This document shows, piece after piece, positions 1 through 64,000 of a stretch of 64,000 bases of DNA. The stretch's first letter is position 1. Each line of letters begins with the position of its first letter. Position numbers and translations under genes: made by a program. The notes beneath the pieces were generated by a model. That model did not search any database and was not told the DNA's origin. It saw nothing but the letters and a program-made list of their open reading frames with translations. The stretch comes from Pseudomonadota bacterium. GTDB taxonomy: Bacteria; Pseudomonadota; Gammaproteobacteria; Burkholderiales; Ga0077523. The stretch is taken from the NCBI GenBank assembly GCA_963205165.1, contig CAUJJX010000030.1:878-64877 (forward strand), in the 5' to 3' direction.

Positions 1-118
1 GATCGAAGAGCTGGAACTGGCCGTGGTCGGCCAGATCGGACACCGGCGGCACACGGGCGCGGGCGGTCTGGCGGACGTACTCGAGGAGGGACAGCAGGCG
101 GGATTTGGCGACGGGCAC
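1..118 (-). CDS. 5' end of an unidentified gene running off the left edge (partial)
   Basis: The minus-strand frame reads VPVAKSRLLSLLEYVRQTARARVPPVSDLADHGQFQLFD, with G/C at nearly every third codon position. The only canonical in-frame start below the upstream stop (257-259) is GTG at 118-116. It is absent from the ORF track because it has no stop inside the window. No RBS is seen and no family is recognised. Confidence 0.3.
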   Translation of the reverse strand, partial: MPVAKSRLLSLLEYVRQTARARVPPVSDLADHGQFQLFD

Positions 119-465
119 GATGTCGGAGCGCGGGTGGGTGGAGCGAAGGCGCGCAATGCTACCGGAAGGCGGGGACGGGACGGCCGCGGCACTGCGGCGG
201 TGAGGGGAATTTCGGGGCGCGCAACGAATGGTCCGGCACGCCCCGCGCGATCGCGGTCACGGAATCGCGATCGCCGGATCGGGGCCGCCCTGACCGGGGG
301 CGTCGGCGGTGCATGCACGTCGAGGCGCGCACGTACCACCCATCGTGGTTATGCCGGCCGACTCATGGTCCCGGACGGTCGGGCAGACCGATGCTTCGCG
401 GGCGTCGATCCCCCCACAGCCGGATGCAGGCGCACAGCCCGGCTCAGCCCCGAAGGAGACCCACC

Positions 466-1791
466 ATGACCCCCTTTCATGCACGAACCCTCGCGACGAC
501 CCTTGCCGTGTCGCTCGGCATCGCGCTCGCGCCGTCGGCGCAGGCCATCACGTTCGACATCCTCGGCGAGTCCGGCGACGTCGTCGGTACGTTCACGCCC
601 GACGCAGCCGACTGGATCCTGGCGCCCGGCAGCGGCAGCGGCGACATCGCGGCGCAGTCCGGCGGCGGGTTCGAAGTGCTGCTCGGCCAGTCCGTCTTCG
701 GCGCGTCTGAGGTTGCGACGCAGGATTCCCACATCTACGGCGCCGGGTTGATCCTGCCCGCGACGGGGTACGGGTATCGCGTCAACTTCTCGGCAAACCT
801 GCGCACGTGGGACTCCTACAACATCGGGGAATCGGTACAGCCGCTGCCCGGCGGATCGCTCGGCTACTGGGATCTCTTCGCGGTGAACGCGAACACGAGC
901 GACTACTACTGGAATCTCGTCGACCAGGGCATCGGCAGTCCCGGGGAACCGGTCGCGCTGCTGAGGGATTCCCTCGTGCCGATGCCGCCGGCGGGTTCCG
1001 TCGTCCGCTACACGAACCCCGGCGACAACGCCGCTGCGCTGCCCGGCGCGACCTGGGCCTGGGGCGGTCGCGATTTCGCGGCCGGCTATTTCGAATCGAT
1101 CCGGACGAGTTCGTCGGTGACGGTCGCCGCTTCGGCCCCCGTCTTCGTGAGCTTCGTCCTCGACACGGCGACTCGCGAGAGCGCGGACAACCGGTTCCCG
1201 TCGTGGGGTGCGTTCGGCGTGGCAGGGCAGTTCGCCGATGTGCCCGACGGTGCGCAGGGCAGCGCGCCGGGCTTGAGCGCGAACAATCCGCTGCTGCCCG
1301 TCGACGGCAACGTGTCCGACGGCCATTTCGTGTTCGATACGTTCGTCGTGGTGGAGGGCGGCCCCGGCACGGCGTCGTTCCTCTTCGTCGATCCGGTCGT
1401 TGCCGTCGGCTACGAGTACCAGGTGAGCGGCGGGCCGAGCTTCGCCGAGGTGCTGCTGCCGACGCTCGGCGACGCCGACGGCTACGGCATCGAGGTTCGC
1501 CCGGACGACGAATGGGTCCTCGCCGGGACGGTGGGGGACGGCGGCAGCTTCACGTTCGCTGCGGTCGTGAACCGGTTCCGCGTCATGGGGATCGACCCGG
1601 CACTCGGACTCGATCCGATGAATCCGGTGGCCTTCGTGACCGGTCTGAAGTTCGACGCCACCGGCCCGGTGCAGATCGAGATGACGGCCGTGACGGCGGC
1701 GGTTCCGGAACCGGAAACGTACGCGATGCTGGGTCTGGGACTCGCGCTGATCGGATTGCGCCGGGCGCGCCGCGAACGTTCCGTCGGCTGA
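466..1791 (+). CDS. PEP-CTERM sorting-domain secreted protein
   Basis: ATG at 466 is preceded by GAAGGAG (452-458). The N-terminal signal peptide is MTPFHARTLATTLAVSLGIALAPSAQA. The C-terminus VPEPETYAMLGLGLALIGLRRARRERS has the PEP motif, a TM helix and a basic tail. The upstream part of ORF 313..1791 is discarded. Confidence 0.85.
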   Translation: MTPFHARTLATTLAVSLGIALAPSAQAITFDILGESGDVVGTFTPDAADWILAPGSGSGDIAAQSGGGFEVLLGQSVFGASEVATQDSHIYGAGLILPATGYGYRVNFSANLRTWDSYNIGESVQPLPGGSLGYWDLFAVNANTSDYYWNLVDQGIGSPGEPVALLRDSLVPMPPAGSVVRYTNPGDNAAALPGATWAWGGRDFAAGYFESIRTSSSVTVAASAPVFVSFVLDTATRESADNRFPSWGAFGVAGQFADVPDGAQGSAPGLSANNPLLPVDGNVSDGHFVFDTFVVVEGGPGTASFLFVDPVVAVGYEYQVSGGPSFAEVLLPTLGDADGYGIEVRPDDEWVLAGTVGDGGSFTFAAVVNRFRVMGIDPALGLDPMNPVAFVTGLKFDATGPVQIEMTAVTAAVPEPETYAMLGLGLALIGLRRARRERSVG

Positions 1792-1797
1792 TCCGGC

Positions 1798-1839
1798 GTC
1801 CGGCCGGGCCGCTCCGCGTCGGCGGCGGCCCGGCCGGAC
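1798..1839. terminator. Perfect 15-bp inverted repeat between convergent genes (putative bidirectional terminator hairpin)
   Basis: GTCCGGCCGGGCCGC (1798-1812) pairs with GCGGCCCGGCCGGAC (1825-1839) across a 12-nt loop. It lies between the PEP-CTERM stop (1791) and the amiR stop (1845). There is no clear U-tract. Confidence 0.45.
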
Positions 1840-1844
1840 GTTCG

Positions 1845-2459
1845 TCAGAAACTCAGGATCTCGTTCGCCTTGATGATCGCGTCCGCGATCTCGTCGGTCG
1901 TCACGCGCTTCGTCATCGCCTGATCGCGGATCAGCTTGTAGGCGTCGTCCTCGTTCACGTTGCGTGTCTGCATCAGGATCGTCTTCGCGCGGGCCACCTT
2001 GCGCTGGCTCGCGAGGCGCTGTTCGAGCTTCGCGACGTAGCGGTCGCGTTCGCGGCTGCGTTCCACCTGGCCCAGCGCCACGACCATCGTCGTGAGCAGG
2101 CCGAAGGATTTCACGGGCGCCGCGACGACCCCGTAGACGTTCATCCGCAGCACGGTCTCCACGGTCGTCGGGTTCTCGTAGTCGACGACGGCGATCACGG
2201 GCGGTGCGTCGTCGCGCCGCGTCCAGGCCGGTTCGCGCGCCGCGATCTCGGGGCGGACGGCGCAGAACACGAGATCGGCGTCCGCATCGAGCCGGTCGCG
2301 CGGCGGCCAGAACGCCTTCACCTGGCAGCCGATGCGGCGCAGCTGCGCGATGAGTTCCTGGCCGTCGGCGTCGTCCGGATGCAGCACGACGACGGTCAGC
2401 GAACGCAGGTCGCGGAGCAGGCGCGACGTGCCGGGGGGCGATCTCGGAGCGGCGGCCAT
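1845..2459 (-). CDS. amiR: AmiR, ANTAR-domain transcription antiterminator (aliphatic amidase regulator)
   Basis: The 204-aa product has a pseudo-receiver N-terminal domain (LTVVVLHPDDADGQELIAQLRRIGCQV). It has a C-terminal coiled-coil plus ANTAR domain (RKVARAKTILMQTRNVNEDDAYKLIRDQAMTKRVTTDEIADAIIKANE). It is collinear with P. aeruginosa AmiR as I recall it. The start at 2459 is 4 nt after the amiC stop. Confidence 0.9.
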   Translation of the reverse strand: MAAAPRSPPGTSRLLRDLRSLTVVVLHPDDADGQELIAQLRRIGCQVKAFWPPRDRLDADADLVFCAVRPEIAAREPAWTRRDDAPPVIAVVDYENPTTVETVLRMNVYGVVAAPVKSFGLLTTMVVALGQVERSRERDRYVAKLEQRLASQRKVARAKTILMQTRNVNEDDAYKLIRDQAMTKRVTTDEIADAIIKANEILSF

Positions 2460-2463
2460 CGGG

Positions 2464-3624
2464 TCAGACCGTCGCCCGCAGCGCCGTGCGCACGGACCAG
2501 TCGTCGAGCGTGTGCGACACGAGGTAGGGATCGGGGCGCACGCGTTCGCGCGCCTCTTCCAGGATCTCGAACCGGCCCGTGGCATCGACGCGTCCGATGC
2601 GCGGCCGCAGGTGCGTGTGGTGGTTCTCCTCGTCGATGCGCACGCGGCCCTGCGGTGCGTCGACCTCGGTCCCGGGGAGGGCGCGACGCACCGATTCGAC
2701 ATCGTCCGGATCGGCGCGTCCCAACGCATCGGCCAGCAGGTGCATCTGGAAACACGCGGCTTCCCAGCATTGATTGGCCGGGTGCTCCGATCCGTTTCGT
2801 GCGCGATACGCCGCCAGCGTGCGGCGATTCGTGTCGGTGTCGACGGTCTGGAAGTACGGCGCCGCGGTGATGTGGCCCTCGGCGAACTCGGCGCCCATCT
2901 GGTGCACCTCGGCCTCGCATGTCGAGAGACTCGCGATCGGCGTGCGGGCCGGATCGAGCCCTGCCGACCGGAACGCGCGATGGAGCATCGCGGTGCTTTC
3001 ACCGACGACCGTCGAGAACACGAAGTCCGGGGCGGCCTGGCGGATGCGTTTCGCGACCGCGGTGAAGTCGTCCTGTCGCGCGTCGAGCGGCAGGTACAGC
3101 TCCGCGAGCTTCTCGCCGCCGCGTTCGAGCACGAGGTCGCTCATGATGCGATTGGACTCGTACGGGAACACGTAGTCCGACCCGACCATGAACACGCGCG
3201 TCCCGAAGTGGCGGGTCATGAACTCGGCGAGCTGCACGCTGTTCTGGTTCGGCGCGGCACCGGTGTAGAAGACGTGGCGCGAAAACTCGAAGCCCTCGTA
3301 CAGCGTCGGGTAGAGCAGCAGCGCGTTCCATCGGTCCAGCACCGGCATGACGGCCTTGCGCGCGCTCGACGTGTAGCAACCGGCGATGAGTCGCACGCCA
3401 TCCTCACGGACGAGGCGTTCGGCGAGTGACCGGAACAGCGCGGGACGCGACTGCGGATCGTGCGCGATCACCTGGAGTTCGCGACCGCCGATGCCGCCGG
3501 CGGCGTTGATCTCGTCGACCGCCAGCAGGGTGCCGAGCCGCTGGGAGTTCTCGATCTCCGACGTGACGCCCGTCTCGGAGAACAGCATCCCGATGCGGAT
3601 CGGGTCGTGATGGATGGATGTCAT
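2464..3624 (-). CDS. amiC: AmiC, amide-binding negative regulator (type I periplasmic-binding-protein fold, cytoplasmic)
   Basis: The 386-aa product starts MTSIHHDPIRIGMLFSETGVTSEIENSQRLGTLLAVDEINAAGGIGGR. It continues with LLYPTLYEGFEFS, GSDYVFPYESN and PDPYLVSHTLDDWS. It is closely collinear with P. aeruginosa AmiC. ATG at 3624 was read from the minus strand (ATGACATCCATCCATCAC). Confidence 0.92.
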   Translation of the reverse strand: MTSIHHDPIRIGMLFSETGVTSEIENSQRLGTLLAVDEINAAGGIGGRELQVIAHDPQSRPALFRSLAERLVREDGVRLIAGCYTSSARKAVMPVLDRWNALLLYPTLYEGFEFSRHVFYTGAAPNQNSVQLAEFMTRHFGTRVFMVGSDYVFPYESNRIMSDLVLERGGEKLAELYLPLDARQDDFTAVAKRIRQAAPDFVFSTVVGESTAMLHRAFRSAGLDPARTPIASLSTCEAEVHQMGAEFAEGHITAAPYFQTVDTDTNRRTLAAYRARNGSEHPANQCWEAACFQMHLLADALGRADPDDVESVRRALPGTEVDAPQGRVRIDEENHHTHLRPRIGRVDATGRFEILEEARERVRPDPYLVSHTLDDWSVRTALRATV

Positions 3625-4150
3625 GGGCCGTGGTTCATGAAGGTCTCGCGGCGTGTGCCCGGCGCGCGTCCTTGCGCGGAGCGGGCGGGTGGACGAGGGC
3701 CATCCGTGCGGCCTTCCATTTAGCAATTCGCGCACCGTCGGGCGACGCGCACGTCGATGTCGTCGCGATGCCCGGCGGGACATGGTCCGGTGTCGGATCG
3801 TTGCCGTCCGCCGCATCGGTCGACGACGTGTCGGCGCGCACTCCGATGGCGCAGCGACCGGGCGGATCGCACCAGGTTCGAGCGTGTCGCTCGCTGCGAG
3901 CGATGGTCGATCCGCGGTCGAATGTTGCGGCCGAGGTCCCCTTCCGGGTTCTGGTGCGGGCGCAGAAAACCACTGCTGGCAAAGGACAAACCGGAAAAAA
4001 GCGGGTCGCTCGATCTCGCCATCGAGACGCCGGAAGTCTCCGTCGGAAGGCGTCAGGCCCGCCGTTTGCAAACACGATCGTCGTGGTCGTCGCACCGTGC
4101 ACATGAACGTGCCGCGACGACGACGGCATCACCCAGGATTTCCGCATCCC

Positions 4151-4189
4151 CGGAACAAAGGCGTTCCGCGATGCAACGGCAAAAGAGCC
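4151..4189 (+). promoter_or_regulatory. Candidate ANTAR (AmiR) RNA target: two tandem small hairpins abutting the leader terminator
   Basis: Hairpin 1 is CGGAAC[AAAGGC]GTTCCG (4151-4168): a 6-bp stem and a hexaloop with A1 and G4. Hairpin 2 is GGC[AAAAGA]GCC (4178-4189): only a 3-bp stem, with G at loop position 5 rather than 4. The 3' arm of hairpin 2 is the first 3 nt of the terminator stem. Confidence 0.5.
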
Positions 4190-4225
4190 CGTGGACCGGT
4201 CGGACCGGTCCACGGGCTTTTTTTT
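4187..4225 (+). terminator. Intrinsic terminator inside the urtA leader (attenuator)
   Basis: GCCCGTGGACCGG (4187-4199) pairs with CCGGTCCACGGGC (4205-4217), with loop TCGGA (4200-4204), followed by T8 (4218-4225). It sits 95 nt upstream of the urtA ATG and is not downstream of any plus-strand gene. Confidence 0.8.
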
Positions 4226-4320
4226 GGCGTCCGGCGGGTGGGCGTTCGCAGTCCGTGCGCAGCAGGCAGGCCAGTGCAACTTCGATCAACGACTTCGGAA
4301 GGGGAACAGCCGTGAGCAAC

Positions 4321-5502
4321 ATGAGCAGGCGAAATTTCATCAGGAATTCGGGTCTCGTCGCCGCCGCGAGCGCGGTGTCGTTCCCGATGCTGAACATCCG
4401 CTCGGCCGGCGCGGCCGAGACCGTGAAGGTCGGGATCCTCCATTCGCTGACGGGCACGATCGCCATCGCCGAGAAATCGGTCGTCGATGCGGAGATGCTC
4501 GCCATCGAGGAGATCAACAAGGCCGGCGGCGTGATGGGCATGCGCATCGAGCCCGTCATCGAGGACGGTGCGAGCGACTGGCCGACCTTCGCCGAGAAGG
4601 CACGCAAGCTCCTCGAACGCGACAAGGTGGCCGCCGTGATGGGCTGCTACACGTCCGCGTCGCGGAAGGCCGTGCTGCCGGTGTTCGAGAAGCTGAAGGG
4701 CCTGCTCTACTACCCGACGTACTACGAGGGCCTCGAGCAGTCGCCGAACATCATGTACACGGCGCAGGAGGCCACGCAGTCGGTCATCGCCGCGATGGAA
4801 TGGCTCGCGAAGAACAAGGGCAAGTCCTTCTACATGATCGGGTCGGACTACATCTGGCCGCGCACCACGATCAAGATCGCGAAGGCGACGCTCGCCCGTC
4901 TCGGCGGCAAGCTCGTCGGCGAGGGCTACTACCCGCTCGGCCACATCGAGTTCTCGTCCGAGATCAACAAGATCAAGGCCGCGAAGCCCGACGTGATCCT
5001 GAACTGCGTCGTCGGCGGATCGAACGTCGCCTTCTTCAAGCAGCTCGCCGCGGCCGGCATCACCGGCAAGTCGCAGACGATCCTGTCGCTCGCGGTGTCG
5101 GAAGAGGAAGTCTCCGGGATCGGCGCCGACAACACCGTCGGCACGCTCACCTGCATGGGCTACTTCGAGAGCCTGAAGAATCCGGCGAACGACAGGTTCG
5201 TGAAGGCCTTCAAGGCGAAGTACGGCGCGAACCGCGTGACGGGCGACACGCTCGCGTGCGGCTACACGTCGGTCTACCTGTGGAAGCTCGCGGCCGAGAA
5301 GGCGAAGAGCTTCGACGTGGCGAAGGTCGTCGCGGCGTCGTCCGGACTGGAGTTCGACGGACCCGAGGGCAAGGTCAAGTTCCACACGGCGAACCACCAT
5401 CTGTGGAAGCACGCGCGGATCGGCATGTTCAAGCCCGACGGGCAGGTCGACATGATCCACGAGTCGCCGCTCATCGAACCCAACCCCTTCCCGAAGCTGT
5501 AA
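4321..5502 (+). CDS. urtA: Urea/short-chain-amide ABC transporter substrate-binding protein (UrtA/FmdD type)
   Basis: The Tat-like signal is MSRRNFIRNSGLVAAASAVSFPMLNIRSAGA. The mature part (VKVGILHSLTGTIAIAEKSVVDAEMLAIEEINKAGGV, YYPTYYEGLEQSPN, GSDYIWPR) is the UrtA/AmiC-like PBP family. An alternative in-frame GTG at 4312 lies closer to GGAAGGGG. Confidence 0.9.
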   Translation: MSRRNFIRNSGLVAAASAVSFPMLNIRSAGAAETVKVGILHSLTGTIAIAEKSVVDAEMLAIEEINKAGGVMGMRIEPVIEDGASDWPTFAEKARKLLERDKVAAVMGCYTSASRKAVLPVFEKLKGLLYYPTYYEGLEQSPNIMYTAQEATQSVIAAMEWLAKNKGKSFYMIGSDYIWPRTTIKIAKATLARLGGKLVGEGYYPLGHIEFSSEINKIKAAKPDVILNCVVGGSNVAFFKQLAAAGITGKSQTILSLAVSEEEVSGIGADNTVGTLTCMGYFESLKNPANDRFVKAFKAKYGANRVTGDTLACGYTSVYLWKLAAEKAKSFDVAKVVAASSGLEFDGPEGKVKFHTANHHLWKHARIGMFKPDGQVDMIHESPLIEPNPFPKL

Positions 5503-5653
5503 TCACCCGCGCCGCACGCCGCGTCGTGCCGCCGTCGCGAGGTCGTGCCTCGTGGCGGCGGTCGGTGCGCGGGGCGCCCGCGACCACCGCACCAAGAACC
5601 CGAAACGAACGAGAGCCAGCGATGTTCCAGATGACCGCCGGGAGGACCGCGCC

Positions 5654-6556
5654 GTGACCGTCGACATGTTCGCCATGCAGGCATTCACGGGCCTGTCGAT
5701 CTTCACGATCCTGATGCTGATGGCGCTGGGACTCGCGATCGTCTTCGGGCTGATGGGCGTCATCAACATGGCGCACGGCGAACTGATGGCGATGGGTGCG
5801 TACACGAGCTACGGCACGGCGCTCTTCTTCCAGAAGTTCATGCCCTCGCTGATGGACGCCTACGTCTTCGTCGGCATCGTGCTCGCGTTCATCGTGACGA
5901 GTGTCTTCGGCTTCCTGCTCGAGCGCGGGCTGATCCGCTTCCTGTACCGGCGCCCGCTCGACACGCTGCTCGCGACGTGGGGCCTGTCGCTGATCCTCCA
6001 GCAGGTCTTCCGCCAGTTCATCGACGCGAAGGAAGTCGAGGTGCCGACGGTGTCGTGGCTGAAGGGCGCGTGGCAGGTGACGGAAGGCATCGCGCTGCCG
6101 CTGTCGCGCCTCTTCATCATCGTCCTCGCGATCGTCACGGCGGCCGTCGTCTACATGATCCTGTTCCGGACGCGCGCCGGACTGCGCATCCGGGCGGTCA
6201 CGCAGAACCGCGTGATGGCCGGGGCCGCGGGCATCGACACGGCGCGCGTCGACGCACTTTCGTTCGCGTTCGGCTGCGGCCTCGCCGGCATCGCGGGCAG
6301 CTCGTTCACGATGCTCGCGTCCACCGGCCCGACGACGGGCCAGCAGTACATCGTCGACACCTTCATCGTCGTCGTGTTCGGCGGCGTCGAGAGCCTGCTC
6401 GGCACGATCTCGTCCGCCTTCCTCATCGGGCAGATGCAGTCGTGGTTCGAGTTCGGACTCGGCGGGTCCATGGCCCGCGCCAGCATCCTCGCGCTCGTGA
6501 TCGCGGTCCTGTACTTCCGGCCCAACGGGCTGTTCGCGGCGAAAGTGCGCCGCTGA
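5654..6556 (+). CDS. urtB: Urea ABC transporter permease UrtB
   Basis: This is a multi-TM branched-chain-type permease (LGLAIVFGLMGVINMAHGELMAMGAYT ... NGLFAAKVRR). GTG at 5654 is 7 nt after GGAGGA (5641-5646). An ATG at 5666 is the alternative start. Confidence 0.85.
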   Translation: MTVDMFAMQAFTGLSIFTILMLMALGLAIVFGLMGVINMAHGELMAMGAYTSYGTALFFQKFMPSLMDAYVFVGIVLAFIVTSVFGFLLERGLIRFLYRRPLDTLLATWGLSLILQQVFRQFIDAKEVEVPTVSWLKGAWQVTEGIALPLSRLFIIVLAIVTAAVVYMILFRTRAGLRIRAVTQNRVMAGAAGIDTARVDALSFAFGCGLAGIAGSSFTMLASTGPTTGQQYIVDTFIVVVFGGVESLLGTISSAFLIGQMQSWFEFGLGGSMARASILALVIAVLYFRPNGLFAAKVRR

Positions 6557-6578
6557 CCAACGACCGGGAGCCATCGCC

Positions 6579-7754
6579 ATGCAGACGCACATCGAGTCCT
6601 CCAGCCCGGCCCGCGCGGCCGTCGCCAACGTCGGACGCAGCCGCGGATTCCTCGAGCGCTGGAGCTTCGCGATCCTCGCGGTCCTGCTGCTCGCCGCGCT
6701 GCCGCTGTCGCTCGACGTCTTCCGGCTCGGGCTCGCCGCGAAGTTCCTGTCGCTCGGCTTCTGCGCCGTCGGCATCGTGCTGATCTGGGGCTACGGCGGG
6801 ATCCTGAGCCTGGGGCAGGGCGTGTTCTTCGGCCTCGGCAGCTACATGATGGCCATGTTCCTCAAGCTCGAATCGACGGGTGCGGACAGCTCGGCCCAGG
6901 CGCTGTCGTCGTTCTTCGGATCGAGCCTGCCCGACTTCATGGTGTGGAACAGCATCGAGGCGCTGCCGTGGTGGTGGGAGCCCTTCCACCACGTGTGGTT
7001 CACGCTGCCTGCGATCGTGCTGCTGCCCGCGCTGCTCGCCTTCGTGCTCGCGTACGCCAACTTCCGCAAGCGCGTCGGCGGCGTGTACTTCTCGATCATC
7101 ACGCTGGCGCTGTCGGCGATCCTGTCGATCGTGATCATCGGCCAGCAGGGCGTGACCGGCGGCGTGAACGGCATCAACGATTTCCGGACCTTCCTCGGGG
7201 TCAACCTCGACGAGGACCGCGTGAAGATCGCGATGTACTTCGTCACGTGCGTGCTGCTGCTCGCGTGCGTCGCCGTCGGCCGCTTCCTGCTGCGCAGCCG
7301 GCTCGGCAAGGTGCTCGTCGCGATCCGCGACCGCGAGGACCGCGTGCGCTTCTCGGGCTACGACCCGGCGCTCTTCAAGGCCTTCGTGTTCGCCGTGGCC
7401 GCGATCTTCTCGTCGATCGGCGGTGCGCTCTTCACGATGCAGGTCGGACTCGCGTCGCCGTCGCTCGTCGGCATCGTGCCGTCCGTCGAGATGGTGATCT
7501 ACGCGGCGGTCGGTGGCCGGCTCTCGCTCGTCGGGGCGGTGTACGGCGCCGTGCTCGTCGGCGCCGCGAAGACCTTCTTCTCCGAGAACTTCGTCGAGTA
7601 CTGGATGTACTTCATCGGCGTGCTGTTCGTCGTCGTCGTGATGTTCCTGCCGGACGGGCTCGCCGGACTCATAGCCCGGGTGCGTGCGCGCCGTTCGAAG
7701 GCGCCGACACCGGCGACGGCGCCGCTCGCCACGGCCACGGGAGTCGCGAAATGA
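6579..7754 (+). CDS. urtC: Urea ABC transporter permease UrtC
   Basis: This is a LivM-like permease (IWGYGGILSLGQGVFFGLGSYMMAMFLKLE, GGVNGINDFRTFLG). Its stop overlaps the urtD start (ATGA at 7751-7754). Confidence 0.88.
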   Translation: MQTHIESSSPARAAVANVGRSRGFLERWSFAILAVLLLAALPLSLDVFRLGLAAKFLSLGFCAVGIVLIWGYGGILSLGQGVFFGLGSYMMAMFLKLESTGADSSAQALSSFFGSSLPDFMVWNSIEALPWWWEPFHHVWFTLPAIVLLPALLAFVLAYANFRKRVGGVYFSIITLALSAILSIVIIGQQGVTGGVNGINDFRTFLGVNLDEDRVKIAMYFVTCVLLLACVAVGRFLLRSRLGKVLVAIRDREDRVRFSGYDPALFKAFVFAVAAIFSSIGGALFTMQVGLASPSLVGIVPSVEMVIYAAVGGRLSLVGAVYGAVLVGAAKTFFSENFVEYWMYFIGVLFVVVVMFLPDGLAGLIARVRARRSKAPTPATAPLATATGVAK

Positions 7755-8488
7755 GCGAGCTGATCCTCGCCGTGGAGGACCTCACGGTCTCGTTCGACGG
7801 CTTCAAGGCGGTGGACGGTCTCAACTTCTACGTCGAGAAGGACGAGCTGCGCGTCGTGATCGGACCCAACGGCGCCGGCAAGACGACGCTGCTCGACATG
7901 ATCTGCGGGAAGACGAAGCCGACGGCCGGCACGATCAAGTTCAAGTACCGCGATCTCGCCGAGATGATCGAGTTCCAGATCACGCGGCTCGGCGTGGGCC
8001 GCAAGTTCCAGAACCCCTCGGTCTACGAGGACCTCACGGTCTTCGAGAACCTCGAGATCTCGTATCCGCAGCGGCGCGGGCTGCTCGGGTCGCTGCTGTT
8101 CCGGCGCGACGACGCGCTGCTCGACAAGATCGACGAAGTGGCCGGCCTGATCTTTCTCGACGAGGTGCTGCGCCACAAGGCCGGCCAGCTCTCGCACGGA
8201 CAGAAGCAGTGGCTCGAGATCGGGATGCTGCTCATGCAGGACCCCGAGCTGCTGCTGCTCGACGAGCCCGTCGCCGGCATGAGTGCACGCGAACGCGAGC
8301 AGACGGCGCAGCTCCTGAACGGCATCTCGAAGGGCCGCTCGATCGTCGTGATCGAGCACGACATGGCCTTCGTGAAGCTCATCGCCCACAAGGTCACGGT
8401 GCTGCACCAGGGGAAGCTGCTCGCCGAGGGCAGCATGGACGAGGTGCAGGCCGACGAGCGTGTCCGCGAAGTCTATCTGGGCCACTGA
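7751..8488 (+). CDS. urtD: Urea ABC transporter ATP-binding protein UrtD
   Basis: Walker A is GPNGAGKTT, the signature is LSHGQKQWLEIG and Walker B is LLLLDEP. The start is coupled to the urtC stop. Confidence 0.9.
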   Translation: MSELILAVEDLTVSFDGFKAVDGLNFYVEKDELRVVIGPNGAGKTTLLDMICGKTKPTAGTIKFKYRDLAEMIEFQITRLGVGRKFQNPSVYEDLTVFENLEISYPQRRGLLGSLLFRRDDALLDKIDEVAGLIFLDEVLRHKAGQLSHGQKQWLEIGMLLMQDPELLLLDEPVAGMSAREREQTAQLLNGISKGRSIVVIEHDMAFVKLIAHKVTVLHQGKLLAEGSMDEVQADERVREVYLGH

Positions 8489-8501
8489 GGAAGAGACGAT
8501 C

Positions 8502-9191
8502 GTGCTCCAGGTCAATCAGCTGAATGTCTACTACGGCGAGAGCCACGTGCTGCGCAACGCGTCGTTCTCGGTCGCGAAGGGCGAGACCGTGGCGATCATG
8601 GGTCGCAACGGGATGGGCAAGAGCACGCTGCTGAAGGCGCTCATCGGGATCCTGCCGACGCGCGGCGGCAGCGTGTCGCTCGGCGGGCGCGAACTCACCG
8701 GCACGCCGACGTACACGCGGGTCGCGGCGGGGATGGGCTTCGTGCCGCAGGGCCGGATGATCTTTCCGTACCTCACCGTCGAGGAAAACATCCTGACCGG
8801 CATGGAGAAGGCGGCGGAGAAGACGGTGCCCGCGTACATCTACGAGGTCTTCCCGGTGCTGCTCGAGATGAAGCACCGCCGCGGCGGGAATCTCTCCGGC
8901 GGCCAGCAGCAGCAACTCGCCATCGCCCGCGCGCTCGTGAGCAACCCGGGCGTGCTGGTCCTCGACGAACCGACCGAGGGCATCCAGCCGTCGATCATCA
9001 AGGACATCGCGCGCGCACTGAACACGCTGAAGGCGGAGCGCGGCTTCTCGCTCGTCGTGTCGGAGCAGGTGCTGTCGTTCGCGATGGCCGTCGCCGACCG
9101 CTTCCTGATCATCGAGAAAGGCGAGTTCGTCCACGAGGCGGCGCGGGCCGACGCGGACGAAGGCGTGATCCACGGGTATCTGACGATCTGA
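8502..9191 (+). CDS. urtE: Urea ABC transporter ATP-binding protein UrtE
   Basis: Walker A is GRNGMGKST, the signature is [15 protein letters not shown] and Walker B is VLVLDEP. GTG at 8502 follows GAGGAAGAG (8488-8496). The track start at 8460 overlaps urtD and is less likely. Confidence 0.88.
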
Positions 9192-9234
9192 TGCCCGTGC
9201 CCGATTCAACCAACCCAGCGAGGAGCAGCGAACC

Positions 9235-10275
9235 ATGATGCACGGAGACATTTCCAGCAGCCGGGACACCGTCGGTGTCGCGGTCGTGAACTACACGATG
9301 CCGCGGCTGCACACGAAGGCCGAGGTGATCGCCAACGCGCGGAAGATCGCCGACATGCTGAAGGGCATGAAGCGCGGCCTGCCCGGCATGGACCTCGTGA
9401 TCTTCCCCGAGTACAGCACCCACGGGATCATGTACGACGCGAAGGAGATGTACGACACGGCCGCGTCGGTGCCCGGCGAGGAGACCGAGATCTTCGCCGC
9501 GGCCTGCCGCGAGGCGAAGGTCTGGGGCGTCTTCTCGCTCACCGGCGAGCGGCACGAGGAGCATCCGCACAAGGCGCCGTACAACACGCTGATCCTGATG
9601 AACGACCAGGGCGAGATCGTGCAGAAGTACCGCAAGATCATGCCGTGGGTGCCCATCGAGGGCTGGTATCCGGGCAACTGCACGTACGTGTCCGAGGGCC
9701 CGAAGGGCCTGAAGATCAGCCTGATCATCTGCGACGACGGCAACTACCCGGAGATCTGGCGCGACTGCGCGATGAAGGGCGCCGAGCTGATCGTCCGCTG
9801 CCAGGGCTACATGTATCCCGCGAAGGACCAGCAGGTCGTGATGGCGAAGGCGATGGCGTGGGCGAACAACACGTACGTCGCCGTCGCGAACGCAGCCGGC
9901 TTCGACGGCGTGTACTCGTACTTCGGCCACTCCGCGATCATCGGCTTCGACGGCCGCACGCTCGGCGAATGCGGCGAGGAGGACATGGGCGTGCAGTACG
10001 CGGCGCTCTCGACGAGCCTGATCCGCGACTTCCGCAAGAACGGTCAGTCCGAGAACCACCTCTTCAAGCTCCTCCATCGCGGCTACACCGGAATGATCAA
10101 TTCGCACGAAGGCGACAAGGGGGTGGCCGCCTGCCCGTACGACTTCTACAAGCGATGGATCACGGACCCCGATGCCACGCGCGAGGCCGTCGAGGCGATC
10201 ACGCGCACGACCGTCGGCACGGAGGAATGCCCGATCGACGGCATCCCGAACGGCGCGACGCCGGTGCATCGCTGA
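9235..10275 (+). CDS. amiE: Aliphatic amidase (nitrilase-superfamily acylamide amidohydrolase)
   Basis: It is near-collinear with P. aeruginosa AmiE: [32 protein letters not shown] (catalytic Glu), YRKIMPW (Lys), [17 protein letters not shown] (Cys), and [30 protein letters not shown]. The RBS is GAGGAG. Confidence 0.93.
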
Positions 10276-10345
10276 CCGCACCACGACGACCGGACGGCGG
10301 GTGCGGCACACTCGCCGTCCATCTCGGCAACCGACAGGACACACC

Positions 10346-10795
10346 ATGCTGCGTCTCACCAGGGTGCTCGGCCACGCGACCGATCCGCTGATCGCGGAAT
10401 CCCTGCACCAGCTCGAACACGGCGGCGGCGTCGAGCGCATCCGGCTCTCGCGCGCCGACACCGCCCGCAAGCGGCTGCACGCCTTCACCGACCGCGGCAC
10501 CGAGGTCGGGATCATGCTCGACCGCACCGAGGCGCTCGCGAACGGCGCCGTGCTGTGGCTCGACGACGCCCGCGCGATCGTCGTCGCGCTCGACGAGCCG
10601 CAATGGCTCGGGCTCGCCCCGCGCGATGCCGCCGCCGCGCTGGAGCTCGGCTACTTCTGCGGGAACATGCACTGGAAGGTGCGGTTCGCCGGCGAGTACC
10701 TGCACGTGTCGCTCGAGGGGCCGCGCGACGACTACCTCGTGCGTCTCGCGCATCTCGTGAAATCGGGCGCGATCCGGGTGATCGGCGATGAGTGA
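10346..10795 (+). CDS. ureE: Urease accessory protein UreE (no His-rich tail)
   Basis: The 149-aa product carries LELGYFCGNMHWKVRF, the equivalent of the UreE GNRH metal-site motif. It sits at the head of the ure genes. It ends ...GAIRVIGDE without poly-His. Confidence 0.75.
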   Translation: MLRLTRVLGHATDPLIAESLHQLEHGGGVERIRLSRADTARKRLHAFTDRGTEVGIMLDRTEALANGAVLWLDDARAIVVALDEPQWLGLAPRDAAAALELGYFCGNMHWKVRFAGEYLHVSLEGPRDDYLVRLAHLVKSGAIRVIGDE

Positions 10796-11468
10796 TCTCG
10801 CGCAGACGCTCGCACTGCTGCAGTTCGGCGACAGCTTCTTCCCGAGCGGCGCGACGTCGTTCTCGTGGGGGCTCGAGACGCTGCGGGCCGATGGTCTCGT
10901 CGTGCGCGCATCCGACGTCGAGGCGCTGATCGAGGGGCAGATCCGGCATCGGTGGGCGAGCTTCGACCGGCCCGCGCTGATCGCGTCGTATCGCGCCGCC
11001 GGTGATCTCGATCGCATCGCCGACGTCGATCGCGAGATCGATGCCGCGACGCTCGCCCGCGAGGCACGCGATGGCGGACGCCGCATCGGCAGCGCGCTCC
11101 TGAAGGTGCACGCCGGCATGGGGACGCCGGGCGCCGCCGACTATCGCGAACGCGTGCAGCGCGGCGATGCGTGCGGCCAGATGACGGCGGTGCACGGATT
11201 GATCGGCCACGCGACGGGCCTCGACGAGACGGCGGTGTGCGCGCTGTCGGCCTACGGACTCGCCGTCGGCACCATCGGCGCCGCGCTGCGCGTCGGACTG
11301 CTCGGTCACGTCGAGGGGCAGGCGATCCTCGCGCGGATGCGTGCGGTCGTCGACGAGGCCGTCGCGTCGCCGCTGCCCGCCGTCGACGCCTGCCACGCAT
11401 ACACGCCCATGGCCGAGATCGCGATGATGCGACACGAGACCGGCAGCGGCCGGATGTTCGCGAGCTGA
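10788..11468 (+). CDS. ureF: Urease accessory protein UreF
   Basis: [21 protein letters not shown] is the characteristic UreF N-terminal motif. It overlaps ureE by 8 nt. Confidence 0.85.
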
Positions 11469-11490
11469 CGCCACCACCAGGACACCGACC

Positions 11491-12186
11491 ATGCTGCTGA
11501 CCCCGACCGAACTGGAACGCCTCACGATCTACACGGCCGCCGAGCTGGCGCGGAAGCGTCGCGCGAAGGGGCTGAAGCTGAATCATCCGGAGACCGTCGC
11601 GTTCATCGCCGACGAGATCCTGGAGGGCGCGCGCGAAGGCCGCTCGGTCGCCGACCTCATCGGGTGGGGCGCGACGCTGCTGACCACAGACGACGTCATG
11701 CCGGGCGTCGCTGCGATGCTGCCGATCCTGCAGGTCGAGGGCACGTTCCCCGACGGCACGAAGCTCGTGACCGTGCACGATCCGGTGCGGCCCGGCCGCG
11801 TCGCCGTCGCACCCGGCCCGACGCCCGGCGAGATCCTGCCGGCCGACGGCGACATCGAGATCAACGCGGGCCGCCGCCGGCACACGCTGCGTGCGCGCAA
11901 CACCGGCGACCGGCCCATCCAGATCGGCAGCCATTACCACTTCTTCGAGGCGAACCGCGCGCTCGACTTCGATCGCGGCGCGGCCTTCGGCATGCACCTC
12001 GACATTCCCGCCGGGACCGCCGTGCGCTTCGAGCCCGGCGAGGAGAAGGAAGTGACGCTCGCGGCCTTCGGCGGCACGGGCGAGATCGTCGGGCTGAACG
12101 CGCTGACGAACGGCACGACGCATGGCGAGGACGCCCGGGATGCAGCACTCGCCCGCGCGCGGGAACGTGGATTCCGGGGCGCATGA
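11491..12186 (+). CDS. ureAB: Urease gamma-beta fusion subunit (UreAB)
   Basis: The N-terminal ~100 aa are the gamma subunit ([39 protein letters not shown] ... [11 protein letters not shown]). The C-terminal part is the beta subunit ([43 protein letters not shown] ... [16 protein letters not shown]). It is one continuous 231-aa ORF. Confidence 0.9.
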
Positions 12187-12216
12187 GCGGCCCGGTCCTT
12201 TGAGGAGTCGACGTCG

Positions 12217-13929
12217 ATGGCGAAGTTGTCGAGAAGGGAATACGCGCAGCTCTACGGCCCGACCACCGGAGACGGCATCCGGCTGGGCGACACCGAGCTG
12301 ATCGCCGAGGTCGAGTTCGACCACGCCGTGCCGGGCGACGAATGTCTGCACGGCGGCGGCAAGACGCTGCGTGACGGCCTCGGGCTCGTCGCCGGGTACG
12401 ACAGCGCCGACGGCGCGCTCGACATGCTGATCTCGAACGTCGTCGTGATCGATCCGGTCGTCGGCATCGTGAAGGGCGACATCGGCATCAAGGACGGCCG
12501 CATCGTCGCGATCGGCAAGGCGGGCAACCCGGCGATCATGGACGGCGTGCACCCGAAGCTCATCTGCGGCGCGGCGACGACCGTCCGCGACGGCGAGGGG
12601 ATGATCGCCACGCCGGGCGGCATCGACGTGCACGTGCACTTCGATTCGGCGCAGCTCGTGGAGCACGCGATCTCGTCCGGTCTCACGACGATGATCGGCG
12701 GATCGCTCGGTCCGATCACGGTCGGGATCGACTGCGGCGGCGCGTGGAACGTCGCGCGGATGCTGCAGGCGGCGGAGCAGTGGCCGATGAATTTCGGCTT
12801 CCTCGGACGCGGCAATTCGTCGAAGCCGAAGTCGCTGCTCGACCAGATCAGCGGCGGCTGCCTCGGACTGAAGATCCACGAGGACTGGGGCGCGATGCCC
12901 GCCGCGATCGACACGTGTCTCTCGGTCGCCGACGAACTCGACTTCCAGGTGCAGCTCCACACCGACACGCTGAACGAATCCGGCTTCCTGGAGGACACGC
13001 TCGCCGCCATCGGCGACCGGACGATCCACATGTATCACACGGAAGGTGCGGGCGGCGGGCACGCGCCGGACATCATCGCCGTCGCGGGCAAGTACAACTG
13101 CCTGCCGTCGTCGACGAACCCGACCAACCCGTACACCGTGAACACGTTCGACGAGCACCTCGACATGATCATGGTGTGCCACCACCTCAACCCGTCCGTG
13201 CCCGAGGACGTCGCGTTCGCCGAGAGCCGCATCCGCGCGCAGACGATCGCCGCCGAGGATGTCCTGCACGACATGGGCGCGATCTCGATGCTCGGGTCCG
13301 ACAGCCAGGGCATGGGCCGCATCCACGAGGTGATCTGCCGCACGTGGCAGCTCGCGTCGAAGATGAAGCAGCAGCGCGGCCGGCTGCCGGAGGAGAAGAC
13401 GCGCACCGGCGACAACGAGCGCATCCGCCGCTACATCGCGAAGTACACGATCAACGCGGCGCGCACCTTCGGCATCGACGCGCACGTGGGTTCGCTCGAG
13501 CCGGGCAAGCTCGCGGACATCGTGCTGTGGCGCCCGGCCTTCTTCGGCATCAAGCCCGAGCTGGTCGTGAAGGGCGGCTTCATCGCGTGGGGCGCGATGG
13601 GCGATTCGGCGGCGTCGCTCATGACGTGCGAGCCGATCCTGCTGCGTCCGCAGTGGGGCGCGTTCGGTGCCGCGAAGCAGCCGCTCTCGGCGTGCTTCGT
13701 GAACCCCGCCGCGATCGCCGCCGACCTCGCCGGCACGCTCGGCCTCACGAAGCCGCTGCTCCCCTCTCGCGGGACGCGGCGGCTGAACAAGTCGCACATG
13801 CTCCACAATGACGCCTGCCCGAACATCACGGTGAACGCGCAGACCTTCGACGTGATGATCGACGGCCGCGTCATCGGCTGCGAGCCCGCGAAGGTGGTGC
13901 CGCTCGCACAGAGGTACATGCTGCGATGA
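12217..13929 (+). CDS. ureC: Urease alpha (catalytic) subunit
   Basis: All nickel-site motifs are present: [18 protein letters not shown] (carbamylated Lys), [29 protein letters not shown] and GSDSQGMGR. Confidence 0.95.
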
Positions 13930-13991
13930 CCGCGTTCCCGGAGTCCTGACGCTCCCCGACCCATTTTCGATCCGAACCCGAACGCATCACG

Positions 13992-14645
13992 ATGAACACC
14001 GTCACCGACCAGTCTTCCGCCACCGCCGTCCGCCCGTCCACCGCCGCCCGTGTCGGCATCGGTGGCCCCGTCGGCAGCGGCAAGACCGCGCTGCTCGAAC
14101 AGCTGATCCCGCGGTTCGCCGCGCGCGGCACCAACCTCGCCGTCATCACGAACGACATCGCGACCAGGGAGGACGCCGAGCGCGTCCGCCGCAGCGGGTT
14201 GATCGCGCCGGAACGCGTGCTCGCCGTCGAGACGGGGGCGTGCCCACATTCCGCGATCCGCGAGGACCCGACACTCAATATGGAATCGGCCGACGCGCTC
14301 GACCGGAAGTTTTCCGGGCTCGAGCTGATCCTGATCGAGTCGGGCGGCGACAACCTCGCGTCGTCGTTCTCGCTCGACCTCGTCGACTACTGGCTGTTCG
14401 TGATCGACGTGGCCGGCGGCGACGACATCCCCCGCAAGCGTGGCCTCGGCGTGCTGTCGTGCGACCTGCTCGTGATCAACAAGACCGATCTCGCGCCGTA
14501 CGTCCGCGTCGACCTGCCGCGCATGGTCCGCGAGGCGAACGAGGTCAGGCGTGGCAAGTCCGTGCTGCTCACGAACTGCGCAACGGGCGAGGGCGTCGAC
14601 GCGATCGTCGAGACCATCGCGCGCGAGGTGCTGTTTGACCGGTGA
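13992..14645 (+). CDS. ureG: Urease accessory GTPase UreG
   Basis: The P-loop is [11 protein letters not shown]. Other UreG motifs present are [20 protein letters not shown] and INKTDLAP. Confidence 0.93.
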
Positions 14646-15495
14646 CCGCATCCTGCCGGACGACCTCGACGCCGTGCCGCGCCAGGTCGCGCTCGCCTTC
14701 CGGCGCGATCCGTCCGGCCGCACGTACCTGCTGCGGCAGCACGCGGCGTATCCGTTCCACGTGGGTCGCGCGCTGTACCTGCCGGGCGATCCCGGGGGGT
14801 TCTGCACGACGTACCTCCAGTCGTGCTCGGGCGGCATCTTCCAGCGCGACCGGCTCGGCATCGCGGTGCACGCGGAAGCCGGCGCGGGTGTCCACGTCAC
14901 GACGTCCGCGTCGACGGTCGTGCACTCGATGGAGGACGGCGACGCCGCGCAGTCGATCGTGCTGGACGCAGGCGAGGATGCCGTCCTCGAGTACCTGCCC
15001 GATCCGCAGATCCTCTTTCCGCGCAGCCGCCTGGCGAACCGCCTCGTGATCCGCGCGCATCCGTCGGCGACGGTCGTCGCGTGCGACAGCTTCCTGCCGC
15101 ACGATCCCGCCGCGGCGGGCGAGCCCTTCGACTGGCTGAGGTCCGACACGCGCGTCGAGGACGAATCCGGCGCGCTGCTCGCGGCCGACCGCTTCGCCGT
15201 CACGGGCGCGGATGCCATGGCGGCACGCGTCGGCATCCACGGCGCGTACCGGATGCAGGCGACGCTGCTCGTCGTCCATCGGCGCGATCCGGACGCGATG
15301 CTCGCGGTCCTGCGCGGCGTGCTGCCCGATGGCGATACGGTCTACGCCGGCGCGTCGCTGCTGCCGAACGGCGCGGGCGCGTGGCTGCGGGCGTTGTCGA
15401 GCGATGCGGTCGCGCTGCGCGCGACGCTCCGCGATGCGTGGGCAGCGGTGCGGTCCGCGACGACGGGCCACGCGCCGGGCCCCCGCAGGAAATGA
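14635..15495 (+). CDS. ureD: Urease accessory protein UreD/UreH
   Basis: It has a UreD-like core ([38 protein letters not shown] ... [12 protein letters not shown]). The start is uncertain. TTG at 14635 (an 11-nt overlap with ureG) is proposed; the alternative is the track ATG at 14551. Confidence 0.75.
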
Positions 15496-15544
15496 ACATG
15501 ACCGTCGCGCATCGAGCGCGATGCAGCTTCGGAGAACCGGATCG

Positions 15545-16375
15545 ATGAGTCACATGCACGAACCCGCGCGCGCCCCGGCCGTGATCGACCAGTACCGCAT
15601 CACGCAGGAGCCCTACTACCGGGCCGTCGGCGACGAGGTCGCGCTGTACGAGGCGGCGTATGCCGCGCGGCTGCCGATGATGCTCAAGGGACCGACGGGC
15701 TGCGGCAAGACGCGCTTCATCGAGTACATGGCGTGGAAGCTCGGGCGCCCGCTCGTGACGCTCGCGTGCAACGAGGACATGACCGCGTCGGATCTCGTCG
15801 GTCGCTGGCTGCTCGACGCCGAGGGCACGCGCTGGCAGGACGGTCCGCTGACGCTCGCGGCGCGGTACGGCGGCATCTGCTACCTCGACGAGGTGGTCGA
15901 GGCCCGGCAGGACACCGCCGTCGTGATCCATCCGCTGACCGATTCGCGGCGCTGCCTGCCGCTCGAGAAGAAGAACGAACTGGTCGAGGCGCATCCCGAC
16001 TTCCAGCTCGTGATCTCGTACAACCCGGGCTACCAGAGCATCCTCAAGGACCTCAAGCAGTCCACGAAGCAGCGCTTCGGCGCGCTCGATTTCCATTACC
16101 CCGAGCACGACATCGAGACCGAGATCGTCGCGCACGAGAGCGGCGTCGATGCCGCCGTCGCGGCGAAGCTCGTGTCGATCGGCGAGAAGACCCGCAACCT
16201 CAAGGGCCACGGGCTGGACGAAGGCGTGTCGACGCGCATGCTGATCCACGCGGGTCACCTGATCGCGCGGGGCATCGAACCGGTGGCGGCGTGCCGCGTG
16301 ACGCTGGTGCGTCCGATCACGGACGACCCGGACATGCGCGATGCGCTGGATGCGGTGGTGACGACGTTCTTCTGA
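15545..16375 (+). CDS. MoxR-class AAA+ ATPase, CbbQ/NirQ/NorQ/GpvN family
   Basis: Walker A is [12 protein letters not shown] and Walker B is [10 protein letters not shown]. The family-typical stretches [15 protein letters not shown] and KQSTKQRF are present. ATG at 15545 follows GGAGAA. It lies 49 nt after ureD. Confidence 0.88.
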
Positions 16376-16483
16376 GCGCGCGATGATCGAGGCAGTCCCG
16401 ATGCGAGGACGAACGGACGTCCGCGTGGTCGCGGCGAATGCGCGCGACGACCACGGGTGCGTGGCTCGCGGACCACGGCGCCG

Positions 16484-18211
16484 ATGAACGACCTCGCGCA
16501 GTTCGTCGACGCCCGCCGCCGGCTCGGCTTCTACCTGCGCGCCCTCTGGGACGACGGCCGCGACCTGCGCGGGTTTCCCGCGACGCCGCGCCAGGATCGT
16601 CCGTTCGTCACGCCGCTCGGGATCCATCTGCCCGACACCGTGCGTGTCGCGCGCGGCGAAGCCGGTGACGCGCTCTACCGTGCGGCCGTCGCCCACGCGG
16701 CGGCCCATCTCGCGTTCTCCGCCGCGCCGCAGCCGCGCGCCGGATTGAAGCCTGTCCAGATCGCGCTGGTCGGGCTCCTGGAGGACGCCCGCGTCGAACT
16801 CCTCGCGATCCGCGAACTGCCGGGGCTGCGGCGACTCTGGTCGCGATTCCACGAGGCGCAGGCCGGTGGCGTCGTGACGTTCGAGGCGCTCGCTGCGCGG
16901 CTCGCCCGGACGCTGCTCGATCCGGCGCATCACGACGACGATCCGTGGGTCGCGAAAGGGCGGCGGCTGTTCACGGATGCGTCGGTCGATCTCGCCGATG
17001 CGTCGTTCGTGCGGCCGCTCGCCTCGCTGCTCGGCAACGACATCGGGCAGATGCGCCTGCCGTTCAACGTGAAGACCTACGTCGTCGAACCCGCGTATCG
17101 CGACGACAACAGCGTGCTGTGGCAGCCCGATCCGGACACGCCCGACGAGGCTCTGATGCTCGAGGAGGAAGTGCTCGTCGTGCGGCCCGAGATCGTCGAG
17201 GTCGACGGTGGCGAGATCCTCGAGGACCCCGGTGCGCCCGAGACCGAAGGCGTGAAGCCCGTCGGCGGCGGCGAGCCTGACCACGACGACGCGACAGCCG
17301 ATGCCGAAGCGTGGCTGCGGCTCTTCAGGTATCCCGAGTGGGATCACCTGATCGGCGCGCTGCGCCCGCAGTGGTGCACGGTCCAGGAGCGTCGCGCGGA
17401 CCTCGGCGATCCGACGCGCATCGACGACATCCTCCATCGACATCGCGACCTGCTCCAGCGCATCGACGCGCTGATCCGCGGCAGCGAGCTGCGCAAGCCG
17501 GTGCGGCTGCGCAGGCAGATGGACGGCGATCACTTCGATCTCGACGCCGTCGTGAACGCGATGCTCGATCTGCGTTCCGGACGCACGCCGGACCCGCGGC
17601 TGCACGTGCGCGTCGACCGGCGCGAGCGCGACCTGTCGGTGCTCGTGCTGCTCGATCTGTCGGAATCGACGAACGACATCGTCCGGGCGTGCGGCCAGTC
17701 GGTGAATGCGCTCGCGTGCGAGGCGACGGTGCTGCTCTCGTCCGCGATGGAACGCATCGGCGACCGCTTCGCGATCGACGGCTTCTGCTCGAACGGCCGC
17801 GGCGAGGTGCGCTACCTGCGCTTCAAGGAGTTCGGCGAGGGGTTCGACGAGGTCGCGAAGGCACGGCTCGCAGGCATGACCGGCCAGTTGTCCACGCGGA
17901 TGGGCGCGGCGCTGCGCCACGCGACGCGCCGGTTGCGCGCCGAGGCGTGCGACAAGCGGCTGATCCTGGTGATCACCGACGGCGAGCCGAGCGACATCGA
18001 CGTCCACGATCCGAAGTACCTGCACGCCGACACGCGCAAGGCCGTCGAGGAGGCGACGCGCGCCGGCGTCTACACGTACTGCATGAGCCTCGACCCGAAG
18101 GCCGACGCGTACGTGAGCCGCATCTTCGGCGCGCGGAACTACACGGTGATGGACCGCATCGACCGGCTGCCGGAGAAGCTGCCGGGGTTGTATCTGCGGC
18201 TGACGCGGTAG
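16484..18211 (+). CDS. NorD/CbbO-like protein with C-terminal von Willebrand factor A domain
   Basis: The C-terminal VWA domain has the MIDAS motif LLDLSES and ILVITDGEPSDID. Length (~575 aa) and pairing with a NorQ-type ATPase fit NorD/CbbO. The start is either ATG at 16484 or GTG at 16457, and neither has a good RBS. Confidence 0.8.
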   Translation: MNDLAQFVDARRRLGFYLRALWDDGRDLRGFPATPRQDRPFVTPLGIHLPDTVRVARGEAGDALYRAAVAHAAAHLAFSAAPQPRAGLKPVQIALVGLLEDARVELLAIRELPGLRRLWSRFHEAQAGGVVTFEALAARLARTLLDPAHHDDDPWVAKGRRLFTDASVDLADASFVRPLASLLGNDIGQMRLPFNVKTYVVEPAYRDDNSVLWQPDPDTPDEALMLEEEVLVVRPEIVEVDGGEILEDPGAPETEGVKPVGGGEPDHDDATADAEAWLRLFRYPEWDHLIGALRPQWCTVQERRADLGDPTRIDDILHRHRDLLQRIDALIRGSELRKPVRLRRQMDGDHFDLDAVVNAMLDLRSGRTPDPRLHVRVDRRERDLSVLVLLDLSESTNDIVRACGQSVNALACEATVLLSSAMERIGDRFAIDGFCSNGRGEVRYLRFKEFGEGFDEVAKARLAGMTGQLSTRMGAALRHATRRLRAEACDKRLILVITDGEPSDIDVHDPKYLHADTRKAVEEATRAGVYTYCMSLDPKADAYVSRIFGARNYTVMDRIDRLPEKLPGLYLRLTR

Positions 18212-18307
18212 GGGATACGCGCGGAGATTGTGCGAACGATGGCGTCGGATTGCGCGGCTGCGAGCTGATCCGACACGACCTATCCAACGCAGTCGGCGAT
18301 CGGGCAT

Positions 18308-18431
18308 CCCTCGCCCGCTCGCGGGAGAGGGAACGAGGGAGAGGGCGCGGAGGTCTTGCGACCGACACCGATCATCGACGCGACGGCTTGCCCTCTCCCC
18401 CGGCCCCTCTCCCGCGGGCGGGCGAGGGGAG
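18308..18431. repeat. Inverted pair of ~40-nt REP-like palindromic elements (CCCTCNCCCGC hairpins)
   Basis: Element 1 is CCCTCGCCCGC-TC-GCGGGAGAGGG followed by AACGAGGGAGAGGG (18308-18347). Element 2 is GCCCTCTCCCCCGGC followed by CCCTCTCCCGC-GG-GCGGGCGAGGG (18390-18431). Element 2 is essentially the reverse complement of element 1. Each folds as an 11-bp hairpin with one central mismatch. Confidence 0.6.
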
Positions 18432-18629
18432 AGAAACGCGACGCGCCGGTGGACGCGGAGCAGGGCATCAACACGGGTGGCTCGGGTTTCGTGGGTGGAA
18501 CAGCGGCATCGCCGCTACCTGCCTTGACACACCCCCGGACGCCTTCCAGAGTCCGGACACCATGCCGACCCCCGCACCGATTCCCTCGCAGCGAATGTGC
18601 GTCACCGCGATCCGCGGGGCATCGTTCCG

Positions 18630-19781
18630 ATGATCGACGCACTCGCCCCCGCCACCATCCCCGCGACCGACGAGGCCTTGCGCCACGAGGTCCGCGCGTT
18701 CCTGCGCGAGCACCTGCGGGATCGTCCGCTCGAGGCGCGCGCGCGATCGTGGATGGGCTTCGATGCCGAGTTCAGTCGTGCCCTCGCGGCGCGCGGCTGG
18801 GTCGGACTCACGCTGCCCGTCGAGTACGGCGGCGGCGGACGCAGCCCGTTCGCGCGCTTCGTGCTCATCGAGGAACTCCTCGCGGCCGGTGCGCCCGTCG
18901 GTGCGCACTGGATTGCCGATCGCCAGAGCGGTCCGCTGCTGCTGAAGTACGGCACCGAGGCGCAGAAGCGCTTCCACCTGCCGCGCATCTGTCGTGCGGA
19001 GTCGTTCTTCTGCATCGGCATGAGCGAGCCGCAGTCGGGGTCCGATCTCGCGAGCGTCCGGACACGCGCCGAACGCGACGGCGACGGCTGGCGGCTGTCG
19101 GGGCAGAAGCTCTGGACGACGCACGCGCCGCGGAGCCATTTCATGATCGCGCTCGTGCGCACGTCCGGCACGCCGGACGACCGGCAGCGCGGGCTGTCGC
19201 AGGTGATCGTCGATCTCGCGGCGCCGGGCGTGACGATCCGGCCGATCCTCGATCTCGCGGGCGATGCGCATTTCTCGGAAGTGTTCTTCGACGACGTGCA
19301 GCTCGGGCCGGATGCGATCGTCGGGCAGGAGGGCGAGGGCTGGGCGCAGGTGACGGCCGAACTCGCGTTCGAGCGCAGCGGGCCGGAGCGCATCTATTCG
19401 AGCCTCGTGCTGTTCGACGCGTGGCTCGATCATCTGCGCGCCGTGCCGTTTCCGGACGAATCGTCGATCGCGCTCGCGGGCCGCATCGCGAGCCATCTCG
19501 CCGTGCTGCGCGCCATGTCGCTCGCGGTGACGGCGAAGCTCGTCGCGGGCGAGAGCCCGGTCGTCGAGGCCGCACTCGTGAAGGACCTCGGCACGACGCT
19601 CGAACAGTTCATCCCGACGGCCGTCGCCGACGTGCTCGGCGCCCACCCGGACCGCGAGATCGATCCGTCGCTGCTGCGCGCGCTCGCGTACGTGACGCAC
19701 GTGGCGCCGTCGTTCTCGCTGCGCGGCGGCACGCGGGAGATCCTGCGCGGCATGATCGCCCGGGGGCTGGGGCTGCGATGA
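18630..19781 (+). CDS. Acyl-CoA dehydrogenase family protein (large subunit of a two-gene ACAD pair)
   Basis: ACAD hallmarks are present: FFCIGMSEPQSGSDLASVRTRAERDGDGWRLSGQKLWTT and GEGWAQVTAELAFERSG. ATG at 18630 (MIDALAP...) is preferred over the track start at 18597. Confidence 0.85.
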   Translation: MIDALAPATIPATDEALRHEVRAFLREHLRDRPLEARARSWMGFDAEFSRALAARGWVGLTLPVEYGGGGRSPFARFVLIEELLAAGAPVGAHWIADRQSGPLLLKYGTEAQKRFHLPRICRAESFFCIGMSEPQSGSDLASVRTRAERDGDGWRLSGQKLWTTHAPRSHFMIALVRTSGTPDDRQRGLSQVIVDLAAPGVTIRPILDLAGDAHFSEVFFDDVQLGPDAIVGQEGEGWAQVTAELAFERSGPERIYSSLVLFDAWLDHLRAVPFPDESSIALAGRIASHLAVLRAMSLAVTAKLVAGESPVVEAALVKDLGTTLEQFIPTAVADVLGAHPDREIDPSLLRALAYVTHVAPSFSLRGGTREILRGMIARGLGLR

Positions 19782-20767
19782 GCGCGGATCCGTTTCTCCA
19801 CGCGATGGAGCGCCTGCTGGCGCACTACTGCACGCCGTCGTTCGTGCGCTCGGTCGAGGGCGGCGGCGCGGTCGCCGTGCTGCGCGACGAGGTGGCGGGC
19901 TCCGGCTTCGCCGATCTCCTCGTGCCGGAATCACGCGGGGGCGGCGGTCTCTCGCGGGCGGACGTCGGTCCGGTCCTGTTCGCGTGTGCCCGTCACCTGC
20001 TGCCGCTGCCGCTCGACGCGACGATGATGGTGCGCGCCGTGAATGCGTCGACGCCCGAAGGCTTCGTCGCGATCGCGCCGCACGCGACGATTCTGGAAGA
20101 CGGGGCGATCGAGTGCCGTGGCGTGCCGGATGCTGCGACCGCCGACTGGGTCCTCGCGGCGTTCGAGCAGGAGGCCGTGCTGCTGCCGGTGGTCGCGGCG
20201 GAATCGCGCTCGCCGCTGGCCGGCGGTCCGATCGTCGCGGACCTGCGCTGGCGTTCGCTGCCTCGCGCGGCGGTGGGTGTTCCGGGGAATCACGACTGGT
20301 TCGCGGCGGGGGCGATGCTGATGGCTGCTCGGATCGCCGGCGCGATGGACCACGTGCTCGCGGTCACGCTCGCGCACGCCGCCGACCGCCGGCAGTTCGG
20401 CAAGCCGCTCGCGCAGTTCCAGGCGATCCAGCAGCAGCTCGCGGTGATGGCGGAGGAGGTCGCGGCCGCGCGCATGGCGGCGTCGCTGGGATTCGGCGGT
20501 GAAGGCATGTTGCCCGACGCGCTGCAGGCCGCCGTCGCAAAGGCACGCACCTCGGAGGCCGTGCCGTCGGTCGCGTCGATCGCCCACGCGGTGCACGGTG
20601 CGATCGGCATCGCGGCCGAGTTCGATCTGCAACTGTTCACGCGGCGGCTGCACGCATGGCGGCTCGCGTTCGGGTCCGAGGGTCACTGGCACGGCCGGAT
20701 CGGGCGGATGCTGCTGGCCGACGGCGCGCCGGTGCTCGATGCGGTGGTGCGGCGGGTGGTCCGGTAG
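19778..20767 (+). CDS. Acyl-CoA dehydrogenase-like protein (second, shorter subunit)
   Basis: The C-terminal ACAD helical domain is present (RQFGKPLAQFQAIQQQLAVMAEEVAAARMA ... HAVHGAIGIAAEFDLQLFTRRL). The ATG overlaps the upstream stop (ATGA at 19778-19781). The upstream 470 codons of the 803-aa track ORF are spurious. Confidence 0.75.
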   Translation: MSADPFLHAMERLLAHYCTPSFVRSVEGGGAVAVLRDEVAGSGFADLLVPESRGGGGLSRADVGPVLFACARHLLPLPLDATMMVRAVNASTPEGFVAIAPHATILEDGAIECRGVPDAATADWVLAAFEQEAVLLPVVAAESRSPLAGGPIVADLRWRSLPRAAVGVPGNHDWFAAGAMLMAARIAGAMDHVLAVTLAHAADRRQFGKPLAQFQAIQQQLAVMAEEVAAARMAASLGFGGEGMLPDALQAAVAKARTSEAVPSVASIAHAVHGAIGIAAEFDLQLFTRRLHAWRLAFGSEGHWHGRIGRMLLADGAPVLDAVVRRVVR

Positions 20768-20890
20768 GGCGTCGCGTCACCGAGGGCGGTCGGCGCTGCC
20801 GGCTGCGGTGTTCCGACGCGGATCCGTTCGGTCGCGGGTGTCAGGGCGGCCTGCGTCGCCCGGAAAGCGCCTGCTCTTCGCCAACCCCGG

Positions 20891-20914
20891 GGTCACCGGC
20901 ATGCACCGGTGACC
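20891..20914. terminator. Hairpin between convergent ACAD and TetR genes
   Basis: GGTCACCGG (20891-20899) pairs with CCGGTGACC (20906-20914) around the loop CATGCA. Flanking C/G runs can extend the stem imperfectly. There is no U-tract. Confidence 0.35.
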
Positions 20915-20933
20915 GGGGGCCGCAGCGAATTGC

Positions 20934-21620
20934 TCAGGCAGGTGTCGCCGCGGCGGATTCCGGCGTGGACGAGACCGCCGGCAGCGCGGCGCTCGGCGTG
21001 CGGAGCATCCTCGAGATCATCAGTTCGAGCATGAACACGCCGCGCTCGAAGACCGGTCGCCATTCGTAGACCGGGATGTTCCCGCACGCGATGTGCAGGG
21101 AGATCACGCCGTGCACGCCAGCCCAGAACGTCTGGGTAATCAGATGCGCGTCGGTCAGCTCAGGCCGGAACACCTTCGCGTCGATGCACTGCTGGACGAT
21201 GGACAGGGACAGTCCGTAGGAATCCGTCTGCGGATCGGACCGCTTGTTCACGAATACCGGATCGTGGCCAGGCAGCAGCGGCGTCATGTACATCAGGCGG
21301 TAGTGGTTGGGCTGTTCCAGGCCCATCTTCAGGAACGTCGTGCAGATGCCGCGCAGGCGGTCGAGCGGCGCCTGGTGTTCGAGGCTCGGGAGGAAGGCTT
21401 CCATCGTCATCGCGATGTCGTCCTCGACGAGCGCCCGGACCATCTCCTCCTTGTCCTTGAAGTACTTGTAGATCGTGGCCGGGCAGTACTCGATGGAATC
21501 CGCCACCTTCCGCAGCGTCACCGCGTCGTAACCCTCCGACGCGAAGAGATTCCTGGCGGCATCCAGGATCCTTCCCCGCATCTCTTCACGCTCCCGCGCA
21601 CGTCGTTCCGTCGAGCCCAT
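20934..21620 (-). CDS. TetR/AcrR family transcriptional regulator
   Basis: The N-terminal HTH is GRILDAARNLFASEGYDAVTLRKVADSIEYCPATIYKYFKDKEEM. ATG at 21620 has AGGA 6 nt upstream. The track GTG at 21650 would lie inside the operator palindrome. Confidence 0.88.
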   Translation of the reverse strand: MGSTERRAREREEMRGRILDAARNLFASEGYDAVTLRKVADSIEYCPATIYKYFKDKEEMVRALVEDDIAMTMEAFLPSLEHQAPLDRLRGICTTFLKMGLEQPNHYRLMYMTPLLPGHDPVFVNKRSDPQTDSYGLSLSIVQQCIDAKVFRPELTDAHLITQTFWAGVHGVISLHIACGNIPVYEWRPVFERGVFMLELMISRMLRTPSAALPAVSSTPESAAATPA

Positions 21621-21639
21621 TGAGGTCCTGACAAATAAA

Positions 21640-21665
21640 AGTGTCGACACTATAAACAGTGTTTA
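21640..21665. promoter_or_regulatory. Two adjacent palindromes in an AT-rich divergent promoter region (candidate TetR operators)
   Basis: AGTGTCGACACT (21640-21651) is a perfect 12-bp palindrome. TAAACAgTGTTTA (21653-21665) is a 13-bp palindrome. A related AGTGAACAC follows at about 21670. The region is conspicuously AT-rich in a GC-rich genome, and the first palindrome begins 20 nt upstream of the TetR start. Confidence 0.6.
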
Positions 21666-21911
21666 CTAGAGTGAACACCGTTTTCTCAGTGACCATTTGC
21701 CACTTGCCAGATACGAGTCTATGCCTCGGACAGGGTCAATGCAACGCACTGATGAATATGACTTTTCGGTCAGTTTCTCGGGCGGGCGACAGGTGTCGCT
21801 GGCACTGCTGGAACGGTCGGGAGTCTGGACCCGCCGCGGTTCCCGGCGCGGCATGGTCCAAGGTTGCTGCCCCTCGAGTGCAGCTTTCCGGGGTGCTCTC
21901 AGGAGAACACC

Positions 21912-22277
21912 ATGAAAGCTCGTCACATCGCTGTTGTCGCCCTTTCCGCCTTCGCTGCCATCGCCGGTTCCGCCTCGGCGGCCGACGACGGCGTCATCCA
22001 CTCGCGCACCGTGCTCGACGGCCATCCGCGCCACTGGGAAGGCAGCGGCATCCCCGCTCACCTGGTCCGGAACGACAAGCCCGTCGTGGTCTCGACCGAC
22101 CGTCTGGCGCAGTTCGGCCGCGATGGCACGGTCTCGGTCAAGGGTGCAGCTCCCCTGACGACCGGCGATGCCGCCACGGCCGCTCGCGTCGGTCGGGACG
22201 CACCGGTTGCCACGGTGCGCCTGAAGGCGCCGGTCACGGCTGCCCCGGCGACCGCACCCCGTCACGGCCGCGTCTGA
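21912..22277 (+). CDS. Small secreted protein with three spaced hydrophobic-G-R-[D/V] motifs
   Basis: The RBS AGGAGA sits 5 nt upstream. The signal peptide is MKARHIAVVALSAFAAIAGSASA. The mature part contains FGRDG, VGRDAP and a C-terminal HGRV at ~25-aa spacing. Confidence 0.7.
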   Translation: MKARHIAVVALSAFAAIAGSASAADDGVIHSRTVLDGHPRHWEGSGIPAHLVRNDKPVVVSTDRLAQFGRDGTVSVKGAAPLTTGDAATAARVGRDAPVATVRLKAPVTAAPATAPRHGRV

Positions 22278-22330
22278 GCCGAACCGAATCCGAATTCACC
22301 GATACGACCCACTCTTCACGGAGCAATGAC

Positions 22331-22591
22331 ATGAACTTCATCAAGACCCTCTCCGCCGCGACCCTGCTCGTGGCTGCCGGCAGCGCGTTCGCCCAGTCGG
22401 GTTTCCAGTCCGCCGAATTCGGCCGTGACGGCGTCGCCCGCGTGGTCCCGAGCCAGCGTGCCGAATCGGACGCGAAGCACGCTCAGGCATTCGGTCGTGA
22501 CGTGCCGGCCACGCGTGCCGCCATCAACGGGAAGGTCGCGCCGGAAAGCGCGCGTTCATCGGTCGCGCTCGAACGCGTCGGCCGTTCCTGA
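22331..22591 (+). CDS. Small secreted protein, paralogue of the preceding gene (FGRDG / FGRDVP / VGRS motifs)
   Basis: The RBS is GGAG. The signal peptide is MNFIKTLSAATLLVAAGSAFA. The same three-motif layout is present as in 21912..22277. The rest of the 310-aa track ORF upstream is spurious. Confidence 0.7.
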   Translation: MNFIKTLSAATLLVAAGSAFAQSGFQSAEFGRDGVARVVPSQRAESDAKHAQAFGRDVPATRAAINGKVAPESARSSVALERVGRS

Positions 22592-22668
22592 GTTTCACTT
22601 GCAGTGGTTCGAAGCCGGCGGGCTGCCGTCCGCCGGTGAGCAGCAACGTTGGACTCCTCCCCTTTGAT

Positions 22669-22718
22669 CCCCGCCGTCGGCCGACTCCCTCCAATCCGGC
22701 CCCGGCGGGGTTTTTTTT
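22669..22718 (+). terminator. Putative intrinsic terminator after the small-protein genes
   Basis: CCCCGCCG (22669-22676) pairs with CGGCGGGG (22703-22710), with a structured 26-nt interior, followed by T8 (22711-22718). A second, U-less hairpin CCGGCGG/CCGCCGG lies at 22615-22636. Confidence 0.5.
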
Positions 22719-22794
22719 GGGGGGAGTGCGCACGTGATTGCGCGGGGGGCGAGCGAAGTCCGGCAGTACCGGGACAGCCGACGTCAGCGCGTCG

Positions 22795-25700
22795 TCACCG
22801 CACCAGCTGCGGCCATTGCGCCCAGGCGACGTGGCCCTCGCGACGCAGCATCGGTTCGACCGTCGCCGCGTCGACCGGCGGGCTGAACAGGTAGCCCTGC
22901 ATCTGGCGGCAACCGTGCGCCAGCAGGAACGCCGCCTGCGCCGCGGACTCCACGCCTTCGCCCACGAGATCGAGTCCGAGATCGCTGCAGAGTGCAGCGA
23001 CGGTGCTCGCGATGATCGCGTTCTTGCGGTCGTCGGGCAGCGCAGCCACGAGCGTCCGGTCGATCTTGAGTCCCTGGATCGGGAACCGTGACAGCTGCGC
23101 CAGCGAACTGTGGCCTGTCCCGAAGTCATCGAGCGACACGTGGATGCCGAGGGCGCGCATCTCGGTGAGCACCTGCTCGGAGCGTTCGGGCTCCTGCATG
23201 GCCGCGCTCTCGGTGATCTCGATGCCGAGCGCACCGGGCGGAATGTTGTTCTCCTCGACGGCGGCCCGCACCTGGTCCAACAGACCGGGCTGGCGGAACT
23301 CGAGCGGTGACAGGTTCACCTTCACCGCGATGTGCGTGAGCCCCGCGTCGTGCCACTTCCGGAGCTGGCGGCACGCCGTCTCGAGCACCCAGCGTCCGAT
23401 CGAGTCGATGACGCCGGTCTCCTCGGCGATGTGGATGAATTCCGCCGGACCCAGCAGCCCGCGCGTCGGATGGCGCCAGCGCAGCAGCGCCTCGACACTC
23501 AGCACGCGTCCGTCGGTGGCGTCGACGGCGGGCTGGTAGTGCAGCACGAGCTGGTCGCGCGCCACGGCGAGGCGCAGGCCGGTCGCGATGTCCAGGCGCT
23601 GCATGACCCCGGCCGTGATCTCCGGCGAGAAGAAGCGGCAGCGGTTGCGGCCTTCCTGCTTCGCGAGATACATCGCGGCGTCGGCCTGTCGCAGCAGGAG
23701 GTCGGCGGTGACGCCGTCACCCGGGAAGCGGCTGATGCCGATGCTGGCGAACACGGTCAGCTCGTGGCCGTCGACGACGATCGGTCGGCCGACCGCCTCG
23801 ATGAGCTTGGCGGCGACGGTGGCGGCCGCGGCGTCGTCCTCGACGTCGTCGAGCACGATCGCGAACTCGTCGCCGCCGAGCCGTGCGACGACGTCGAATT
23901 CGCGCAGGCCGTCGCGCAGGCGCTTCGCGGCCTCGACGAGCACGCGGTCGCCGATCTGGTGGCCGAGGGAGTCGTTCACCGACTTGAAATGGTCGAGGTC
24001 GACGAACAGCAGCGCGACGCGGCGCCGCTGCCGTCCGGCGCGCCGGATCATGTCGCCGGCCCGCTGGAAGTACAGCGCGCGGTTGGGCAGACCCGTGAGG
24101 TTGTCGTGGTACGCGAGGAAGTGCATCCGCTCGGCGTCGCGTTCCTGGCGGGAGATGTCGGTGAAGACGAGGACGACGCAGTCGGGGTGGCCGTCGGGTT
24201 CGCGCATGACGCTCGCACTGACCCACGCGGGATACGTCGCGCCCGACTTGCGGCGGTCGGAGATCCGGCCTTCCCAGTGGCCGCGTTCGCGGACGCCCTC
24301 GACGAGGCCGGCCGTCTCGCCGAGCCGGTACAGGCGGCTCACCTTGCCCAGCGTCTCGTCCGGCGAGTAACCGGTGATGCGGCCGAAGGCCGGGTTGACC
24401 CACAGGATGTGCCAGTCGGTGTCGACGATCAGGACGCCCTCGGCCATGTCGTCGAGCGCGCGTCCCATGAGACGCAGGCGCTGGTCGGCGCGGCGCTGTT
24501 CGGTGATGTCGATGTTCGTGCCGATGAGGCGCAGCGCGCGGCCGTTGTCGTCGCGTTCCATCACCTTCGCGCGGGACGCGATCCAGCGGTACTCGCCGCT
24601 CGCGAGCCGGATCCGGTGCTCGACCTCGTAGTCGGCAACGTCGCCCTTCAGCGTGCGCAGATAGCGGTCGCGCAGCGTCGCGTGTTCCTCGGCGGGGACG
24701 AGCGGGATGAGGTCGTCGAACGTGACGGTGATCTCGCGGCGGGGCTCGCCGAGGAAGACCGACCAGTTCGCGTCGAGGTAGACGCTCTGCGTGGCGCAGT
24801 CGACGTCGAACAGGATCTGCCCGGTGGCCTCGATCGCGAGCGAGAGACGCTCCTTGGCCTCGCGAACCATCGCGGCCTCGCGCCGCTCGCGGGTGACGTC
24901 GCGGGCGACGACGACGACCTTGTCCGTGTCGTCGCCGGGGGCCGGAACGGGTTCCACGGCACAGTCGATCAGCCGGATGCCGTCCTCGCTCTCGAGCCGC
25001 AGCTCCGTGTGGCAGCCCGTGCCGGAATCGAAGGTCTGGCGGAGCACCGCCCGCAGGCGGTCGAGGTCGTCGGGGTGCACCTCGCCGAGGCTCGGTCGCG
25101 ACATCGAGATGTTGCCGCGCACGAGGGCCCGCGTGAGCGAGCGGCTGCCGTAGAGCTGGCGGCCGTTGCGATCCCAGACGGCGATCATGTCGGTCACGTT
25201 GTCGGTGATGAGCCGGAACATCTCGGCGTTGGCGCGAAGCTCGGCCTCGGCCCGTTCGCGTTCGGCGAGCTGGCCGCGCAGCGCCTGCGTGCGGTCGGTC
25301 ACGCGACGTTCGAGCGTGTCGCGCATCTGGCGAAGCTCGGAATTCGTGCTCGTCAGCGAATGCACGAGATCGGTCTGCGACGAACGCAGCCGCAGGCTCT
25401 CGTCGAGCACCTTCTGGAAACGTCGCGCGCCGCCGAGCAGCGTGACGAGATAGACGATCGAGACGAGGGCGAAGAGCGAGTGGATCCGGTCGCCGCGCAG
25501 CAGCATCACGCCGAAGCTCGGCACGAGGATGAGTATCGCGAAGTCGCGGTACACGGCGAACACGGTCGCGAGATACGGCACGGCCGCGCCGGTCACGCCG
25601 GCGAGCACGACGGCGACGAACATCTCGGTGGCGGTCGTGGGATCGTGTGGCAGGGCGAGCCACGTCGCGCCCCAGCAGGCACCGGTCATCGCGGTGCCCA

Positions 25701-26019
25701 TGCGGAAACGCGTGAGCCATGTCTCGTAGGTCGCGCTGCCGGTGTTCCGGACGAAGTTGCCGTGGAGCACGAGGCGCGCGCCGAGGATCGTGCACATCGC
25801 GGCGACCCAGACGATCGTCTGCACCCTGCCGGTCGAGAACCAGAGGCTCGTCGCCACGATCACGGCGACCACGAACGACATCGCCAGTCCGAACAGCGCG
25901 TTCGCGTACAGCTGGCGGACCCGATGGGTCAGCGCCGTGTGGGCATGGTCGCCCGGGGACGATTGGTCCGCTGCGAACGGCGTGTCGCTGATGGCATCCT
26001 GCGCGGCGGGGGGTGACAT
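22795..26019 (-). CDS. Membrane-anchored PAS-PAS-PAS-GGDEF-EAL c-di-GMP signalling protein
   Basis: The 1074-aa product has an N-terminal block of ~5-6 TM segments, a coiled-coil and three PAS-like repeats. The GGDEF motif is RLGGDEFAIVL. The EAL domain is shown by VEALLRW, EITESA and DDFGTGHSSL. ATG at 26019 was read on the minus strand (ATGTCACCCCCCGCC). Confidence 0.88.
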   Translation of the reverse strand: MSPPAAQDAISDTPFAADQSSPGDHAHTALTHRVRQLYANALFGLAMSFVVAVIVATSLWFSTGRVQTIVWVAAMCTILGARLVLHGNFVRNTGSATYETWLTRFRMGTAMTGACWGATWLALPHDPTTATEMFVAVVLAGVTGAAVPYLATVFAVYRDFAILILVPSFGVMLLRGDRIHSLFALVSIVYLVTLLGGARRFQKVLDESLRLRSSQTDLVHSLTSTNSELRQMRDTLERRVTDRTQALRGQLAERERAEAELRANAEMFRLITDNVTDMIAVWDRNGRQLYGSRSLTRALVRGNISMSRPSLGEVHPDDLDRLRAVLRQTFDSGTGCHTELRLESEDGIRLIDCAVEPVPAPGDDTDKVVVVARDVTRERREAAMVREAKERLSLAIEATGQILFDVDCATQSVYLDANWSVFLGEPRREITVTFDDLIPLVPAEEHATLRDRYLRTLKGDVADYEVEHRIRLASGEYRWIASRAKVMERDDNGRALRLIGTNIDITEQRRADQRLRLMGRALDDMAEGVLIVDTDWHILWVNPAFGRITGYSPDETLGKVSRLYRLGETAGLVEGVRERGHWEGRISDRRKSGATYPAWVSASVMREPDGHPDCVVLVFTDISRQERDAERMHFLAYHDNLTGLPNRALYFQRAGDMIRRAGRQRRRVALLFVDLDHFKSVNDSLGHQIGDRVLVEAAKRLRDGLREFDVVARLGGDEFAIVLDDVEDDAAAATVAAKLIEAVGRPIVVDGHELTVFASIGISRFPGDGVTADLLLRQADAAMYLAKQEGRNRCRFFSPEITAGVMQRLDIATGLRLAVARDQLVLHYQPAVDATDGRVLSVEALLRWRHPTRGLLGPAEFIHIAEETGVIDSIGRWVLETACRQLRKWHDAGLTHIAVKVNLSPLEFRQPGLLDQVRAAVEENNIPPGALGIEITESAAMQEPERSEQVLTEMRALGIHVSLDDFGTGHSSLAQLSRFPIQGLKIDRTLVAALPDDRKNAIIASTVAALCSDLGLDLVGEGVESAAQAAFLLAHGCRQMQGYLFSPPVDAATVEPMLRREGHVAWAQWPQLVR

Positions 26020-26142
26020 CACATCGGCATCGTGAGCGAGCGGAAACGGGGCCGAGTATAGCTCGCGATCCCCGCGCCAAAGCCGCTCGGTGCGCCCGGT
26101 TTCCGCATTGTTCGCGACCGATCGGGACGCTAGAGTCCGGGC

Positions 26143-27144
26143 ATGAAGTTCTGCAGCGATCCCACGCGCCGGACCATGCTTGCGACCGGGTTCGGGCTCG
26201 CGGGCGGATCCGTGCTTGCGTCGTTCCCGTCGATCGCCGGTGATCGTCCTCCGTCGCGGGATGTCCGGCTCATCGTGCCGTTCACGCCGGCCGGCGCGAC
26301 CGACCTCCTGGCGCGCGGATTCGGCGATGCGCTCGCGAAGCGGACGGGCCGCATGGTCGTCGTCGAGAATCGCCCCGGTGCCGGCGGCAATCTCGGTGCG
26401 GAACTCGCCGCACGGGCCGCCGCCGACGGACACACGCTGCTGATCGCCCCGCTCACGATCTACGCGGCCGGCACCACGCTGCAGCCGACGCGCGCCTTCG
26501 ATCTGGTCCGCGACTTCGCGCCCGTCGCGACGCTCGCGCGGGTGCCGCACGTGCTCGTGACCAGCCCCGGACTCGGTGTCGCGGACGTCCCGGCACTCAT
26601 CCGGGTGGCGCGGGAACGGCCCGGCCGGATCGTGCTCGCGTCGCAGGGTGTCGGGACCATCTCCCATCTCGAGGGCGCGCTCTTCCAGCACATGGCGGGT
26701 GTCGAGTTCACGCACGTGCCATACAAGGGCAGCGCACCGGCGCTGCTCGACCTCGTCGGCGGACGCGTCCAGATCATGTTCGACAGCGTCGCGGCAGCGT
26801 TGCCGCAGATCCGGGCCGGACGCCTGCGCGCACTCGCGGTCACGACGGCGGCACGCACCGCGATCCTCCCGGACGTCCCCACGGTCGCGGAGGACGGGCT
26901 TCCCGGCTACGCGGCCGAATCCTGGGTCGGGATCCTGGTGCCGGCGCAGACGCCGCGCGCGGACGTCGACCGGCTCGCGGCGGACTGCCGCGCCGTCGCC
27001 GCGGGCCCGGCGCTGTCCGCGCGCCTCGCCGGGCAGGGGTTCGAGGTGGACGTCCGGACCGGTGCCGACGTCGAGGCACTCATCCGCCGCGAGATCGCGC
27101 ACTGGGCCGCCGTCATCCGCCGCGCCGGCATCGTGCTGCGGTAG
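26143..27144 (+). CDS. Bug-family (TctC-like) tripartite tricarboxylate transporter substrate-binding protein
   Basis: It has a Tat-type signal (TRRTMLATGFGLAGG). Bug-family stretches are present: RLIVPFTPAGATDLLAR, VENRPGAGGNLG and HVPYKGSAPALLDLVGGRVQ. Confidence 0.88.
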   Translation: MKFCSDPTRRTMLATGFGLAGGSVLASFPSIAGDRPPSRDVRLIVPFTPAGATDLLARGFGDALAKRTGRMVVVENRPGAGGNLGAELAARAAADGHTLLIAPLTIYAAGTTLQPTRAFDLVRDFAPVATLARVPHVLVTSPGLGVADVPALIRVARERPGRIVLASQGVGTISHLEGALFQHMAGVEFTHVPYKGSAPALLDLVGGRVQIMFDSVAAALPQIRAGRLRALAVTTAARTAILPDVPTVAEDGLPGYAAESWVGILVPAQTPRADVDRLAADCRAVAAGPALSARLAGQGFEVDVRTGADVEALIRREIAHWAAVIRRAGIVLR

Positions 27145-27278
27145 CCGGCACATGCGTGCATGCCCGTGCTTGCAGAGACCGTCCCGACAGGCCTTAATTG
27201 CCCCTCCGCACCGGACCGTCTGCCTGCCGGCGTCCGCAGCGTGAACACGAACCGACCACCACGGAGGCTCACCACATC

Positions 27279-27968
27279 ATGATCGGCGATCCGGTCGCAC
27301 TCACCATCCGCCGCGATTTTCCGCGGCCCTCGATGACCCTGATCGACGCGTTCCGCGACGCGCCGACCGGCTTCGTCACCGATGCGTTCAACGGCCGCGG
27401 AAGCATGCATCACGGCATCAAGCCGCTGCTGCCGACGATGTCGTTTCTCGGCACGGCTGTCACGGCGCAGTGCAGTCCGATGGACAACCTCGCCGCGATG
27501 GCGTGCCTCGACTTCGCGAAGCGCGGCGACGTCATCGTGATCGCCGCGGCGGGCGACGACTTCGCCGCGACGATCGGTGATCTCTGGGCCATCTGGGCGA
27601 AGCGCATCGGCATCGCCGCGATCGTCGTCGACGGACTCGTGCGCGACGTGCCGGGCCTGCTCGACGCCGACATTCCCGTTTTCACGCGCGGTCACTGTCC
27701 GAACGCCGGCTATCGCAACGGCCCCGGCGAGATCAATCTCGGTGTCGTCTGCGGCGGCGTCGCGATCAACCCGGGTGACATCCTCGTCGGCGATCGCGAT
27801 GGCGTCGTCGCGGTGCCGCTGGAACAGGCCGAGACGGTGGCCGCCCGGCTGTCCGCCGTCCGCGTGAAGGAAGCCGAGGCGCTCGACAAGGTGCGCCGCG
27901 GCGAGAAATTGCAGTTCTGGAACGAGGCCGCTCTCGCGTCGCGGGGCGGTGTGCGCTACATCGATTGA
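27279..27968 (+). CDS. RraA-family protein (HMG/CHA aldolase / oxaloacetate decarboxylase-like)
   Basis: The RraA-fold signature regions are AATIGDLWAIWAKRIGIAAIVVDGLVRDV and GDILVGDRDGVVAVP. ATG at 27279 follows ACGGAGG. Confidence 0.7.
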   Translation: MIGDPVALTIRRDFPRPSMTLIDAFRDAPTGFVTDAFNGRGSMHHGIKPLLPTMSFLGTAVTAQCSPMDNLAAMACLDFAKRGDVIVIAAAGDDFAATIGDLWAIWAKRIGIAAIVVDGLVRDVPGLLDADIPVFTRGHCPNAGYRNGPGEINLGVVCGGVAINPGDILVGDRDGVVAVPLEQAETVAARLSAVRVKEAEALDKVRRGEKLQFWNEAALASRGGVRYID

Positions 27969-28020
27969 ATCACCGGCGATCCGCGACACGCGGACGACGA
28001 ACGACGGAGGAGAGGACAGC

Positions 28021-28872
28021 ATGGCAACGATACTGACCGCGGAGCAGCAGGCCGCGTACGAGCGCGACGGCTTCGTGATGGTGAAGGGCCTGTTCGACGC
28101 CGAGGAGATCCGCCTGATGCGCGAGGCGATCGAGACCGACCCGAAGATCCGCGACAACTTCTACAACCGCAACGACGCGTCGGGTCTCGCGACGCGCATG
28201 GCGCTCTGGAACCATCCGGGCGACAGCGTCTACGGACTCGCGGCGCGCAGCCATCGGGTCGTCGACACGATGGAGGCGATGCTGGGCGGCGAGGTCTATC
28301 ACTACCACTCGAAGCTCACGGCCAAGGAGCCCTTCGAAGGCGGCGCCTGGGAGTGGCACCAGGACTACGGCTACTGGTATCACAACGGTTGCGTGTTCCC
28401 GTACATGGCGAGCGTGATGGTCGCGCTCGATCGCGCCGATCGCAGCAATGGCTGCCTGCAGGTCGTGCGCGGTTCGCACCTGTGCGGTCGCATCGAGCAC
28501 GGCGTCCTCGAAGGCGAGCAGGTCGGCGCCGACCCGACGCGCGTCGCGCAGATCCTCGAGCGCATGGAACTCGTGTACGCCGAGATGGATCCGGGCGACG
28601 GACTCTTCTTCCACGCGAACACGCTGCACCGATCCGACCAGAACCGTTCGCCCAATCGCCGCTGGACCGTGCTGTTCTGCTACAACGCGGCGCGCAACGA
28701 CCCCTATCTCGAGCATCACCATCCGCGCTACACGCCGCTCGTGAAGGTGCCCGACAGCGCCGTCCGCGAAGCCGGTGTGCGGCTGTCGACCGGCGCCGAC
28801 GAAGGCTTCCGCTCGAAGTCGGCGAATCCGCCCGAGATCAAGCGGAAGATCGACGGCGATCGCGTCGCCTGA
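28021..28872 (+). CDS. Phytanoyl-CoA dioxygenase (PhyH) family Fe(II)/2-oxoglutarate oxygenase
   Basis: The facial triad is WEWHQDYGYW (HxD) with a distal His in FFHANTLHRSDQN. The N-terminal LTAEQQAAYERDGFVMVKGLF is typical of PhyH/EctD-like enzymes. The RBS is GGAGGAG. Confidence 0.8.
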   Translation: MATILTAEQQAAYERDGFVMVKGLFDAEEIRLMREAIETDPKIRDNFYNRNDASGLATRMALWNHPGDSVYGLAARSHRVVDTMEAMLGGEVYHYHSKLTAKEPFEGGAWEWHQDYGYWYHNGCVFPYMASVMVALDRADRSNGCLQVVRGSHLCGRIEHGVLEGEQVGADPTRVAQILERMELVYAEMDPGDGLFFHANTLHRSDQNRSPNRRWTVLFCYNAARNDPYLEHHHPRYTPLVKVPDSAVREAGVRLSTGADEGFRSKSANPPEIKRKIDGDRVA

Positions 28873-29029
28873 CGTTCGCTGCACGCGGTCCGATGTCACG
28901 CATCGGGCCGCTGGCCGCATCGCCTGCGGATCCTCTGCCGAACGTGCCCGACGGTCATCACCGGCGCGCCGGTCGCAGGGATAGAATCGGGCTCGACCTT
29001 CATCGCACCGGCATCCGGTCCATCGCCCC

Positions 29030-30028
29030 GTGACACTGCTCTCGTTGATCTTTTCGTTGCTGCTGGAACAGGTGCGGCCGGCGTCGAAGCCGCGGGTGTT
29101 TCCGTTCGATGTCTTCCTGCGCTACGCCGACGCCGTCGCGCGCAATTTCAACGGCGGCCAGCAGCGCCACGGACTGCTTGCCTGGATCGTCGCGGTGGGG
29201 CCGTGGGTCCTGCTGGCCGATCTCGGTTTCTGGTTCTTCTCCGAACTCGGTGGTCTGCCGGGTTCGTGGCAGCGCGTGATGCTCGGGCTCGCCTGGAACG
29301 TCGCCGTGCTGCATTTCACGATGGGCCTGCGCGAAGTGAGCAACGGGTTCACGACGGTCCACGACGCGCTGCGTGATGGTCGGCTCGACGACGCCCGCGG
29401 CCAGGTGCAGCAGTGGTCCGATGGCCCCGTCGACGAGTACACGCCCGACGATCTCGCGAAGGCCACGATCGAACTCGGCATCGCGCGCTCGCATCGTCAG
29501 CTGTTCGGCGTGCTCGCGTGGTTCGCCGTCCTGCCGGCGTTGCTCGGATCGATCCTGCCGGGCGCGCTCGGCGTGCTGCTCGGCGGGCCGGGCGGTGCAG
29601 TGCTCTACCGCCTCGCAACGCTGCTCGACGAGCGCTGGGGACGCACCGAGGACGATGCCTTCCGCGAGTTCGGACACAGCGCCCGGACCATCGCGTGGTG
29701 GCTCGACTGGGTGCCGGTGCGGCTGACCGCGATCTCGTTCGCGATCGTCGGCGACTTCGAGGACGCCGTGATGTGCTGGCGTTCGCAGGCGCAGGCGTGG
29801 GTCGATGGCCAGATCGGCATCGCGCTCGCGAGCGGAGCCGGCGCGCTGGGCGTCCGGCTCGGCGAGACGCTGCACCGCGGCGGGACCGTCGTCATGCGGC
29901 CGGAACTCGGGCTCGGCGACGACGTCGATCACGAACATCTCAACAGCGCCGTGGGTCTCGTCTGGCGCGCGCTCGTCCTGTGGATCCTGGTGGTCGCACT
30001 GATGACCGTCGCGAGCTGGGTGAGCTGA
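29030..30028 (+). CDS. CobD/CbiB-AmpE family integral membrane protein
   Basis: It has a GTG start. The multi-TM protein begins MTLLSLIFSLLLEQVRP and contains SHRQLFGVLAWFAVLPALLG ... ISFAIVGDFEDAV, resembling the AmpE/CobD-like family. The assignment is from memory only. Confidence 0.6.
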   Translation: MTLLSLIFSLLLEQVRPASKPRVFPFDVFLRYADAVARNFNGGQQRHGLLAWIVAVGPWVLLADLGFWFFSELGGLPGSWQRVMLGLAWNVAVLHFTMGLREVSNGFTTVHDALRDGRLDDARGQVQQWSDGPVDEYTPDDLAKATIELGIARSHRQLFGVLAWFAVLPALLGSILPGALGVLLGGPGGAVLYRLATLLDERWGRTEDDAFREFGHSARTIAWWLDWVPVRLTAISFAIVGDFEDAVMCWRSQAQAWVDGQIGIALASGAGALGVRLGETLHRGGTVVMRPELGLGDDVDHEHLNSAVGLVWRALVLWILVVALMTVASWVS

Positions 30029-30050
30029 ACGCCGTGCGTTCAGCCCGTCG

Positions 30051-31028
30051 TCACGGGCGTTTCGCGCGTTCCAGTTCCGTCGCGATGCGCCGGTAGGCCG
30101 CGAGGCGGCGCGGGTCGATCGTGCCGGCGGCCTCGGCCGCAGCGATGGCGCAGTCCGGCTCGTTGACGTGCCGGCAGTTCGCGAAGCGGCACTTCCCGAT
30201 GTGCGGCCGGAACTCGACGAAGGCGTGGTCGAGCGCCCGCACGTCGAGATGGTGCAGACCGAACTCCTGCAGGCCCGGCGAATCGATGATCGCGCTCTTC
30301 CGGTCGCGCCCGTCGAGCCAGTAGAGGCGCGCGTGCGTCGTCGTGTGCTTGCCGGAGTCGAGCACCGTCGAGACCTCCGCCGTCGCGGCGAGCGCTTCCG
30401 GCACGAGCGAATTCACGATCGTCGACTTGCCCATGCCCGACTGCCCGACCATCACCGAGAGATGTCCGGCGAGCAGTTCGCGCAGCGGCGTGACGTCATT
30501 TCGGGCGACGAGCGGCAGCACGCGATAGCCGAGTCGCGCGACGGCATCGAGCGATTTCAGGGCGGCGTCGGCTTCGGGAAGATCGCACTTGTTCAGCACG
30601 ACGAGTGCACCGATGCCCGCGCTCTCGGCGGCGGCGAGCGCGCGATGCAGGAGCTCCTCGTAGTAGCTCGGGAACGTCGCGAGCACGAGCACCACCTGCG
30701 TGACATTGGCCGCGATGATCTTCTGCTTGAACGCATCCGACCGGTACAGCAGCGACGTGCGTTCCGCGACCTTCTCGATGACGCCCTGCGCCGGCCCGGT
30801 CTCCGCGAAGTCGACGCGGTCGCCGCAGGCGATCTCCCCGCGCTTGCCGCGCGTGACGCACGTGAACGTGGCGCCGTCGGCGTCCTCGACCAGGAAGCTC
30901 CGGCCGAAGGCCGCGATGACCGTGCCGTCGCGACGCGGACGTTCGCTCACGACGGCATCCGCGGGATCGTGCGGCGCAGGTTCAGGAGGGCTCCGCGGCG
31001 GCAACCGCGCGACGACGTTCGCGCACAT
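30051..31028 (-). CDS. rsgA: Ribosome small-subunit-dependent GTPase A
   Basis: It has an OB-like N-terminus (GTVIAAFGRSFLVEDADG...CVTRGKR). The circularly permuted GTPase is shown by LNKCDL ... GQSGMGKSTIVNSL ... DSPG. The zinc knuckle is CRFANCRHVNEPDC. The ATG at 31028 overlaps the aroG 3' end by 47 nt. GTG at 30950 is an alternative start. Confidence 0.85.
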   Translation of the reverse strand: MCANVVARLPPRSPPEPAPHDPADAVVSERPRRDGTVIAAFGRSFLVEDADGATFTCVTRGKRGEIACGDRVDFAETGPAQGVIEKVAERTSLLYRSDAFKQKIIAANVTQVVLVLATFPSYYEELLHRALAAAESAGIGALVVLNKCDLPEADAALKSLDAVARLGYRVLPLVARNDVTPLRELLAGHLSVMVGQSGMGKSTIVNSLVPEALAATAEVSTVLDSGKHTTTHARLYWLDGRDRKSAIIDSPGLQEFGLHHLDVRALDHAFVEFRPHIGKCRFANCRHVNEPDCAIAAAEAAGTIDPRRLAAYRRIATELERAKRP

Positions 31029-32058
31029 CGGCGGCGAGCGACTCGAGGACGGCGATGCTGTCGTCCCAGCCGATGCAGCCGTCGGTAATGCTCTGACCGT
31101 ACGTGAGTTCGCGGCCGGCGACGAGGTCCTGGCGACCCGCGACGATGTGGCTCTCGACCATCAGGCCGAAGATCCGGGTGTCGCCGCCGGCGACCTGCCT
31201 GCCCACGTCGGCGCAGACCGACGGCTGGTTCGCGGGATCCTTGCGGCTGTTCGCGTGGCTCGCGTCGACCATGATCCGTTGCGCGAGTCCGGCCTGCGCG
31301 AGATCGCGGCATGCGGCCTCGATGCTCGCGGTGTCGAAGTTCGGCGCCTTGCCGCCGCGCAGGATCACGTGGCAGTCCTCGTTGCCGCTCGTCGACACGA
31401 TCGCGGAGTGACCGGCCTTCGTGACCGACAGGAAGTGGTGCGGCTGCTGCGCCGCCTTGATCGCGTCGACGGCGATCCGGATGTTGCCGTCGGTCCCGTT
31501 CTTGAACCCGACCGGGCACGACAGGCCCGAGGCGAGCTCGCGATGCACCTGGCTTTCGGTCGTCCGGGCACCGATCGCGCCCCACGAGACGAGGTCCGCG
31601 ATGTACTGCGGCGTGATCATGTCGAGGAACTCGCAGCCGGTCGGCATGCCGAGTTCGGCGATGTCGGCGAGCAGTTCGCGCGCGATGCGCAGGCCGCGGT
31701 TGATCTGGAAGCTGCCATCGAGGTCGGGATCGTTGATGAGGCCCTTCCAGCCGACCGTCGTGCGGGGCTTCTCGAAGTAGACGCGCATCACGATCTCGAG
31801 ATCGGCGCCGAGCGAGCGGCGGTACTCGAGCAGGCGGTTTGCGTAGTCGCGCGCCGCCACCGTGTCATGGATCGAGCAGGGGCCGATGACCACGACGAGG
31901 CGATCGTCCATGCCGTGCAGGATCCGGTGGATGGCCTGGCGCGAACCGCTCACGACATCGGCCGCGGCCGCAGAGCAGGGAAATTCGCGCACCAGATGGG
32001 AGGGCGGCGCGACTTCGGTGATCGCGCGGATGCGCAGGTCGTCGGTGCTGTGCTGCAT
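30982..32058 (-). CDS. aroG: Class I 3-deoxy-7-phosphoheptulonate (DAHP) synthase
   Basis: The 358-aa product contains IGPCSIHD, RVYFEKPRTTVGWKGLINDP, GARTTESQVHRELASGLSCPVGFKNGTDG and VDASHANS. The isoenzyme type (Phe/Tyr/Trp-sensitive) cannot be told from sequence alone. ATG at 32058 is used. Confidence 0.9.
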   Translation of the reverse strand: MQHSTDDLRIRAITEVAPPSHLVREFPCSAAAADVVSGSRQAIHRILHGMDDRLVVVIGPCSIHDTVAARDYANRLLEYRRSLGADLEIVMRVYFEKPRTTVGWKGLINDPDLDGSFQINRGLRIARELLADIAELGMPTGCEFLDMITPQYIADLVSWGAIGARTTESQVHRELASGLSCPVGFKNGTDGNIRIAVDAIKAAQQPHHFLSVTKAGHSAIVSTSGNEDCHVILRGGKAPNFDTASIEAACRDLAQAGLAQRIMVDASHANSRKDPANQPSVCADVGRQVAGGDTRIFGLMVESHIVAGRQDLVAGRELTYGQSITDGCIGWDDSIAVLESLAADVRERRRAVAAAEPS

Positions 32059-32257
32059 GGGATGGCCACGTCTGGAGAGGGGAGTCGCCGATGAAGCCAC
32101 AGAAGCGCGACGCGGTGCAAGCGTCGCGAAGGCGGCTCCCGAGCGGTACGAGGGCCGACGACGCGGCGGTTGCCGGGACGGGCAGTGAAGGCCGGCAGGC
32201 TGCCCGCGGCTGCGGCCCGTCGATGCACCGCGCAAGGTCGTCGCGCGTCGTGCGTCG

Positions 32258-35200
32258 TCAGTGGTCGGCGTGCGTCCCGCCGCGCAGCAGGCTCACGAGA
32301 TTGCCGAAAGCGCGATCGAACAGCGGGGACGCCTCGATCGGGGTCAGCTGGCCGTTGCGGATGTAGCTCGTCACCTGGTAGAGCGAGTACTCGGCGACCT
32401 TCTGGCCCTTGCGGTTGCTGAACACGAAGGTGCCGCGATACGGGCTCACCAGCGACAGCCGCGCCTGGACGGCATCGCGCCCCTCGAGGCGGATCTCGAC
32501 CCAGTCGCCTTCCTTCATGGCGTTCACGGTCTGGACCGCCGGATCGAGCGCGGCGCCCGGTGCACTGCCGCTCGGCGCAAAGCCCGGCAGGTCGCCGAAG
32601 TTGACTTCCTCGACCTCGATGTCTCCGTCGCCGAACGGATTGCGCACCTTCACGGTCGGGAAGTTCGCCGGCGGCGCTTCGAGCGTCATCTCCTCGACGA
32701 ACGGGAGCGGTTCCGTGATGGGTGGTTCCGGTGCCGGGGCGGGAGGCACCGGTCGCAGGCCTGCGGGCGAGAGCGTGATGTCGGGATTGCTGGCAGGCAT
32801 GCCGTCGAACGAGACTTCCTCGATGATCATGCCGCCCGGAATCGTGGTGTCCGGGTTCGGAACCGGCCGGGTCTCCGCTGCCGGTGCCGGCTCCGGTGCG
32901 AGTTCGGACGGTGGTGCGAAGGGCGCAGCGGTATCGGCGGGCGGCGGCGTCTGCAACTCCGGGGGGGCTGCACTCGCGGGCGGGGGCGCGATCTTCCGGG
33001 CGGGCTTCGGGCGCGGCGGTTCCGCGGAGGACGCGCTGCCGCCGGCGATCGTCCGGGCGTGGCAGCGCATCAGGACGGCGTTGAAGCGCTCGCGGAGTTC
33101 CGGATCGGTTCCCGCGACTTCCATGCCCTTCGAGAGCCGCTTCAGCAGGCCGGGGAGCAGTGACACGAGACGCCGACGCTCGTCGACCGTGATCTTGGGC
33201 GTCAGGCTCCAGACGAGGATGTCCATCGTCTCGAGCAGGCTCGCCCAGGAGCGGCCCTCGCGGCCCGTCTTGGCGTACGCGAGGATCAGCAGCTTCATCC
33301 ACTCGGTCAGGAGGAAGCGCAGGACGAGCTTCGGCAGATTCTGGTTCTGGATACGGTTCTTCAGTTCGTTCTGGGCGAAGAGCCGCGCGACCTCGAGGCG
33401 TTCGCGGTCGCGGATCCGATTTTCCTCGACCTTGCCGGCGGTATCGGCGGTGCGATTCAGCTCGGTGATGATCGAGTCGAACTCGCCGGTGATCCGGTCG
33501 AAGACGCCGACGTCCTCCTGGAATTCCTCGACGAGGCGGGTGAGCGCCGATTCGATGCGCTGGTAGAGATCCGAGCTGCGGTCGAAGCCGTCGCCGAGAC
33601 CCAGCGACAATTCGCCGAGCGTGTCGAGCATCTGCCGCGCCGGATGGTTCTTGCGCGAGAAGAAGGTCTTGTCGAGGACGGCGACCTTCAGCATCGGGAT
33701 CTGGAGCCGGCCGATGAGGGCCTTCATCGCCGGCGGGATGCGGTCGTCACCGAAGATCTGGTCGAACAGCATCGACACGATGTCGAGCGTGACCGTGTCC
33801 ATCTGGCCCATCTGCTGACCGAGCGACGTGGACTTGAGTGCGCGAAGCACGTTCGGGGCGCTGGTCGGGAGGGTGGCGTCGGGATTGCCGCCCGGGGCGG
33901 AGAGCCACTCGCCGACGGAGTCCGACACGTCGGGAACACCGCCGAGATCGCCCTGCTGGATACGGGTCAGGGAGTTGATGAGGCGGGCCGTCGAGCGGGG
34001 TCCGCCGCCTGAGCCCGTGGCCATGACGTCGCCCGGCGGGTACGCGCCGCCGGCCAGGTCGCCACCGACACCGGCGCCGGAGCCACCGCCCGGGTATCCA
34101 CCGCCAGCGCCGGGATATCCACCGCCGCCGGGGCCGAAGCTCGCGCCCCCTGCGCTGCCGGGCGAACCGTCGTCGCCCATGCCGGGCGCGAAATCACCGC
34201 TGCCCGGGCCGGGCGCAAAGCCGCGGCCGCCTGCGCCGGAGCCACCGCCATTTCCACCTGTGGTGTCGCCGCCCGGGCCGCCCCCGCCGCCGTAACCACC
34301 TGCCGCGCCGCCAGGTCCGCCGAATCCTCCGGCCGGACCGCCAACACCTGTCCCACCACCGAATCCGCCACCATCCGAACCCGCGCCGCCGGTGCCGCCG
34401 GGGAACTGACCGCTTGCGCCACCGCCGGGCATGCCGGTGCCGCCGACACCGGGTGCCCAGCCAGCACCGCCACCGACGCCGCCCGAGGCGAGTCCGTCGA
34501 GCGGAGGCAGTGTGCCCGGCGCCGCCGGTGCGGCGCTGCCGCCGGCGGGCGTCGAGCCACCGGGGTATCCGGGCATGCCGGAAGCGCCAGGCGCGCCCGG
34601 GCCGGCAGGGAGCCGACCGGATGCGATGTTCGCGAGCAGCAACTGCTGCAGCATGGTGAACGGATCTGCGGCCGCGCCCGCCTGACCCATCGAGACGCCA
34701 ATGCCCGCAGCGTCGACCGACATCGCCGGGCCGGGGGGGGCGGCGGGCATCGCGCCGGCAACGCCTGGCGCACCGCCCGCACCAGCGGCAGGAGTGAAGG
34801 TTGCGCCGCCGGGCATGCCGCCCGTGGTCAGCGTCATGCCGGGGCCGAAGGTCATCATGCCGGCCGCGCCCGGGGCGCCTCCAGACATGATCGGCAACGT
34901 GACGCTGCCGACGATCGAGGGTTCCTGCGAGTCCGGTTTCGGGCCCTCGACGGGACCGGTGCCGATCTGCGGCTTCTTGCTGCTGCCGTAGCGGATCACC
35001 GGCAGGACGCCGTGCTTCTTCAGCAGTTCGTTCGTGTCACGGATCACCGAGACGGCTGCGGGACGCACATGCTTGTCGAAATGCCGGATGAGCAGCAGCT
35101 TGATCTTGAGTTCGATCGTCGCGGCCTTGAGCGCTTCGCGGAAAGCGCCGGTGATGCCGGTCGGCGCGAGCGGGTTGTCGGCGCTGTCGAGTTCGGGCTG

Positions 35201-35686
35201 ATCGAGGACCACGCCCATGCGCTGGTCGAGGGCGACGAGTTCCTCGTCGCACGAGTTGCGGATCTTGGCCGCGATCTCGGTGAAGCGGACGTCCTCGTCG
35301 AGATCGCTGTCCTCGACGAGCGACAGCTCGGTCCAGGATGAGGTCGTGAGGGAGAACTGCGCCTCGGCCTGGCGGGGCGCGGGGTCGATCGGTGCGAAGC
35401 GCTTCCCGACGGCTTCCCGGAATGCCGCCTGGACGGCGGTACGTTGCTCCGGCCAGGCGTCCTTGGCCTTCAGGAAGAAGTCGCGGGTGTCGCGCTCGAA
35501 GGAGCGTTCGGCCTGCTCGTAGAGCTCGTCGATGACTTCGTCGAACCCGAGGGCGAGCGCTTCGGACAGGCGTTCGACGGCCAGCGTGCGGCACTCGTCG
35601 AGCAAGGTGGTCTCGCCGGTGCCGCCTGCGTCGTTTCCGTCGCGGGCCTGGGGAAAGCTGATCACGTTGGAATTGGTCGCGCTCAT
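32258..35686 (-). CDS. Large cytoplasmic protein, DUF1631-like, with a ~300-aa internal Gly/Pro/Ala low-complexity region
   Basis: There is no signal peptide. The N-terminal helical region (LLDECRTLAVERLSEALALGFDEVIDELYEQAERS...) and the C-terminal ~550 aa resemble the DUF1631 family as I remember it. The start is either ATG at 35686 or in-frame ATG at 35728. Codon-position GC bias supports coding throughout. Confidence 0.6.
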   Translation of the reverse strand: MSATNSNVISFPQARDGNDAGGTGETTLLDECRTLAVERLSEALALGFDEVIDELYEQAERSFERDTRDFFLKAKDAWPEQRTAVQAAFREAVGKRFAPIDPAPRQAEAQFSLTTSSWTELSLVEDSDLDEDVRFTEIAAKIRNSCDEELVALDQRMGVVLDQPELDSADNPLAPTGITGAFREALKAATIELKIKLLLIRHFDKHVRPAAVSVIRDTNELLKKHGVLPVIRYGSSKKPQIGTGPVEGPKPDSQEPSIVGSVTLPIMSGGAPGAAGMMTFGPGMTLTTGGMPGGATFTPAAGAGGAPGVAGAMPAAPPGPAMSVDAAGIGVSMGQAGAAADPFTMLQQLLLANIASGRLPAGPGAPGASGMPGYPGGSTPAGGSAAPAAPGTLPPLDGLASGGVGGGAGWAPGVGGTGMPGGGASGQFPGGTGGAGSDGGGFGGGTGVGGPAGGFGGPGGAAGGYGGGGGPGGDTTGGNGGGSGAGGRGFAPGPGSGDFAPGMGDDGSPGSAGGASFGPGGGGYPGAGGGYPGGGSGAGVGGDLAGGAYPPGDVMATGSGGGPRSTARLINSLTRIQQGDLGGVPDVSDSVGEWLSAPGGNPDATLPTSAPNVLRALKSTSLGQQMGQMDTVTLDIVSMLFDQIFGDDRIPPAMKALIGRLQIPMLKVAVLDKTFFSRKNHPARQMLDTLGELSLGLGDGFDRSSDLYQRIESALTRLVEEFQEDVGVFDRITGEFDSIITELNRTADTAGKVEENRIRDRERLEVARLFAQNELKNRIQNQNLPKLVLRFLLTEWMKLLILAYAKTGREGRSWASLLETMDILVWSLTPKITVDERRRLVSLLPGLLKRLSKGMEVAGTDPELRERFNAVLMRCHARTIAGGSASSAEPPRPKPARKIAPPPASAAPPELQTPPPADTAAPFAPPSELAPEPAPAAETRPVPNPDTTIPGGMIIEEVSFDGMPASNPDITLSPAGLRPVPPAPAPEPPITEPLPFVEEMTLEAPPANFPTVKVRNPFGDGDIEVEEVNFGDLPGFAPSGSAPGAALDPAVQTVNAMKEGDWVEIRLEGRDAVQARLSLVSPYRGTFVFSNRKGQKVAEYSLYQVTSYIRNGQLTPIEASPLFDRAFGNLVSLLRGGTHADH

Positions 35687-36000
35687 CGGGTCGCGCTCAT
35701 CGCGGGCAGGTGGACAGGGGGCAGGCATCGGAGCGTCGGGGCGCGGCGTGCGTTGTCTGCCGGACCGGAAGCCGAAGGGACCTCGGCCGGACGGCTGCTC
35801 TGGATTTCGCGAATGACCCGAACTGCTTCATCCCAACGCGCGCCGGGCGCGTGCCCGGCCTCCTCGTGACGATCGTGTCCGGGACCCGCCGGTCGACGCA
35901 TGCTCGCGCGGCGACGGGGAGATCCCACCCTGAGATCGATTATCCACCGATCCGGCCGGAACTTGCGGTCCGGGACCGACGAACGGCAGTGCCGGCGGGA

Positions 36001-36366
36001 TCAAAGGTCGAACAGGGCGTCGATCTTCGCGGCGCAGATGAAGTCGTTGGTCGACAGGCCGCCGATCGCGTGGGTGATGTACGAGACCTTCGCCTGGTTG
36101 TAGCCGACGGCGATGTCCGGGTGGTGGTCTTCCCGGTGGGAGACCCACGCCGTCGCGTTCACGAAGGCCATCGTGTCGTGGTAGTCGCGGAATCGGTACG
36201 TCCGGGTGATGGCGCCGTCTTCCAGCGTCCAGCCGGGGAGGCCCTTCAGGAAGGTCGCGACCTCGGTCGCATCGAGCGGATCCACGCCGCCTTCGCAGGG
36301 CGCGCATTTCTGCCGGGTGAGGCCGGCGGCGATGTCATTCATCGAAAACTCCGTCGTTTCGGGCAT
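36001..36366 (-). CDS. phhB: Pterin-4-alpha-carbinolamine dehydratase (PCD/DCoH family)
   Basis: The family signature is SHREDHHPDIAVGYNQAKVSYITHAIGGLSTNDF. It starts 4 nt after the upstream M48 gene stop. An internal ATG at 36342 is the alternative start. Confidence 0.85.
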   Translation of the reverse strand: MPETTEFSMNDIAAGLTRQKCAPCEGGVDPLDATEVATFLKGLPGWTLEDGAITRTYRFRDYHDTMAFVNATAWVSHREDHHPDIAVGYNQAKVSYITHAIGGLSTNDFICAAKIDALFDL

Positions 36367-36369
36367 CGG

Positions 36370-37620
36370 TCAGGCGCTGGCCATCTGCTGGAGTCGCGCG
36401 ATTCGTGCAGCCGCGGTCGGATGCGAATCGTAGAAGGCGGAGTGCAGCGGATCGGGCGTGAGGGTCGACGCGTTGTCCTTGTAGAGCCGGACGAGCGCCT
36501 CGGCGAGGTCGGTCGCGGACGCGTTCCGCGCAGCGTACGCATCGGCCTCGAATTCGTGTTTGCGGGAGTACATCGCCATCAGCGGGCGCAGCAGGAAGGT
36601 GAACACCGGCACGACCTGCATGAACAGCACGAGCGCCATCGCATCGGACGCCGGGGCGGCGACGTTCAGCCCTTCGTAGAACCACGCGGCGTCGCGGAGC
36701 AGTCCGAGGAGCCAGAGGAATCCGAGGCTCAGGCCGAAGGTCCAGGCGAGGCGCCGGAACACGTGGTTCATCTTGTAGTGGCCGAGTTCGTGAGCGAGGA
36801 CGGCCTCGATCTGTCCCGGTTCGAGGCGCGAGAGGAGCGTGTCGAAGAAGACGATCCGCTTCGCCTTTCCGAACCCGGTGAAGTACGCGTTGCCGTGACT
36901 GGAGCGGCGCGATCCGTCCATGACGAAGAGGCCCTGCGAGCGGAATCCGCACTTGGTCAGCAGCGCCTCGATGCGGCGACGGAGGTCGCCGTCGTCCATC
37001 GGCGAGAACTTGTTGAAGAACGGTGCGATGAAGGTCGGATAGACGATCAGCATCGTGACGCTGAAACCGGTCCAGACGAGCCAGACGAGCAGCCACCAGA
37101 GCGAGCCCGCCGACGCCATCAGCCAGAGCACCGCGAGCACGAGCGGCAGGCCGAACAGGGCGCCGACCACGGCCTGCTTCAGCATGTCGGCGAGGAACAT
37201 CCCGAGGGTCATCTTGTTGAAGCCGAACCGCGTCTCGACGCCGAAGACGCGGTAGAGATCGAGCGGCAGTTCGACGATCGCGGAGACCACGATGACGGCC
37301 GCCATGAACACGACGCCGCCGATGAGCCCCGGCCCGAACGCCGCTTCGGTCGCGCCGTGGATGGCCGCGAACCCGCCACCGAGGGTCAGGGCCAGCAGCA
37401 GCACGGCCTCGAGGACGACGCCCGCGGAGTTCAGCCGGGACCGTGCCGAGGAATAGTCGGCGGCCTTCTGATGGGCGGCCAGGTCGATCTGGCTGGCGAA
37501 CGGATCCGGGACGCGATCGCGATGTGCCTGGATGTGGCGGACGTGCCGTGCGGCAAGCCAGAGACGCGTACCGGTCGCGATGGCGAGTGCGGCGAGAAAC
37601 AGGGCGGTGAATGCGTTCAT
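36370..37620 (-). CDS. M48-family (Ste24/HtpX-like) zinc metalloprotease, membrane-bound
   Basis: It has several N-terminal TM helices, the HEXXH motif in LAHELGHYKMNH, GNAYFTGFG, and the third ligand region EFEADAYA. Confidence 0.88.
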   Translation of the reverse strand: MNAFTALFLAALAIATGTRLWLAARHVRHIQAHRDRVPDPFASQIDLAAHQKAADYSSARSRLNSAGVVLEAVLLLALTLGGGFAAIHGATEAAFGPGLIGGVVFMAAVIVVSAIVELPLDLYRVFGVETRFGFNKMTLGMFLADMLKQAVVGALFGLPLVLAVLWLMASAGSLWWLLVWLVWTGFSVTMLIVYPTFIAPFFNKFSPMDDGDLRRRIEALLTKCGFRSQGLFVMDGSRRSSHGNAYFTGFGKAKRIVFFDTLLSRLEPGQIEAVLAHELGHYKMNHVFRRLAWTFGLSLGFLWLLGLLRDAAWFYEGLNVAAPASDAMALVLFMQVVPVFTFLLRPLMAMYSRKHEFEADAYAARNASATDLAEALVRLYKDNASTLTPDPLHSAFYDSHPTAAARIARLQQMASA

Positions 37621-37691
37621 GAGGTGGCTTTCGGGTGGCGGTTCCGGGGACGGTGTGACAAAATTAACCGATTGAAATTCTGGAACTAATT

Positions 37692-38237
37692 ATGGCACAG
37701 GACGCTTCCAGGCTGATCTGGATCGACATGGAGATGAGCGGTCTTTCTCCCGACCAGGATCGCATTCTCGAACTCGCCGTGGTGATCACGACGTCGCAGC
37801 TCGAGGTCGTCGCGGAAGGCCCGGTTCTGGTGGTTCACCAGGACGACGCCGTGCTCGACGGGATGGATGCATGGAATCGCGGGACCCACGGCAAATCGGG
37901 CCTCACAGACCGCGTGAAGGCGTCTACGGTTCCCGAGGTCGATGCCGAAAGCCGGATGATCGCGTTTCTTGCCGAGCACGTGCCTGCGGGGGCGTCGCCG
38001 ATGTGCGGCAACTCGATCTGCCAGGACCGCCGCTTCCTCGCGCGCTACATGCCGAAGCTGGAGGAGTACTTCCACTACCGCAATCTGGACGTGAGCACGC
38101 TGAAGGAACTCGCGAAGCGCTGGAAGCCGGCGCTGCTGAACGGATTCAGCAAGCACGGCAAGCACGAGGCGCTGGCCGACATCTACGAGTCGATCGAGGA
38201 ACTCCGGTACTACCGGGAGCACTTCATCCGGCTGTGA
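37692..38237 (+). CDS. orn: Oligoribonuclease
   Basis: The DEDDh exonuclease motifs are [22 protein letters not shown] and [18 protein letters not shown]. The size is 181 aa. Confidence 0.93.
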
Positions 38238-38261
38238 CGTGGCGCCCGGGCCCCGCCGGGC

Positions 38262-38675
38262 TCAGGCGTGTCCGGCAGCCTTCAGGTGGGCCCCGAGTTC
38301 GGCGACGAGCCTGTCCACGAGCGGTTCCAGGGCGTCGGTCCCGGTGCGGGCCTTGTCGAGGTCGGCATGGCGCGCGGCCTGTTCGACCACGAATGCGGCG
38401 TCCCGGACGCGCTCCGCACCGAGGGTTGCCACGGTGCCCTTGAGCGTATGGGCGTGCCGGTGGGCCGTCGGCGCGTCGCCCGCGTCGAGCGAGGCCCGCA
38501 ATTCGGCGAGCTGCTTCGGGATCTCGCCACGGGCCAGATCCGCGACGTCGTTCAGGAGGTCCTCGTCGCCACCGATCATGTTGAGCGCCTCTTCTCGCCC
38601 GAACAGCGGCGCCGACGCGTCGTCGATGGCAACGCCGTGAGCGGGGTCTGAGGTATTTCGCAAGGGATCGTTCAT
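38262..38675 (-). CDS. Stand-alone Hpt (histidine phosphotransfer) domain protein
   Basis: HRHAHTLKGTVATLGA is the Hpt phospho-His motif within a four-helix-bundle-sized 137-aa protein. ATG at 38675 is used. The longer track ORF would start upstream of the pgi stop codon at 38782. Confidence 0.75.
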   Translation of the reverse strand: MNDPLRNTSDPAHGVAIDDASAPLFGREEALNMIGGDEDLLNDVADLARGEIPKQLAELRASLDAGDAPTAHRHAHTLKGTVATLGAERVRDAAFVVEQAARHADLDKARTGTDALEPLVDRLVAELGAHLKAAGHA

Positions 38676-38781
38676 GGCAGTCGTGGTCGTGTGATGTCGT
38701 TGTGGCGGATGCGCCAGGGGTGAGTCTCGCCCAGCCCCCGCGTTAACGGTAGCGTGGGCAGCGGCTGAAGCCCGGGCGCGA

Positions 38782-40422
38782 TCATGTGTTGCGGCCGACG
38801 CGATCGATGAGTCCGCGGGTGGATCCATCGAGGTTCGCCGCCGGGGTGCCGGCCCGGAGGCTGGCCAGCACCGTACCGGCGAGCTGCTTGCCGAGTTCCA
38901 CGCCCCACTGGTCGAACGGATTGATGTTCCAGAGGGTCGCCTGGACGAAGACGCGATGCTCGAACAGGGCGATCAGCGCCCCGAGTGCCTCCGGCGTCAG
39001 GCTGTCCATCACGATGGTCGTGCTCGGCCGGTTCCCCGGAAAGGCGCGGTAGGGTGCCAGTCGATCGGCCTCGGCCGGGTCGATGCCGTTACGGATCATT
39101 TCCGCCCCGGCCTCCGCCTCGGTCTTGCCGAACGCGAGCGCCTGCGACTGCGCGATGCAGTTGGCGAGCAGGATGTCGTGGTGCCCCTCGAGATCGTGCG
39201 CGCCGCGGGCCGCGAGGATGAAATCGGCGGGCACCATCTGCGTGCCCTGGTGCAGCAGCTGGAAGAACGCATGCTGTCCGTTCGTCCCCGGTTCTCCCCA
39301 GACGACAGGGCCGGTGTCGTAGTCGACCGGCCGGCCCGACCGGTCGGTGCGCTTGCCGTTGCTCTCCATGTCGAGCTGCTGGAGATAGGCCGGCAGGCGG
39401 TGCAGGTATTGCTCGTACGGCAGGACCGCCTGGGTCGCGCAACCGAGGAAGTTCCGGTACCAGACGCCCAGCAGACCGAGCAGGACCGGGGCGTTCGTTT
39501 CGAGCGGAGCCGTGCGGAAATGCCGATCCATCGCGTGGGCGCCACCCAGCAGCGACTCGAAACGGTCCATGCCGACGGCGATCGCGATGGGCAGACCGAT
39601 CGCCGACCAGAGCGAATAGCGCCCGCCGACCCAGTCCCAGAACTCGAACACGCGGTCCGGCGCGATGCCGAACGCGGCCGTCGCCTCGAGGTTCGTGCTG
39701 ATCGCGGCGAAATGCGTCGCGACCGCCCGCTCGTCGCGCAGACCGGACACCAGCCAGCGACGCGCCGACGCGGCGTTCGTCATGGTCTCCTGGGTGGTGA
39801 AGGTCTTCGACGACACGAGGAAGAGCGTTCTGGCCGGATCGAGGCCGCGCAGGCTCTCCACGAGGTGCGTGTCGTCGACGTTCGAGACGAATCGCACCTT
39901 CAGGTCCGGGCGGACATGGGCGCGCAACGCCTCGACCACCATCTGCGGGCCCAGGTCGGACCCGCCGATTCCGATGTTGACCACGGCGTCGAAGGGCTCA
40001 CCCCCGAGGCCCCGCAGCGCGCCGTCTCGGACGCCATCGCTGAACCGGCGCATCCGCGCGAGGACGCTTCGGACATCGGGCATCACGTCGCGACCGTCGA
40101 GCATGACCGGCTGTCCGGAGCGATCACGCAGCGCCGTGTGCAGGGCCGGACGTCGCTCGGTGTGATTCAGTCGGACGCCGCCGAACAGGTCGGCGATCGC
40201 GCTGTCCATGCCTTGCTGGCGGGCCAGCGCGACGAGGAGTTCGCGGGTGCGTGCCGTGACGAGATGCTTCGAGCAGTCGATGAACAGCGGACCGGCCGCG
40301 AGACTGAAATGCGCGAAGCGATCGGCGTCCGCATCGAACAAGGTCCGCAGGCTGAGGTCGCGGGCTGTCGCGGCGTGTTCGACCAGCGCTTGCCATGCAG
40401 GGCTTTCGACGAGGGCCGACAT
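38782..40422 (-). CDS. pgi: Glucose-6-phosphate isomerase
   Basis: PGI motifs are present: DFSKHLV-like CSKHLV, VNIGIGGSDLGP, FLVSSKTFTTQET and GEPGTNGQHAFFQLLHQG. ATG at 40422 follows GGAGGA. Confidence 0.93.
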   Translation of the reverse strand: MSALVESPAWQALVEHAATARDLSLRTLFDADADRFAHFSLAAGPLFIDCSKHLVTARTRELLVALARQQGMDSAIADLFGGVRLNHTERRPALHTALRDRSGQPVMLDGRDVMPDVRSVLARMRRFSDGVRDGALRGLGGEPFDAVVNIGIGGSDLGPQMVVEALRAHVRPDLKVRFVSNVDDTHLVESLRGLDPARTLFLVSSKTFTTQETMTNAASARRWLVSGLRDERAVATHFAAISTNLEATAAFGIAPDRVFEFWDWVGGRYSLWSAIGLPIAIAVGMDRFESLLGGAHAMDRHFRTAPLETNAPVLLGLLGVWYRNFLGCATQAVLPYEQYLHRLPAYLQQLDMESNGKRTDRSGRPVDYDTGPVVWGEPGTNGQHAFFQLLHQGTQMVPADFILAARGAHDLEGHHDILLANCIAQSQALAFGKTEAEAGAEMIRNGIDPAEADRLAPYRAFPGNRPSTTIVMDSLTPEALGALIALFEHRVFVQATLWNINPFDQWGVELGKQLAGTVLASLRAGTPAANLDGSTRGLIDRVGRNT

Positions 40423-40463
40423 GGAGTCCTCCGAGGGGCGAGGTCGCAATTCTACTGGGACCG

Positions 40464-40492
40464 AAAAACAAAAAGCCCCCTTTGCAGGGGGC
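40464..40492 (-). terminator. Intrinsic terminator of the phasin gene
   Basis: On the minus strand, GCCCCC-TGCAAA-GGGGGC (40475-40492) is followed by TTTTTGTTTTT (40474-40464). It lies 28 nt after the phasin stop. Confidence 0.8.
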
Positions 40493-40519
40493 TTCTCGAG
40501 CGGAGCCGGACCGACTGGC

Positions 40520-41065
40520 TTATGCCGCTTTCTTGCGCGCGCCGTTGGCCGGCGTGGTCGAGGAAGCGACGGCCTGGATCGAGGCTTCCGTCATTTCCGC
40601 GAACTGCTTCCCGGCCTTGGTCGCTGCGTCGTAGGCCTGATTGGCCGACGAGAGTGCCGTCTTGACGGCGTTCATGGCCACGTCCGAACCCGCCGGTGCC
40701 GACTTCGCGGTCTGGTCAACGAAGGCGGTCACGCGCTTGTTGAACTCGTTCACCTGGGTGTCGAAGAACTTGGCGAACTCGCCCTGGACTTCGCTCAGGA
40801 GCGTCTGCACGCCGCGAGCGTAGGCAAGCGTCTGTTCACCGACGGGCTGCGCGATGCTCGACGCGGCCTGACCGAATTCGGGGAGATCCTTGGCTGCTGC
40901 AAGTGTCCGGGCGCTGGAGACGCTGTCGGCCAGGGCTGCCTGCGAACACTGGAACTGGAACTGAGCCAGCTTCTCCGCGTTGTCGGCAAACAGGCTGGTG
41001 TAGTCCAGCAGAGCGTGAATGTTGCTTTTGTTGAATGCCACGAGTTGTTCGGGGATTGCGTACAT
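40520..41065 (-). CDS. phaP: Phasin (PHA granule-associated protein, PhaP family)
   Basis: The 181-aa Ala/Gln-rich helical protein begins MYAIPEQLVAFNKSNIHALLDYTSLFADNAEKLAQFQ, typical of the betaproteobacterial phasin family. It has a strong RBS (GGAGGGAAAA) and its own promoter and terminator. Confidence 0.8.
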   Translation of the reverse strand: MYAIPEQLVAFNKSNIHALLDYTSLFADNAEKLAQFQFQCSQAALADSVSSARTLAAAKDLPEFGQAASSIAQPVGEQTLAYARGVQTLLSEVQGEFAKFFDTQVNEFNKRVTAFVDQTAKSAPAGSDVAMNAVKTALSSANQAYDAATKAGKQFAEMTEASIQAVASSTTPANGARKKAA

Positions 41066-41129
41066 GATTTTCCCTCCAAGGAAAGCAATGCCGGAACACC
41101 GTTATGGTGCGCCGCAAAATCAGAGTTGG

Positions 41130-41157
41130 ATTCTAGGTCCATATCCCGTACTGTCAA
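41130..41157 (-). promoter_or_regulatory. Near-consensus sigma70-type promoter for the phasin gene
   Basis: The minus strand reads TTGACA (41157-41152), a 16-nt spacer, then TAGAAT (41135-41130). That places the predicted TSS about 57 nt upstream of the phaP ATG. Confidence 0.55.
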
Positions 41158-41318
41158 CAGAAGAATCAAGATGATGAGCGGTTTTGATGTGTTGCAGCAA
41201 AACTACGGCGTCATGGGGTCCTCGCCCACGCCGGTGGGCCGTCCCCGGGTACCGCGCAGCAGTCCCGGCGCCCGCCGCCCGGGGGTGTCCCCGCGCCGAC
41301 TCCAGGAGGCGACGCCCC

Positions 41319-43802
41319 ATGCCTGCCTTCCCTGAAAGCGTTCTCGACATGCACGTTTCCGATGACGATTCCGACGTCGCGCTCGACCGCATCATCGAGG
41401 CGATCCAGCAGCCCCTCGCGGCCTTCGCGCCGGACGGTCGCCTGCGCGCGTCCAACGGCGCCTTCCGGGCCGCGTTCGCGCGGCTCTATGGCTGCTCGAT
41501 CGGGACGGGCGACGTCGTGTGCCAGCGGATCGGTCCGCAGTCACCCGATGCCGAACGCGGCCGCGGGCTGCTTGCGCGGGCGCTGGCCGGCGAATCCTTC
41601 TCCGCCGCCGTCGAGTTCGGCGACCCGCAGATGCAGCGCGAGTTGTACGAGGTCTACTTCGGTCCCGTGCGCGGCAGCGACGGGACCGTGGTCGGCGCGG
41701 CCTTCTCGGCCCTCGACATCACGGAACGCACGCGCACGGAAGCGCTGCTTCGCGAGAGCGAGCAGCGGTTCCGCGATCTCGCCGCGAACCTGCCCGGCGC
41801 CGCGTACCAGTGGGTGGAGCGCGCCGACGGCAGCCGCGGCTTCGTCTGGGTCAGCCCGCGGCTCGGCGAACTCTTCGGCCTGACCGAGGCGCAGATCGCC
41901 GATCCGTCCTCGTTCATCCATCCCGACGATCTCCAGCGCTGGCGGGACTCCATCGAGAAGTCCCGGGTGACGGGCGGCGTCTGGAACTTCGAGGGTCGAT
42001 TGCAGCGTCCGGACGGCACGACACGCTGGTGGCAGGGTATCTCCCGGCCGAGTCGTGTCACGGATGCCGAGGTCGTCTACAACGGCGTGATGCTCGACAT
42101 CACCGACCGCAAGGTCGCCGAGAACGAACTGCGACTGGCGGCCAACGTATTCGAGAGCAGCCAGGAAGCGGTGATGATCATGGACGAGGCCCGCCGGGTC
42201 GTGTCCGTGAACCGCGCGTTCACAGCGGTGACCGGCCTGCGCCGCGACGAGGTCGTGGGGCATCTCCCGGTCGTGCTCGAGTCCGGTCGCCACGATGCCG
42301 ACTTCCTCGAGAGCCTCTGGATCGCCGCGCAGGACGACGCTGGCTGGGAGGGCGAGCTGTGGCTGCGCCGCCGGGATCAGCTCGTGTTTCCCGCCTGGAC
42401 ACGGTTGAGCGCCGTGCGTGACGAAGCGGGTGCCGTGACGCACTACATCGGGATCTTCGACGACGTCTCGGAGCGCAAGGCGCAGGAAGCCCGCATCCAC
42501 CATCTCGCGCAGCACGACTTCCTGACGGGCCTGCCGAACCGCGCGCTCCTGGAAGACCGCATGCGCAAGGCGCTGCCGCTCGCCCAGCGGACGGCATCGC
42601 GGGTCGCCGTGCTGTTCCTCGACCTCGATCGCTTCAAGATGATCAACGATTCGCTCGGTCACCAGATGGGTGACCAGCTCCTGAAGCAGGTGGCCCGACG
42701 GCTCGCCGGCTGCGTGCGCGCGGCCGACACCGTGAGCCGGCAGGGCGGCGACGAATTCGTCCTGCTGCTTCAGGACATCGCCGAGCCCGGCGACGTCGCG
42801 GCTGTTGCCCGGAAAGTGCTCGAGGTCATCGCGGAACCCTTCTCGATCGACGGGATGAATCTCTCGGTCACCCCCTCGATCGGCATCGCGGTCTACCCCG
42901 AGGACGGCACCGAATTCCCCGCGCTCCTGAAGAACGCCGACGCGGCGATGTATCACGCGAAGTCCGTCGGCCGGAACAACTACCAGTTCTTCACGGCGGA
43001 CATGAACGCCCGCGTCCTCGAGCGCGTCGATATCGAGGCGCGACTCCGGCGCGCGCTCGCACGCAACGAGTTCCGGCTGCACTACCAGCCACGCATCGAA
43101 CTCGCGACCGGCCGCATCGCCGGACTCGAGGCGCTGCTGCGCTGGACCGATCCCGACCTCGGTGTGATGCCGGCGGAGCGTTTCATCCCCGTCGCAGAGG
43201 AATCCGGGCTCATCATCTCGGTCGGCGAATGGGTGATCCGCGAGGTCTGCCGCCAGTGCGCGGCGTGGCGCGACGATCCGCACTTCGACGTGCCGGTGTC
43301 GGTGAACGTGTCGGCCGTGCAGTTCCGGCAGCGGGGACTCGAAGAGGTGATCGAATCGGCGCTCGCGGCCAATGCGATTCCGCCGGCGAAGCTCGAACTG
43401 GAACTGACCGAGAGCGCGATCATCGAGGACGTCGAACAGGCCCGCGGGATGCTCGACCGCCTCAAGTCGCGCGGGATCCGGCTGTCGGTCGACGACTTCG
43501 GGACGGGCTACTCGTCGCTCGCGTATCTGCGACGCCTGCCCATCGACCGGCTCAAGATCGACCGGTCGTTCGTGAACGACGTGACCGACGATCCGGAGGA
43601 TGCCGTCATCACGACCGCGATCATCGGGATGGCGAAGACGCTCGGGCTGAAGACGCTCGCGGAGGGAGTCGAGACACCGGCCCAGCTCGCGTTCTTCCGG
43701 GATCGCGGCTGCGACGAGGCCCAGGGCTATCTGCTCGCACGGCCGATGGCGCCCGACACGCTGCTCGCCTGGCTGGAAGGACGCGGCGACCGGATGCTCT
43801 GA
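41319..43802 (+). CDS. Cytoplasmic PAS-PAS-PAS-GGDEF-EAL c-di-GMP signalling protein
   Basis: The 827-aa product has ATG at 41319, 9 nt after CAGGAGG. It has three PAS-like repeats. The GGDEF motif is RQGGDEFVLLL. The EAL domain is shown by LEALLRW, ELTESA and DDFGTGYSSL. Confidence 0.88.
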   Translation: MPAFPESVLDMHVSDDDSDVALDRIIEAIQQPLAAFAPDGRLRASNGAFRAAFARLYGCSIGTGDVVCQRIGPQSPDAERGRGLLARALAGESFSAAVEFGDPQMQRELYEVYFGPVRGSDGTVVGAAFSALDITERTRTEALLRESEQRFRDLAANLPGAAYQWVERADGSRGFVWVSPRLGELFGLTEAQIADPSSFIHPDDLQRWRDSIEKSRVTGGVWNFEGRLQRPDGTTRWWQGISRPSRVTDAEVVYNGVMLDITDRKVAENELRLAANVFESSQEAVMIMDEARRVVSVNRAFTAVTGLRRDEVVGHLPVVLESGRHDADFLESLWIAAQDDAGWEGELWLRRRDQLVFPAWTRLSAVRDEAGAVTHYIGIFDDVSERKAQEARIHHLAQHDFLTGLPNRALLEDRMRKALPLAQRTASRVAVLFLDLDRFKMINDSLGHQMGDQLLKQVARRLAGCVRAADTVSRQGGDEFVLLLQDIAEPGDVAAVARKVLEVIAEPFSIDGMNLSVTPSIGIAVYPEDGTEFPALLKNADAAMYHAKSVGRNNYQFFTADMNARVLERVDIEARLRRALARNEFRLHYQPRIELATGRIAGLEALLRWTDPDLGVMPAERFIPVAEESGLIISVGEWVIREVCRQCAAWRDDPHFDVPVSVNVSAVQFRQRGLEEVIESALAANAIPPAKLELELTESAIIEDVEQARGMLDRLKSRGIRLSVDDFGTGYSSLAYLRRLPIDRLKIDRSFVNDVTDDPEDAVITTAIIGMAKTLGLKTLAEGVETPAQLAFFRDRGCDEAQGYLLARPMAPDTLLAWLEGRGDRML

Positions 43803-43830
43803 GCGTTCTCGCGCCGTGGGGTAGAAATGA

Positions 43831-43856
43831 AAATGCCCGGCATTGCCGGGCATTTT
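43831..43856. terminator. Bidirectional intrinsic terminator between convergent genes
   Basis: AAATGCCCGGC (43831-43841) pairs with GCCGGGCATTT (43845-43855) around the loop ATT, giving a perfect 11-bp stem. It is flanked by an A-run on the 5' side and a T-run on the 3' side, so it reads as hairpin plus U-tract on both strands. Confidence 0.75.
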
Positions 43857-43900
43857 CACGACTGTCGCCGAGAACGGGCGCGCGGCCCGTTCCGTTACGG

Positions 43901-45088
<1,188 letters not shown>

Positions 45089-45137
45089 GGTCTTTTCCTG
45101 TGCCGGGAGCCCGCGGACGGGCTCTTCGAATGAAAGT

Positions 45138-46316
45138 TCAGCGCTCGATCGCGAGTGCGACACCCATGCCGCCGCCGATGCAGAGGCTCGCGAGGCCCTT
45201 CTTCGCGTCGCGGCGGATCATCTCGTGCAGCAGCGTCACGAGGATCCGGCACCCCGACGCCCCGATCGGGTGACCGATCGCGATGGCACCGCCGTTCACG
45301 TTGACCTTCGAGGTGTCCCAGCCCATGTCGCGATTGACCGCGATGGCCTGGGCCGCGAAGGCTTCGTTGATCTCCATGAGGTCGAGGTCCTGGTGCGTCC
45401 AGCCGGCCTTCGACAGGCACAGTCGGCTGGCGGGCACCGGGCCCATCCCCATGATCTTCGGATCGACGCCGGCGGACGAGTACGCCTTGATCCGCGCGAG
45501 CGGCGTGATCCCGAGTTCCTTCGCCTTGCGGGCGGACATCAGCATCACGGCCGCGGCGCCATCGTTGAGACCGGACGCGTTGCCGGCCGTCACGGTCCCT
45601 GCCTTGTCGAACGCCGGCCGGAGCGCGGCGAGGGTCTCGACGGTCGTGCCGTGCTTCGGGTACTCGTCGGTGTCGAACATCACGGGCGGACCCTTCCGGC
45701 TGGGCAGCTCCACGCCGACGATCTCGTCCTTGAACCTGCCGGCCTTCTGCGCGGCCTCGGCCTTCTGCTGCGAGGCGGCGGCGAATTCGTCCTGGTCGGC
45801 GCGGGTCACGCCGAACTTCGCGGCGACGTTCTCGGCCGTCGTGCCCATGTGGTAGTTGTTGTAGGCGTCCCACAGGCCGTCGACGATCATCGAGTCGACC
45901 AGCTTGCCGTCGCCCATCCGGAAGCCGTCGCGGGAGCCGTGCATCACGTGCGGCGAGGCGCTCATGTTTTCCTGACCGCCAGCGATCACGATGTCGGCGT
46001 CACCGGCCTTGATGGCCTGGGCCGCGAGGTGCGTTGCCTTCAGACCGGAGCCGCAGACCTTGTTGATGGTCATCGCCGGGACCATGTCGGGCAGGCCGGC
46101 GAAGATCGCGGCCTGGCGGGCGGGGTTCTGGCCGGAACCGGCCGTCAGCACCTGCCCCAGCAGGACTTCGTTCACGAGCTCGGGGGCGACGCCCGTGCGT
46201 GCGAGCAGCGCCCGGATCACGGCTGCGCCGAGTTGCGGTGCCGGCATCTTCGCCAGCGAACCGCCGAACTTGCCCACTGCGGTGCGTACTGCACCGACGA
46301 TCACCACGTCGTCCAT
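45138..46316 (-). CDS. phaA: Acetyl-CoA acetyltransferase, PhaA-like
   Basis: The 392-aa product is near-collinear with Cupriavidus PhaA: [73 protein letters not shown] and [18 protein letters not shown] at 46316 follows GGAGAG. Confidence 0.93.
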
Positions 46317-46477
46317 GACTGTTCTCTCCGGATTGTCGATTTCGCCACGGCCTCGGCGTGCATTGCGTCGGGCCGGGTGTTGCGCTGCAAGAGCGCCCGG
46401 CAGTCTACGCGCGGGCCGCGAAAGCTGTCGAGACCATGGTGCGTCACAGCATCCGGCATCGGTGGCGTGAGCAGACC

Positions 46478-46873
<396 letters not shown>

Positions 46874-46944
46874 GGCAGCGTCGTCCGCCTTGCCCTGCAC
46901 GTCGATACGTTCATTCGCACTGGCATCCGTAGTGTCAACAGGTC

Positions 46945-47814
46945 CTAGTGCCGGGTCGGACCCGGCGGATTCTGGACGGCCGCCGCGAAGACCTGTTCGG
47001 CGTCGACGCTGTCGAGCACATAGCGCTTCCGGCAGAACTCGCACGTGACCTCGATCTTGCCGCGCTCCTCGAGGATGGAGTGCACCTCGGCCTGGCCGAG
47101 CATCCGCAGCATTCCGGTGACGCGCTCCCGCGAGCACGAGCAGCGGAAGGCGAGCGGCGTCGCCTCGAAGACCCGGACGTCCTCTTCGTGGAACAGCCGG
47201 CGCATCACTTCGCGCGCGGGCAGGCGGAGCAGTTCGTCGCGCTTGATCGTCCCGGCGAGATGGTTGATGCGTGCCCACGCATCGGCGTCGTGGTCGTCGT
47301 CCGCGGGGAGCTTCTGGATGAGCATCCCGGAGGCCTGCTGGTCGTCGCACGCCAGCCAGAGCTTCGTCTCGAGCTGCTCGGATGTCGCCATGTAGTGCTC
47401 GAGCACGTCGGCGACGCTGTCGCCGTGGACGTCGACGATGCCCTGGTACGTCTGGGCACCGTCCTTCGGGACGAGCGAGATGACGAAGCGGCCGTCGCCG
47501 ACGAGGCTCGCGAGGGAGCCCTCGACGAGATCGCCGGTCCAGTTGGCGGTCGCGCGGAGCGTGCCTTCACTCGTCACTTCGACCACGAGCAGCGTGACGG
47601 GGCCGCTGCCCTGCAGCTGCATGATCAGCGAGCCGTCGAATTTCAGCGTCGCGGAGAGCAGGGCGCCCGCGGCCATGAGTTCGCCGAGGAGCATGCGCAG
47701 TGGCTCGGGGTATTCGTGGCGTTCGAGCACGGCGCGCCAGGTCGCATCCAGATGGACCAGATGACCCCGGACGGGGGTGTTCTCGAACAGGAAGCGCTGG
47801 AGGGAATCGGTCAT
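46945..47814 (-). CDS. hslO: Hsp33 redox-regulated chaperone
   Basis: FLFENTPVRGHLVHLDATW is the Hsp33 N-terminal motif. The C-terminal zinc switch is CSCS...CEFCRKRY. Confidence 0.92.
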   Translation of the reverse strand: MTDSLQRFLFENTPVRGHLVHLDATWRAVLERHEYPEPLRMLLGELMAAGALLSATLKFDGSLIMQLQGSGPVTLLVVEVTSEGTLRATANWTGDLVEGSLASLVGDGRFVISLVPKDGAQTYQGIVDVHGDSVADVLEHYMATSEQLETKLWLACDDQQASGMLIQKLPADDDHDADAWARINHLAGTIKRDELLRLPAREVMRRLFHEEDVRVFEATPLAFRCSCSRERVTGMLRMLGQAEVHSILEERGKIEVTCEFCRKRYVLDSVDAEQVFAAAVQNPPGPTRH

Positions 47815-47824
47815 CGACGGGGCA

Positions 47825-49474
47825 TCAGGCGTCGTCGCGGAGCAGGCGTCGCTGCACCTTCCCGGACGTGGTCATGGGCAGCGACCCGACGAACTCGAAG
47901 AGCTTCGGGCACTGGTAGGGCGCGAGTCGCGCGCGGACGTGGGCCGCGAGCGCAGCCTCGGTTTCCGGGGTCGGGGCGTGGCCGGGGGTCAGGACGATCA
48001 CGGCCTTCACGAGGCTGCCGCGCTCCTCGTCCGGAACCGCGATCACGGCGGCGTTCGCGACGGCCGGATGCCGCACGAGGCAGTTCTCGATCTCGGACGG
48101 GCCGATGCGGTAGCCGGCGCTCTTGATGACGTCGTCGGTCCGGCCGCGATACCAGTAGTAGCCGTCCTCGTCGCGCTCGGCGAGGTCGCCGGTGCGCGCC
48201 CAGTCGCCGTGGTACTTCGCGGCCGTCGCCTCGGGCTGGTTCCAGTAGCCGAGGAACATCACGGGGTCGTTGTCGCGATGGAGCGCGATCTCGCCGAGTT
48301 CGCCGGCGGGCAGTTCGCGGCCCGCGTCGTCGAGCAGTGCGATGCGGTGGCCCGGGTAGGGACGTCCGACAGCGCCGGGCTTCGGGTCGAACACCCGGCT
48401 GCAGCCGCCGATCACGTAGTTCATCTCGGTCTGGCCGAAGATCTCGTTCACGCGCACGCCGAACTGGTCGCGGATCCAGCCGAAGAGCGTCTCGCCGACG
48501 GCTTCTCCGCCGCTCATCATGCTGCGCAGGTCGATCTGCCAGCGGCCGCGGACATCGCCCAGCTCCTTCATCATCATCTTCAGCGCCGTCGGGAACAGGA
48601 AGGCGTTCCGGACGCGGTACTTCTGCATCAGGTCGCATGCGCGCTCGGGGTCGAAGCGGCCGCGGTACGCGACGAGCGGCAGTCCGAAGTGCCACGTCGG
48701 CAGGAGTGCGTCGAACAGCCCACCGGTCCAGGCCCAGTCGGCGGGTGACCAGAAGCAGTCGCCCGGTTCCGGCAGGAGATCGTGCGAGCAGCAGAAGCCG
48801 GGCAGGTTGCCGATCAGCGTGCGATGCGGAATCAGCGCGCCCTTCGGCGAGCCGGTCGTGCCGCTCGTGTAGATGATGTACGCGGGGTCGTTCGCGCCGG
48901 TGACGACGGGCTCGAAGGCATCGCTTGCGCGGGCGAGCAGGGTGTCCCATTCGAGGACGTGCGCCTCGCGCGCGCCGGCGACACCGATCACGTGCGTGAG
49001 CGACGGCACGTTCGCCCGGATGGCGAGCAGCTTCGGCAGCGAGTCCGGGTCGACGATCGCGACCTTCACGCCGGCGTCGGTCAGGCGGTATTCGAGGGCG
49101 TCCGGTCCGAAGAGGTGCGACAGCGGGACCGCGATCGCGCCCATCTGCGTGATCGCGACGTGCGCGATCGCGGTCTCGGGACGCTGCGGCATGACGATCG
49201 CGACACGGTCGCCGCACGTGATCCCGAAGGACGCGAGCGTATTGCTCAGCCCATTGGCCCGCACCTGGAGTTCGCGGAACGTGTGGCGGCTGGTGACACC
49301 CGTCTCGTCCTCGTAGTGCAGGGCGATGCGATCGGGGTCGCGGGCGTGGCGGCCGCAGACGTCCACGCCGATGTTGAACTCGGACGGGACCTGCCAGCGG
49401 AAGCGGGCGACGAGGTCGTCGTAGCTGCGGGCGTCCCGCGGGAGGTGCATCACGTCGTCGGCGCTCACGGCCAT
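47825..49474 (-). CDS. AMP-forming acyl-CoA synthetase/ligase (ANL superfamily)
   Basis: The AMP-binding motif is IIYTSGTTGSPKG. GEIFGQTE-like EIFGQTEMN, GDLAERDEDGYYWYRGRTDDVIKSAGYRIGPSEIE and the C-terminal SGKVQRR are present. ATG at 49474 overlaps the upstream gene stop by 10 nt. Confidence 0.88.
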   Translation of the reverse strand: MAVSADDVMHLPRDARSYDDLVARFRWQVPSEFNIGVDVCGRHARDPDRIALHYEDETGVTSRHTFRELQVRANGLSNTLASFGITCGDRVAIVMPQRPETAIAHVAITQMGAIAVPLSHLFGPDALEYRLTDAGVKVAIVDPDSLPKLLAIRANVPSLTHVIGVAGAREAHVLEWDTLLARASDAFEPVVTGANDPAYIIYTSGTTGSPKGALIPHRTLIGNLPGFCCSHDLLPEPGDCFWSPADWAWTGGLFDALLPTWHFGLPLVAYRGRFDPERACDLMQKYRVRNAFLFPTALKMMMKELGDVRGRWQIDLRSMMSGGEAVGETLFGWIRDQFGVRVNEIFGQTEMNYVIGGCSRVFDPKPGAVGRPYPGHRIALLDDAGRELPAGELGEIALHRDNDPVMFLGYWNQPEATAAKYHGDWARTGDLAERDEDGYYWYRGRTDDVIKSAGYRIGPSEIENCLVRHPAVANAAVIAVPDEERGSLVKAVIVLTPGHAPTPETEAALAAHVRARLAPYQCPKLFEFVGSLPMTTSGKVQRRLLRDDA

Positions 49475-51150
49475 GGCGCGTACTCCATCTCGGGTTCGAG
49501 GTGATACAGGCGGAAGCGCTCGCGGTTGTCGCCGGCGCGATGACCTTCCCAGACGAGTTTCCAGGGCGCCTGCATCAGTCCGTACGTCCGGCTGCCCTCG
49601 ACGAGCAGGTAGTCGCAGCGGTCGGCGCGGATGCCGTTCTCGATGCGCTGCGTCGTCAGGTCCATGTAGTAGTGCAGCAGTCCGCGCTGGGATTCGCCGA
49701 GCGCGAGACTCGTCACGCAGCGTCGTTCGGCGGGCAGCGCGGCGGCGAGCGACTGTTCCATGGTGCGGTACGACTTCGCGTTGTCGATGAATCCGAGCAT
49801 CAGGCTGGTCAGCACGCCCCAGAACGCCGTCGCGCCGATCGACCAGGCGAGGAACGGCCGTTCGTTGGAGCGGCGGATGTTGAACAGCGCCACGAGCCAT
49901 CCTGCCGTGAGGGCAGCGGCGAACAGCATCGTCCAGACGCTCACCGACGGTACGTAGCCGGGTTCCATCCGGGCCATGTGGTTCGCGAGGCGTGTCGGGA
50001 CGCCGAACTCGACCGCGACCCAGTAGAACCAGATCACGGGCAGCAAGAACAGGAAGAACGCGATGCCGAACCAGAAGAAGGCGTTGAGGGCGCCGCGTCG
50101 CAGTTCGGGGATGACGCCGGCAGCGAGCACGGTCAGCGGTACGAGCAGCGGCAGGGCGAAGACCTCCCGCTTGTCGTGCGATGTGCTCAGGAGGAGCAGC
50201 ATCGCGACGAGCAGGATCGCCGGGACGGCGAGCGCGGCGCGGTCCCGGAGTTCGCGGCGGCCGGTCCAGAGAGCCAGCAGCGCGAACGGGAACACCGGCC
50301 ACGCGAACCACGGCAGCACCTTGAGGTAGTAGGCGAACGTGCCGTGCCCCGCGCCCGGCAGGTCGAATCGATAGCGCCCGAACTCGTGGATCGAGATCCA
50401 TTCGTGCAGCAGTCGCGGATCGCGCATGTACATCAGGACCGGCCAGACGATCAGCCAGGGGGCGGCGGCGAGCAGAGCGGCGACCAGCGCGCGGGCGGAG
50501 CCGGGCGTGCGGTACGGACGGCAGAGCGCTGGCAGGAGCAGCGCGGTCACGGTAAGTCCGATGGCGCCGAGCAGTCCGCGCGACAGGAAGGCGAGTCCGA
50601 TGCCGGTGCCGACGGCGAGTCCGCCGATCCAGGCGCGGGTCGGGACGAGTGCCAGTCCGAAGGTGCCCAGCGCGAAGGCCGTGAGCAGGGCGTTGTCCGG
50701 CGACAGCTGGTGGGCGGGCTGCAGGATCCCGACGCATCCGACCAGCAGAAGCGGTCCGAGCCATCCGCGACCGGCGCCGTGGAGGAGGCGCACGGTCGAC
50801 CCGACGAGCGTGAGGGTCGCGGCGCCGAAGACGATGTTGACGAGCCGGACCGCGTCGTGGAGTTCGAGGAAGGGCGTGAAGAGCTTCCCGGCGAGCGCGG
50901 CGGCCGCGTAGTAGAACGGCGGATGGCGGAGGAAAGGCTCGCCGGCGAGACCCGGCACGACGAAATCCCCCGACAGCAGCATCTGGTGGACGACGCCCAG
51001 CACGTAGGCTTCGTCCGGTTTCCAGGGCTGGTGTCCGACGAGCCCGGGGAGCAGCCACACGATGCACAGCAGGGCGACCACGAGCGGACGGCGGTGCTCG
51101 AGGGCGTCGGCGATGGCGTCGAAACGCAGCCTGTTGGCGCCGAGGATCAT
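49465..51150 (-). CDS. GT39/GT83-type (ArnT/PMT-like) integral-membrane glycosyltransferase
   Basis: It has about 12 predicted TM segments. The first-loop motif is HQPWKPDEAYVLGV (the DE motif of the ArnT/PMT_2 family). There is a soluble C-terminal domain of ~120 aa. ATG at 51150 is 10 nt after GGAGA. Confidence 0.75.
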   Translation of the reverse strand: MILGANRLRFDAIADALEHRRPLVVALLCIVWLLPGLVGHQPWKPDEAYVLGVVHQMLLSGDFVVPGLAGEPFLRHPPFYYAAAALAGKLFTPFLELHDAVRLVNIVFGAATLTLVGSTVRLLHGAGRGWLGPLLLVGCVGILQPAHQLSPDNALLTAFALGTFGLALVPTRAWIGGLAVGTGIGLAFLSRGLLGAIGLTVTALLLPALCRPYRTPGSARALVAALLAAAPWLIVWPVLMYMRDPRLLHEWISIHEFGRYRFDLPGAGHGTFAYYLKVLPWFAWPVFPFALLALWTGRRELRDRAALAVPAILLVAMLLLLSTSHDKREVFALPLLVPLTVLAAGVIPELRRGALNAFFWFGIAFFLFLLPVIWFYWVAVEFGVPTRLANHMARMEPGYVPSVSVWTMLFAAALTAGWLVALFNIRRSNERPFLAWSIGATAFWGVLTSLMLGFIDNAKSYRTMEQSLAAALPAERRCVTSLALGESQRGLLHYYMDLTTQRIENGIRADRCDYLLVEGSRTYGLMQAPWKLVWEGHRAGDNRERFRLYHLEPEMEYAPWP

Positions 51151-51232
51151 CCGTCCGGTTTCTCCGATCGTTGGCGGTGCGGGGAGTTTGCAGGGTGGAC
51201 GCGCGTCACGGAATCGCATCGTCCTCGAAACG

Positions 51233-51255
51233 AAAAAGGCAGCCCGCGGGCTGCC
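51233..51255 (-). terminator. Intrinsic terminator of rpmE2
   Basis: GGCAGCCCGCGGGCTGCC (51238-51255) is a perfect palindrome. On the minus strand it is followed by TTTTT (51237-51233). It lies 25 nt after the rpmE2 stop. Confidence 0.8.
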
Positions 51256-51279
51256 TTCTGCGCTGCATCAGGTCGTGTA

Positions 51280-51546
51280 TTACTTGGCGACCGTCGGGAT
51301 GCGGCTGTAACGCTGGCGGAACTTCTCGACGCGACCGGCCGTGTCGAGGATCTTCTGCTTGCCAGTGTAGAAGGGGTGCGAGGCGGACGAGATTTCGACC
51401 CGGATCACCGGATACTCGTTGCCGTCTTCCCACTTCATGGTTTCGCGGTTCTTGGTCTCGATCGTCGACCGGGTAAGGAACGAGAAGTTCGCACCGGGAT
51501 CGTGAAAGATGACTTCCTTGTACTCGGGGTGGATACCCTGCTTCAT
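51280..51546 (-). CDS. rpmE2: 50S ribosomal protein L31, type B (zinc-independent form)
   Basis: [28 protein letters not shown] ... [13 protein letters not shown]. The CxxC zinc-ribbon motif is absent. ATG at 51546 is used. Confidence 0.92.
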
Positions 51547-51693
51547 GGCTCGAATCCTGGCTGGGCCGGGCGATTGCCGACCGCACGGCATTTTGGGAAC
51601 ACGACGGGCCCCCCGTCGCAAGGGGCGTGATTATCGTGACAAATCAGGTATGGGGCAAGTGCCGCGGCGAATCGGTCGCGGACATCTGCGCCG

Positions 51694-52953
51694 TCAACCT
51701 CGGCGCATCGAGTCGAAGAAGTCGCCGTTGTTCTTGGTGGAACGAAGCTTGTCGGTGAGGAACTCGGTGGCTTCGAGTTCGTCCATCGGATAGAGCAGTT
51801 TCCGCAGCACCCAGATCTTCTGGAGGATCTCCTGGCGGATCAGCAACTCCTCACGACGCGTGCCCGAACGGTTCACGTTGATCGAGGGGTAGATCCGCTT
51901 CTCGGCCATGCGTCGGTCGAGGTGGATTTCCATGTTGCCCGTGCCCTTGAACTCCTCGTAGATCACGTCGTCCATCCGGGAGCCCGTATCGATCAGTGCC
52001 GTGGCGATGATCGTGAGCGAGCCACCTTCCTCGATGTTGCGTGCCGCACCGAAGAACCGCTTCGGACGCTGCAGCGCATTCGAGTCGACGCCACCGGTCA
52101 GCACCTTGCCCGAGGCCGGGACGACGGTGTTGTAGGCGCGGGCGAGGCGGGTGATCGAGTCGAGCAGGATCACGACGTCCTTCTTGTGTTCTACGAGGCG
52201 CTTCGCCTTCTCGAGCACCATCTCGGCAACCTGCACGTGGCGCGTCGCGGGTTCGTCGAAGGTCGACGACACGACTTCGCCGCGCACCGAGCGCTGCATC
52301 TCGGTCACTTCCTCGGGACGCTCGTCGATCAGCAGCACGATGAGATAGATGTCGGGGTAGTTCACCATCAGCGAATGCGCGATGTGCTGCAGCATCACGG
52401 TCTTGCCGCTCTTCGGACTCGCGACGAGCAGTCCGCGCTGGCCCTTGCCGATGGGCGCGATGATGTCGACGATGCGGCCGGTGAGATTCTCCTCCGACTT
52501 GATCTCGCGCTCGAGGATGAACTGTTCCGTCGGGAAGAGCGGCGTCAGGTTCTCGAACAGGATCTTGTGCTTGGCGTTCTCGGGCGGCTCGTTGTTGACC
52601 CGATCGACCTTCACCAGCGCGAAGTAGCGTTCGCCGTCCTTCGGGGTCCGGATCTCGCCCTGGATCGAGTCGCCGGTGTGCAGATTGAAGCGGCGGATCT
52701 GGGACGGACTGACGTAGATGTCGTCGGGGCCGGCGAGGTACGAGGTGTCGGGTGACCGCAGGAAGCCGAAGCCGTCCGGCAGGACCTCGAGCGTGCCGTC
52801 GCCGAAGATGCTGTCGCCGCGCTTCGCCGTGTTCTTCAGCAGCGCGAAGATCAGGTCCTGCTTGCGCATGCGGTTGGCGTTCTCGATCTCGGCCGTCTGG
52901 GCCATCTCGACGAGTTCGGTCACGTGCAGGTTCTTCAGGTCGGACAGGTGCAT
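51694..52953 (-). CDS. rho: Transcription termination factor Rho
   Basis: From ATG at 52953 ([18 protein letters not shown]...), the 419-aa product is collinear with E. coli Rho. Shared stretches include [23 protein letters not shown], the P-loop SPKSGKT and [13 protein letters not shown]. The track ORF extends 60 codons further, to a GTG inside trxA (see findings). Confidence 0.93.
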
Positions 52954-53122
52954 CGGCGTACCCGTGCCGCGCGGCACCGGATTGCCCCGCTTCTGCTTCG
53001 GATGACCGCCGTGTCGACCGCCCTGCTGCTGCGGCGAGGCGCCGTCCGCTGCCGCGTCCGCGGGCGCTTCCTGGGTGACGATCGGCTGCTCGGCGGCCGG
53101 GACGTCCGGTTCGGTTGTGGAC

Positions 53123-53449
53123 TCAGATGACACTGTCGATGAATGCCTTCAGCTGGGATTTCGGGACGGCGCCGACCTTCTGCGCCTCGAGATTGCCGTT
53201 CTTGAAGATCTGGAGCGTCGGGATGCCCTTCACGCCCAGCTTGCGCGGCGTGGCCTGGTTCTCGTCGATGTTGATCTTCGCCACCTTGAGGCGGCCGGCG
53301 TATTCACTCGCCAGTTCGTCGAGCGACGGGGCGATCTGCTTGCAGGGGCCACACCACTCGGCCCAGAAGTCCACCAGGACTGGGAGTTCGGCGCGCAACA
53401 CTTCGGACTCGAAGGTGTCGTCGGTCACATGATGGATGTGTTCACTCAT
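53123..53449 (-). CDS. trxA: Thioredoxin
   Basis: The 108-aa product has the active site WAEWCGPCK and the typical TrxA length and fold motifs ([11 protein letters not shown]). Confidence 0.95.
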
Positions 53450-53694
53450 CGGCGTACCTCAAGGCAACTTGAACGGGGGGACTGCTGAATGACGGAGGGG
53501 AGAGCCGACTGCAGAAGGGAGTCGGGGAGCCCGGCTCCGGACGGAGCTTTCGGGCAGGCGCTTGCATCGTAGCCCAAATCCGAACGCGTTGAAAAGGCGC
53601 CTCGGCTACAATCGCGCCCCTGTACAAGAGGGGCGTTCGACACGTCCCTCGTCTCGTCGTCGATCGACCCGTCTTCCATCCGGACCCGAACAAT

Positions 53695-54018
53695 ATGGCC
53701 TACGTCGTTACCGAAAGCTGCATCAAGTGCAAGTTCACCGATTGCGTGGACGTCTGTCCCGTCGACTGTTTCCGCGAGGGGCCCAACTTCCTCGTGATCG
53801 ATCCCGACGAGTGCATCGACTGCACGCTCTGCGTGGCGGAGTGTCCCGTCGAGGCCATCTACGCCGAGGACGACGTGCCGGCCGATCAGCGTTCGTTCAT
53901 CGCGCTGAATGCCGAACTGTCGAAGGGCTGGAAGGCCATCATCGAGAAGCAGGACCCCCTTCCCGATGCCGACGACTGGAAGGACGTCAAGCCGAAGGCC
54001 CAGTTGCTGGAGAAGTGA
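53695..54018 (+). CDS. fdxA: 7Fe ferredoxin (3Fe-4S plus 4Fe-4S), FdxA type
   Basis: [51 protein letters not shown] shows the canonical Azotobacter-type Cys pattern. The size is 107 aa. Confidence 0.93.
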
Positions 54019-54079
54019 TGTCACCGGGGCGGCGTCCTTCCGCCCCGGTGCCGGGCCGGCCGGGTCCGGGAGTCCTCCC

Positions 54080-56830
54080 GTGACATCCCGTACCGGCGCG
54101 TCATCGGCGCACGGTGCGCCGGACCTTCCCGGCGTTGCCGGCCTTGTCCTGCCGCGCACCGGCCTGCTCGCGGAGGCCATGCGGCGGTTGTCGCAGCATC
54201 ATCGCGAGCGCTCGTCCGATTTCTCTGACATCACCGTCGTTCTGCCGACCCTGGCGCCGGCCGCCGCGGCCGCGGGGCATCTTGTGCAGGTGCTCGACCG
54301 CGGCGTGCTCCTGCCGCCGTGCTTCACCACTTTCCGTGAACTCGCCGAGGCCATGCCCGTCGAGGCTCCGCGTGTGCCCGACATCCGTCGCGAGCTTGCT
54401 CTCTATGGTGTCCTCCGGGACCAGGGACTCGTCGCGCGCGGCGCGCTCTGGCCGTCGGCGCGCGAACTCCGCCAGCTCGCCGACGAACTGACGCTGCACC
54501 GCGTCGGACTCGCCGATTCGCTCGACGAATTCTCGCGCCGCGTCGAGGCCGCATACGGCGTGTCGGGCAACCAGCCGATGCAGTTCGAGGCGCGCGTCGC
54601 GTTCGAGGCGTGGCGCCAGCTCGCCGGCGACGGCGATGCCGCGAGCCGCTACCAGCTCGGACTCTCCGCCGCGGCCGCCGCTGCCGACGGCCCCCTCTGG
54701 ATCGTCGATGCCGGCCCGCTGCGGCCGTCCGAACACGCGTTTCTCGCGGCGTGGGCAACGCTCCACCCCGTCGTGGTCATCGAGGCCGATCTCGCACTCG
54801 ACACCGAACCCTTCGCGCGGCTCCTCGCAGCGGCCTGGCCGCGCGAACGCTCCGAACCACTCGCCGATCGCGCCGCAACCATCCGCGCATCCGACCCGGT
54901 GAGTCCGGCTGTCGGCCGGCTGTCGTTCCACGGCGCGCTGCACCTGGAGGACGAAGCCGCTGCCGCCGATCTCCGCGTCCGGCAGTGGCTCGCCGACGGC
55001 GTCGGACGCATCGCGATCGTCGCCCTCGACCGCCTCGCGGCCCGCCGGCTGCGTGCGCTGCTCGAACGCGGCGGCGTGCTCGTTCAGGACGAGACCGGCT
55101 GGACGCTCTCGACCGTCGCCGCCGCCACCGTCGCGGCACGCTGGCTCGACTGCTTCGCCGAAGGCTTCCCCTGGCGCGGGCTGCTCGATCTCCTGAAGTC
55201 GCCGTATCTCTTCTCCGATCGGCCGCCCGGATTCCGTCGTGAATGCGTCGCCCGGATGGAGCACTGGATCCGCGACGGCAACGTCGTCGCCGGCCTCGAC
55301 GGCATCGCCGCGAAAGCCAGGCAGGCGGACGACGGCGCGCCCGTGCTCGCGGTGATCGACGCGCTGACGGGTGCCCGCGCCGCGATGGACGGCAAGCGCG
55401 CGCCCGCGGCCGTCTGGATGTCGCGCCTGCGCGCCGCGCTCGACCGCCTCGGCGTCACGCCCGGCCTCGCCGCCGACACCGCCGGCGCGCAACTGCTCGA
55501 CTGTCTGTCGCGACTCGCGTCCGAGGCCCAGGGCGACGCACTGCCGCTCGTGTTTTCCGAATGGCGGCGCTGGCTCGACGGCGAACTCGAACGCGCGCTC
55601 TTCCGCGATCGCGACATCCGCAGCCCCGTCGTCATGAGCCATCCGGCCGCGCTGCGACTGCGGCGCTTCGACGCCGTCGTGCTGCTCGGTGCCGACACCG
55701 AACACCTGCCGCAGCATCCCGCGCCCGGCCTGTTCTTCAACGATGCCGTGCGCGGCGAACTCGAATTGCCGACAGCCGCGATGTCCGACGCGCGCGCGCT
55801 CGCCGATCTCACCGCGCTGATGACCGACAGCGATCGCTGCTTCGTGACGTGGCAGGCGCGCCGCGACGGCGAGACCGTCCCGCCGGCGCCATGGCTCGAC
55901 ACGCTCGAAGCGCTCCACGAGATCGCCTGGGGATCCGGCCTGCGCGACGATTCGCTGCGCACCGCGATTCCCGTGTCCGCCGTTCCCGCGCCCGAGCCGG
56001 CTGCGCCACCGCTGCCCGCGACGATGCCCGCGCCTGCGGCCGGCGCGCTGCTCTCGCCGCGGCTCACGGTGAGCGCGTGGGGCAGCCTCGTCGCGTGTCC
56101 GTACCGTTTTCACGCGCGGCACCTGCTGCGGCTCAACGACCTCGACGACGTCACCGAGGCGCTCGAGAAACGCGACTTCGGCGAGCTCGTCCATCGCGTG
56201 CTGCTGCGATTCCACGACCGCTTCCGCGTGACGCTCGACCATCCGCGCGAGACGCTCGAAGCCGCACTCCACCAGATCACCGACGACGTCTTCGGACGCG
56301 TCGCCGCATTCGACTATCTCGCCCACGCGTGGGCTGCGCGGTGGCGCAAGCGGATTCCGCCGTATCTCGACTTCCAGCGTGGCCGCGAAGAATCCGGCTG
56401 GCGCTGGAGCGCGGGCGAAGTGAGCCGCGAGTTCGCGATCGACCTCGACGACGGCTCGGTCGTCACGCTGTCCGGCCGGCTCGACCGCGTCGACGTCCAT
56501 GCACCGACCGGCGATCGCGGCGTCCTCGACTACAAGACGCAGCCGTCCGCGCGCCTGCGGGATCGCCTCGCCGACGACGTCCAGCTCACGAGCTACGCGC
56601 TGCTCGAACCGGATGCGTCGGCCGCCGGATTCGTCGCTGTCGACGAGGACCCCGTGAAGCCCGTGCTGCTCGCCGGCGATGTCCGTGCAGCCGCCGCGGA
56701 CGAACACGCGCGGTTGCGCAGCGTGCTGTCGCGTGTCCGGGCGGACGCACCGCTGCCCGCGCACGGCGACGACGCCGCGTGCACGCACTGCGAGATGCGC
56801 GGCCTCTGCCGCCGGGATCACTGGGCATGA
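54080..56830 (+). CDS. addB: AddB-type double-strand-break repair nuclease subunit (PD-(D/E)XK with Fe-S cysteines)
   Basis: The C-terminal nuclease motif is RLDRVD...GVLDYKT. There are four Cys: ACPYRF upstream, then CTHCEMRGLC. It pairs with addA through an ATGA overlap. I did not recognise a Walker A motif. GTG at 54080 is 8 nt after GGGAG. ATG at 54179 is the alternative. Confidence 0.75.
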   Translation: MTSRTGASSAHGAPDLPGVAGLVLPRTGLLAEAMRRLSQHHRERSSDFSDITVVLPTLAPAAAAAGHLVQVLDRGVLLPPCFTTFRELAEAMPVEAPRVPDIRRELALYGVLRDQGLVARGALWPSARELRQLADELTLHRVGLADSLDEFSRRVEAAYGVSGNQPMQFEARVAFEAWRQLAGDGDAASRYQLGLSAAAAAADGPLWIVDAGPLRPSEHAFLAAWATLHPVVVIEADLALDTEPFARLLAAAWPRERSEPLADRAATIRASDPVSPAVGRLSFHGALHLEDEAAAADLRVRQWLADGVGRIAIVALDRLAARRLRALLERGGVLVQDETGWTLSTVAAATVAARWLDCFAEGFPWRGLLDLLKSPYLFSDRPPGFRRECVARMEHWIRDGNVVAGLDGIAAKARQADDGAPVLAVIDALTGARAAMDGKRAPAAVWMSRLRAALDRLGVTPGLAADTAGAQLLDCLSRLASEAQGDALPLVFSEWRRWLDGELERALFRDRDIRSPVVMSHPAALRLRRFDAVVLLGADTEHLPQHPAPGLFFNDAVRGELELPTAAMSDARALADLTALMTDSDRCFVTWQARRDGETVPPAPWLDTLEALHEIAWGSGLRDDSLRTAIPVSAVPAPEPAAPPLPATMPAPAAGALLSPRLTVSAWGSLVACPYRFHARHLLRLNDLDDVTEALEKRDFGELVHRVLLRFHDRFRVTLDHPRETLEAALHQITDDVFGRVAAFDYLAHAWAARWRKRIPPYLDFQRGREESGWRWSAGEVSREFAIDLDDGSVVTLSGRLDRVDVHAPTGDRGVLDYKTQPSARLRDRLADDVQLTSYALLEPDASAAGFVAVDEDPVKPVLLAGDVRAAAADEHARLRSVLSRVRADAPLPAHGDDAACTHCEMRGLCRRDHWA

Positions 56831-59800
56831 ACCCCGATCATTCCGCCGCGCTGAATCCGGAACGCAGCGTCGTCGTCGAGGCCTGCGCGGGTTCGGGCAA
56901 GACGTGGCTGCTCGTGTCGCGCATCGTCCGGCTGCTGCTCGCCGACGCCGCGCCGTCGCAGATTCTCGCGATCACGTTCACGCGCAAGGCCGCGCAGGAA
57001 ATGCGTGCGCGCCTCGAACTCTGGCTGCGGCAGCTCGCGCGCGCCGACGACGCCTGGATCGCCGATTTCCTCGCGCAGCGCGCCGTGCCGGCCGACGCGA
57101 TCCCCGCGCTGATCCCGAAGGCCCGCGATCTGTTCGAACGCGTGCTCGGCGCGCGGCCCGGCGTCACGATCAGCACGTTCCACGGATGGTTCCTCGACCT
57201 GCTGCAGCGCGCACCGATCGGCGAGGATTCCGCGGCGCTGTCGTTGAGCGAGCAGACCTCGCAGCTCGCCGAGGACGCCTGGCGCGCCTTCGTCGCCCGC
57301 GTCGCCTCGGACAGCGCCGGCCCGCTCGCCGCGGACTTCCACTGGCTCATCGAACGTCACGACCTGCACGGCACGCGCACGCTGTGCTTTGCATTCCTGC
57401 AGCGCCGCGCGGAGTGGTGGGCCTTCACCGACGGCCGCTCCGACCCCGTCGCGTTCGCGCTCGACGCCATCGCCGCGGAGATGCCCGTCGCGCCGGACGC
57501 CGATGTGATCGGCGCCTTCGTCCGCAGTGTCGTCGTCCGCGAGGAGATCGACGTCTGCATCGACGGCATGGAACGCAACGCGACGGCCACCGACGTGAAG
57601 CTCGCGGCGTCGTTGCGTGCGGCGCGGTCGGCGGAGTCGGACGAGGCGGCTTTCGCGTTCATCGTCGATGCGCTGATGACGAAGCAGGGCGAACCGCGGA
57701 AGCGTGAACTCTCCGGCGCGATGCAGAAGCGCCTCGGACCCGAGGCCGCCGCGACGTTCGTCGAGACGCAGCAGCGGCTCGCGCTGCGACTCGTCGACGC
57801 CCGCGACCACCTCGTCGAACAGGCCATGTACCGCACGCAGGCCGCGGCCCTGCGCTGCGGCGTCGCGCTGCTCGACGAACTGCAGCGCCTGAAGGACACG
57901 CGCGGCCTGCTCGATTTCACCGATGCCGAATGGCGCGTGCGGCAGCTCGTGATGCGCTCGGAGCACGCGGCCTATCTGCTGCACCGGCTCGACTCGCGCT
58001 ATCGCCACATCCTCGTCGACGAATTCCAGGACACGAATCCGCTGCAGTGGCAGACGCTGCGTGCGTGGATGCAGGCGTCGGACGAAGCCGATCGGCGTCC
58101 GACCGTCTTTCTCGTCGGCGATCCGAAACAGTCGATCTACCGCTTCCGTCGCGCGGAGGCCCGGCTCTTCGCGCGCGCCGCCGACTACCTCCGCGATCAC
58201 TACGACGCCACGCCGATCGGCCAGAACGAATCGCGCCGCTGCGCGCCCGCCGTGATCGCGTGCGTCAACGCCGTCTTCGCGGACCAGCCCGACTACCCGG
58301 GCTTCGTGCCGCACACGGCGCACGAGTCGACGCTGCCGGGGCGCGTCGAACTGCTGCCGCTCGCGCGGGCGTCGGCGCTGGTGTCGACGCCGACCGCGGC
58401 ATCGACCGCCGATGCAGACGACGCCGTGTCGAACGACGCGAACGCACTCCGCGATCCGCTGACCACGCCGGTCACGGACGACGATCTCCGCGTCCGTGCG
58501 ATCGAGGCGCAGGCCGTCGCGGCGCGCATCCGCGAGATCGTCGGCACGTGGCGCCTGCGCGATGGCGCCGGCACGCGACCCGCGCGCTTCGCCGACGTGA
58601 TGCTGCTCGCCCGCAGCCGCACGCACCTCGAGACCTTCGAGATGGCGCTGCGCCACGCAGGCGTGCCGTACGTCACGGCGCGCGGCGGCGGGTTGCTCGA
58701 CCGGCTCGAGATCGGCGATTTCCTCGCGCTGCTGCGCTTCTTCGTGACGCCCTTCGCGGACCTCGATCTCGCCCGCGCGCTGCGCTCGCCGCTCTTCTCG
58801 TGCACCGACGACGACCTGATCCGGCTCGCGACCGGGGACGGCACATGGTGGATGCGGCTCGACGCGCTCGTCGACCCCGGGCCGCGCCTCGACCGCGCGC
58901 GACGCCTGCTCGCGCGCTGGCTCCCGCTCGCCGATCGTCTGCCGGTGCACGACCTGCTCGATCGCGTGCTGTTCGAGGCCGATGCCGCCGCGAGCTATCG
59001 CGCCGCCGTGCCCGTCCCGCAGCGGGAGGCCGTCGCCGCGAACCTCCTCGCCTTCCTCGAACTCGCGCTCACGCTTGAGGCCGGCCGCTATCCGAGCCTG
59101 CCGCGCTTCCTCGACGCGCTGCAGGAACTCCGCAGCGGCAGCCTCGAGGAAGCGCCCGACGAAGGCGTCACCGATGCGGCGGGCGACGCTGTCCGGTTGC
59201 TCACGGTCCACGGATCGAAGGGGCTCGAGTCAATGATCGTCTTCGTGATCGACGCCCACCGCGGCGAGCGCGAGGAGTCCTGGGAACCGCTGATCGGCTG
59301 GCCGCCCGAGGACGAACGTCCGGGCCATTTCTCGCTGCGCACCGTGAAGGCCGCCGACGGTGTTTCGCGCCGCACGCTGATCGACGACGAGAAGGTCCGC
59401 GCCGCCCGCGAGGAACTCAACGTGCTGTACGTCGCCATGACGCGCGCGAAGCAGGTGCTGATCGTCAGCGGGTCCGAGGGGTCGAAATCGATCTCCGCGA
59501 TCACGTGGTACCGGCGGATCGAGACGGCGCTCGACGCCGCGGTGGATGCCGGGGCCGCGACCGGCGACGATCTCGCGGCGATCCCGCATGCCGGTGACGC
59601 CACGCCTGCGCGCGCAACGGCGCCGGGCGAACCCCCGCAGGTGCCCGACGCCTGGCGCCGACCGAACCCCGTGGGGTCCCGCGGGAACGCCGACGCGACA
59701 CCCGACACCGATCGTGGCGAACGCATCCACTGGCTGCTCGAACAGCTCGCGCCACCGGCCGCGGTCGCCGACGAGGACTGGCTGCGTGCGCGGCTCGGCA

Positions 59801-60195
59801 TCACGGAGGACAGCTTCCGTCCGCTGATCGAGGTCGCGCGCGAGATCCTCGGGCGGCCGGCGCTGCGGCGATTCTTCGATCCGGCGGCGTACGTGCGGGC
59901 GCGCAACGAACTCGCATTCGTCGACCGGACCGGCGAGCTGCGCCGCATGGACCGCGTCGTCGAATTCGCCGACGAGGCGTGGGTGCTCGACTACAAGACC
60001 GGGACGCCGCCGGACCCCGTGCAACTCGACGAGGCCGCAATCTTCCACGGACCGCAGTTGAACGAATACGCGGCCGCACTGCGCGAGTTGCTGCCCGGTG
60101 TCCGCGTGCGGGCGCTCGTGATCTTCGCGGCGGGGCTGCATGCCGAGATTTCCGTCGCGGATGCCGCTTCCGGCGCCACGACGGGCGTCCTATGA
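56827..60195 (+). CDS. addA: AddA-type UvrD/Rep-family helicase-nuclease
   Basis: Walker A is EACAGSGKTWLL, followed by ILAITFTRKAAQEM. Walker B/DEXQ is VDEFQDTNPLQW, with GDPKQSIYRFRRA. The C-terminal RecB-like nuclease is RMDRVVEF...WVLDYKTG. The ATG overlaps the addB stop. Confidence 0.88.
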   Translation: MNPDHSAALNPERSVVVEACAGSGKTWLLVSRIVRLLLADAAPSQILAITFTRKAAQEMRARLELWLRQLARADDAWIADFLAQRAVPADAIPALIPKARDLFERVLGARPGVTISTFHGWFLDLLQRAPIGEDSAALSLSEQTSQLAEDAWRAFVARVASDSAGPLAADFHWLIERHDLHGTRTLCFAFLQRRAEWWAFTDGRSDPVAFALDAIAAEMPVAPDADVIGAFVRSVVVREEIDVCIDGMERNATATDVKLAASLRAARSAESDEAAFAFIVDALMTKQGEPRKRELSGAMQKRLGPEAAATFVETQQRLALRLVDARDHLVEQAMYRTQAAALRCGVALLDELQRLKDTRGLLDFTDAEWRVRQLVMRSEHAAYLLHRLDSRYRHILVDEFQDTNPLQWQTLRAWMQASDEADRRPTVFLVGDPKQSIYRFRRAEARLFARAADYLRDHYDATPIGQNESRRCAPAVIACVNAVFADQPDYPGFVPHTAHESTLPGRVELLPLARASALVSTPTAASTADADDAVSNDANALRDPLTTPVTDDDLRVRAIEAQAVAARIREIVGTWRLRDGAGTRPARFADVMLLARSRTHLETFEMALRHAGVPYVTARGGGLLDRLEIGDFLALLRFFVTPFADLDLARALRSPLFSCTDDDLIRLATGDGTWWMRLDALVDPGPRLDRARRLLARWLPLADRLPVHDLLDRVLFEADAAASYRAAVPVPQREAVAANLLAFLELALTLEAGRYPSLPRFLDALQELRSGSLEEAPDEGVTDAAGDAVRLLTVHGSKGLESMIVFVIDAHRGEREESWEPLIGWPPEDERPGHFSLRTVKAADGVSRRTLIDDEKVRAAREELNVLYVAMTRAKQVLIVSGSEGSKSISAITWYRRIETALDAAVDAGAATGDDLAAIPHAGDATPARATAPGEPPQVPDAWRRPNPVGSRGNADATPDTDRGERIHWLLEQLAPPAAVADEDWLRARLGITEDSFRPLIEVAREILGRPALRRFFDPAAYVRARNELAFVDRTGELRRMDRVVEFADEAWVLDYKTGTPPDPVQLDEAAIFHGPQLNEYAAALRELLPGVRVRALVIFAAGLHAEISVADAASGATTGVL

Positions 60196-61007
60196 TCGAC
60201 CCGGATTTCGAGTCCGTCACGATGACCAGTCCCGCACACGATTCCGCACACCCCCGCGTCCGCCATGTAGAGGCCATGCGTCCGCTCGTCTGGCTCGCGC
60301 TCGGCTGGCGCGACTTCCTCTATTCGCTCGCGCCGAGCGCGCTGCACGGTCTGCTCGTCACAATCGGCGGCTTCGCGATCCTGGCGGTGACGCTCCACTT
60401 CTGGCTGCTGCTGCCCGGCGCGTTCTCGGGGTTCGTGATCGTCGGGCCGATCCTCGCGACCGGCCTCTACGAGATGAGTCGCATCCGGGCGCTCGGCCGC
60501 GAACCGACGCTCGGCGACGCACTCGCCGCGTGGCAGCGCGGGACGCGTCCGCTCGTGTGTCTGGGCCTGCTGCTGCTCGCCGCGGCGACAGCGTGGGTCG
60601 TGGCGTCGGCGCTGCTGTTCAAGCTCTTCGTCACGCGGCCCATCACGGGCCCGCTCGACTTCCTGCGCTACGCCGTGCTCGATCAGGGCATCGTGCCCTT
60701 CATGCTCTGGATCGTGCTCGGCGGCCTGGGCTCGGCCCTCGTCTTCGCACTGACGGCCGTGTCGCCGCCGCTGCTGCTCGAACGCCGGATCGGACTGAAG
60801 GCGGCCCTGCTCGCGAGTGCCCGCGCCGTCGGCGACAACCCGGTGGCGCTCGGCGTGTGGGCCGTGATCATCATCGTGTCGACGGCCGTGTCGCTCGCGT
60901 CGGGCTTCGTCGGCTTCATCGTCGCGATCCCGGTGCTCGGCCACGGCACGTGGCACGCGTACCGCGATCTGCTCGACGTCGATCACCTGCCGTTGCGCAT
61001 GGCTTAG
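60192..61007 (+). CDS. DUF2189-family integral membrane protein
   Basis: WLALGWRDFLYSLAPSALHGLLVTIGGFAIL plus 5-6 TM helices match my memory of the DUF2189 family, which is often found near cytochrome oxidase genes. The ATG at 60192 overlaps the addA stop (ATGA). ATG at 60222 is the alternative. Confidence 0.65.
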   Translation: MIDPDFESVTMTSPAHDSAHPRVRHVEAMRPLVWLALGWRDFLYSLAPSALHGLLVTIGGFAILAVTLHFWLLLPGAFSGFVIVGPILATGLYEMSRIRALGREPTLGDALAAWQRGTRPLVCLGLLLLAAATAWVVASALLFKLFVTRPITGPLDFLRYAVLDQGIVPFMLWIVLGGLGSALVFALTAVSPPLLLERRIGLKAALLASARAVGDNPVALGVWAVIIIVSTAVSLASGFVGFIVAIPVLGHGTWHAYRDLLDVDHLPLRMA

Positions 61008-61010
61008 GGC

Positions 61011-61220
61011 ATGTTCGGATTCACGGAAGAGCAGGTCTCGGAATTCGGGATGAGCTTCGGGCTCACCGGCTTCATCCTGTTCATGCTGTTCATCATCTGG
61101 AACCTCGCGAAGGAGTCCAAGGCGGGGCGCCTCGGCACCTTCGTGCTGTTCTTCGTGCTCGCGTTCGGGATGGTCGGGTTCATCGCGAAGCAGGTGCTGA
61201 CGTGGCTGCTGAAGATGTGA
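61011..61220 (+). CDS. DUF2788-family small membrane protein
   Basis: The 69-aa product has two TM helices. MFGFTEEQVSEFGMSFGLTGFILFM...GFIAKQVL resembles DUF2788. It starts 3 nt after the upstream stop. Confidence 0.6.
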   Translation: MFGFTEEQVSEFGMSFGLTGFILFMLFIIWNLAKESKAGRLGTFVLFFVLAFGMVGFIAKQVLTWLLKM

Positions 61221-61355
61221 GGTGGTCCGGCAACACCTGCTTCGTGCTGGTCGGATCAGCGCGCAGCGCGTAATCCGACACGGACGGTTCCGCGAGTGAC
61301 GACAATCGATTGCGCGACTGTGTCGCGAGTCCGATCTGCGGAACTGCTCACCCCC

Positions 61356-61440
61356 CGTCATTCCAGCGCAAGCTGGAATCCAGTCAGTCGTCGGCTGGTG
61401 CGATATCCGCTGCTGGACCCCAGCGTTCGCTGGGGTGACG
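61356..61440. repeat. REP/MITE-like double-hairpin element of the widespread 'VIPAQAGIQ ... LDPSVRWGD' type
   Basis: Hairpin A is ATTCCAGC-GCAA-GCTGGAAT (61360-61379). Hairpin B is CCCCAGCG-TT-CGCTGGGG (61418-61435). The element is intergenic. It translates into the tell-tale pseudo-peptide seen where such repeats are mis-annotated as ORFs (track ORF 61296..61655). Confidence 0.55.
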
Positions 61441-61569
61441 GATCGAGCAAGGCCGAGTACCGACGATCCAGCGGGAGGCGTTGCTCCCCGACGCCATGCG
61501 AACAGCGCCCGCCTCGACCCGGATCGCGGTATCCACGCGAACTCGACGGCAGCCGTTCTCCCTGCGCCG

Positions 61570-62106
61570 TCAGTCCCCGCCGATGCGGTAGTACTCCCGT
61601 TCGTCGCGGTCGTCGTCGACGTCCATCACCTCGCCGGTTGCCGCATCGACCATGACCTCCGACCGGGTGCCGTCGTTGGCCTGCAGCGTGAACTCGTACC
61701 ACGCGCGTCCGTCCGGGCCCACCTCGTATTCGACGTCCGTCAGCAGGCCGGGGAACCGGGCGCGTGCGACTGCGAGTGCGTCGACGAGGGTGAGCTTCGC
61801 GACATCGCGGAAGGCAGCGTCCTCGGGTTTGACGTCGCGCTCGATCCAGGTGATCTCGCCCGTGTCGGCGCTGCATTCGACGTCCCACTCGACGCCGTCG
61901 GCGATCGTCACGATCTCGAATTCGTACTGGAAGCGGCCGCCCTTCGATTCCAGCTCGACGGCCTTCAGCTTCGACGGCATGCGGTTCTGGACGGCCTGGA
62001 GGCAGTGCTCCATCGAGTAACTGGTCTTCGGGAGTTCGAAACCTTCGGCGCCGGCATCGATGGCGCAGGCGAGGAACAGGGTCGGGGCGAGCGTGCGGAA
62101 TTTCAC
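61570..62106 (-). CDS. PepSY-domain secreted/periplasmic protein
   Basis: GTG at 62106 is 7 nt after GGAGA. The signal-like N-terminus is VKFRTLAPTLFLACAIDAGA. Two PepSY-like repeats are present (LKAVELESKGGRFQYEFEI... and VEYEVGPDGRAWYEFTLQANDGTRSEVMVDAATGEV). Confidence 0.65.
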   Translation of the reverse strand: MKFRTLAPTLFLACAIDAGAEGFELPKTSYSMEHCLQAVQNRMPSKLKAVELESKGGRFQYEFEIVTIADGVEWDVECSADTGEITWIERDVKPEDAAFRDVAKLTLVDALAVARARFPGLLTDVEYEVGPDGRAWYEFTLQANDGTRSEVMVDAATGEVMDVDDDRDEREYYRIGGD

Positions 62107-62261
62107 GGGGCGATCTCCTTTGGCGTGAGGGAATGTCGGCGTCCGTCTCCGACGGTCATCGGTCGAGGCGGTGCGAGCCGGTGGCCGGATGCGTCGGCCG
62201 ACGACGCGCCGGCAACGGCCACTCACCCTTGCAGACACCGGATCACGCCGCGCGGTTCCGC

Positions 62262-62293
62262 GAAAACGAAAGGCCCTCGCGGGAGGGCCTTTC
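62262..62293 (-). terminator. Intrinsic terminator after the Gly-tailed protein gene
   Basis: The minus strand reads GAAAGGCCCTC-CCGC-GAGGGCCTTTC (62293-62268), an 11-bp stem, followed by GTTTTCG. A second GC hairpin, GGGGCCG-GCA-CGGCCCC, lies at 62305-62321. Confidence 0.65.
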
Positions 62294-62349
62294 GCATGAC
62301 AGACGGGGCCGGCACGGCCCCGGTTCGGAGCACTGGCCTGACGCCGGTC

Positions 62350-62781
62350 TCAGGGCATCTGGATCTTGCCGCGGCCGGGTCCGCCGAAGCCACCACCACC
62401 GAAGCCGCCACCGCCGCCGAGGGCGCCACCGCCACCACCGGCACCCGGAACGACGATCGACGACGCGGCCTGGCGCCGCATTTCCTGGAGCTCGTTCATC
62501 GCGCGTTCCATCGCCTCCTTGGCGGCCGCACCGTAGCCGGCGACCGCGGCGGCGAGCGACTCGTCCGGCAGGACGAACGACAGCGGCAGGGCGCCGACCG
62601 ACGTCATGATCTGCGCTTCGCCGACGTACTCGGCGCGGCGCGACGGGTCGGGCGTGCCTTCAGGCGTGATCGGCTGGAGCACGCGGATCGTGCCGACGCG
62701 GCGGTCGGTGATGAGTTCCTCGCGGTACAGCTCGGAGGCGTCCATTTCCGCGTCGGCGCGGTCGTCGTTCGGTTGGGCCAT
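62350..62781 (-). CDS. Conserved-looking hypothetical protein with a poly-Gly/Phe C-terminal tail
   Basis: The 143-aa product has an acidic N-terminus and a globular-looking core (ELYREELITDRRVGTIRVLQPI...GALPLSFVLPDESL...). The tail is GAGGGGGALGGGGGFGGGGFGGPGRGKIQMP. It has strong third-position GC bias and its own terminator. No family name is recalled. Confidence 0.6.
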   Translation of the reverse strand: MAQPNDDRADAEMDASELYREELITDRRVGTIRVLQPITPEGTPDPSRRAEYVGEAQIMTSVGALPLSFVLPDESLAAAVAGYGAAAKEAMERAMNELQEMRRQAASSIVVPGAGGGGGALGGGGGFGGGGFGGPGRGKIQMP

Positions 62782-62946
62782 GTCGGGTCCGGGGGTCGGG
62801 AATTCGGGAGGCCGGAAGGGTAGCAGCGAACGATGGCGAATTCACGCGCAGCGCCGGGTCGCAGGGCAACGGAACCCGGGGAACGGAACGCGCGCGCCTT
62901 GACGTGGTCGGTGTCCGGGAACCTCCCAGCCGGTAACATCGCGCCC

Positions 62947-64000
62947 ATGAATACGACCTCTTCCTTCGCGTCCGGATTCGCGTCCGGGCACTCCGATGCC
63001 GCGCGCCGCCAGGTCGCGTTCTGGCTCCTTGTCTGCGCCGCACTCGTGTTCGTGATGGTCGTCGTCGGCGGCGTCACGCGCCTCACGCGGTCCGGCCTGT
63101 CGATCGTCGAATGGCAGCCCATCGCGGGCACGCTGCCGCCGCTCGGCGAGACGGCCTGGCAGGACATGTTCACGAAGTACCAGGCGACGCCCGAGTACGT
63201 GAAGGTCAACCGCGGCATGTCGCTCGACGAGTTCAAGGGCATCTTCTGGTGGGAGTACATCCACCGCCTCATCGGCCGCACGATCGGACTCGTGTTCTTC
63301 CTGCCGTTCGTGTGGTTCCTCGCGAAGCGGCAGATCCCGTGGTCGGCCGCCCCGAAGTACGTCGGCATCCTCCTGCTCGGCGGCGCGCAGGGCGCGATCG
63401 GCTGGTGGATGGTGAAGAGCGGCCTCGTCGACCTCCCGCGCGTGAGCCACGTGCGTCTCGCGATCCACCTCGGCATGGCGTTCTTCATCTTCGCGGTCCT
63501 GCTCTGGACGGCCCTCGGTCTCCTCGCGCGCGAGCGCCAGCCGCTGCTGTCCGACGAACGCCAGCGCCTCGCCCGCTACGCCACGGCCCTCGCGGTGCTC
63601 GTCTTCGTGATGGTGCTGTCCGGCGCGCTCGTCGCCGGCACCCGCGCGGGCTACGCGTACAACACGTTCCCGCTGATGGACGGCCGCTTCGTCCCCGCCG
63701 GGCTCGGTGAACTGGAACCCTGGTGGGACAACCTCTTTCACAATCTCACGACCGTGCAGTTCAACCACCGGATGATTGCGTGGGCGCTGGCCTTCATCGT
63801 GCCGGCGTTCTGGTGGGCATGCCGTCGCGCCGACCTGCCGGTGATGCCTCGGCGCGCCGTGAACCTCCTGCTGGCGATGCTCGTCGTGCAGATCACGCTG
63901 GGCATCACGACGCTGCTGTTCCACGTGCCGGTCGCGCTCGGTGCAGCCCACCAGGGCGGCGCGCTCGTGCTGTTCGGCCTGACCCTCTGGACGGCGCACG
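62947..64000 (+). CDS. ctaA: Heme A synthase (COX15/CtaA), 3'-truncated by the window end
   Basis: My translation from ATG at 62947 reads MNTTSSFASGFASGHSDAARRQVAFWLLVCAALVFVMVVVGGVTRLTRSGLSIVEWQPIAGTLPPLGETAWQDMFTKYQATPEYVKVNRGMSLDEFKGIFWWEYIHRL..., which carries the canonical COX15 motifs. It is open to position 64000, so it is not in the ORF track. Confidence 0.85.
   Translation, partial: MNTTSSFASGFASGHSDAARRQVAFWLLVCAALVFVMVVVGGVTRLTRSGLSIVEWQPIAGTLPPLGETAWQDMFTKYQATPEYVKVNRGMSLDEFKGIFWWEYIHRLIGRTIGLVFFLPFVWFLAKRQIPWSAAPKYVGILLLGGAQGAIGWWMVKSGLVDLPRVSHVRLAIHLGMAFFIFAVLLWTALGLLARERQPLLSDERQRLARYATALAVLVFVMVLSGALVAGTRAGYAYNTFPLMDGRFVPAGLGELEPWWDNLFHNLTTVQFNHRMIAWALAFIVPAFWWACRRADLPVMPRRAVNLLLAMLVVQITLGITTLLFHVPVALGAAHQGGALVLFGLTLWTAH

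Follow-up and report, generated by a model that had tools for sequence, protein, structure and literature searches.

The window, by which we mean the whole 64,000-nt stretch of DNA that was analysed, contains a plus-strand operon of 12 genes, urtABCDE-amiE-ureEF(AB)CGD, with functions in amide and urea import, amide hydrolysis by an aliphatic amidase, and urease. This operon faces a divergent pair of regulatory genes, amiC and amiR, in which amiR starts 5 nt past the amiC stop codon (Table 1). The earlier note on this DNA had begun urtA at an ATG 95 nt past a leader terminator. That codon (4321) is absent in relatives; the conserved start is a GTG at 4312 behind a conserved ribosome-binding site, AAGGGGAA, so the U-run of the terminator ends 86 nt before the gene. 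The 12 genes lie close together, on the plus strand no terminator-like site was found between them, and it is plausible that importer, amidase and urease are governed by one switch. The operon includes an aliphatic amidase gene, as an AmiC/AmiR system would.

Table 1. Features of the amiC-urtA region and of the genes on either side, with positions in the window.
Feature	Position	Strand	Description
amiR	1845-2459	-	ANTAR-domain antiterminator protein, 204 aa; Pfam AmiR_N and ANTAR; limits from gene call
amiC	2464-3624	-	Cytoplasmic amide-sensor homologue, 386 aa; Peripla_BP_5 2e-135
Candidate sigma-54 (-24/-12) promoter of amiC-amiR	3722-3737	-	CGGTGCGCGAATTGCT; predicted, 3 mismatches to TGGCACG-N4-TTGCW
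Candidate sigma-54 (-24/-12) promoter of urt-amiE-ure	4055-4070	+	AGGCCCGCCGTTTGCA; 2 mismatches to TGGCACG-N4-TTGCW
P1 hairpin	4144-4174	+	Outer helix 4144-4148/4170-4174; core stem 4151-4156/4163-4168; hexaloop 4157-4162
P1-P2 linker	4169-4177	+	9 nt here and in almost every one of the 28 leaders
P2 hairpin	4178-4189	+	GGC[AAAAGA]GCC; stem 4178-4180/4187-4189, loop 4181-4186; read from the sequence
Intrinsic terminator	4187-4225	+	13-14 bp stem 4187-4200/4204-4217 (13-bp arms 4187-4199/4205-4217); U8 4218-4225
Conserved post-terminator block	4226-4262	+	GGCGTCCGGCGGGTGGGCG...TCCGTGCGCAGCAG; kept in L001, L002 and L004, partly in L005 and L009
urtA-like gene	4312-5502	+	Periplasmic binding protein, Tat-type signal; Peripla_BP_5; NCBIfam UrtA 499 bits (cut-off 492.75)
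urtB	5552-6556	+	NCBIfam equivalog above cut-off
urtC	6579-7754	+	NCBIfam equivalog above cut-off
urtD	7751-8488	+	NCBIfam equivalog above cut-off
urtE	about 8460-9191	+	NCBIfam equivalog above cut-off
amiE	9235-10275	+	Aliphatic amidase; NCBIfam 721 bits (cut-off 427)
ureE, ureF, ureAB (fused), ureC, ureG, ureD	10346-15495	+	Pfam; intergenic gaps at most 70 nt

By sequence comparison, the products of the divergent genes are clear homologues of the Pseudomonas aeruginosa AmiC and AmiR proteins. The AmiC homologue matches P. aeruginosa AmiC (1PEA) over its full length (E 2e-109) and is identical to it at the positions aligned with Ser85, Tyr104, Thr106 and Tyr150, which we take to be the acetamide-binding residues. 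Because its Peripla_BP_5 domain starts at residue 9, it lacks a signal peptide, and the gene for this leaderless protein directly adjoins amiR. The AmiR homologue contains both the AmiR_N (PF21332, 2e-36) and ANTAR (PF03861, 1.2e-14) domains and matches AmiR in PDB 1QO0 (chain D) with an E value of 6e-24. In the ANTAR protein EutV, Tyr164 stacks on loop nucleotide G4, the key stacked base, and Met172 plugs the loop (PMC8934654); these residues align with a tyrosine and a methionine in the AmiR of the window, whereas P. aeruginosa AmiR has a histidine as the counterpart of Tyr164.

The leader upstream of the binding-protein gene contains two tandem stem-loops of at least 3 bp each, both with hexaloops (AAAGGC in P1, AAAAGA in P2), followed by an intrinsic terminator. 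The hairpin and terminator coordinates given in the earlier note agree with the sequence to the base, although two of these structures prove larger than described. Read from the sequence, the 6-bp P1 core is CGGAAC[AAAGGC]GUUCCG, in which A4157 and G4160 occupy loop positions 1 and 4 (A1 and G4) as had been claimed; folding with RNAfold adds a flanking 5-bp outer helix (GCAUC/GAUGC). Likewise, the terminator has the 13-bp stem and T8 tract reported before, but is one pair longer (T4200-A4204, closing a 3-nt loop). Its stem is G+C-rich, A/U pairs extend into the U-run, and the hairpin alone folds at -34.4 kcal/mol. The minimum free energy structure of 4100-4330 contains both P1 and the terminator. 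A promoter and terminator scanner missed this obvious leader terminator and reported no sigma-70 promoter; the missed terminator is probably a quirk of the loop-length rule of the scanner rather than counter-evidence.

Between the two larger structures, the short linker is 9 nt long, within the 5 to 18 nt found in published ANTAR seeds (Ramesh 2012 seed alignment), and spacing between the hairpins is known to affect antitermination (PMC8934654). The 3′ arm of P2, GCC, doubles as the opening three nucleotides of the terminator stem, so that the two structures share it. The P2 loop carries A1 but has A at position 4 and G at position 5, and this shifted G, together with the 3-bp stem, had led the earlier note to call this hairpin weak. 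Both observations stand, but the worry is largely answered: 3 bp is the published minimum for an ANTAR hairpin stem, and the validated P2 of Enterococcus faecalis eutP, GGC[AAAGGA]GCC, closes with the same three pairs. Furthermore, the AAAAGA loop with G5 recurs in the nearest relative (L005) and in a Caballeronia plasmid, and in the published seed alignment the P2 loop of P. aeruginosa amiE, AAAUGG, likewise has G at position 5 but not at position 4, so known members tolerate this deviation. A bulged 5-bp version of P2 (ACGGC/GCC-C-GU, -4.2 kcal/mol) was rejected for its lack of conservation in relatives.

An Rfam 15 scan of 3400-4600 at E≤10 returned no ANTAR family, only weak, terminator-driven matches (tfoR, P6, BcKCsr2, miRNAs), and a scan of nine related loci at the gathering thresholds gave only a match to 5_ureB_sRNA, inside a urease gene. 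Since no ANTAR family appeared among the Rfam 15 matches, the covariance-model check proposed in the earlier note was made with two newly built, independent models, and each of them has its best or only match in the window at the leader site. The first, model R1, drew on 21 related leaders, with the window and its nearest relative L005 excluded. It finds 4145-4191 with 35.5 bits (E 4e-7); the next-best match in the 64 kb, which lacks a terminator, reaches 20.4 bits. In 757 kb of related loci, R1 matches above 30 bits all lie directly 5′ of the binding-protein gene. Further R1 matches in the window, at 35844-35888 (-), 18754-18794 (-) and 11343-11372 (+), lie in or beside coding sequence without a U-run and were set aside as chance. 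The second, model R2, was trained solely on six eut sites from Enterococcus and Listeria that are published as ANTAR substrates (Ramesh 2012 Fig. S1), and at E≤5 it gives a single match in the window, 4152-4192, with a significant score for a model of accepted substrates (29.5 bits, E 5e-5). It is worth considering whether such a likeness could arise by chance in G+C-rich sequence beside an ordinary terminator, as small G+C-rich hairpins are common in the genome and the folding energy of the 231-nt leader is only modestly lower than that of shuffled sequence (z -3.0). This explanation is effectively refuted by two independent model matches that lack a comparable second and by the conservation of the site across 28 distinct leaders, among which compensatory changes are seen.

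The related loci, labelled Burkholderiales or Betaproteobacteria, are the 80 obtained when metagenomes were scanned with a binding-protein alignment; a scan of genome contigs with AmiC gave 3 loci only. The AmiC of the window itself also occurs in a Logan assembly of run ERR10643331. Compensatory changes, which the earlier note had proposed to look for, are found in P1, where six of the eight pairs show double changes; the covariation of the stem (0.252) compares with 0.097 in shuffled alignments, is reached by none of 500 shuffles, and exceeds that of slid controls (at most 0.124). The loop signature is also kept, with A1 and G4 each present in 27 of the 28 distinct leaders. Both hexaloop hairpins were recovered independently from the related leaders by RNAalifold. 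In P2, A1 is found in 26 of 27 distinct leaders and G4 in 24 of 27 (the window and L005 have G5), and the GGC/GCC stem is invariant among relatives; because it never varies, covariation lends P2 no support. The terminator stems differ in sequence among relatives yet stay paired, and the U-run is conserved.

It also counts against P2 that A-rich sequence ahead of a terminator stem can arise simply as the pairing partner of the U-run, as is seen in the distant loci L075, L076, L080 and L083. Past the terminator, the post-terminator block is kept while the surrounding leader is not conserved. The repeat GGCGGGTGGGCG is notable solely for its conserved position; allowing up to 2 mismatches, it is not enriched within the 64-kb window (15 found, 16 expected). 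A urtABCDE-formamidase locus on Klebsiella plasmids has a different regulator and does not contain the motif.

The occurrence of the motif is strongly tied to the regulators: it is present in 17 of 19 loci with adjacent amiC/amiR and in 2 of 26 without (17/2/2/24; Fisher p 2.3e-8). The two exceptions, L013 and L051/52, bear on the idea that the attenuator is real while its reader is not the neighbouring AmiR but another ANTAR protein, of the NasT or response-regulator type, or an RNA-binding factor outside the ANTAR family. They keep a scoring motif with neither amiC/amiR within 6 kb nor an upstream ANTAR protein, and regulators sought beside the class-2 leaders, L013 and L051 were not found. 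Moreover, ANTAR proteins in general share this RNA signature: R2, a model of EutV targets, finds the site. We nevertheless regard a reader other than AmiR as quite unlikely. The association with an adjacent, divergent amiC-amiR pair is strong, the motif in L013 is partly decayed (G4 of the P1 loop is lost and the U-run is broken), neither R1 nor R2 has a comparable second site in the 64-kb window, and a non-exhaustive look at its open reading frames brought no second ANTAR gene to notice.

Upstream of the leader hairpins, AGGCCCGCCGTTTGCA has the -24 GG and -12 GC of a sigma-54 promoter exactly 10 nt apart, and it is one of only two matches to the consensus with 2 mismatches in the 64 kb, about 90 nt upstream of P1. 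At up to 3 mismatches, sigma-54 consensus matches are not enriched in the window. A similar element precedes the start of the binding-protein gene by 194-306 nt in eleven related loci (L001, L002, L004, L005, L007, L011, L019, L038, L041, L051 and L061), matching 11 of 12 consensus positions in L005. Transcription is predicted to begin near 4081, some 60-70 nt before P1. On the amiC side, a GG-N10-GC element with TTGCT occupies the corresponding position in L001, L004, L005, L018, L021 and L059. NtrC-like dyads are found in relatives (for example TGCACCATTGGTGTGC in L001), and their counterpart in the window, GCACCAGGTTCGAGCG near 3871-3886, is weakly matched.

The position of this candidate promoter is informative with regard to a further possibility, namely that the hairpin and U8 are an unregulated terminator, which either insulates the two divergent units from each other or marks where a short non-coding RNA ends, with P1 and P2 conserved for some other reason. 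A transcript starting near 4081 and stopping at 4225 would be stable and some 145 nt long, and terminated RNAs that contain ANTAR sites can act in trans, as do EutX and Rli55 in sequestering EutV. No sigma-70 promoter was detected by the scans in the stretch that separates the terminator from the gene. However, the only conserved promoter-like element lies upstream of the terminator, so constitutive termination would leave the operon without a promoter. In addition, a P2 that overlaps the terminator base, a linker fixed at 9 nt and loops with A1 and G4 are just what characterizes the regulated switch, and a decoy role would add to attenuation and not replace it. We therefore consider simple, unregulated termination highly improbable.

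In light of these observations, the reading that we favor is the one put forward in the earlier note, that an ANTAR-type transcription attenuator answering to the adjacent AmiC and AmiR controls the urtABCDE-amiE-ureEF(AB)CGD operon (~11 kb). Every sequence-level test available agrees with it, and we place its probability at roughly 0.85. Transcription would start at the sigma-54-type promoter, which would add nitrogen control, and P1 would fold first in the nascent leader. When no inducer is present, AmiC would hold AmiR, the terminator would form, and RNA polymerase would stop at the U8 tract. Binding of a small amide to AmiC would free AmiR to recognize the hexaloops of P1 and P2; with P2 held closed, the terminator would lose the bottom pairs of its stem beside the U-run, termination would fail, and the whole operon of 12 genes would be transcribed. 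When the 3-bp P2 is forced in folding, an 11-bp hairpin remains 3 nt away from the U-run, and because this hairpin is still possible, antitermination would have to rely on the known sensitivity of termination to its stem base, on the bulk of the bound protein, or on both.

It is useful to compare this arrangement with known systems, of which it is a well-supported further example of the AmiR-type switch and not a new kind. To our knowledge, AmiC and AmiR have been studied almost only in P. aeruginosa, where they control amiE from inside the operon. The amiE leader of amiEBCRS shares with the present locus the regulator pair, an amidase target, two small hairpins before a terminator, and G5 in P2. 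Despite this, the regulators there are downstream in the target operon, whereas here amiC-amiR is divergent with its own putative promoter; the first regulated genes here encode a UrtABCDE-type importer and not amiE, with a complete urease set after amiE; amiB and amiS are lacking; and the promoter here is of the sigma-54 type by its appearance. The nasF leader of Klebsiella oxytoca, read by NasR, is similar in that an ANTAR dual hairpin overlaps a leader terminator in a nitrogen operon that starts with transporter genes. The nasF promoter depends on NtrC and sigma-54, which combines general nitrogen control with substrate-specific antitermination, and by analogy the conserved -24/-12 element suggests the same two-layer logic here. 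The systems differ in that NasR carries its NIT sensor domain in the same polypeptide, in contrast to the separate AmiC sensor, and in that the signal is nitrate rather than an amide or urea. FmdDEF of Methylophilus methylotrophus is a UrtA-like, binding-protein-dependent importer of short-chain amides and urea linked to an amidase gene, and we know of no ANTAR control described for it; this likeness suggests that the "urea" transporter of the window may carry short amides.

The leaders of the eut genes in E. faecalis and Listeria, read by EutV, are very close at the level of the RNA. The P1 of Listeria monocytogenes eutG is GGUAC[AAAGGC]GUACU, which has the same hexaloop as P1 in the window, and the eutP P2 hairpin given above differs from that of the window within the loop (AAAGGA versus AAAAGA). 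EutV is, however, a phosphorylated response regulator, whereas AmiR here would be a pseudo-receiver protein sequestered by AmiC, and phylum and pathway differ as well. Similar in setting is the amidase operon of Methylobacillus flagellatus, a betaproteobacterial operon like the present one, for which an AmiR homologue and a covariance match overlapping a terminator are listed as a predicted ANTAR site (Ramesh et al. 2012, Table S2); this is a table entry only, without comparative or structural analysis. Predictions of ANTAR sites before betaproteobacterial amidase operons thus date back to 2012 (Ramesh et al.).

The locus leaves the current understanding of ANTAR regulation unchanged. What the window and about 17 related loci add is a known switch in another layout, with divergent regulators, the attenuator before a UrtABCDE-type importer, and amidase and urease downstream. 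In these Burkholderiales, the genes annotated as a "urea transporter" are probably part of a regulon induced by amides, the transporters may import short amides, and a single RNA switch, acting on top of a sigma-54 promoter, may control the scavenging of amide and urea nitrogen together. The 28 natural variants show which loop positions of P1 and P2 vary, including G5 for G4 in P2, and help to define the RNA specificity of AmiR; since no ANTAR family came up in the Rfam 15 scans, they are also useful for genome annotation.

The 5′ leader of amiC contains a single conserved hairpin, CGCGC[AAGGAC]GCGCG (3663-3678, minus strand), with an A1/G4 loop and no terminator. Since one hexaloop suffices as the minimal unit for ANTAR binding (PMC8934654), AmiR could feed back on the synthesis of AmiC, its anti-activator. 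We regard it as possible, though rather doubtful, that AmiR acts at this second site of another type in its own operon. If it does, the feedback would operate through translation or mRNA stability and not through termination, and, given a sigma-54 promoter for each of the two divergent units, the locus would amount to a nitrogen-AND-amide gate with built-in feedback. About 25 nt past this hairpin there is also a conserved upstream open reading frame of 5 codons, the stop codon of which overlaps the amiC AUG (3621-3638).

The leader ahead of urtA, which faces the divergent amiC-amiR pair, reads as the ANTAR-type attenuator that the earlier note proposed, and as far as sequence analysis reaches this interpretation is supported by two covariance models, by covariation in the first hairpin, by the loop signature and by the association with amiC. 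Two small hexaloop hairpins (P1 and P2) precede a terminator whose stem is fused to P2, and the positions originally put forward for them, for the terminator arms and for the run of eight U match the sequence exactly. The minimum-energy fold of 4100-4330 (RNAfold) contains P1 and the terminator, and the terminator hairpin alone has a free energy of -34.4 kcal/mol; its absence (4187-4217) from the output of a simple terminator scanner looks like a limitation of that tool. The gene downstream was correctly named as urtA, but the ATG at 4321 taken as its start is without counterpart in relatives, and it is the GTG at 4312, with its ribosome-binding site, that is conserved.

Leader RNA elements, candidate promoters and genes of the window
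Feature	Position	Strand	Basis or remark
P1, CGGAAC[AAAGGC]GUUCCG	4151-4168	+	sequence
P1 outer helix	4144-4148/4170-4174	+	RNAfold
P1-P2 linker, 9 nt		+	sequence
P2, GGC[AAAAGA]GCC	4178-4189	+	sequence
Terminator arms	4187-4199/4205-4217	+	sequence
Eight U after terminator stem	4218-4225	+	sequence
Candidate sigma-54 promoter, AGGCCCGCCGTTTGCA	4055-4070	+	two mismatches to TGGCACG-N4-TTGCW
Second GG-N10-GC element, before amiC	3722-3737	-	conserved in position in relatives
amiR	1845-2459	-	AmiR_N and ANTAR domains
amiC	2464-3624	-	Peripla_BP_5
urtA	4312-5502	+	conserved GTG start, RBS AAGGGGAA
urtB, urtC, urtD, urtE, aliphatic amidase gene	after urtA	+	
ureE, ureF, fused ureAB, ureC, ureG, ureD	after amidase gene	+	

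Related loci (given L numbers) came from two sources: one genome scan with AmiC, which yielded three Burkholderiales MAG loci, and a search of metagenomes with aligned sequences of the binding protein, which is very conserved; this search yielded 80 more. Mapping by tblastn shows that about 17 distinct loci share the layout amiR-amiC <-> urtABCDE-amiE(-ureEF...), and that many others carry the transporter and amidase with amiC/amiR not nearby. The amiC-linked leaders all follow one design, in which P1 (consensus xxGAC[AANGGN]GUCxx), a 9-nt linker and P2 (GGC[ANNGRA]GCC, continuous with the terminator stem) are followed by a U-run, with the sequences of the P1 and terminator stems differing between loci. 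This motif is present in 17 of 19 amiC-linked loci versus 2 of the 26 distinct loci that have sufficient flanking sequence and no amiC/amiR (Fisher p 2.3e-8). In the two exceptions, L013 (5865-5911) and L051/L052 (5868-5914), the 6 kb upstream of the leader contain neither amiC/amiR nor an ANTAR gene; both leaders score with the model but look partly eroded. The P1 loop of L013 is AAAATC, with G4 lost and the U-run broken, and L051 has a P1 loop of GAGGAC and a P2 3′ arm of ACG.

Compensatory changes in orthologous leaders, which the earlier note had named as a check, are found in P1. Specifically, a MAFFT alignment of 23 leaders has compensatory double changes in 6 of 8 P1 pairs, and the covariation score is 0.252 versus 0.097 for column shuffles, none of 500 of which reach 0.252, with slid partners at 0.124 or below. 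Likewise, an RNAalifold run without any input structure recovers the P1 core and P2, each with its hexaloop. The GGC/GCC arms of P2 do not vary across the aligned leaders, and the support that the alignment lends to P2 is conservation only. A covariance model trained on 21 leaders (R1), with the window and its near-twin L005 left out, gives the site in the window (4145-4191) a score of 35.5 bits (E 4e-7, filters off); the next matches in the window (20.4, 17.7 and 15.1 bits) are within or adjacent to coding sequence, and none has a U-run. Over 757 kb of loci, every R1 match above 30 bits is directly 5′ of a binding-protein gene. The earlier note had proposed a search with the Rfam ANTAR model; the Rfam 15 matches included no ANTAR family, and a second model (R2) was therefore built from the published seed alignment (Ramesh et al. 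2012, Fig. S1), using six Enterococcus and Listeria eut sequences. At a threshold of E<=5, R2 has a single match in the whole 64 kb, at 4152-4192 (29.5 bits, E 5e-5). The ANTAR signature, A at loop position 1 (A1) and G at position 4 (G4), holds for P1 at 27/28 for each base among 28 distinct leaders, and for P2 at 26/27 (A1) and 24/27 (G4). The likeness of window P1 to that of L. monocytogenes eutG (GGUAC[AAAGGC]GUACU), and of P2 to that of E. faecalis eutP (GGC[AAAGGA]GCC), is visible by eye.

The second hairpin had been called weak. This stands for its loop, AAAAGA, in which G is at position 5, a departure from one defining feature of ANTAR substrates as written. The 3-bp stem has the minimum length given in the literature, as in eutP. 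The loop deviation is softened by four parallels: L005, the closest relative, has the identical loop, L070/72 have AAAAGG, and a Caballeronia plasmid, in a cultured carrier, has GGC[AAAAGA]GCC ahead of a terminator. In the published seed, P. aeruginosa amiE, an experimentally established AmiR target, likewise has G at position 5 (AGAGC[AAAUGG]GCUCU). With P2 forced in silico, an 11-bp hairpin can still form, set 3 nt from the U-run; going by the general behaviour of intrinsic terminators and by the ANTAR model, this displacement would be expected to suffice for antitermination.

The flanking genes carry the domains and belong to the families claimed for them. The match of AmiC to its P. aeruginosa namesake is full-length (E 2e-109), AmiR matches 1QO0 (E 6e-24), and in alignment AmiR carries Tyr and Met where EutV (6WSH) has Tyr164, reported to stack on G4, and Met172, reported to plug the loop (PMC8934654). 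By homology, AmiR would bind P1 and P2 and block the base of the terminator when AmiC senses an amide. AmiC/AmiR antitermination, with its leader terminator, is a classical system (review PMC12591593), the definition of the dual-hexaloop motif dates from 2012, and clusters joining amiC, amiR, an ABC transporter and amiE are known at the gene level (PMC13209695); hence, judged from these comparisons, the window leader is a well-documented further case of an established switch, not a new kind. A 2024 preprint also discusses “ANTAR regulated ABC transporter operons”, the RNA motif not being found in its own system. The arrangement differs from the known AmiC/AmiR system in its divergent regulators, the importer placed first, the inclusion of urease and the candidate sigma-54 promoter.

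The promoter scan found no sigma-70 consensus. The candidate sigma-54 promoter is one of only two 2-mismatch consensus matches in the window; its position is conserved in L001, L002, L004, L005, L007, L011, L019, L038, L041, L051 and L061, and the L005 counterpart matches at 11 of 12 positions. Transcription would start near 4081, some 60–70 nt before P1. At the level of consensus, this suggests nitrogen control layered on amide-specific antitermination, with NtrC, we infer, as the obvious activator. The same two-layer logic, of NtrC and NasR, reportedly operates at K. oxytoca nasF. The elements before urtA and amiC form a divergent pair of the -24/-12 type, and NtrC-like dyads lie between such elements in relatives (e.g. 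TGCACCATTGGTGTGC in L001).

From urtA to ureD, no intergenic gap exceeds 70 nt, with overlaps between several of the genes, and a scan of the plus strand found no terminator-like site; ureE-ureF also lie 3′ of amiE in L004, L005, L006, L009, L010, L013, L018, L019 and L021. A single transcript of ~11 kb is plausible, though unproven. The product annotated as UrtA is barely above the NCBIfam UrtA cut-off (499 vs 492.75 bits), and its best solved relative is 8TG1, an “extracellular ligand-binding receptor” (428 bits; urea-binding UrtA structures, ~336 bits). Because of the amidase linkage, it may bind short amides, instead of or besides urea.

It is also worth considering a second leader class, common in loci without amiC/amiR, that has the same architecture of a covarying hairpin, a short linker and a small hairpin fused to a terminator. 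These leaders lie 5′ of the binding-protein gene in L012, L015, L016, L017, L020, L022, L070, L072, L076, L078, L080, L082 and L083. The signature differs from that of the amiC-linked leaders: their P1, with another loop context, is stem-C-C[A(A/G)NA(C/U)(U/C)]G-C-stem, or more briefly stem-C-C[AAAAYU]G-C-stem, their P2 is GGC[AAAAYU/AAAAAA/AAAAGG]GCC, and G4 is usually absent; 96% of cells are paired, with covariation of 0.389 versus 0.110 in shuffles. Nothing in Rfam matches them, and for most of them the nearest 6 kb contain no regulator. On plasmid pSBC2-3 of Caballeronia sp. SBC2, a cultured member of the Burkholderiaceae (NZ_CP049319.1; L085, 6793-6839), a class-2-like P1 (GCCG-C-C[AAUGUU]G-C-CGGC) is combined with the window-type P2, and urtABCDE, an amidase, an AmiC-like gene and an ANTAR gene lie on one strand. 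The presence of this P1 at a locus with an ANTAR gene links the second class to ANTAR proteins, and the locus offers an experimental host.

The amiC 5′ leader holds a lone hairpin with A1 and G4 and no terminator (CGCGC[AAGGAC]GCGCG, 3663-3678, minus strand), in a block nearly invariant in L001, L002, L004 and L005; at the corresponding position L009/L023 have another stem (GGCCGC[AAGGAA]GCGGCC). The hairpin may serve AmiR as a site of autoregulation. On its 3′ side is a 5-codon upstream ORF (AUG AAC CAC GGC CCA UGA, 3621-3638, minus strand) whose stop overlaps the amiC start codon (AUGA). Its length and position are kept, with synonymous changes, in L001 and L002 (MNNST*), L004 (MTIGT*) and L005 (MNHGP*); in L003, amiC itself appears to start at this AUG. 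Directly 3′ of the leader terminator, a block at 4226-4262 (plus strand; GGCGTCCGGCGGGTGGGCG...TCCGTGCGCAGCAG) shows conservation across L001, L002 and L004, and to a partial extent in L005 and L009. It contains GGCGGGTGGGCG, which recurs before the amiC-leader hairpin at 3683-3695 (plus strand), where the core of the block, GGCGGGTGG, has the same orientation; the rest of the window shows no enrichment of GGCGGGTGG. Between urtE and amiE, L009 (10794-10836) and L023 (8915-8957) have a lone hairpin with the ANTAR loop signature (GCGAC[AAGGGC]GUCGC; 22 bits with R1, no U-run behind), and no such hairpin is present in the 43-nt junction of the window. Between amiE and ureE is an 8-bp hairpin without a U-run (GGACGGCG...CGCCGUCC, 10293-10320, plus strand), its loop holding GGCGGGUG and GGCACAC, both of which also occur in other conserved leader blocks. 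In the window urease, the gamma and beta subunits are fused (ureAB, 11491-12186), and several relatives (L006, L009, L010, L013) have on the other side, beyond amiR, a second urease cluster with separate subunits, only 55–60% identical. Finally, a plus-strand ORF of 492 aa (313-1791), convergent with amiR, has a PEP-CTERM sorting motif at its C-terminus.

Follow-up and report, generated by a model that had tools for sequence, protein, structure and literature searches.

To our knowledge, work on CbbQ/CbbO (CbbQO) has been confined to its role as a repair machine for Rubisco, and work on NorQ/NorD (NorQD) to metal insertion. The Rubisco activases, represented by CbbQ2O2 of Acidithiobacillus ferrooxidans (PDB 6l1q) and CsoCbbQ of Halothiobacillus (PDB 5c3c), belong in both subunits to the families of the gene pair analyzed here, a CbbQ-type MoxR AAA+ ATPase and a CbbO-type VWA/MIDAS partner. 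NorQD, the chaperone that inserts iron into cNOR (PDB 9qh4-9qhg), shares with this pair the MoxR AAA+ ring, the VWA partner, the finger and the C-terminal anchor. Rubisco-linked and nor-linked reference pairs directly adjoin the genes of their clients.

An AAA+ gene beside amiE is also found in the amiEBCRS operon of Pseudomonas aeruginosa, where amiB takes the slot of cbbQ; this protein is regarded as a putative chaperone whose role is still poorly described (PMC12591593). On Klebsiella and Halomonas plasmids, a gene for a related, ClpB-D2-like AAA+ ATPase directly follows amiE, and in Rhodococcus it lies beside amiE. These ATPases are 43 to 57% identical to each other and unrelated to CbbQ beyond the P-loop. 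AmiB-type proteins differ from CbbQ by their AAA+ clade (AAA_2 plus ClpB_D2-small) and have no VWA partner; the likeness between the two types is an analogy and not homology beyond the AAA+ fold. An amiE-amiC-amiR-CbbQ-like-NorD-like operon was reported in 2026 on the Pseudomonas veronii plasmid pYu-LOS15-16, and its authors proposed that the pair helps to assemble or activate the aliphatic amidase; they also pointed to homologous operons in Burkholderiales (PMC13209695). This passing account of one plasmid read the pair as NorQ/NorD-like, not CbbQ/CbbO-like, and the operon has no urease insert, unlike the locus studied here. It offers neither a survey nor a phylogeny. In the literature searched, a urease link with CbbQ, NorQ or NorD was not described, and the amidase link was mentioned only in that passage.

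The locus lies in a 64,000-nucleotide stretch of a Burkholderiales genome (the window). The cbbQ- and cbbO-like genes stand at the end of a same-strand cluster of 14 genes, urtABCDE-amiE-ureEF(AB)CGD-cbbQ-cbbO (Table 1), in which no intergenic gap from urtA to cbbO exceeds 108 nt. The spacer between the ureD stop (15495) and the cbbQ ATG (15545) measures 49 nt. Genes for amiC/amiR-like regulators are located 5' of the cluster on the opposite strand, and the hairpin pair 3' of cbbO likely represents the operon end. Consensus scans of positions 9000 to 19000 yielded no promoter-like site and no plus-strand terminator-like site, which is uninformative at the 69% GC of this genome. The third-position GC content of cbbQ and cbbO is 0.87 to 0.89, indicating that both are real genes. 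The initial annotation of this DNA made no use of amiE, which heads the urease cluster within this operon.

Table 1. Features of the urt-ami-ure-cbbQO region in window coordinates
Feature	Position	Strand	Basis or remark
amiR-like/amiC-like block	1845..3650	-	divergent from the urtA-cbbO operon
amiR-like antiterminator	~1845-2430	-	Pfam AmiR_N + ANTAR; tblastn, Aminobacter plasmid genes; start approximate
amiC-like binding-protein regulator	~2464-3650	-	Pfam Peripla_BP_5; tblastn, Aminobacter plasmid genes; start approximate
Urt-type (urea/short-amide) ABC transporter, whole	4312..9191	+	NCBIfam UrtA/B/C/E equivalogs; tblastn, Rhizobium etli plasmid genes
Urt binding protein	~4312-5502	+	part of Urt-type transporter
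urtB	5552-6556	+	part of Urt-type transporter
urtC	6579-7754	+	part of Urt-type transporter
urtD	7751-8488	+	part of Urt-type transporter
urtE	~8502-9191	+	part of Urt-type transporter
amiE, aliphatic amidase, 346 aa	9235..10275	+	NCBIfam equivalog NF009802; heads urease cluster, same operon
Urease cluster, whole	10346..15495	+	Pfam + NCBIfam matches; starts from tblastn
ureE	10346-10795	+	urease cluster
ureF	10788-11468	+	urease cluster
fused ureAB	11491-12186	+	urease cluster
ureC	12217-13929	+	urease cluster
ureG	13992-14645	+	urease cluster
ureD	14635-15495	+	urease cluster
cbbQ-like MoxR AAA+ ATPase, 276 aa	15545..16375	+	Pfam AAA_5 + CbbQ_C
cbbO-like VWA/MIDAS partner, short form, 575 aa	16484..18211	+	Pfam VWA; alternative GTG 16457
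Two GC-rich hairpins, 12-bp stems	18307-18332 and 18404-18429	+	inverted repeats, 385-nt spacer 3' of cbbO

The cbbQ product matched the Pfam families AAA_5 (2e-32) and CbbQ_C (2e-34); in NCBIfam, which has no CbbO model, the matches for CbbQ were below threshold. Its best solved relatives are CsoCbbQ (5c3c, 474 bits) and AfCbbQ2 (6l1q, 416 bits), and the matches to NorQ (298 and 293 bits) are lower, placing NorQ at a greater distance. Identity to Rubisco-linked CbbQ is about 80% (82% for that of Nitrosomonas). Walker A (GPTGCGKT), Walker B (YLDEVVEA) and the helix-2-insert motif (GRxLLxxxxT) are all present, and their residues are kept in at least 93% of 73 relatives, except at three variable positions, one in Walker B and two in the helix-2 insert. 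The sensor and Arg-finger regions are also intact; with these included, the motor motifs are kept in at least 90% of the 73 relatives, a few variable positions excepted. Walker A and B are identical to those of the Rubisco-linked references, from which the helix-2-insert and sensor regions deviate by one or two residues.

The cbbO-like gene most likely starts with ATG 16484 (GTG 16457 is the alternative), as the resulting 575 aa equal the length of a 99%-identical database protein (P0001). Its product has the same MIDAS site as Rubisco CbbO, DLSES...T...D(GEP), whose D-x-S-x-S, T and D residues are invariant among relatives. The N-domain motif H-x3-H...EDxxxE is conserved too, and the C-terminal tail is closely similar to that of Rubisco CbbO, with a largely conserved LPEKLPxLYxxLTR motif. 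The N-domain, linker and VWA layout is shared with NorD, which is of similar length (631 to 646 aa) and for which only the VWA half aligns, at about 31 to 36% identity. In an AF2 model of the window CbbO, a disordered linker joins the N-domain to a VWA domain that bears a finger; the best fold matches are NorD VWA domains, e.g., 9qh6_G. For the N-domain, the top 50 PDB hits included no informative match, all of them aligning to the VWA part alone. With motor and MIDAS motifs intact and a modeled fold that matches the NorD VWA domain with its finger, the CbbQO machine looks functional. These results bear out the family assigned in the initial annotation (a CbbQ/NorQ-type MoxR AAA+ ATPase and a MIDAS/VWA partner), together with its Walker motifs, its 49-nt distance from ureD and the size and strand of the partner.

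We surveyed the neighborhoods of the best 80 CbbO relatives in contigs representing one genome per species, of which 67 loci were assessable. In 40 of the 67, amiE is located directly 5' of cbbQ with no ure genes between, and only 2 of these 40 have urease elsewhere within 10 kb. As in Rubisco operons, the presumed client genes are followed directly by cbbQ and then by cbbO. In 23 of the 67, ureG-ureD directly precede cbbQ; amiE stands at the head in all 18 ure-containing loci with enough DNA. Neither amiE (within 10 kb) nor ure was found before cbbQ in the remaining 4. Thus, ure genes do not accompany cbbQO independently of other genes. The initial annotation had called the urease link purely positional and had named orthologues beside nor, cbb or cox and never beside ure as a pattern that would refute its reading; the link instead recurs in about a third of the loci, and cbbL/S and norB/C were absent within 10 kb in 90 related loci. 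A search for co-occurrence with ure, which it had also proposed, gave this divided result, with amiE alone before cbbQ in the larger group. Urease as a conserved link had at one stage been assumed from the first six neighborhoods and was overturned by the wider genome scan.

The module is widespread. The number of species-level genomes with amidase-linked cbbQO is at least 76; among 66 amiE-bearing plasmids, coordinate matching placed CbbO beside amiE in about 28. Plasmids with the pair occur in species of Rhizobium, Brucella, Shinella and Azospirillum, none of which we know to be autotrophs. Cultured carriers are Rhizobium etli 8C-3, Azospirillum argentinense and A. brasilense, Roseibium aggregatum, Noviherbaspirillum suwonense DSM 26001 and Ancylobacter polymorphus ZM13, the last of which combines amiE, urease and cbbQO. 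On Rhizobium etli pRsp8C3a, the order is ANTAR, binding protein, urtBCDE, aliphatic amidase, CbbQ, VWA and acs. The amiE-ure-cbbQO order recurs in six metagenomic loci whose CbbO is 54 to 99% identical to that of the window, and their downstream genes differ each time. In the window, 5.2 kb of urease genes separate amiE from cbbQ, and this urease cluster looks like an insert into an amiE-cbbQO operon. The pair appears appended to urease because, in this Burkholderiales lineage, a complete urease cluster lies between amiE and cbbQ.

The window AmiE scored 721 bits against the NCBIfam equivalog NF009802 (cut-off, 427), 661 bits against the Geobacillus pallidus amidase (2plq) and 632 bits against P. 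aeruginosa AmiE (2uxy), and it contains the catalytic residues E59, K134, E142 and C166. With these residues, the AmiC/AmiR-type regulators and an AAA+ gene after amiE, the window has the features looked for in an ami operon; the AAA+ gene is CbbQ-type and not AmiB-type. Residues N148, V139, C149 and K307 and the C-terminal ...HR of AmiE are conserved in 59 CbbQO-linked proteins. Each was found in at most one of the unlinked AmiE and N148 in none, three alphaproteobacterial sequences included; the unlinked set comprises eight sequences only, so this signature may partly reflect ancestry. The window AmiE carries N148 and ends with ...VHR.

Between loci that have the urease insert and those that lack it, CbbO identity is 86 to 92%. 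Only five conservative positions separate the two groups, and a urease-specific CbbO signature was not found. Seven positions, including the LGNDxGQM motif, are conserved at 90% or more in amidase-only and urease-containing groups alike and are absent from the four Rubisco-linked CbbO. Identity to the window CbbO is 43 to 44% for both gammaproteobacterial amidase-linked and Rubisco-linked proteins. Since pairwise identity failed to split them, neighbor-joining trees were built. Sinorhizobium meliloti NorQD forms a long separate branch (bootstrap 100), and urease-containing loci fall into three separate betaproteobacterial clades. The Rubisco-linked clade is nested within these, with one sister pairing at bootstrap 89 on an otherwise weak backbone (bootstrap 7 to 60). 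This leaves the amidase-linked group without clean monophyly, and we make no claim about the ancestral association. Of the clade placement that the initial annotation had called for, the split from NorQD is clear; a separation from the Rubisco-linked clade was not obtained.

The best explanation, to which we assign a probability of roughly 55%, is that the window pair is an ATP-driven remodeler ("activase") of the CbbQO family with AmiE as its client, working in an amide-utilization operon. The conserved linkage of this branch is to amiE rather than to urease, which suggests an amidase-directed remodeler. A CbbQ hexamer and a CbbO adaptor would form a MoxR AAA+/VWA machine that belongs with the Rubisco activases. 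On the model of CbbQO and NorQD, the CbbO C terminus and VWA finger would dock into the CbbQ ring, and the MIDAS site and N-domain would grip the AmiE hexamer. ATP hydrolysis could then twist or pull AmiE open, which may let a ligand or adduct that has become a dead end leave the buried Cys166 site or help the hexamer to mature, so that amidase activity would be restored. Gene identity, family placement, motif integrity and the linkage to amiE are shown here, whereas the client and this outcome of remodeling are inferred. Also in favor of AmiE are the CbbO and AmiE signatures that go with the pairing, the lack of cbbQO where the same urease type occurs without amiE, and the unrelated AAA+ ATPase in the same slot beside other amiE genes. 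Four related loci with cbbQO but without amiE within 10 kb, and several amiE genes that have no AAA+ neighbor at all, count against it. When produced in Escherichia coli without a CbbQO-like partner, the AmiE proteins of P. aeruginosa and G. pallidus are active; therefore, CbbQO cannot be essential for folding. Unlike the client of the Rubisco activase, AmiE is a cysteine hydrolase without a metal center or carbamylated lysine, and there is thus no obvious chemical parallel to Rubisco or cNOR.

A more specific form of this reading is speculative and less likely than not. In it, CbbQO would be an amidase activase that pries the AmiE hexamer apart and clears dead-end species from the buried Cys166 site, such as a stable carbamoyl or acyl thioester formed from urea or other poor substrates, or an oxidized thiol. 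On this view, some lineages would have brought urease into the operon as a means of destroying the inhibitor, and the AmiB-type ATPases would have solved the problem independently. Urea slowly inactivates AmiE, according to enzymology of the 1970s; the literature searched here contained nothing on urea inhibition of aliphatic amidase.

The alternative that follows from the initial annotation is a urease helper, which would either act as a remodeler on urease that is inhibited or decarbamylated, as CbbQO does on Rubisco, or open apo-urease so that nickel could be delivered alongside UreDEFG. Urease, like Rubisco, has a carbamylated lysine, and the nickel ligands and the carbamylated-lysine motif (LKIHEDWG) of the window UreC align with Klebsiella aerogenes urease. 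The same-strand position close behind ureD without an intervening promoter-like site, the occurrence of ureG-ureD before cbbQ in three clades, the grouping of Rubisco-linked CbbQO with one urease-containing subclade and the retention of the same urease type within a few kb of cbbQO on Ancylobacter and Shinella plasmids are all consistent with such a role. However, the 40 loci without intervening ure genes argue against it, and ure with cbbQO but without amiE was seen in no locus. The same fused-UreAB urease type occurs without cbbQO where amiE is absent, on Aminobacter aminovorans pAA01 and Methylobacterium radiotolerans pMRAD01. In addition, the position of urease relative to cbbQO varies (loci L047 and L090, Ancylobacter, Shinella), and CbbO hardly differs between loci with and without the insert. 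We thus consider urease an unlikely client.

Less probable still is that the pair serves the operon broadly, with both AmiE and urease as clients or with the AmiC-AmiR complex or the Urt-type transporter as its target. AmiC/AmiR-like genes and a Urt-type transporter accompany cbbQO in many loci, and one urease type recurs near the module in several arrangements. Yet the pAA01 and pMRAD01 urease loci retain the same regulators and transporter type without amiE or cbbQO, and Klebsiella and Methylobacterium currus have urtABCDE and amiE but no cbbQO. In addition, the immediate neighbor in the 40 loci is amiE.

The short form of the window CbbO could point to a decaying remnant. It is truncated compared to relatives of 764 to 786 aa and lacks the N-terminal extension of about 190 residues that characterizes full-length CbbO (about 740 to 790 aa) and is present in all four Rubisco-linked references; with relatives of 764 to 766 aa, it aligns along its full length, minus their first ~190 residues. 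The 108-nt spacer to cbbQ is too short to encode the extension, so this 575-aa protein truly lacks it. A genuinely degraded copy does exist beside amiE on the Acidithiobacillus caldus megaplasmid, with a split cbbO, no cbbQ and IS elements on both sides. In the window, however, both genes have uninterrupted reading frames of coding-type composition, all catalytic and MIDAS motifs are conserved, and the remaining protein retains the layout reported for NorD. Moreover, the extension was lost repeatedly, with short CbbO and a cbbQ-cbbO spacer below 350 nt in at least six lineages, and short forms in the window's own clade are about 70% identical over their whole length, indicating continued selection. 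Decay is thus very improbable.

Least probable is an ordinary Rubisco activase or NorQD chaperone whose client gene is elsewhere in the genome, as the close motor identity to Rubisco-linked CbbQ and the JGI name "nitric oxide reductase NorQ/NorD" on relatives might suggest: true pairs sit directly beside their clients, no such genes lie within 10 kb in the 90 related loci, the carriers include species not known to be autotrophs, the seven CbbO positions differ from the Rubisco-linked proteins, and NorQD is set apart by its branch and by the restriction of the NorD alignment to the VWA half. In the window itself, tblastn detected no cbbL/S or norB/C, and no Rubisco or carboxysome gene is nearby. 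This upholds the initial annotation for these genes; for cox and cobN, the sole check was a Pfam search of the ten largest remaining window ORFs, which contained housekeeping and signaling genes only.

If AmiE is the client, it would be the first non-Rubisco, non-metallocenter client of a CbbQO-type activase. A sister lineage that is widespread in heterotrophs and linked to a cysteine amidase would mean that machines of this type also act on other clients, and AmiE would be a tractable soluble one for mechanistic work. The role of AmiB in the classic Pseudomonas ami operon might also be explained. Aliphatic amidases are industrial biocatalysts, and a dedicated amidase reactivator could therefore have practical value. 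For many of these genes, the "nitric oxide reductase NorQ/NorD" annotation looks wrong.

The ATPase and the VWA protein belong to an uninterrupted run of 14 plus-strand genes, which encode a Urt-type transporter, an amidase, urease proteins and the pair itself (see the table). Because the GC content of the window is 69%, real genes were picked by third-position GC and then confirmed by profile searches. All intergenic gaps within the run are at most 108 nt. The initial annotation had described the pair accurately: the gap between ureD and the ATPase gene is 49 nt, the quoted ATPase motifs and DLSES were found, and the window contains no cbb (Rubisco) or nor gene, its other largest ORFs being housekeeping or signalling genes. 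Upstream and divergent from the operon are genes for an AmiR-like antiterminator and an AmiC-like binding protein. Thus, the urt-amiE-ure-cbbQO unit as a whole is probably under amide-responsive antitermination. The VWA gene is followed by a 385-nt spacer holding two GC-rich hairpins. These are similar palindromes with 12-bp stems and 2-nt loops; REP-like elements are one possibility, a terminator lacking a T-run another. Downstream of cbbO come unrelated genes: an acyl-CoA dehydrogenase gene, which is split, and those for a TetR regulator and a PAS-GGDEF-EAL protein.

Coordinates of the operon genes, neighbouring features and comparison loci (positions in the window unless another locus is named)
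Feature	Position	Strand	Remark
PEP-CTERM protein gene	313-1791		left edge of locus
AmiR-like (AmiR_N + ANTAR) antiterminator and AmiC-like (Peripla_BP_5) binding protein	1845-3650	-	Pfam
Urt-type ABC transporter binding protein	~4312-5502	+	profile searches / tblastn
urtB	5552-6556	+	
urtC	6579-7754	+	
urtD	7751-8488	+	
urtE	~8502-9191	+	
amiE (aliphatic amidase)	9235-10275	+	
ureE	10346-10795	+	
ureF	10788-11468	+	
fused ureAB	11491-12186	+	
ureC	12217-13929	+	
ureG	13992-14645	+	
ureD	14635-15495	+	
cbbQ (ATPase)	15545-16375	+	
Imperfect inverted repeat	16417-16462		cbbQ-cbbO spacer
cbbO (VWA protein)	16484-18211	+	
H-x3-H ... E-D-x3-E motif of CbbO	about 16694-16798		N-domain
Palindrome	18307-18332		arms TCCCTCGCCCGC/GCGGGAGAGGGA
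Palindrome	18404-18429		arms CCCCTCTCCCGC/GCGGGCGAGGGG
Acyl-CoA dehydrogenase, apparently split	18597-20767		N/M-domain ORF and separate C-domain ORF; seen in 99%-identical contig L001
ClpB-D2-like (AmiB type) ATPases adjoining amiE	L106 6090-7142; L107 6086-7078; L101 3808-4875		Klebsiella, Halomonas, Rhodococcus plasmids
amiE and split cbbO	L100 6001-8931		Acidithiobacillus caldus ATCC 51756 megaplasmid
1054-aa ORF with VWA domain	L086 8546-11710		Azospirillum oryzae A2P

The initial annotation had imagined the pair as a remodeller or nickel-delivery helper of urease. The first six neighbourhoods, with CbbO 54-99% identical to that of the window, seemed to support this: all had the order amidase-ureE-F-AB-C-G-D-cbbQ-cbbO, and the genes after cbbO differed in each. 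However, a scan of one genome per species, in which the loci of the best 80 of 559 CbbO relatives were scored by tblastn with the window's proteins, gave a different picture. Among the 67 assessable loci, 40 had amiE (81-90% identical to the window's) immediately before cbbQ with no ure gene between, and urease was present elsewhere within 10 kb in only 2 of these. In 23 loci, ureG-ureD immediately preceded cbbQ; here amiE stood at the start in all 18 with enough DNA. In the other 4, a WYL regulator, a patatin or a rearranged gene lay upstream. When all ORFs of the loci were clustered, the only recurrent families were cbbO, cbbQ, amiE, the Urt-type transporter, AmiR/AmiC-like regulators and, in 21 loci, urease genes; no downstream gene was conserved beyond an occasional acetyl-CoA synthetase, aquaporin-like gene or amidase-signature gene.

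Natural controls were found on two plasmids. Aminobacter aminovorans pAA01 carries the window's operon minus amiE (AmiC-like, ANTAR, binding protein, urtBCDE, ureEF(AB)CGD) and has no cbbQO. The same type of urease is encoded on Methylobacterium radiotolerans pMRAD01, again without amiE and without cbbQO. Thus, the pair follows amiE, not urease. We consider the pair to be part of the amidase operon and not an accessory of urease (probability about 0.9), and a role as urease helper is unlikely.

Annotated plasmids from cultured bacteria agree with this pattern. On Rhizobium etli pRsp8C3a, the genes are those for ANTAR, binding protein, urtBCDE, aliphatic amidase, CbbQ, VWA and acs. A Roseateles plasmid carries a cytosine permease and an alpha/beta hydrolase gene between amiE and cbbQ, and in Ancylobacter polymorphus pB, amiE-ureEF(AB)CGD is followed by cbbO-cbbQ on the opposite strand. 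In one MAG lineage (loci L003 and L020), an opposite-strand NmrA-family gene separates cbbQ from a short cbbO. Insertions seem to occur readily at the junctions around cbbQ. The single large ORF of Azospirillum oryzae A2P, preceded by a mere fragment of cbbQ similarity and with no amiE within 10 kb, is possibly a fusion or rearrangement.

A urease link of the pair was not described in the literature searched, and amidases were not mentioned in the CbbQO literature searched. A single report (May 2026) of a Pseudomonas veronii plasmid notes a CbbQ-like and a NorD-like gene after amiE-amiC-amiR and suggests, without survey or experiments, a role in amidase assembly or activation (PMC13209695). 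The amidase-CbbQO association is therefore barely known; what this analysis adds is its breadth, the family placement and the natural controls.

The pair is a CbbQO-type machine. For the ATPase, the scores were 474 and 416 bits with CbbQ proteins of solved structure and 298 bits with NorQ. Hundreds of CbbQ proteins in the databases match it at 82-87% identity, among them Rubisco-linked ones of Acidithiobacillus and Nitrosomonas. The window CbbO could be aligned end to end with CbbO-type proteins of 764-766 aa (54-71% identity), minus their first ~190 residues, whereas alignment with true NorD was limited to the VWA half (about 31-36% identity). By these comparisons, the pair is not NorQD. Among the relatives aligned, the MIDAS residues are invariant, and the motor motifs and the C-terminal tail are largely conserved. 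This tail is the element that anchors NorD to NorQ (PMC13036017). In an AlphaFold2 model of the window CbbO (mean pLDDT 73), residues 1-220 fold into an N-domain and residues 220-276 form a disordered linker; the finger (337-382) is modelled with low confidence, and the VWA domain has NorD VWA structures as best fold matches. The shortened window protein keeps the arrangement of N-domain, linker and VWA domain that has been reported for NorD.

Neighbour-joining trees were built for CbbQ, CbbO and both concatenated (79 taxa, 100 bootstraps), with Sinorhizobium meliloti NorQD as outgroup on a long branch (bootstrap 100). The window's clade comprises 14 loci (bootstrap 100); in 13 of them the urease cluster lies directly upstream of cbbQ, and the remaining one could not be assessed. 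Every locus of an alpha/gamma-proteobacterial clade (35 loci, bootstrap 96) is amidase-adjacent, and loci with and without the urease insert are interleaved in a beta-proteobacterial clade (19 loci, bootstrap 99). The four references linked to Rubisco form a clade of their own (bootstrap 100), which nests next to a small group of urease-containing loci (bootstrap 89) on a backbone with weak support. These trees place the amidase/urease-linked proteins fully within the CbbQO family, interleaved with Rubisco activases.

Seven CbbO positions are at least 90% conserved in amidase-only and urease-containing groups alike and absent from the four Rubisco-linked references: G185, N186, D187 (in LGNDxGQM), Q194, P204, P340 and R573 (numbered in the 576-codon translation of 16481-18208; minus 1 for a protein starting at 16484). 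Only five conservative differences set the two groups apart, and CbbO proteins of two loci without urease insert (L026, L034) are 86-92% identical to their nearest urease-containing relatives. Thus, we see no sign in the sequences that urease-containing lineages retargeted the CbbO adaptor. V139, N148, C149 and K307 are conserved among 59 linked AmiE proteins, as is a ...HR at the C-terminus; the window's AmiE is one of the 59 and ends ...ATPVHR. Each of these residues occurs in at most one of eight unlinked proteins, three of them alphaproteobacterial; N148 occurs in none, and position 148 is D, G or E in the 9 others. Since the unlinked sample is small, the signature is modest evidence. Residues 139, 148 and 149 flank the catalytic Glu142. 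With residue 307 and the HR at the C-terminus, they are candidates for sites that a remodeller contacts or uses as a handle.

Other ATPases also adjoin amiE. Plasmids of Klebsiella quasipneumoniae and Halomonas carry a gene for a ClpB-D2-like AAA+ ATPase directly after amiE, and Rhodococcus qingshengii has one beside amiE, in each case without cbbQO. RefSeq names these proteins just 'AAA family ATPase'. They are 43-57% identical among themselves and have only the P-loop in common with CbbQ. That two unrelated AAA+ families occupy the same slot next to amiE is the strongest indirect argument for AmiE, or something inseparable from AmiE, as the target of the ATPase. Some amiE genes have no such ATPase neighbour. 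On the Acidithiobacillus caldus megaplasmid, amiE is followed by a cbbO split in two ORFs, with IS elements on both sides and no cbbQ. The module is thus decaying in this autotroph, which also has Rubisco-type CbbQO.

We lean towards AmiE as the client of the pair, which would act as a remodeller or activase. By analogy with CbbQO and with the NorQD structures, one CbbO would sit on a CbbQ hexamer, anchored through its C-terminus and finger, and would hold the AmiE hexamer by its MIDAS site and N-domain, so that ATP-driven rotation or pulling could remodel AmiE. The purpose might be to clear the buried cysteine site of a dead-end ligand or adduct, or to aid maturation of the hexamer. If urea slowly inactivates the Pseudomonas aeruginosa amidase, that would be a neat reason for the repeated recruitment of urease into the operon; we give this idea little weight, and no support for it was found in the literature searched.

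The N-terminal extension of ~190 residues is present in all Rubisco-linked and most amidase-linked relatives and absent from the window CbbO. At least six lineages have short CbbO proteins (562-595 aa) whose genes start too close to cbbQ for the spacer to hold the missing part: the window's clade (window, L012, L045) with the related metagenomic locus L004; L015; L048; L075 and L050; L082; L089; and L064. The genes are otherwise intact and conserved. Thus, the extension seems dispensable in this branch. The N-domain motif H-x3-H ... E-D-x3-E (H72, H76, E101, D102 and E106 in the window CbbO, same translation) is invariant in 78 of 78 CbbO proteins compared, Rubisco-linked ones included. We know of no description of this motif, which is possibly a metal-binding site. 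The spacer contains an imperfect 20-nt inverted repeat (75% complementary) shortly ahead of the start of cbbO, at the place where the coding region for the N-terminus was lost.
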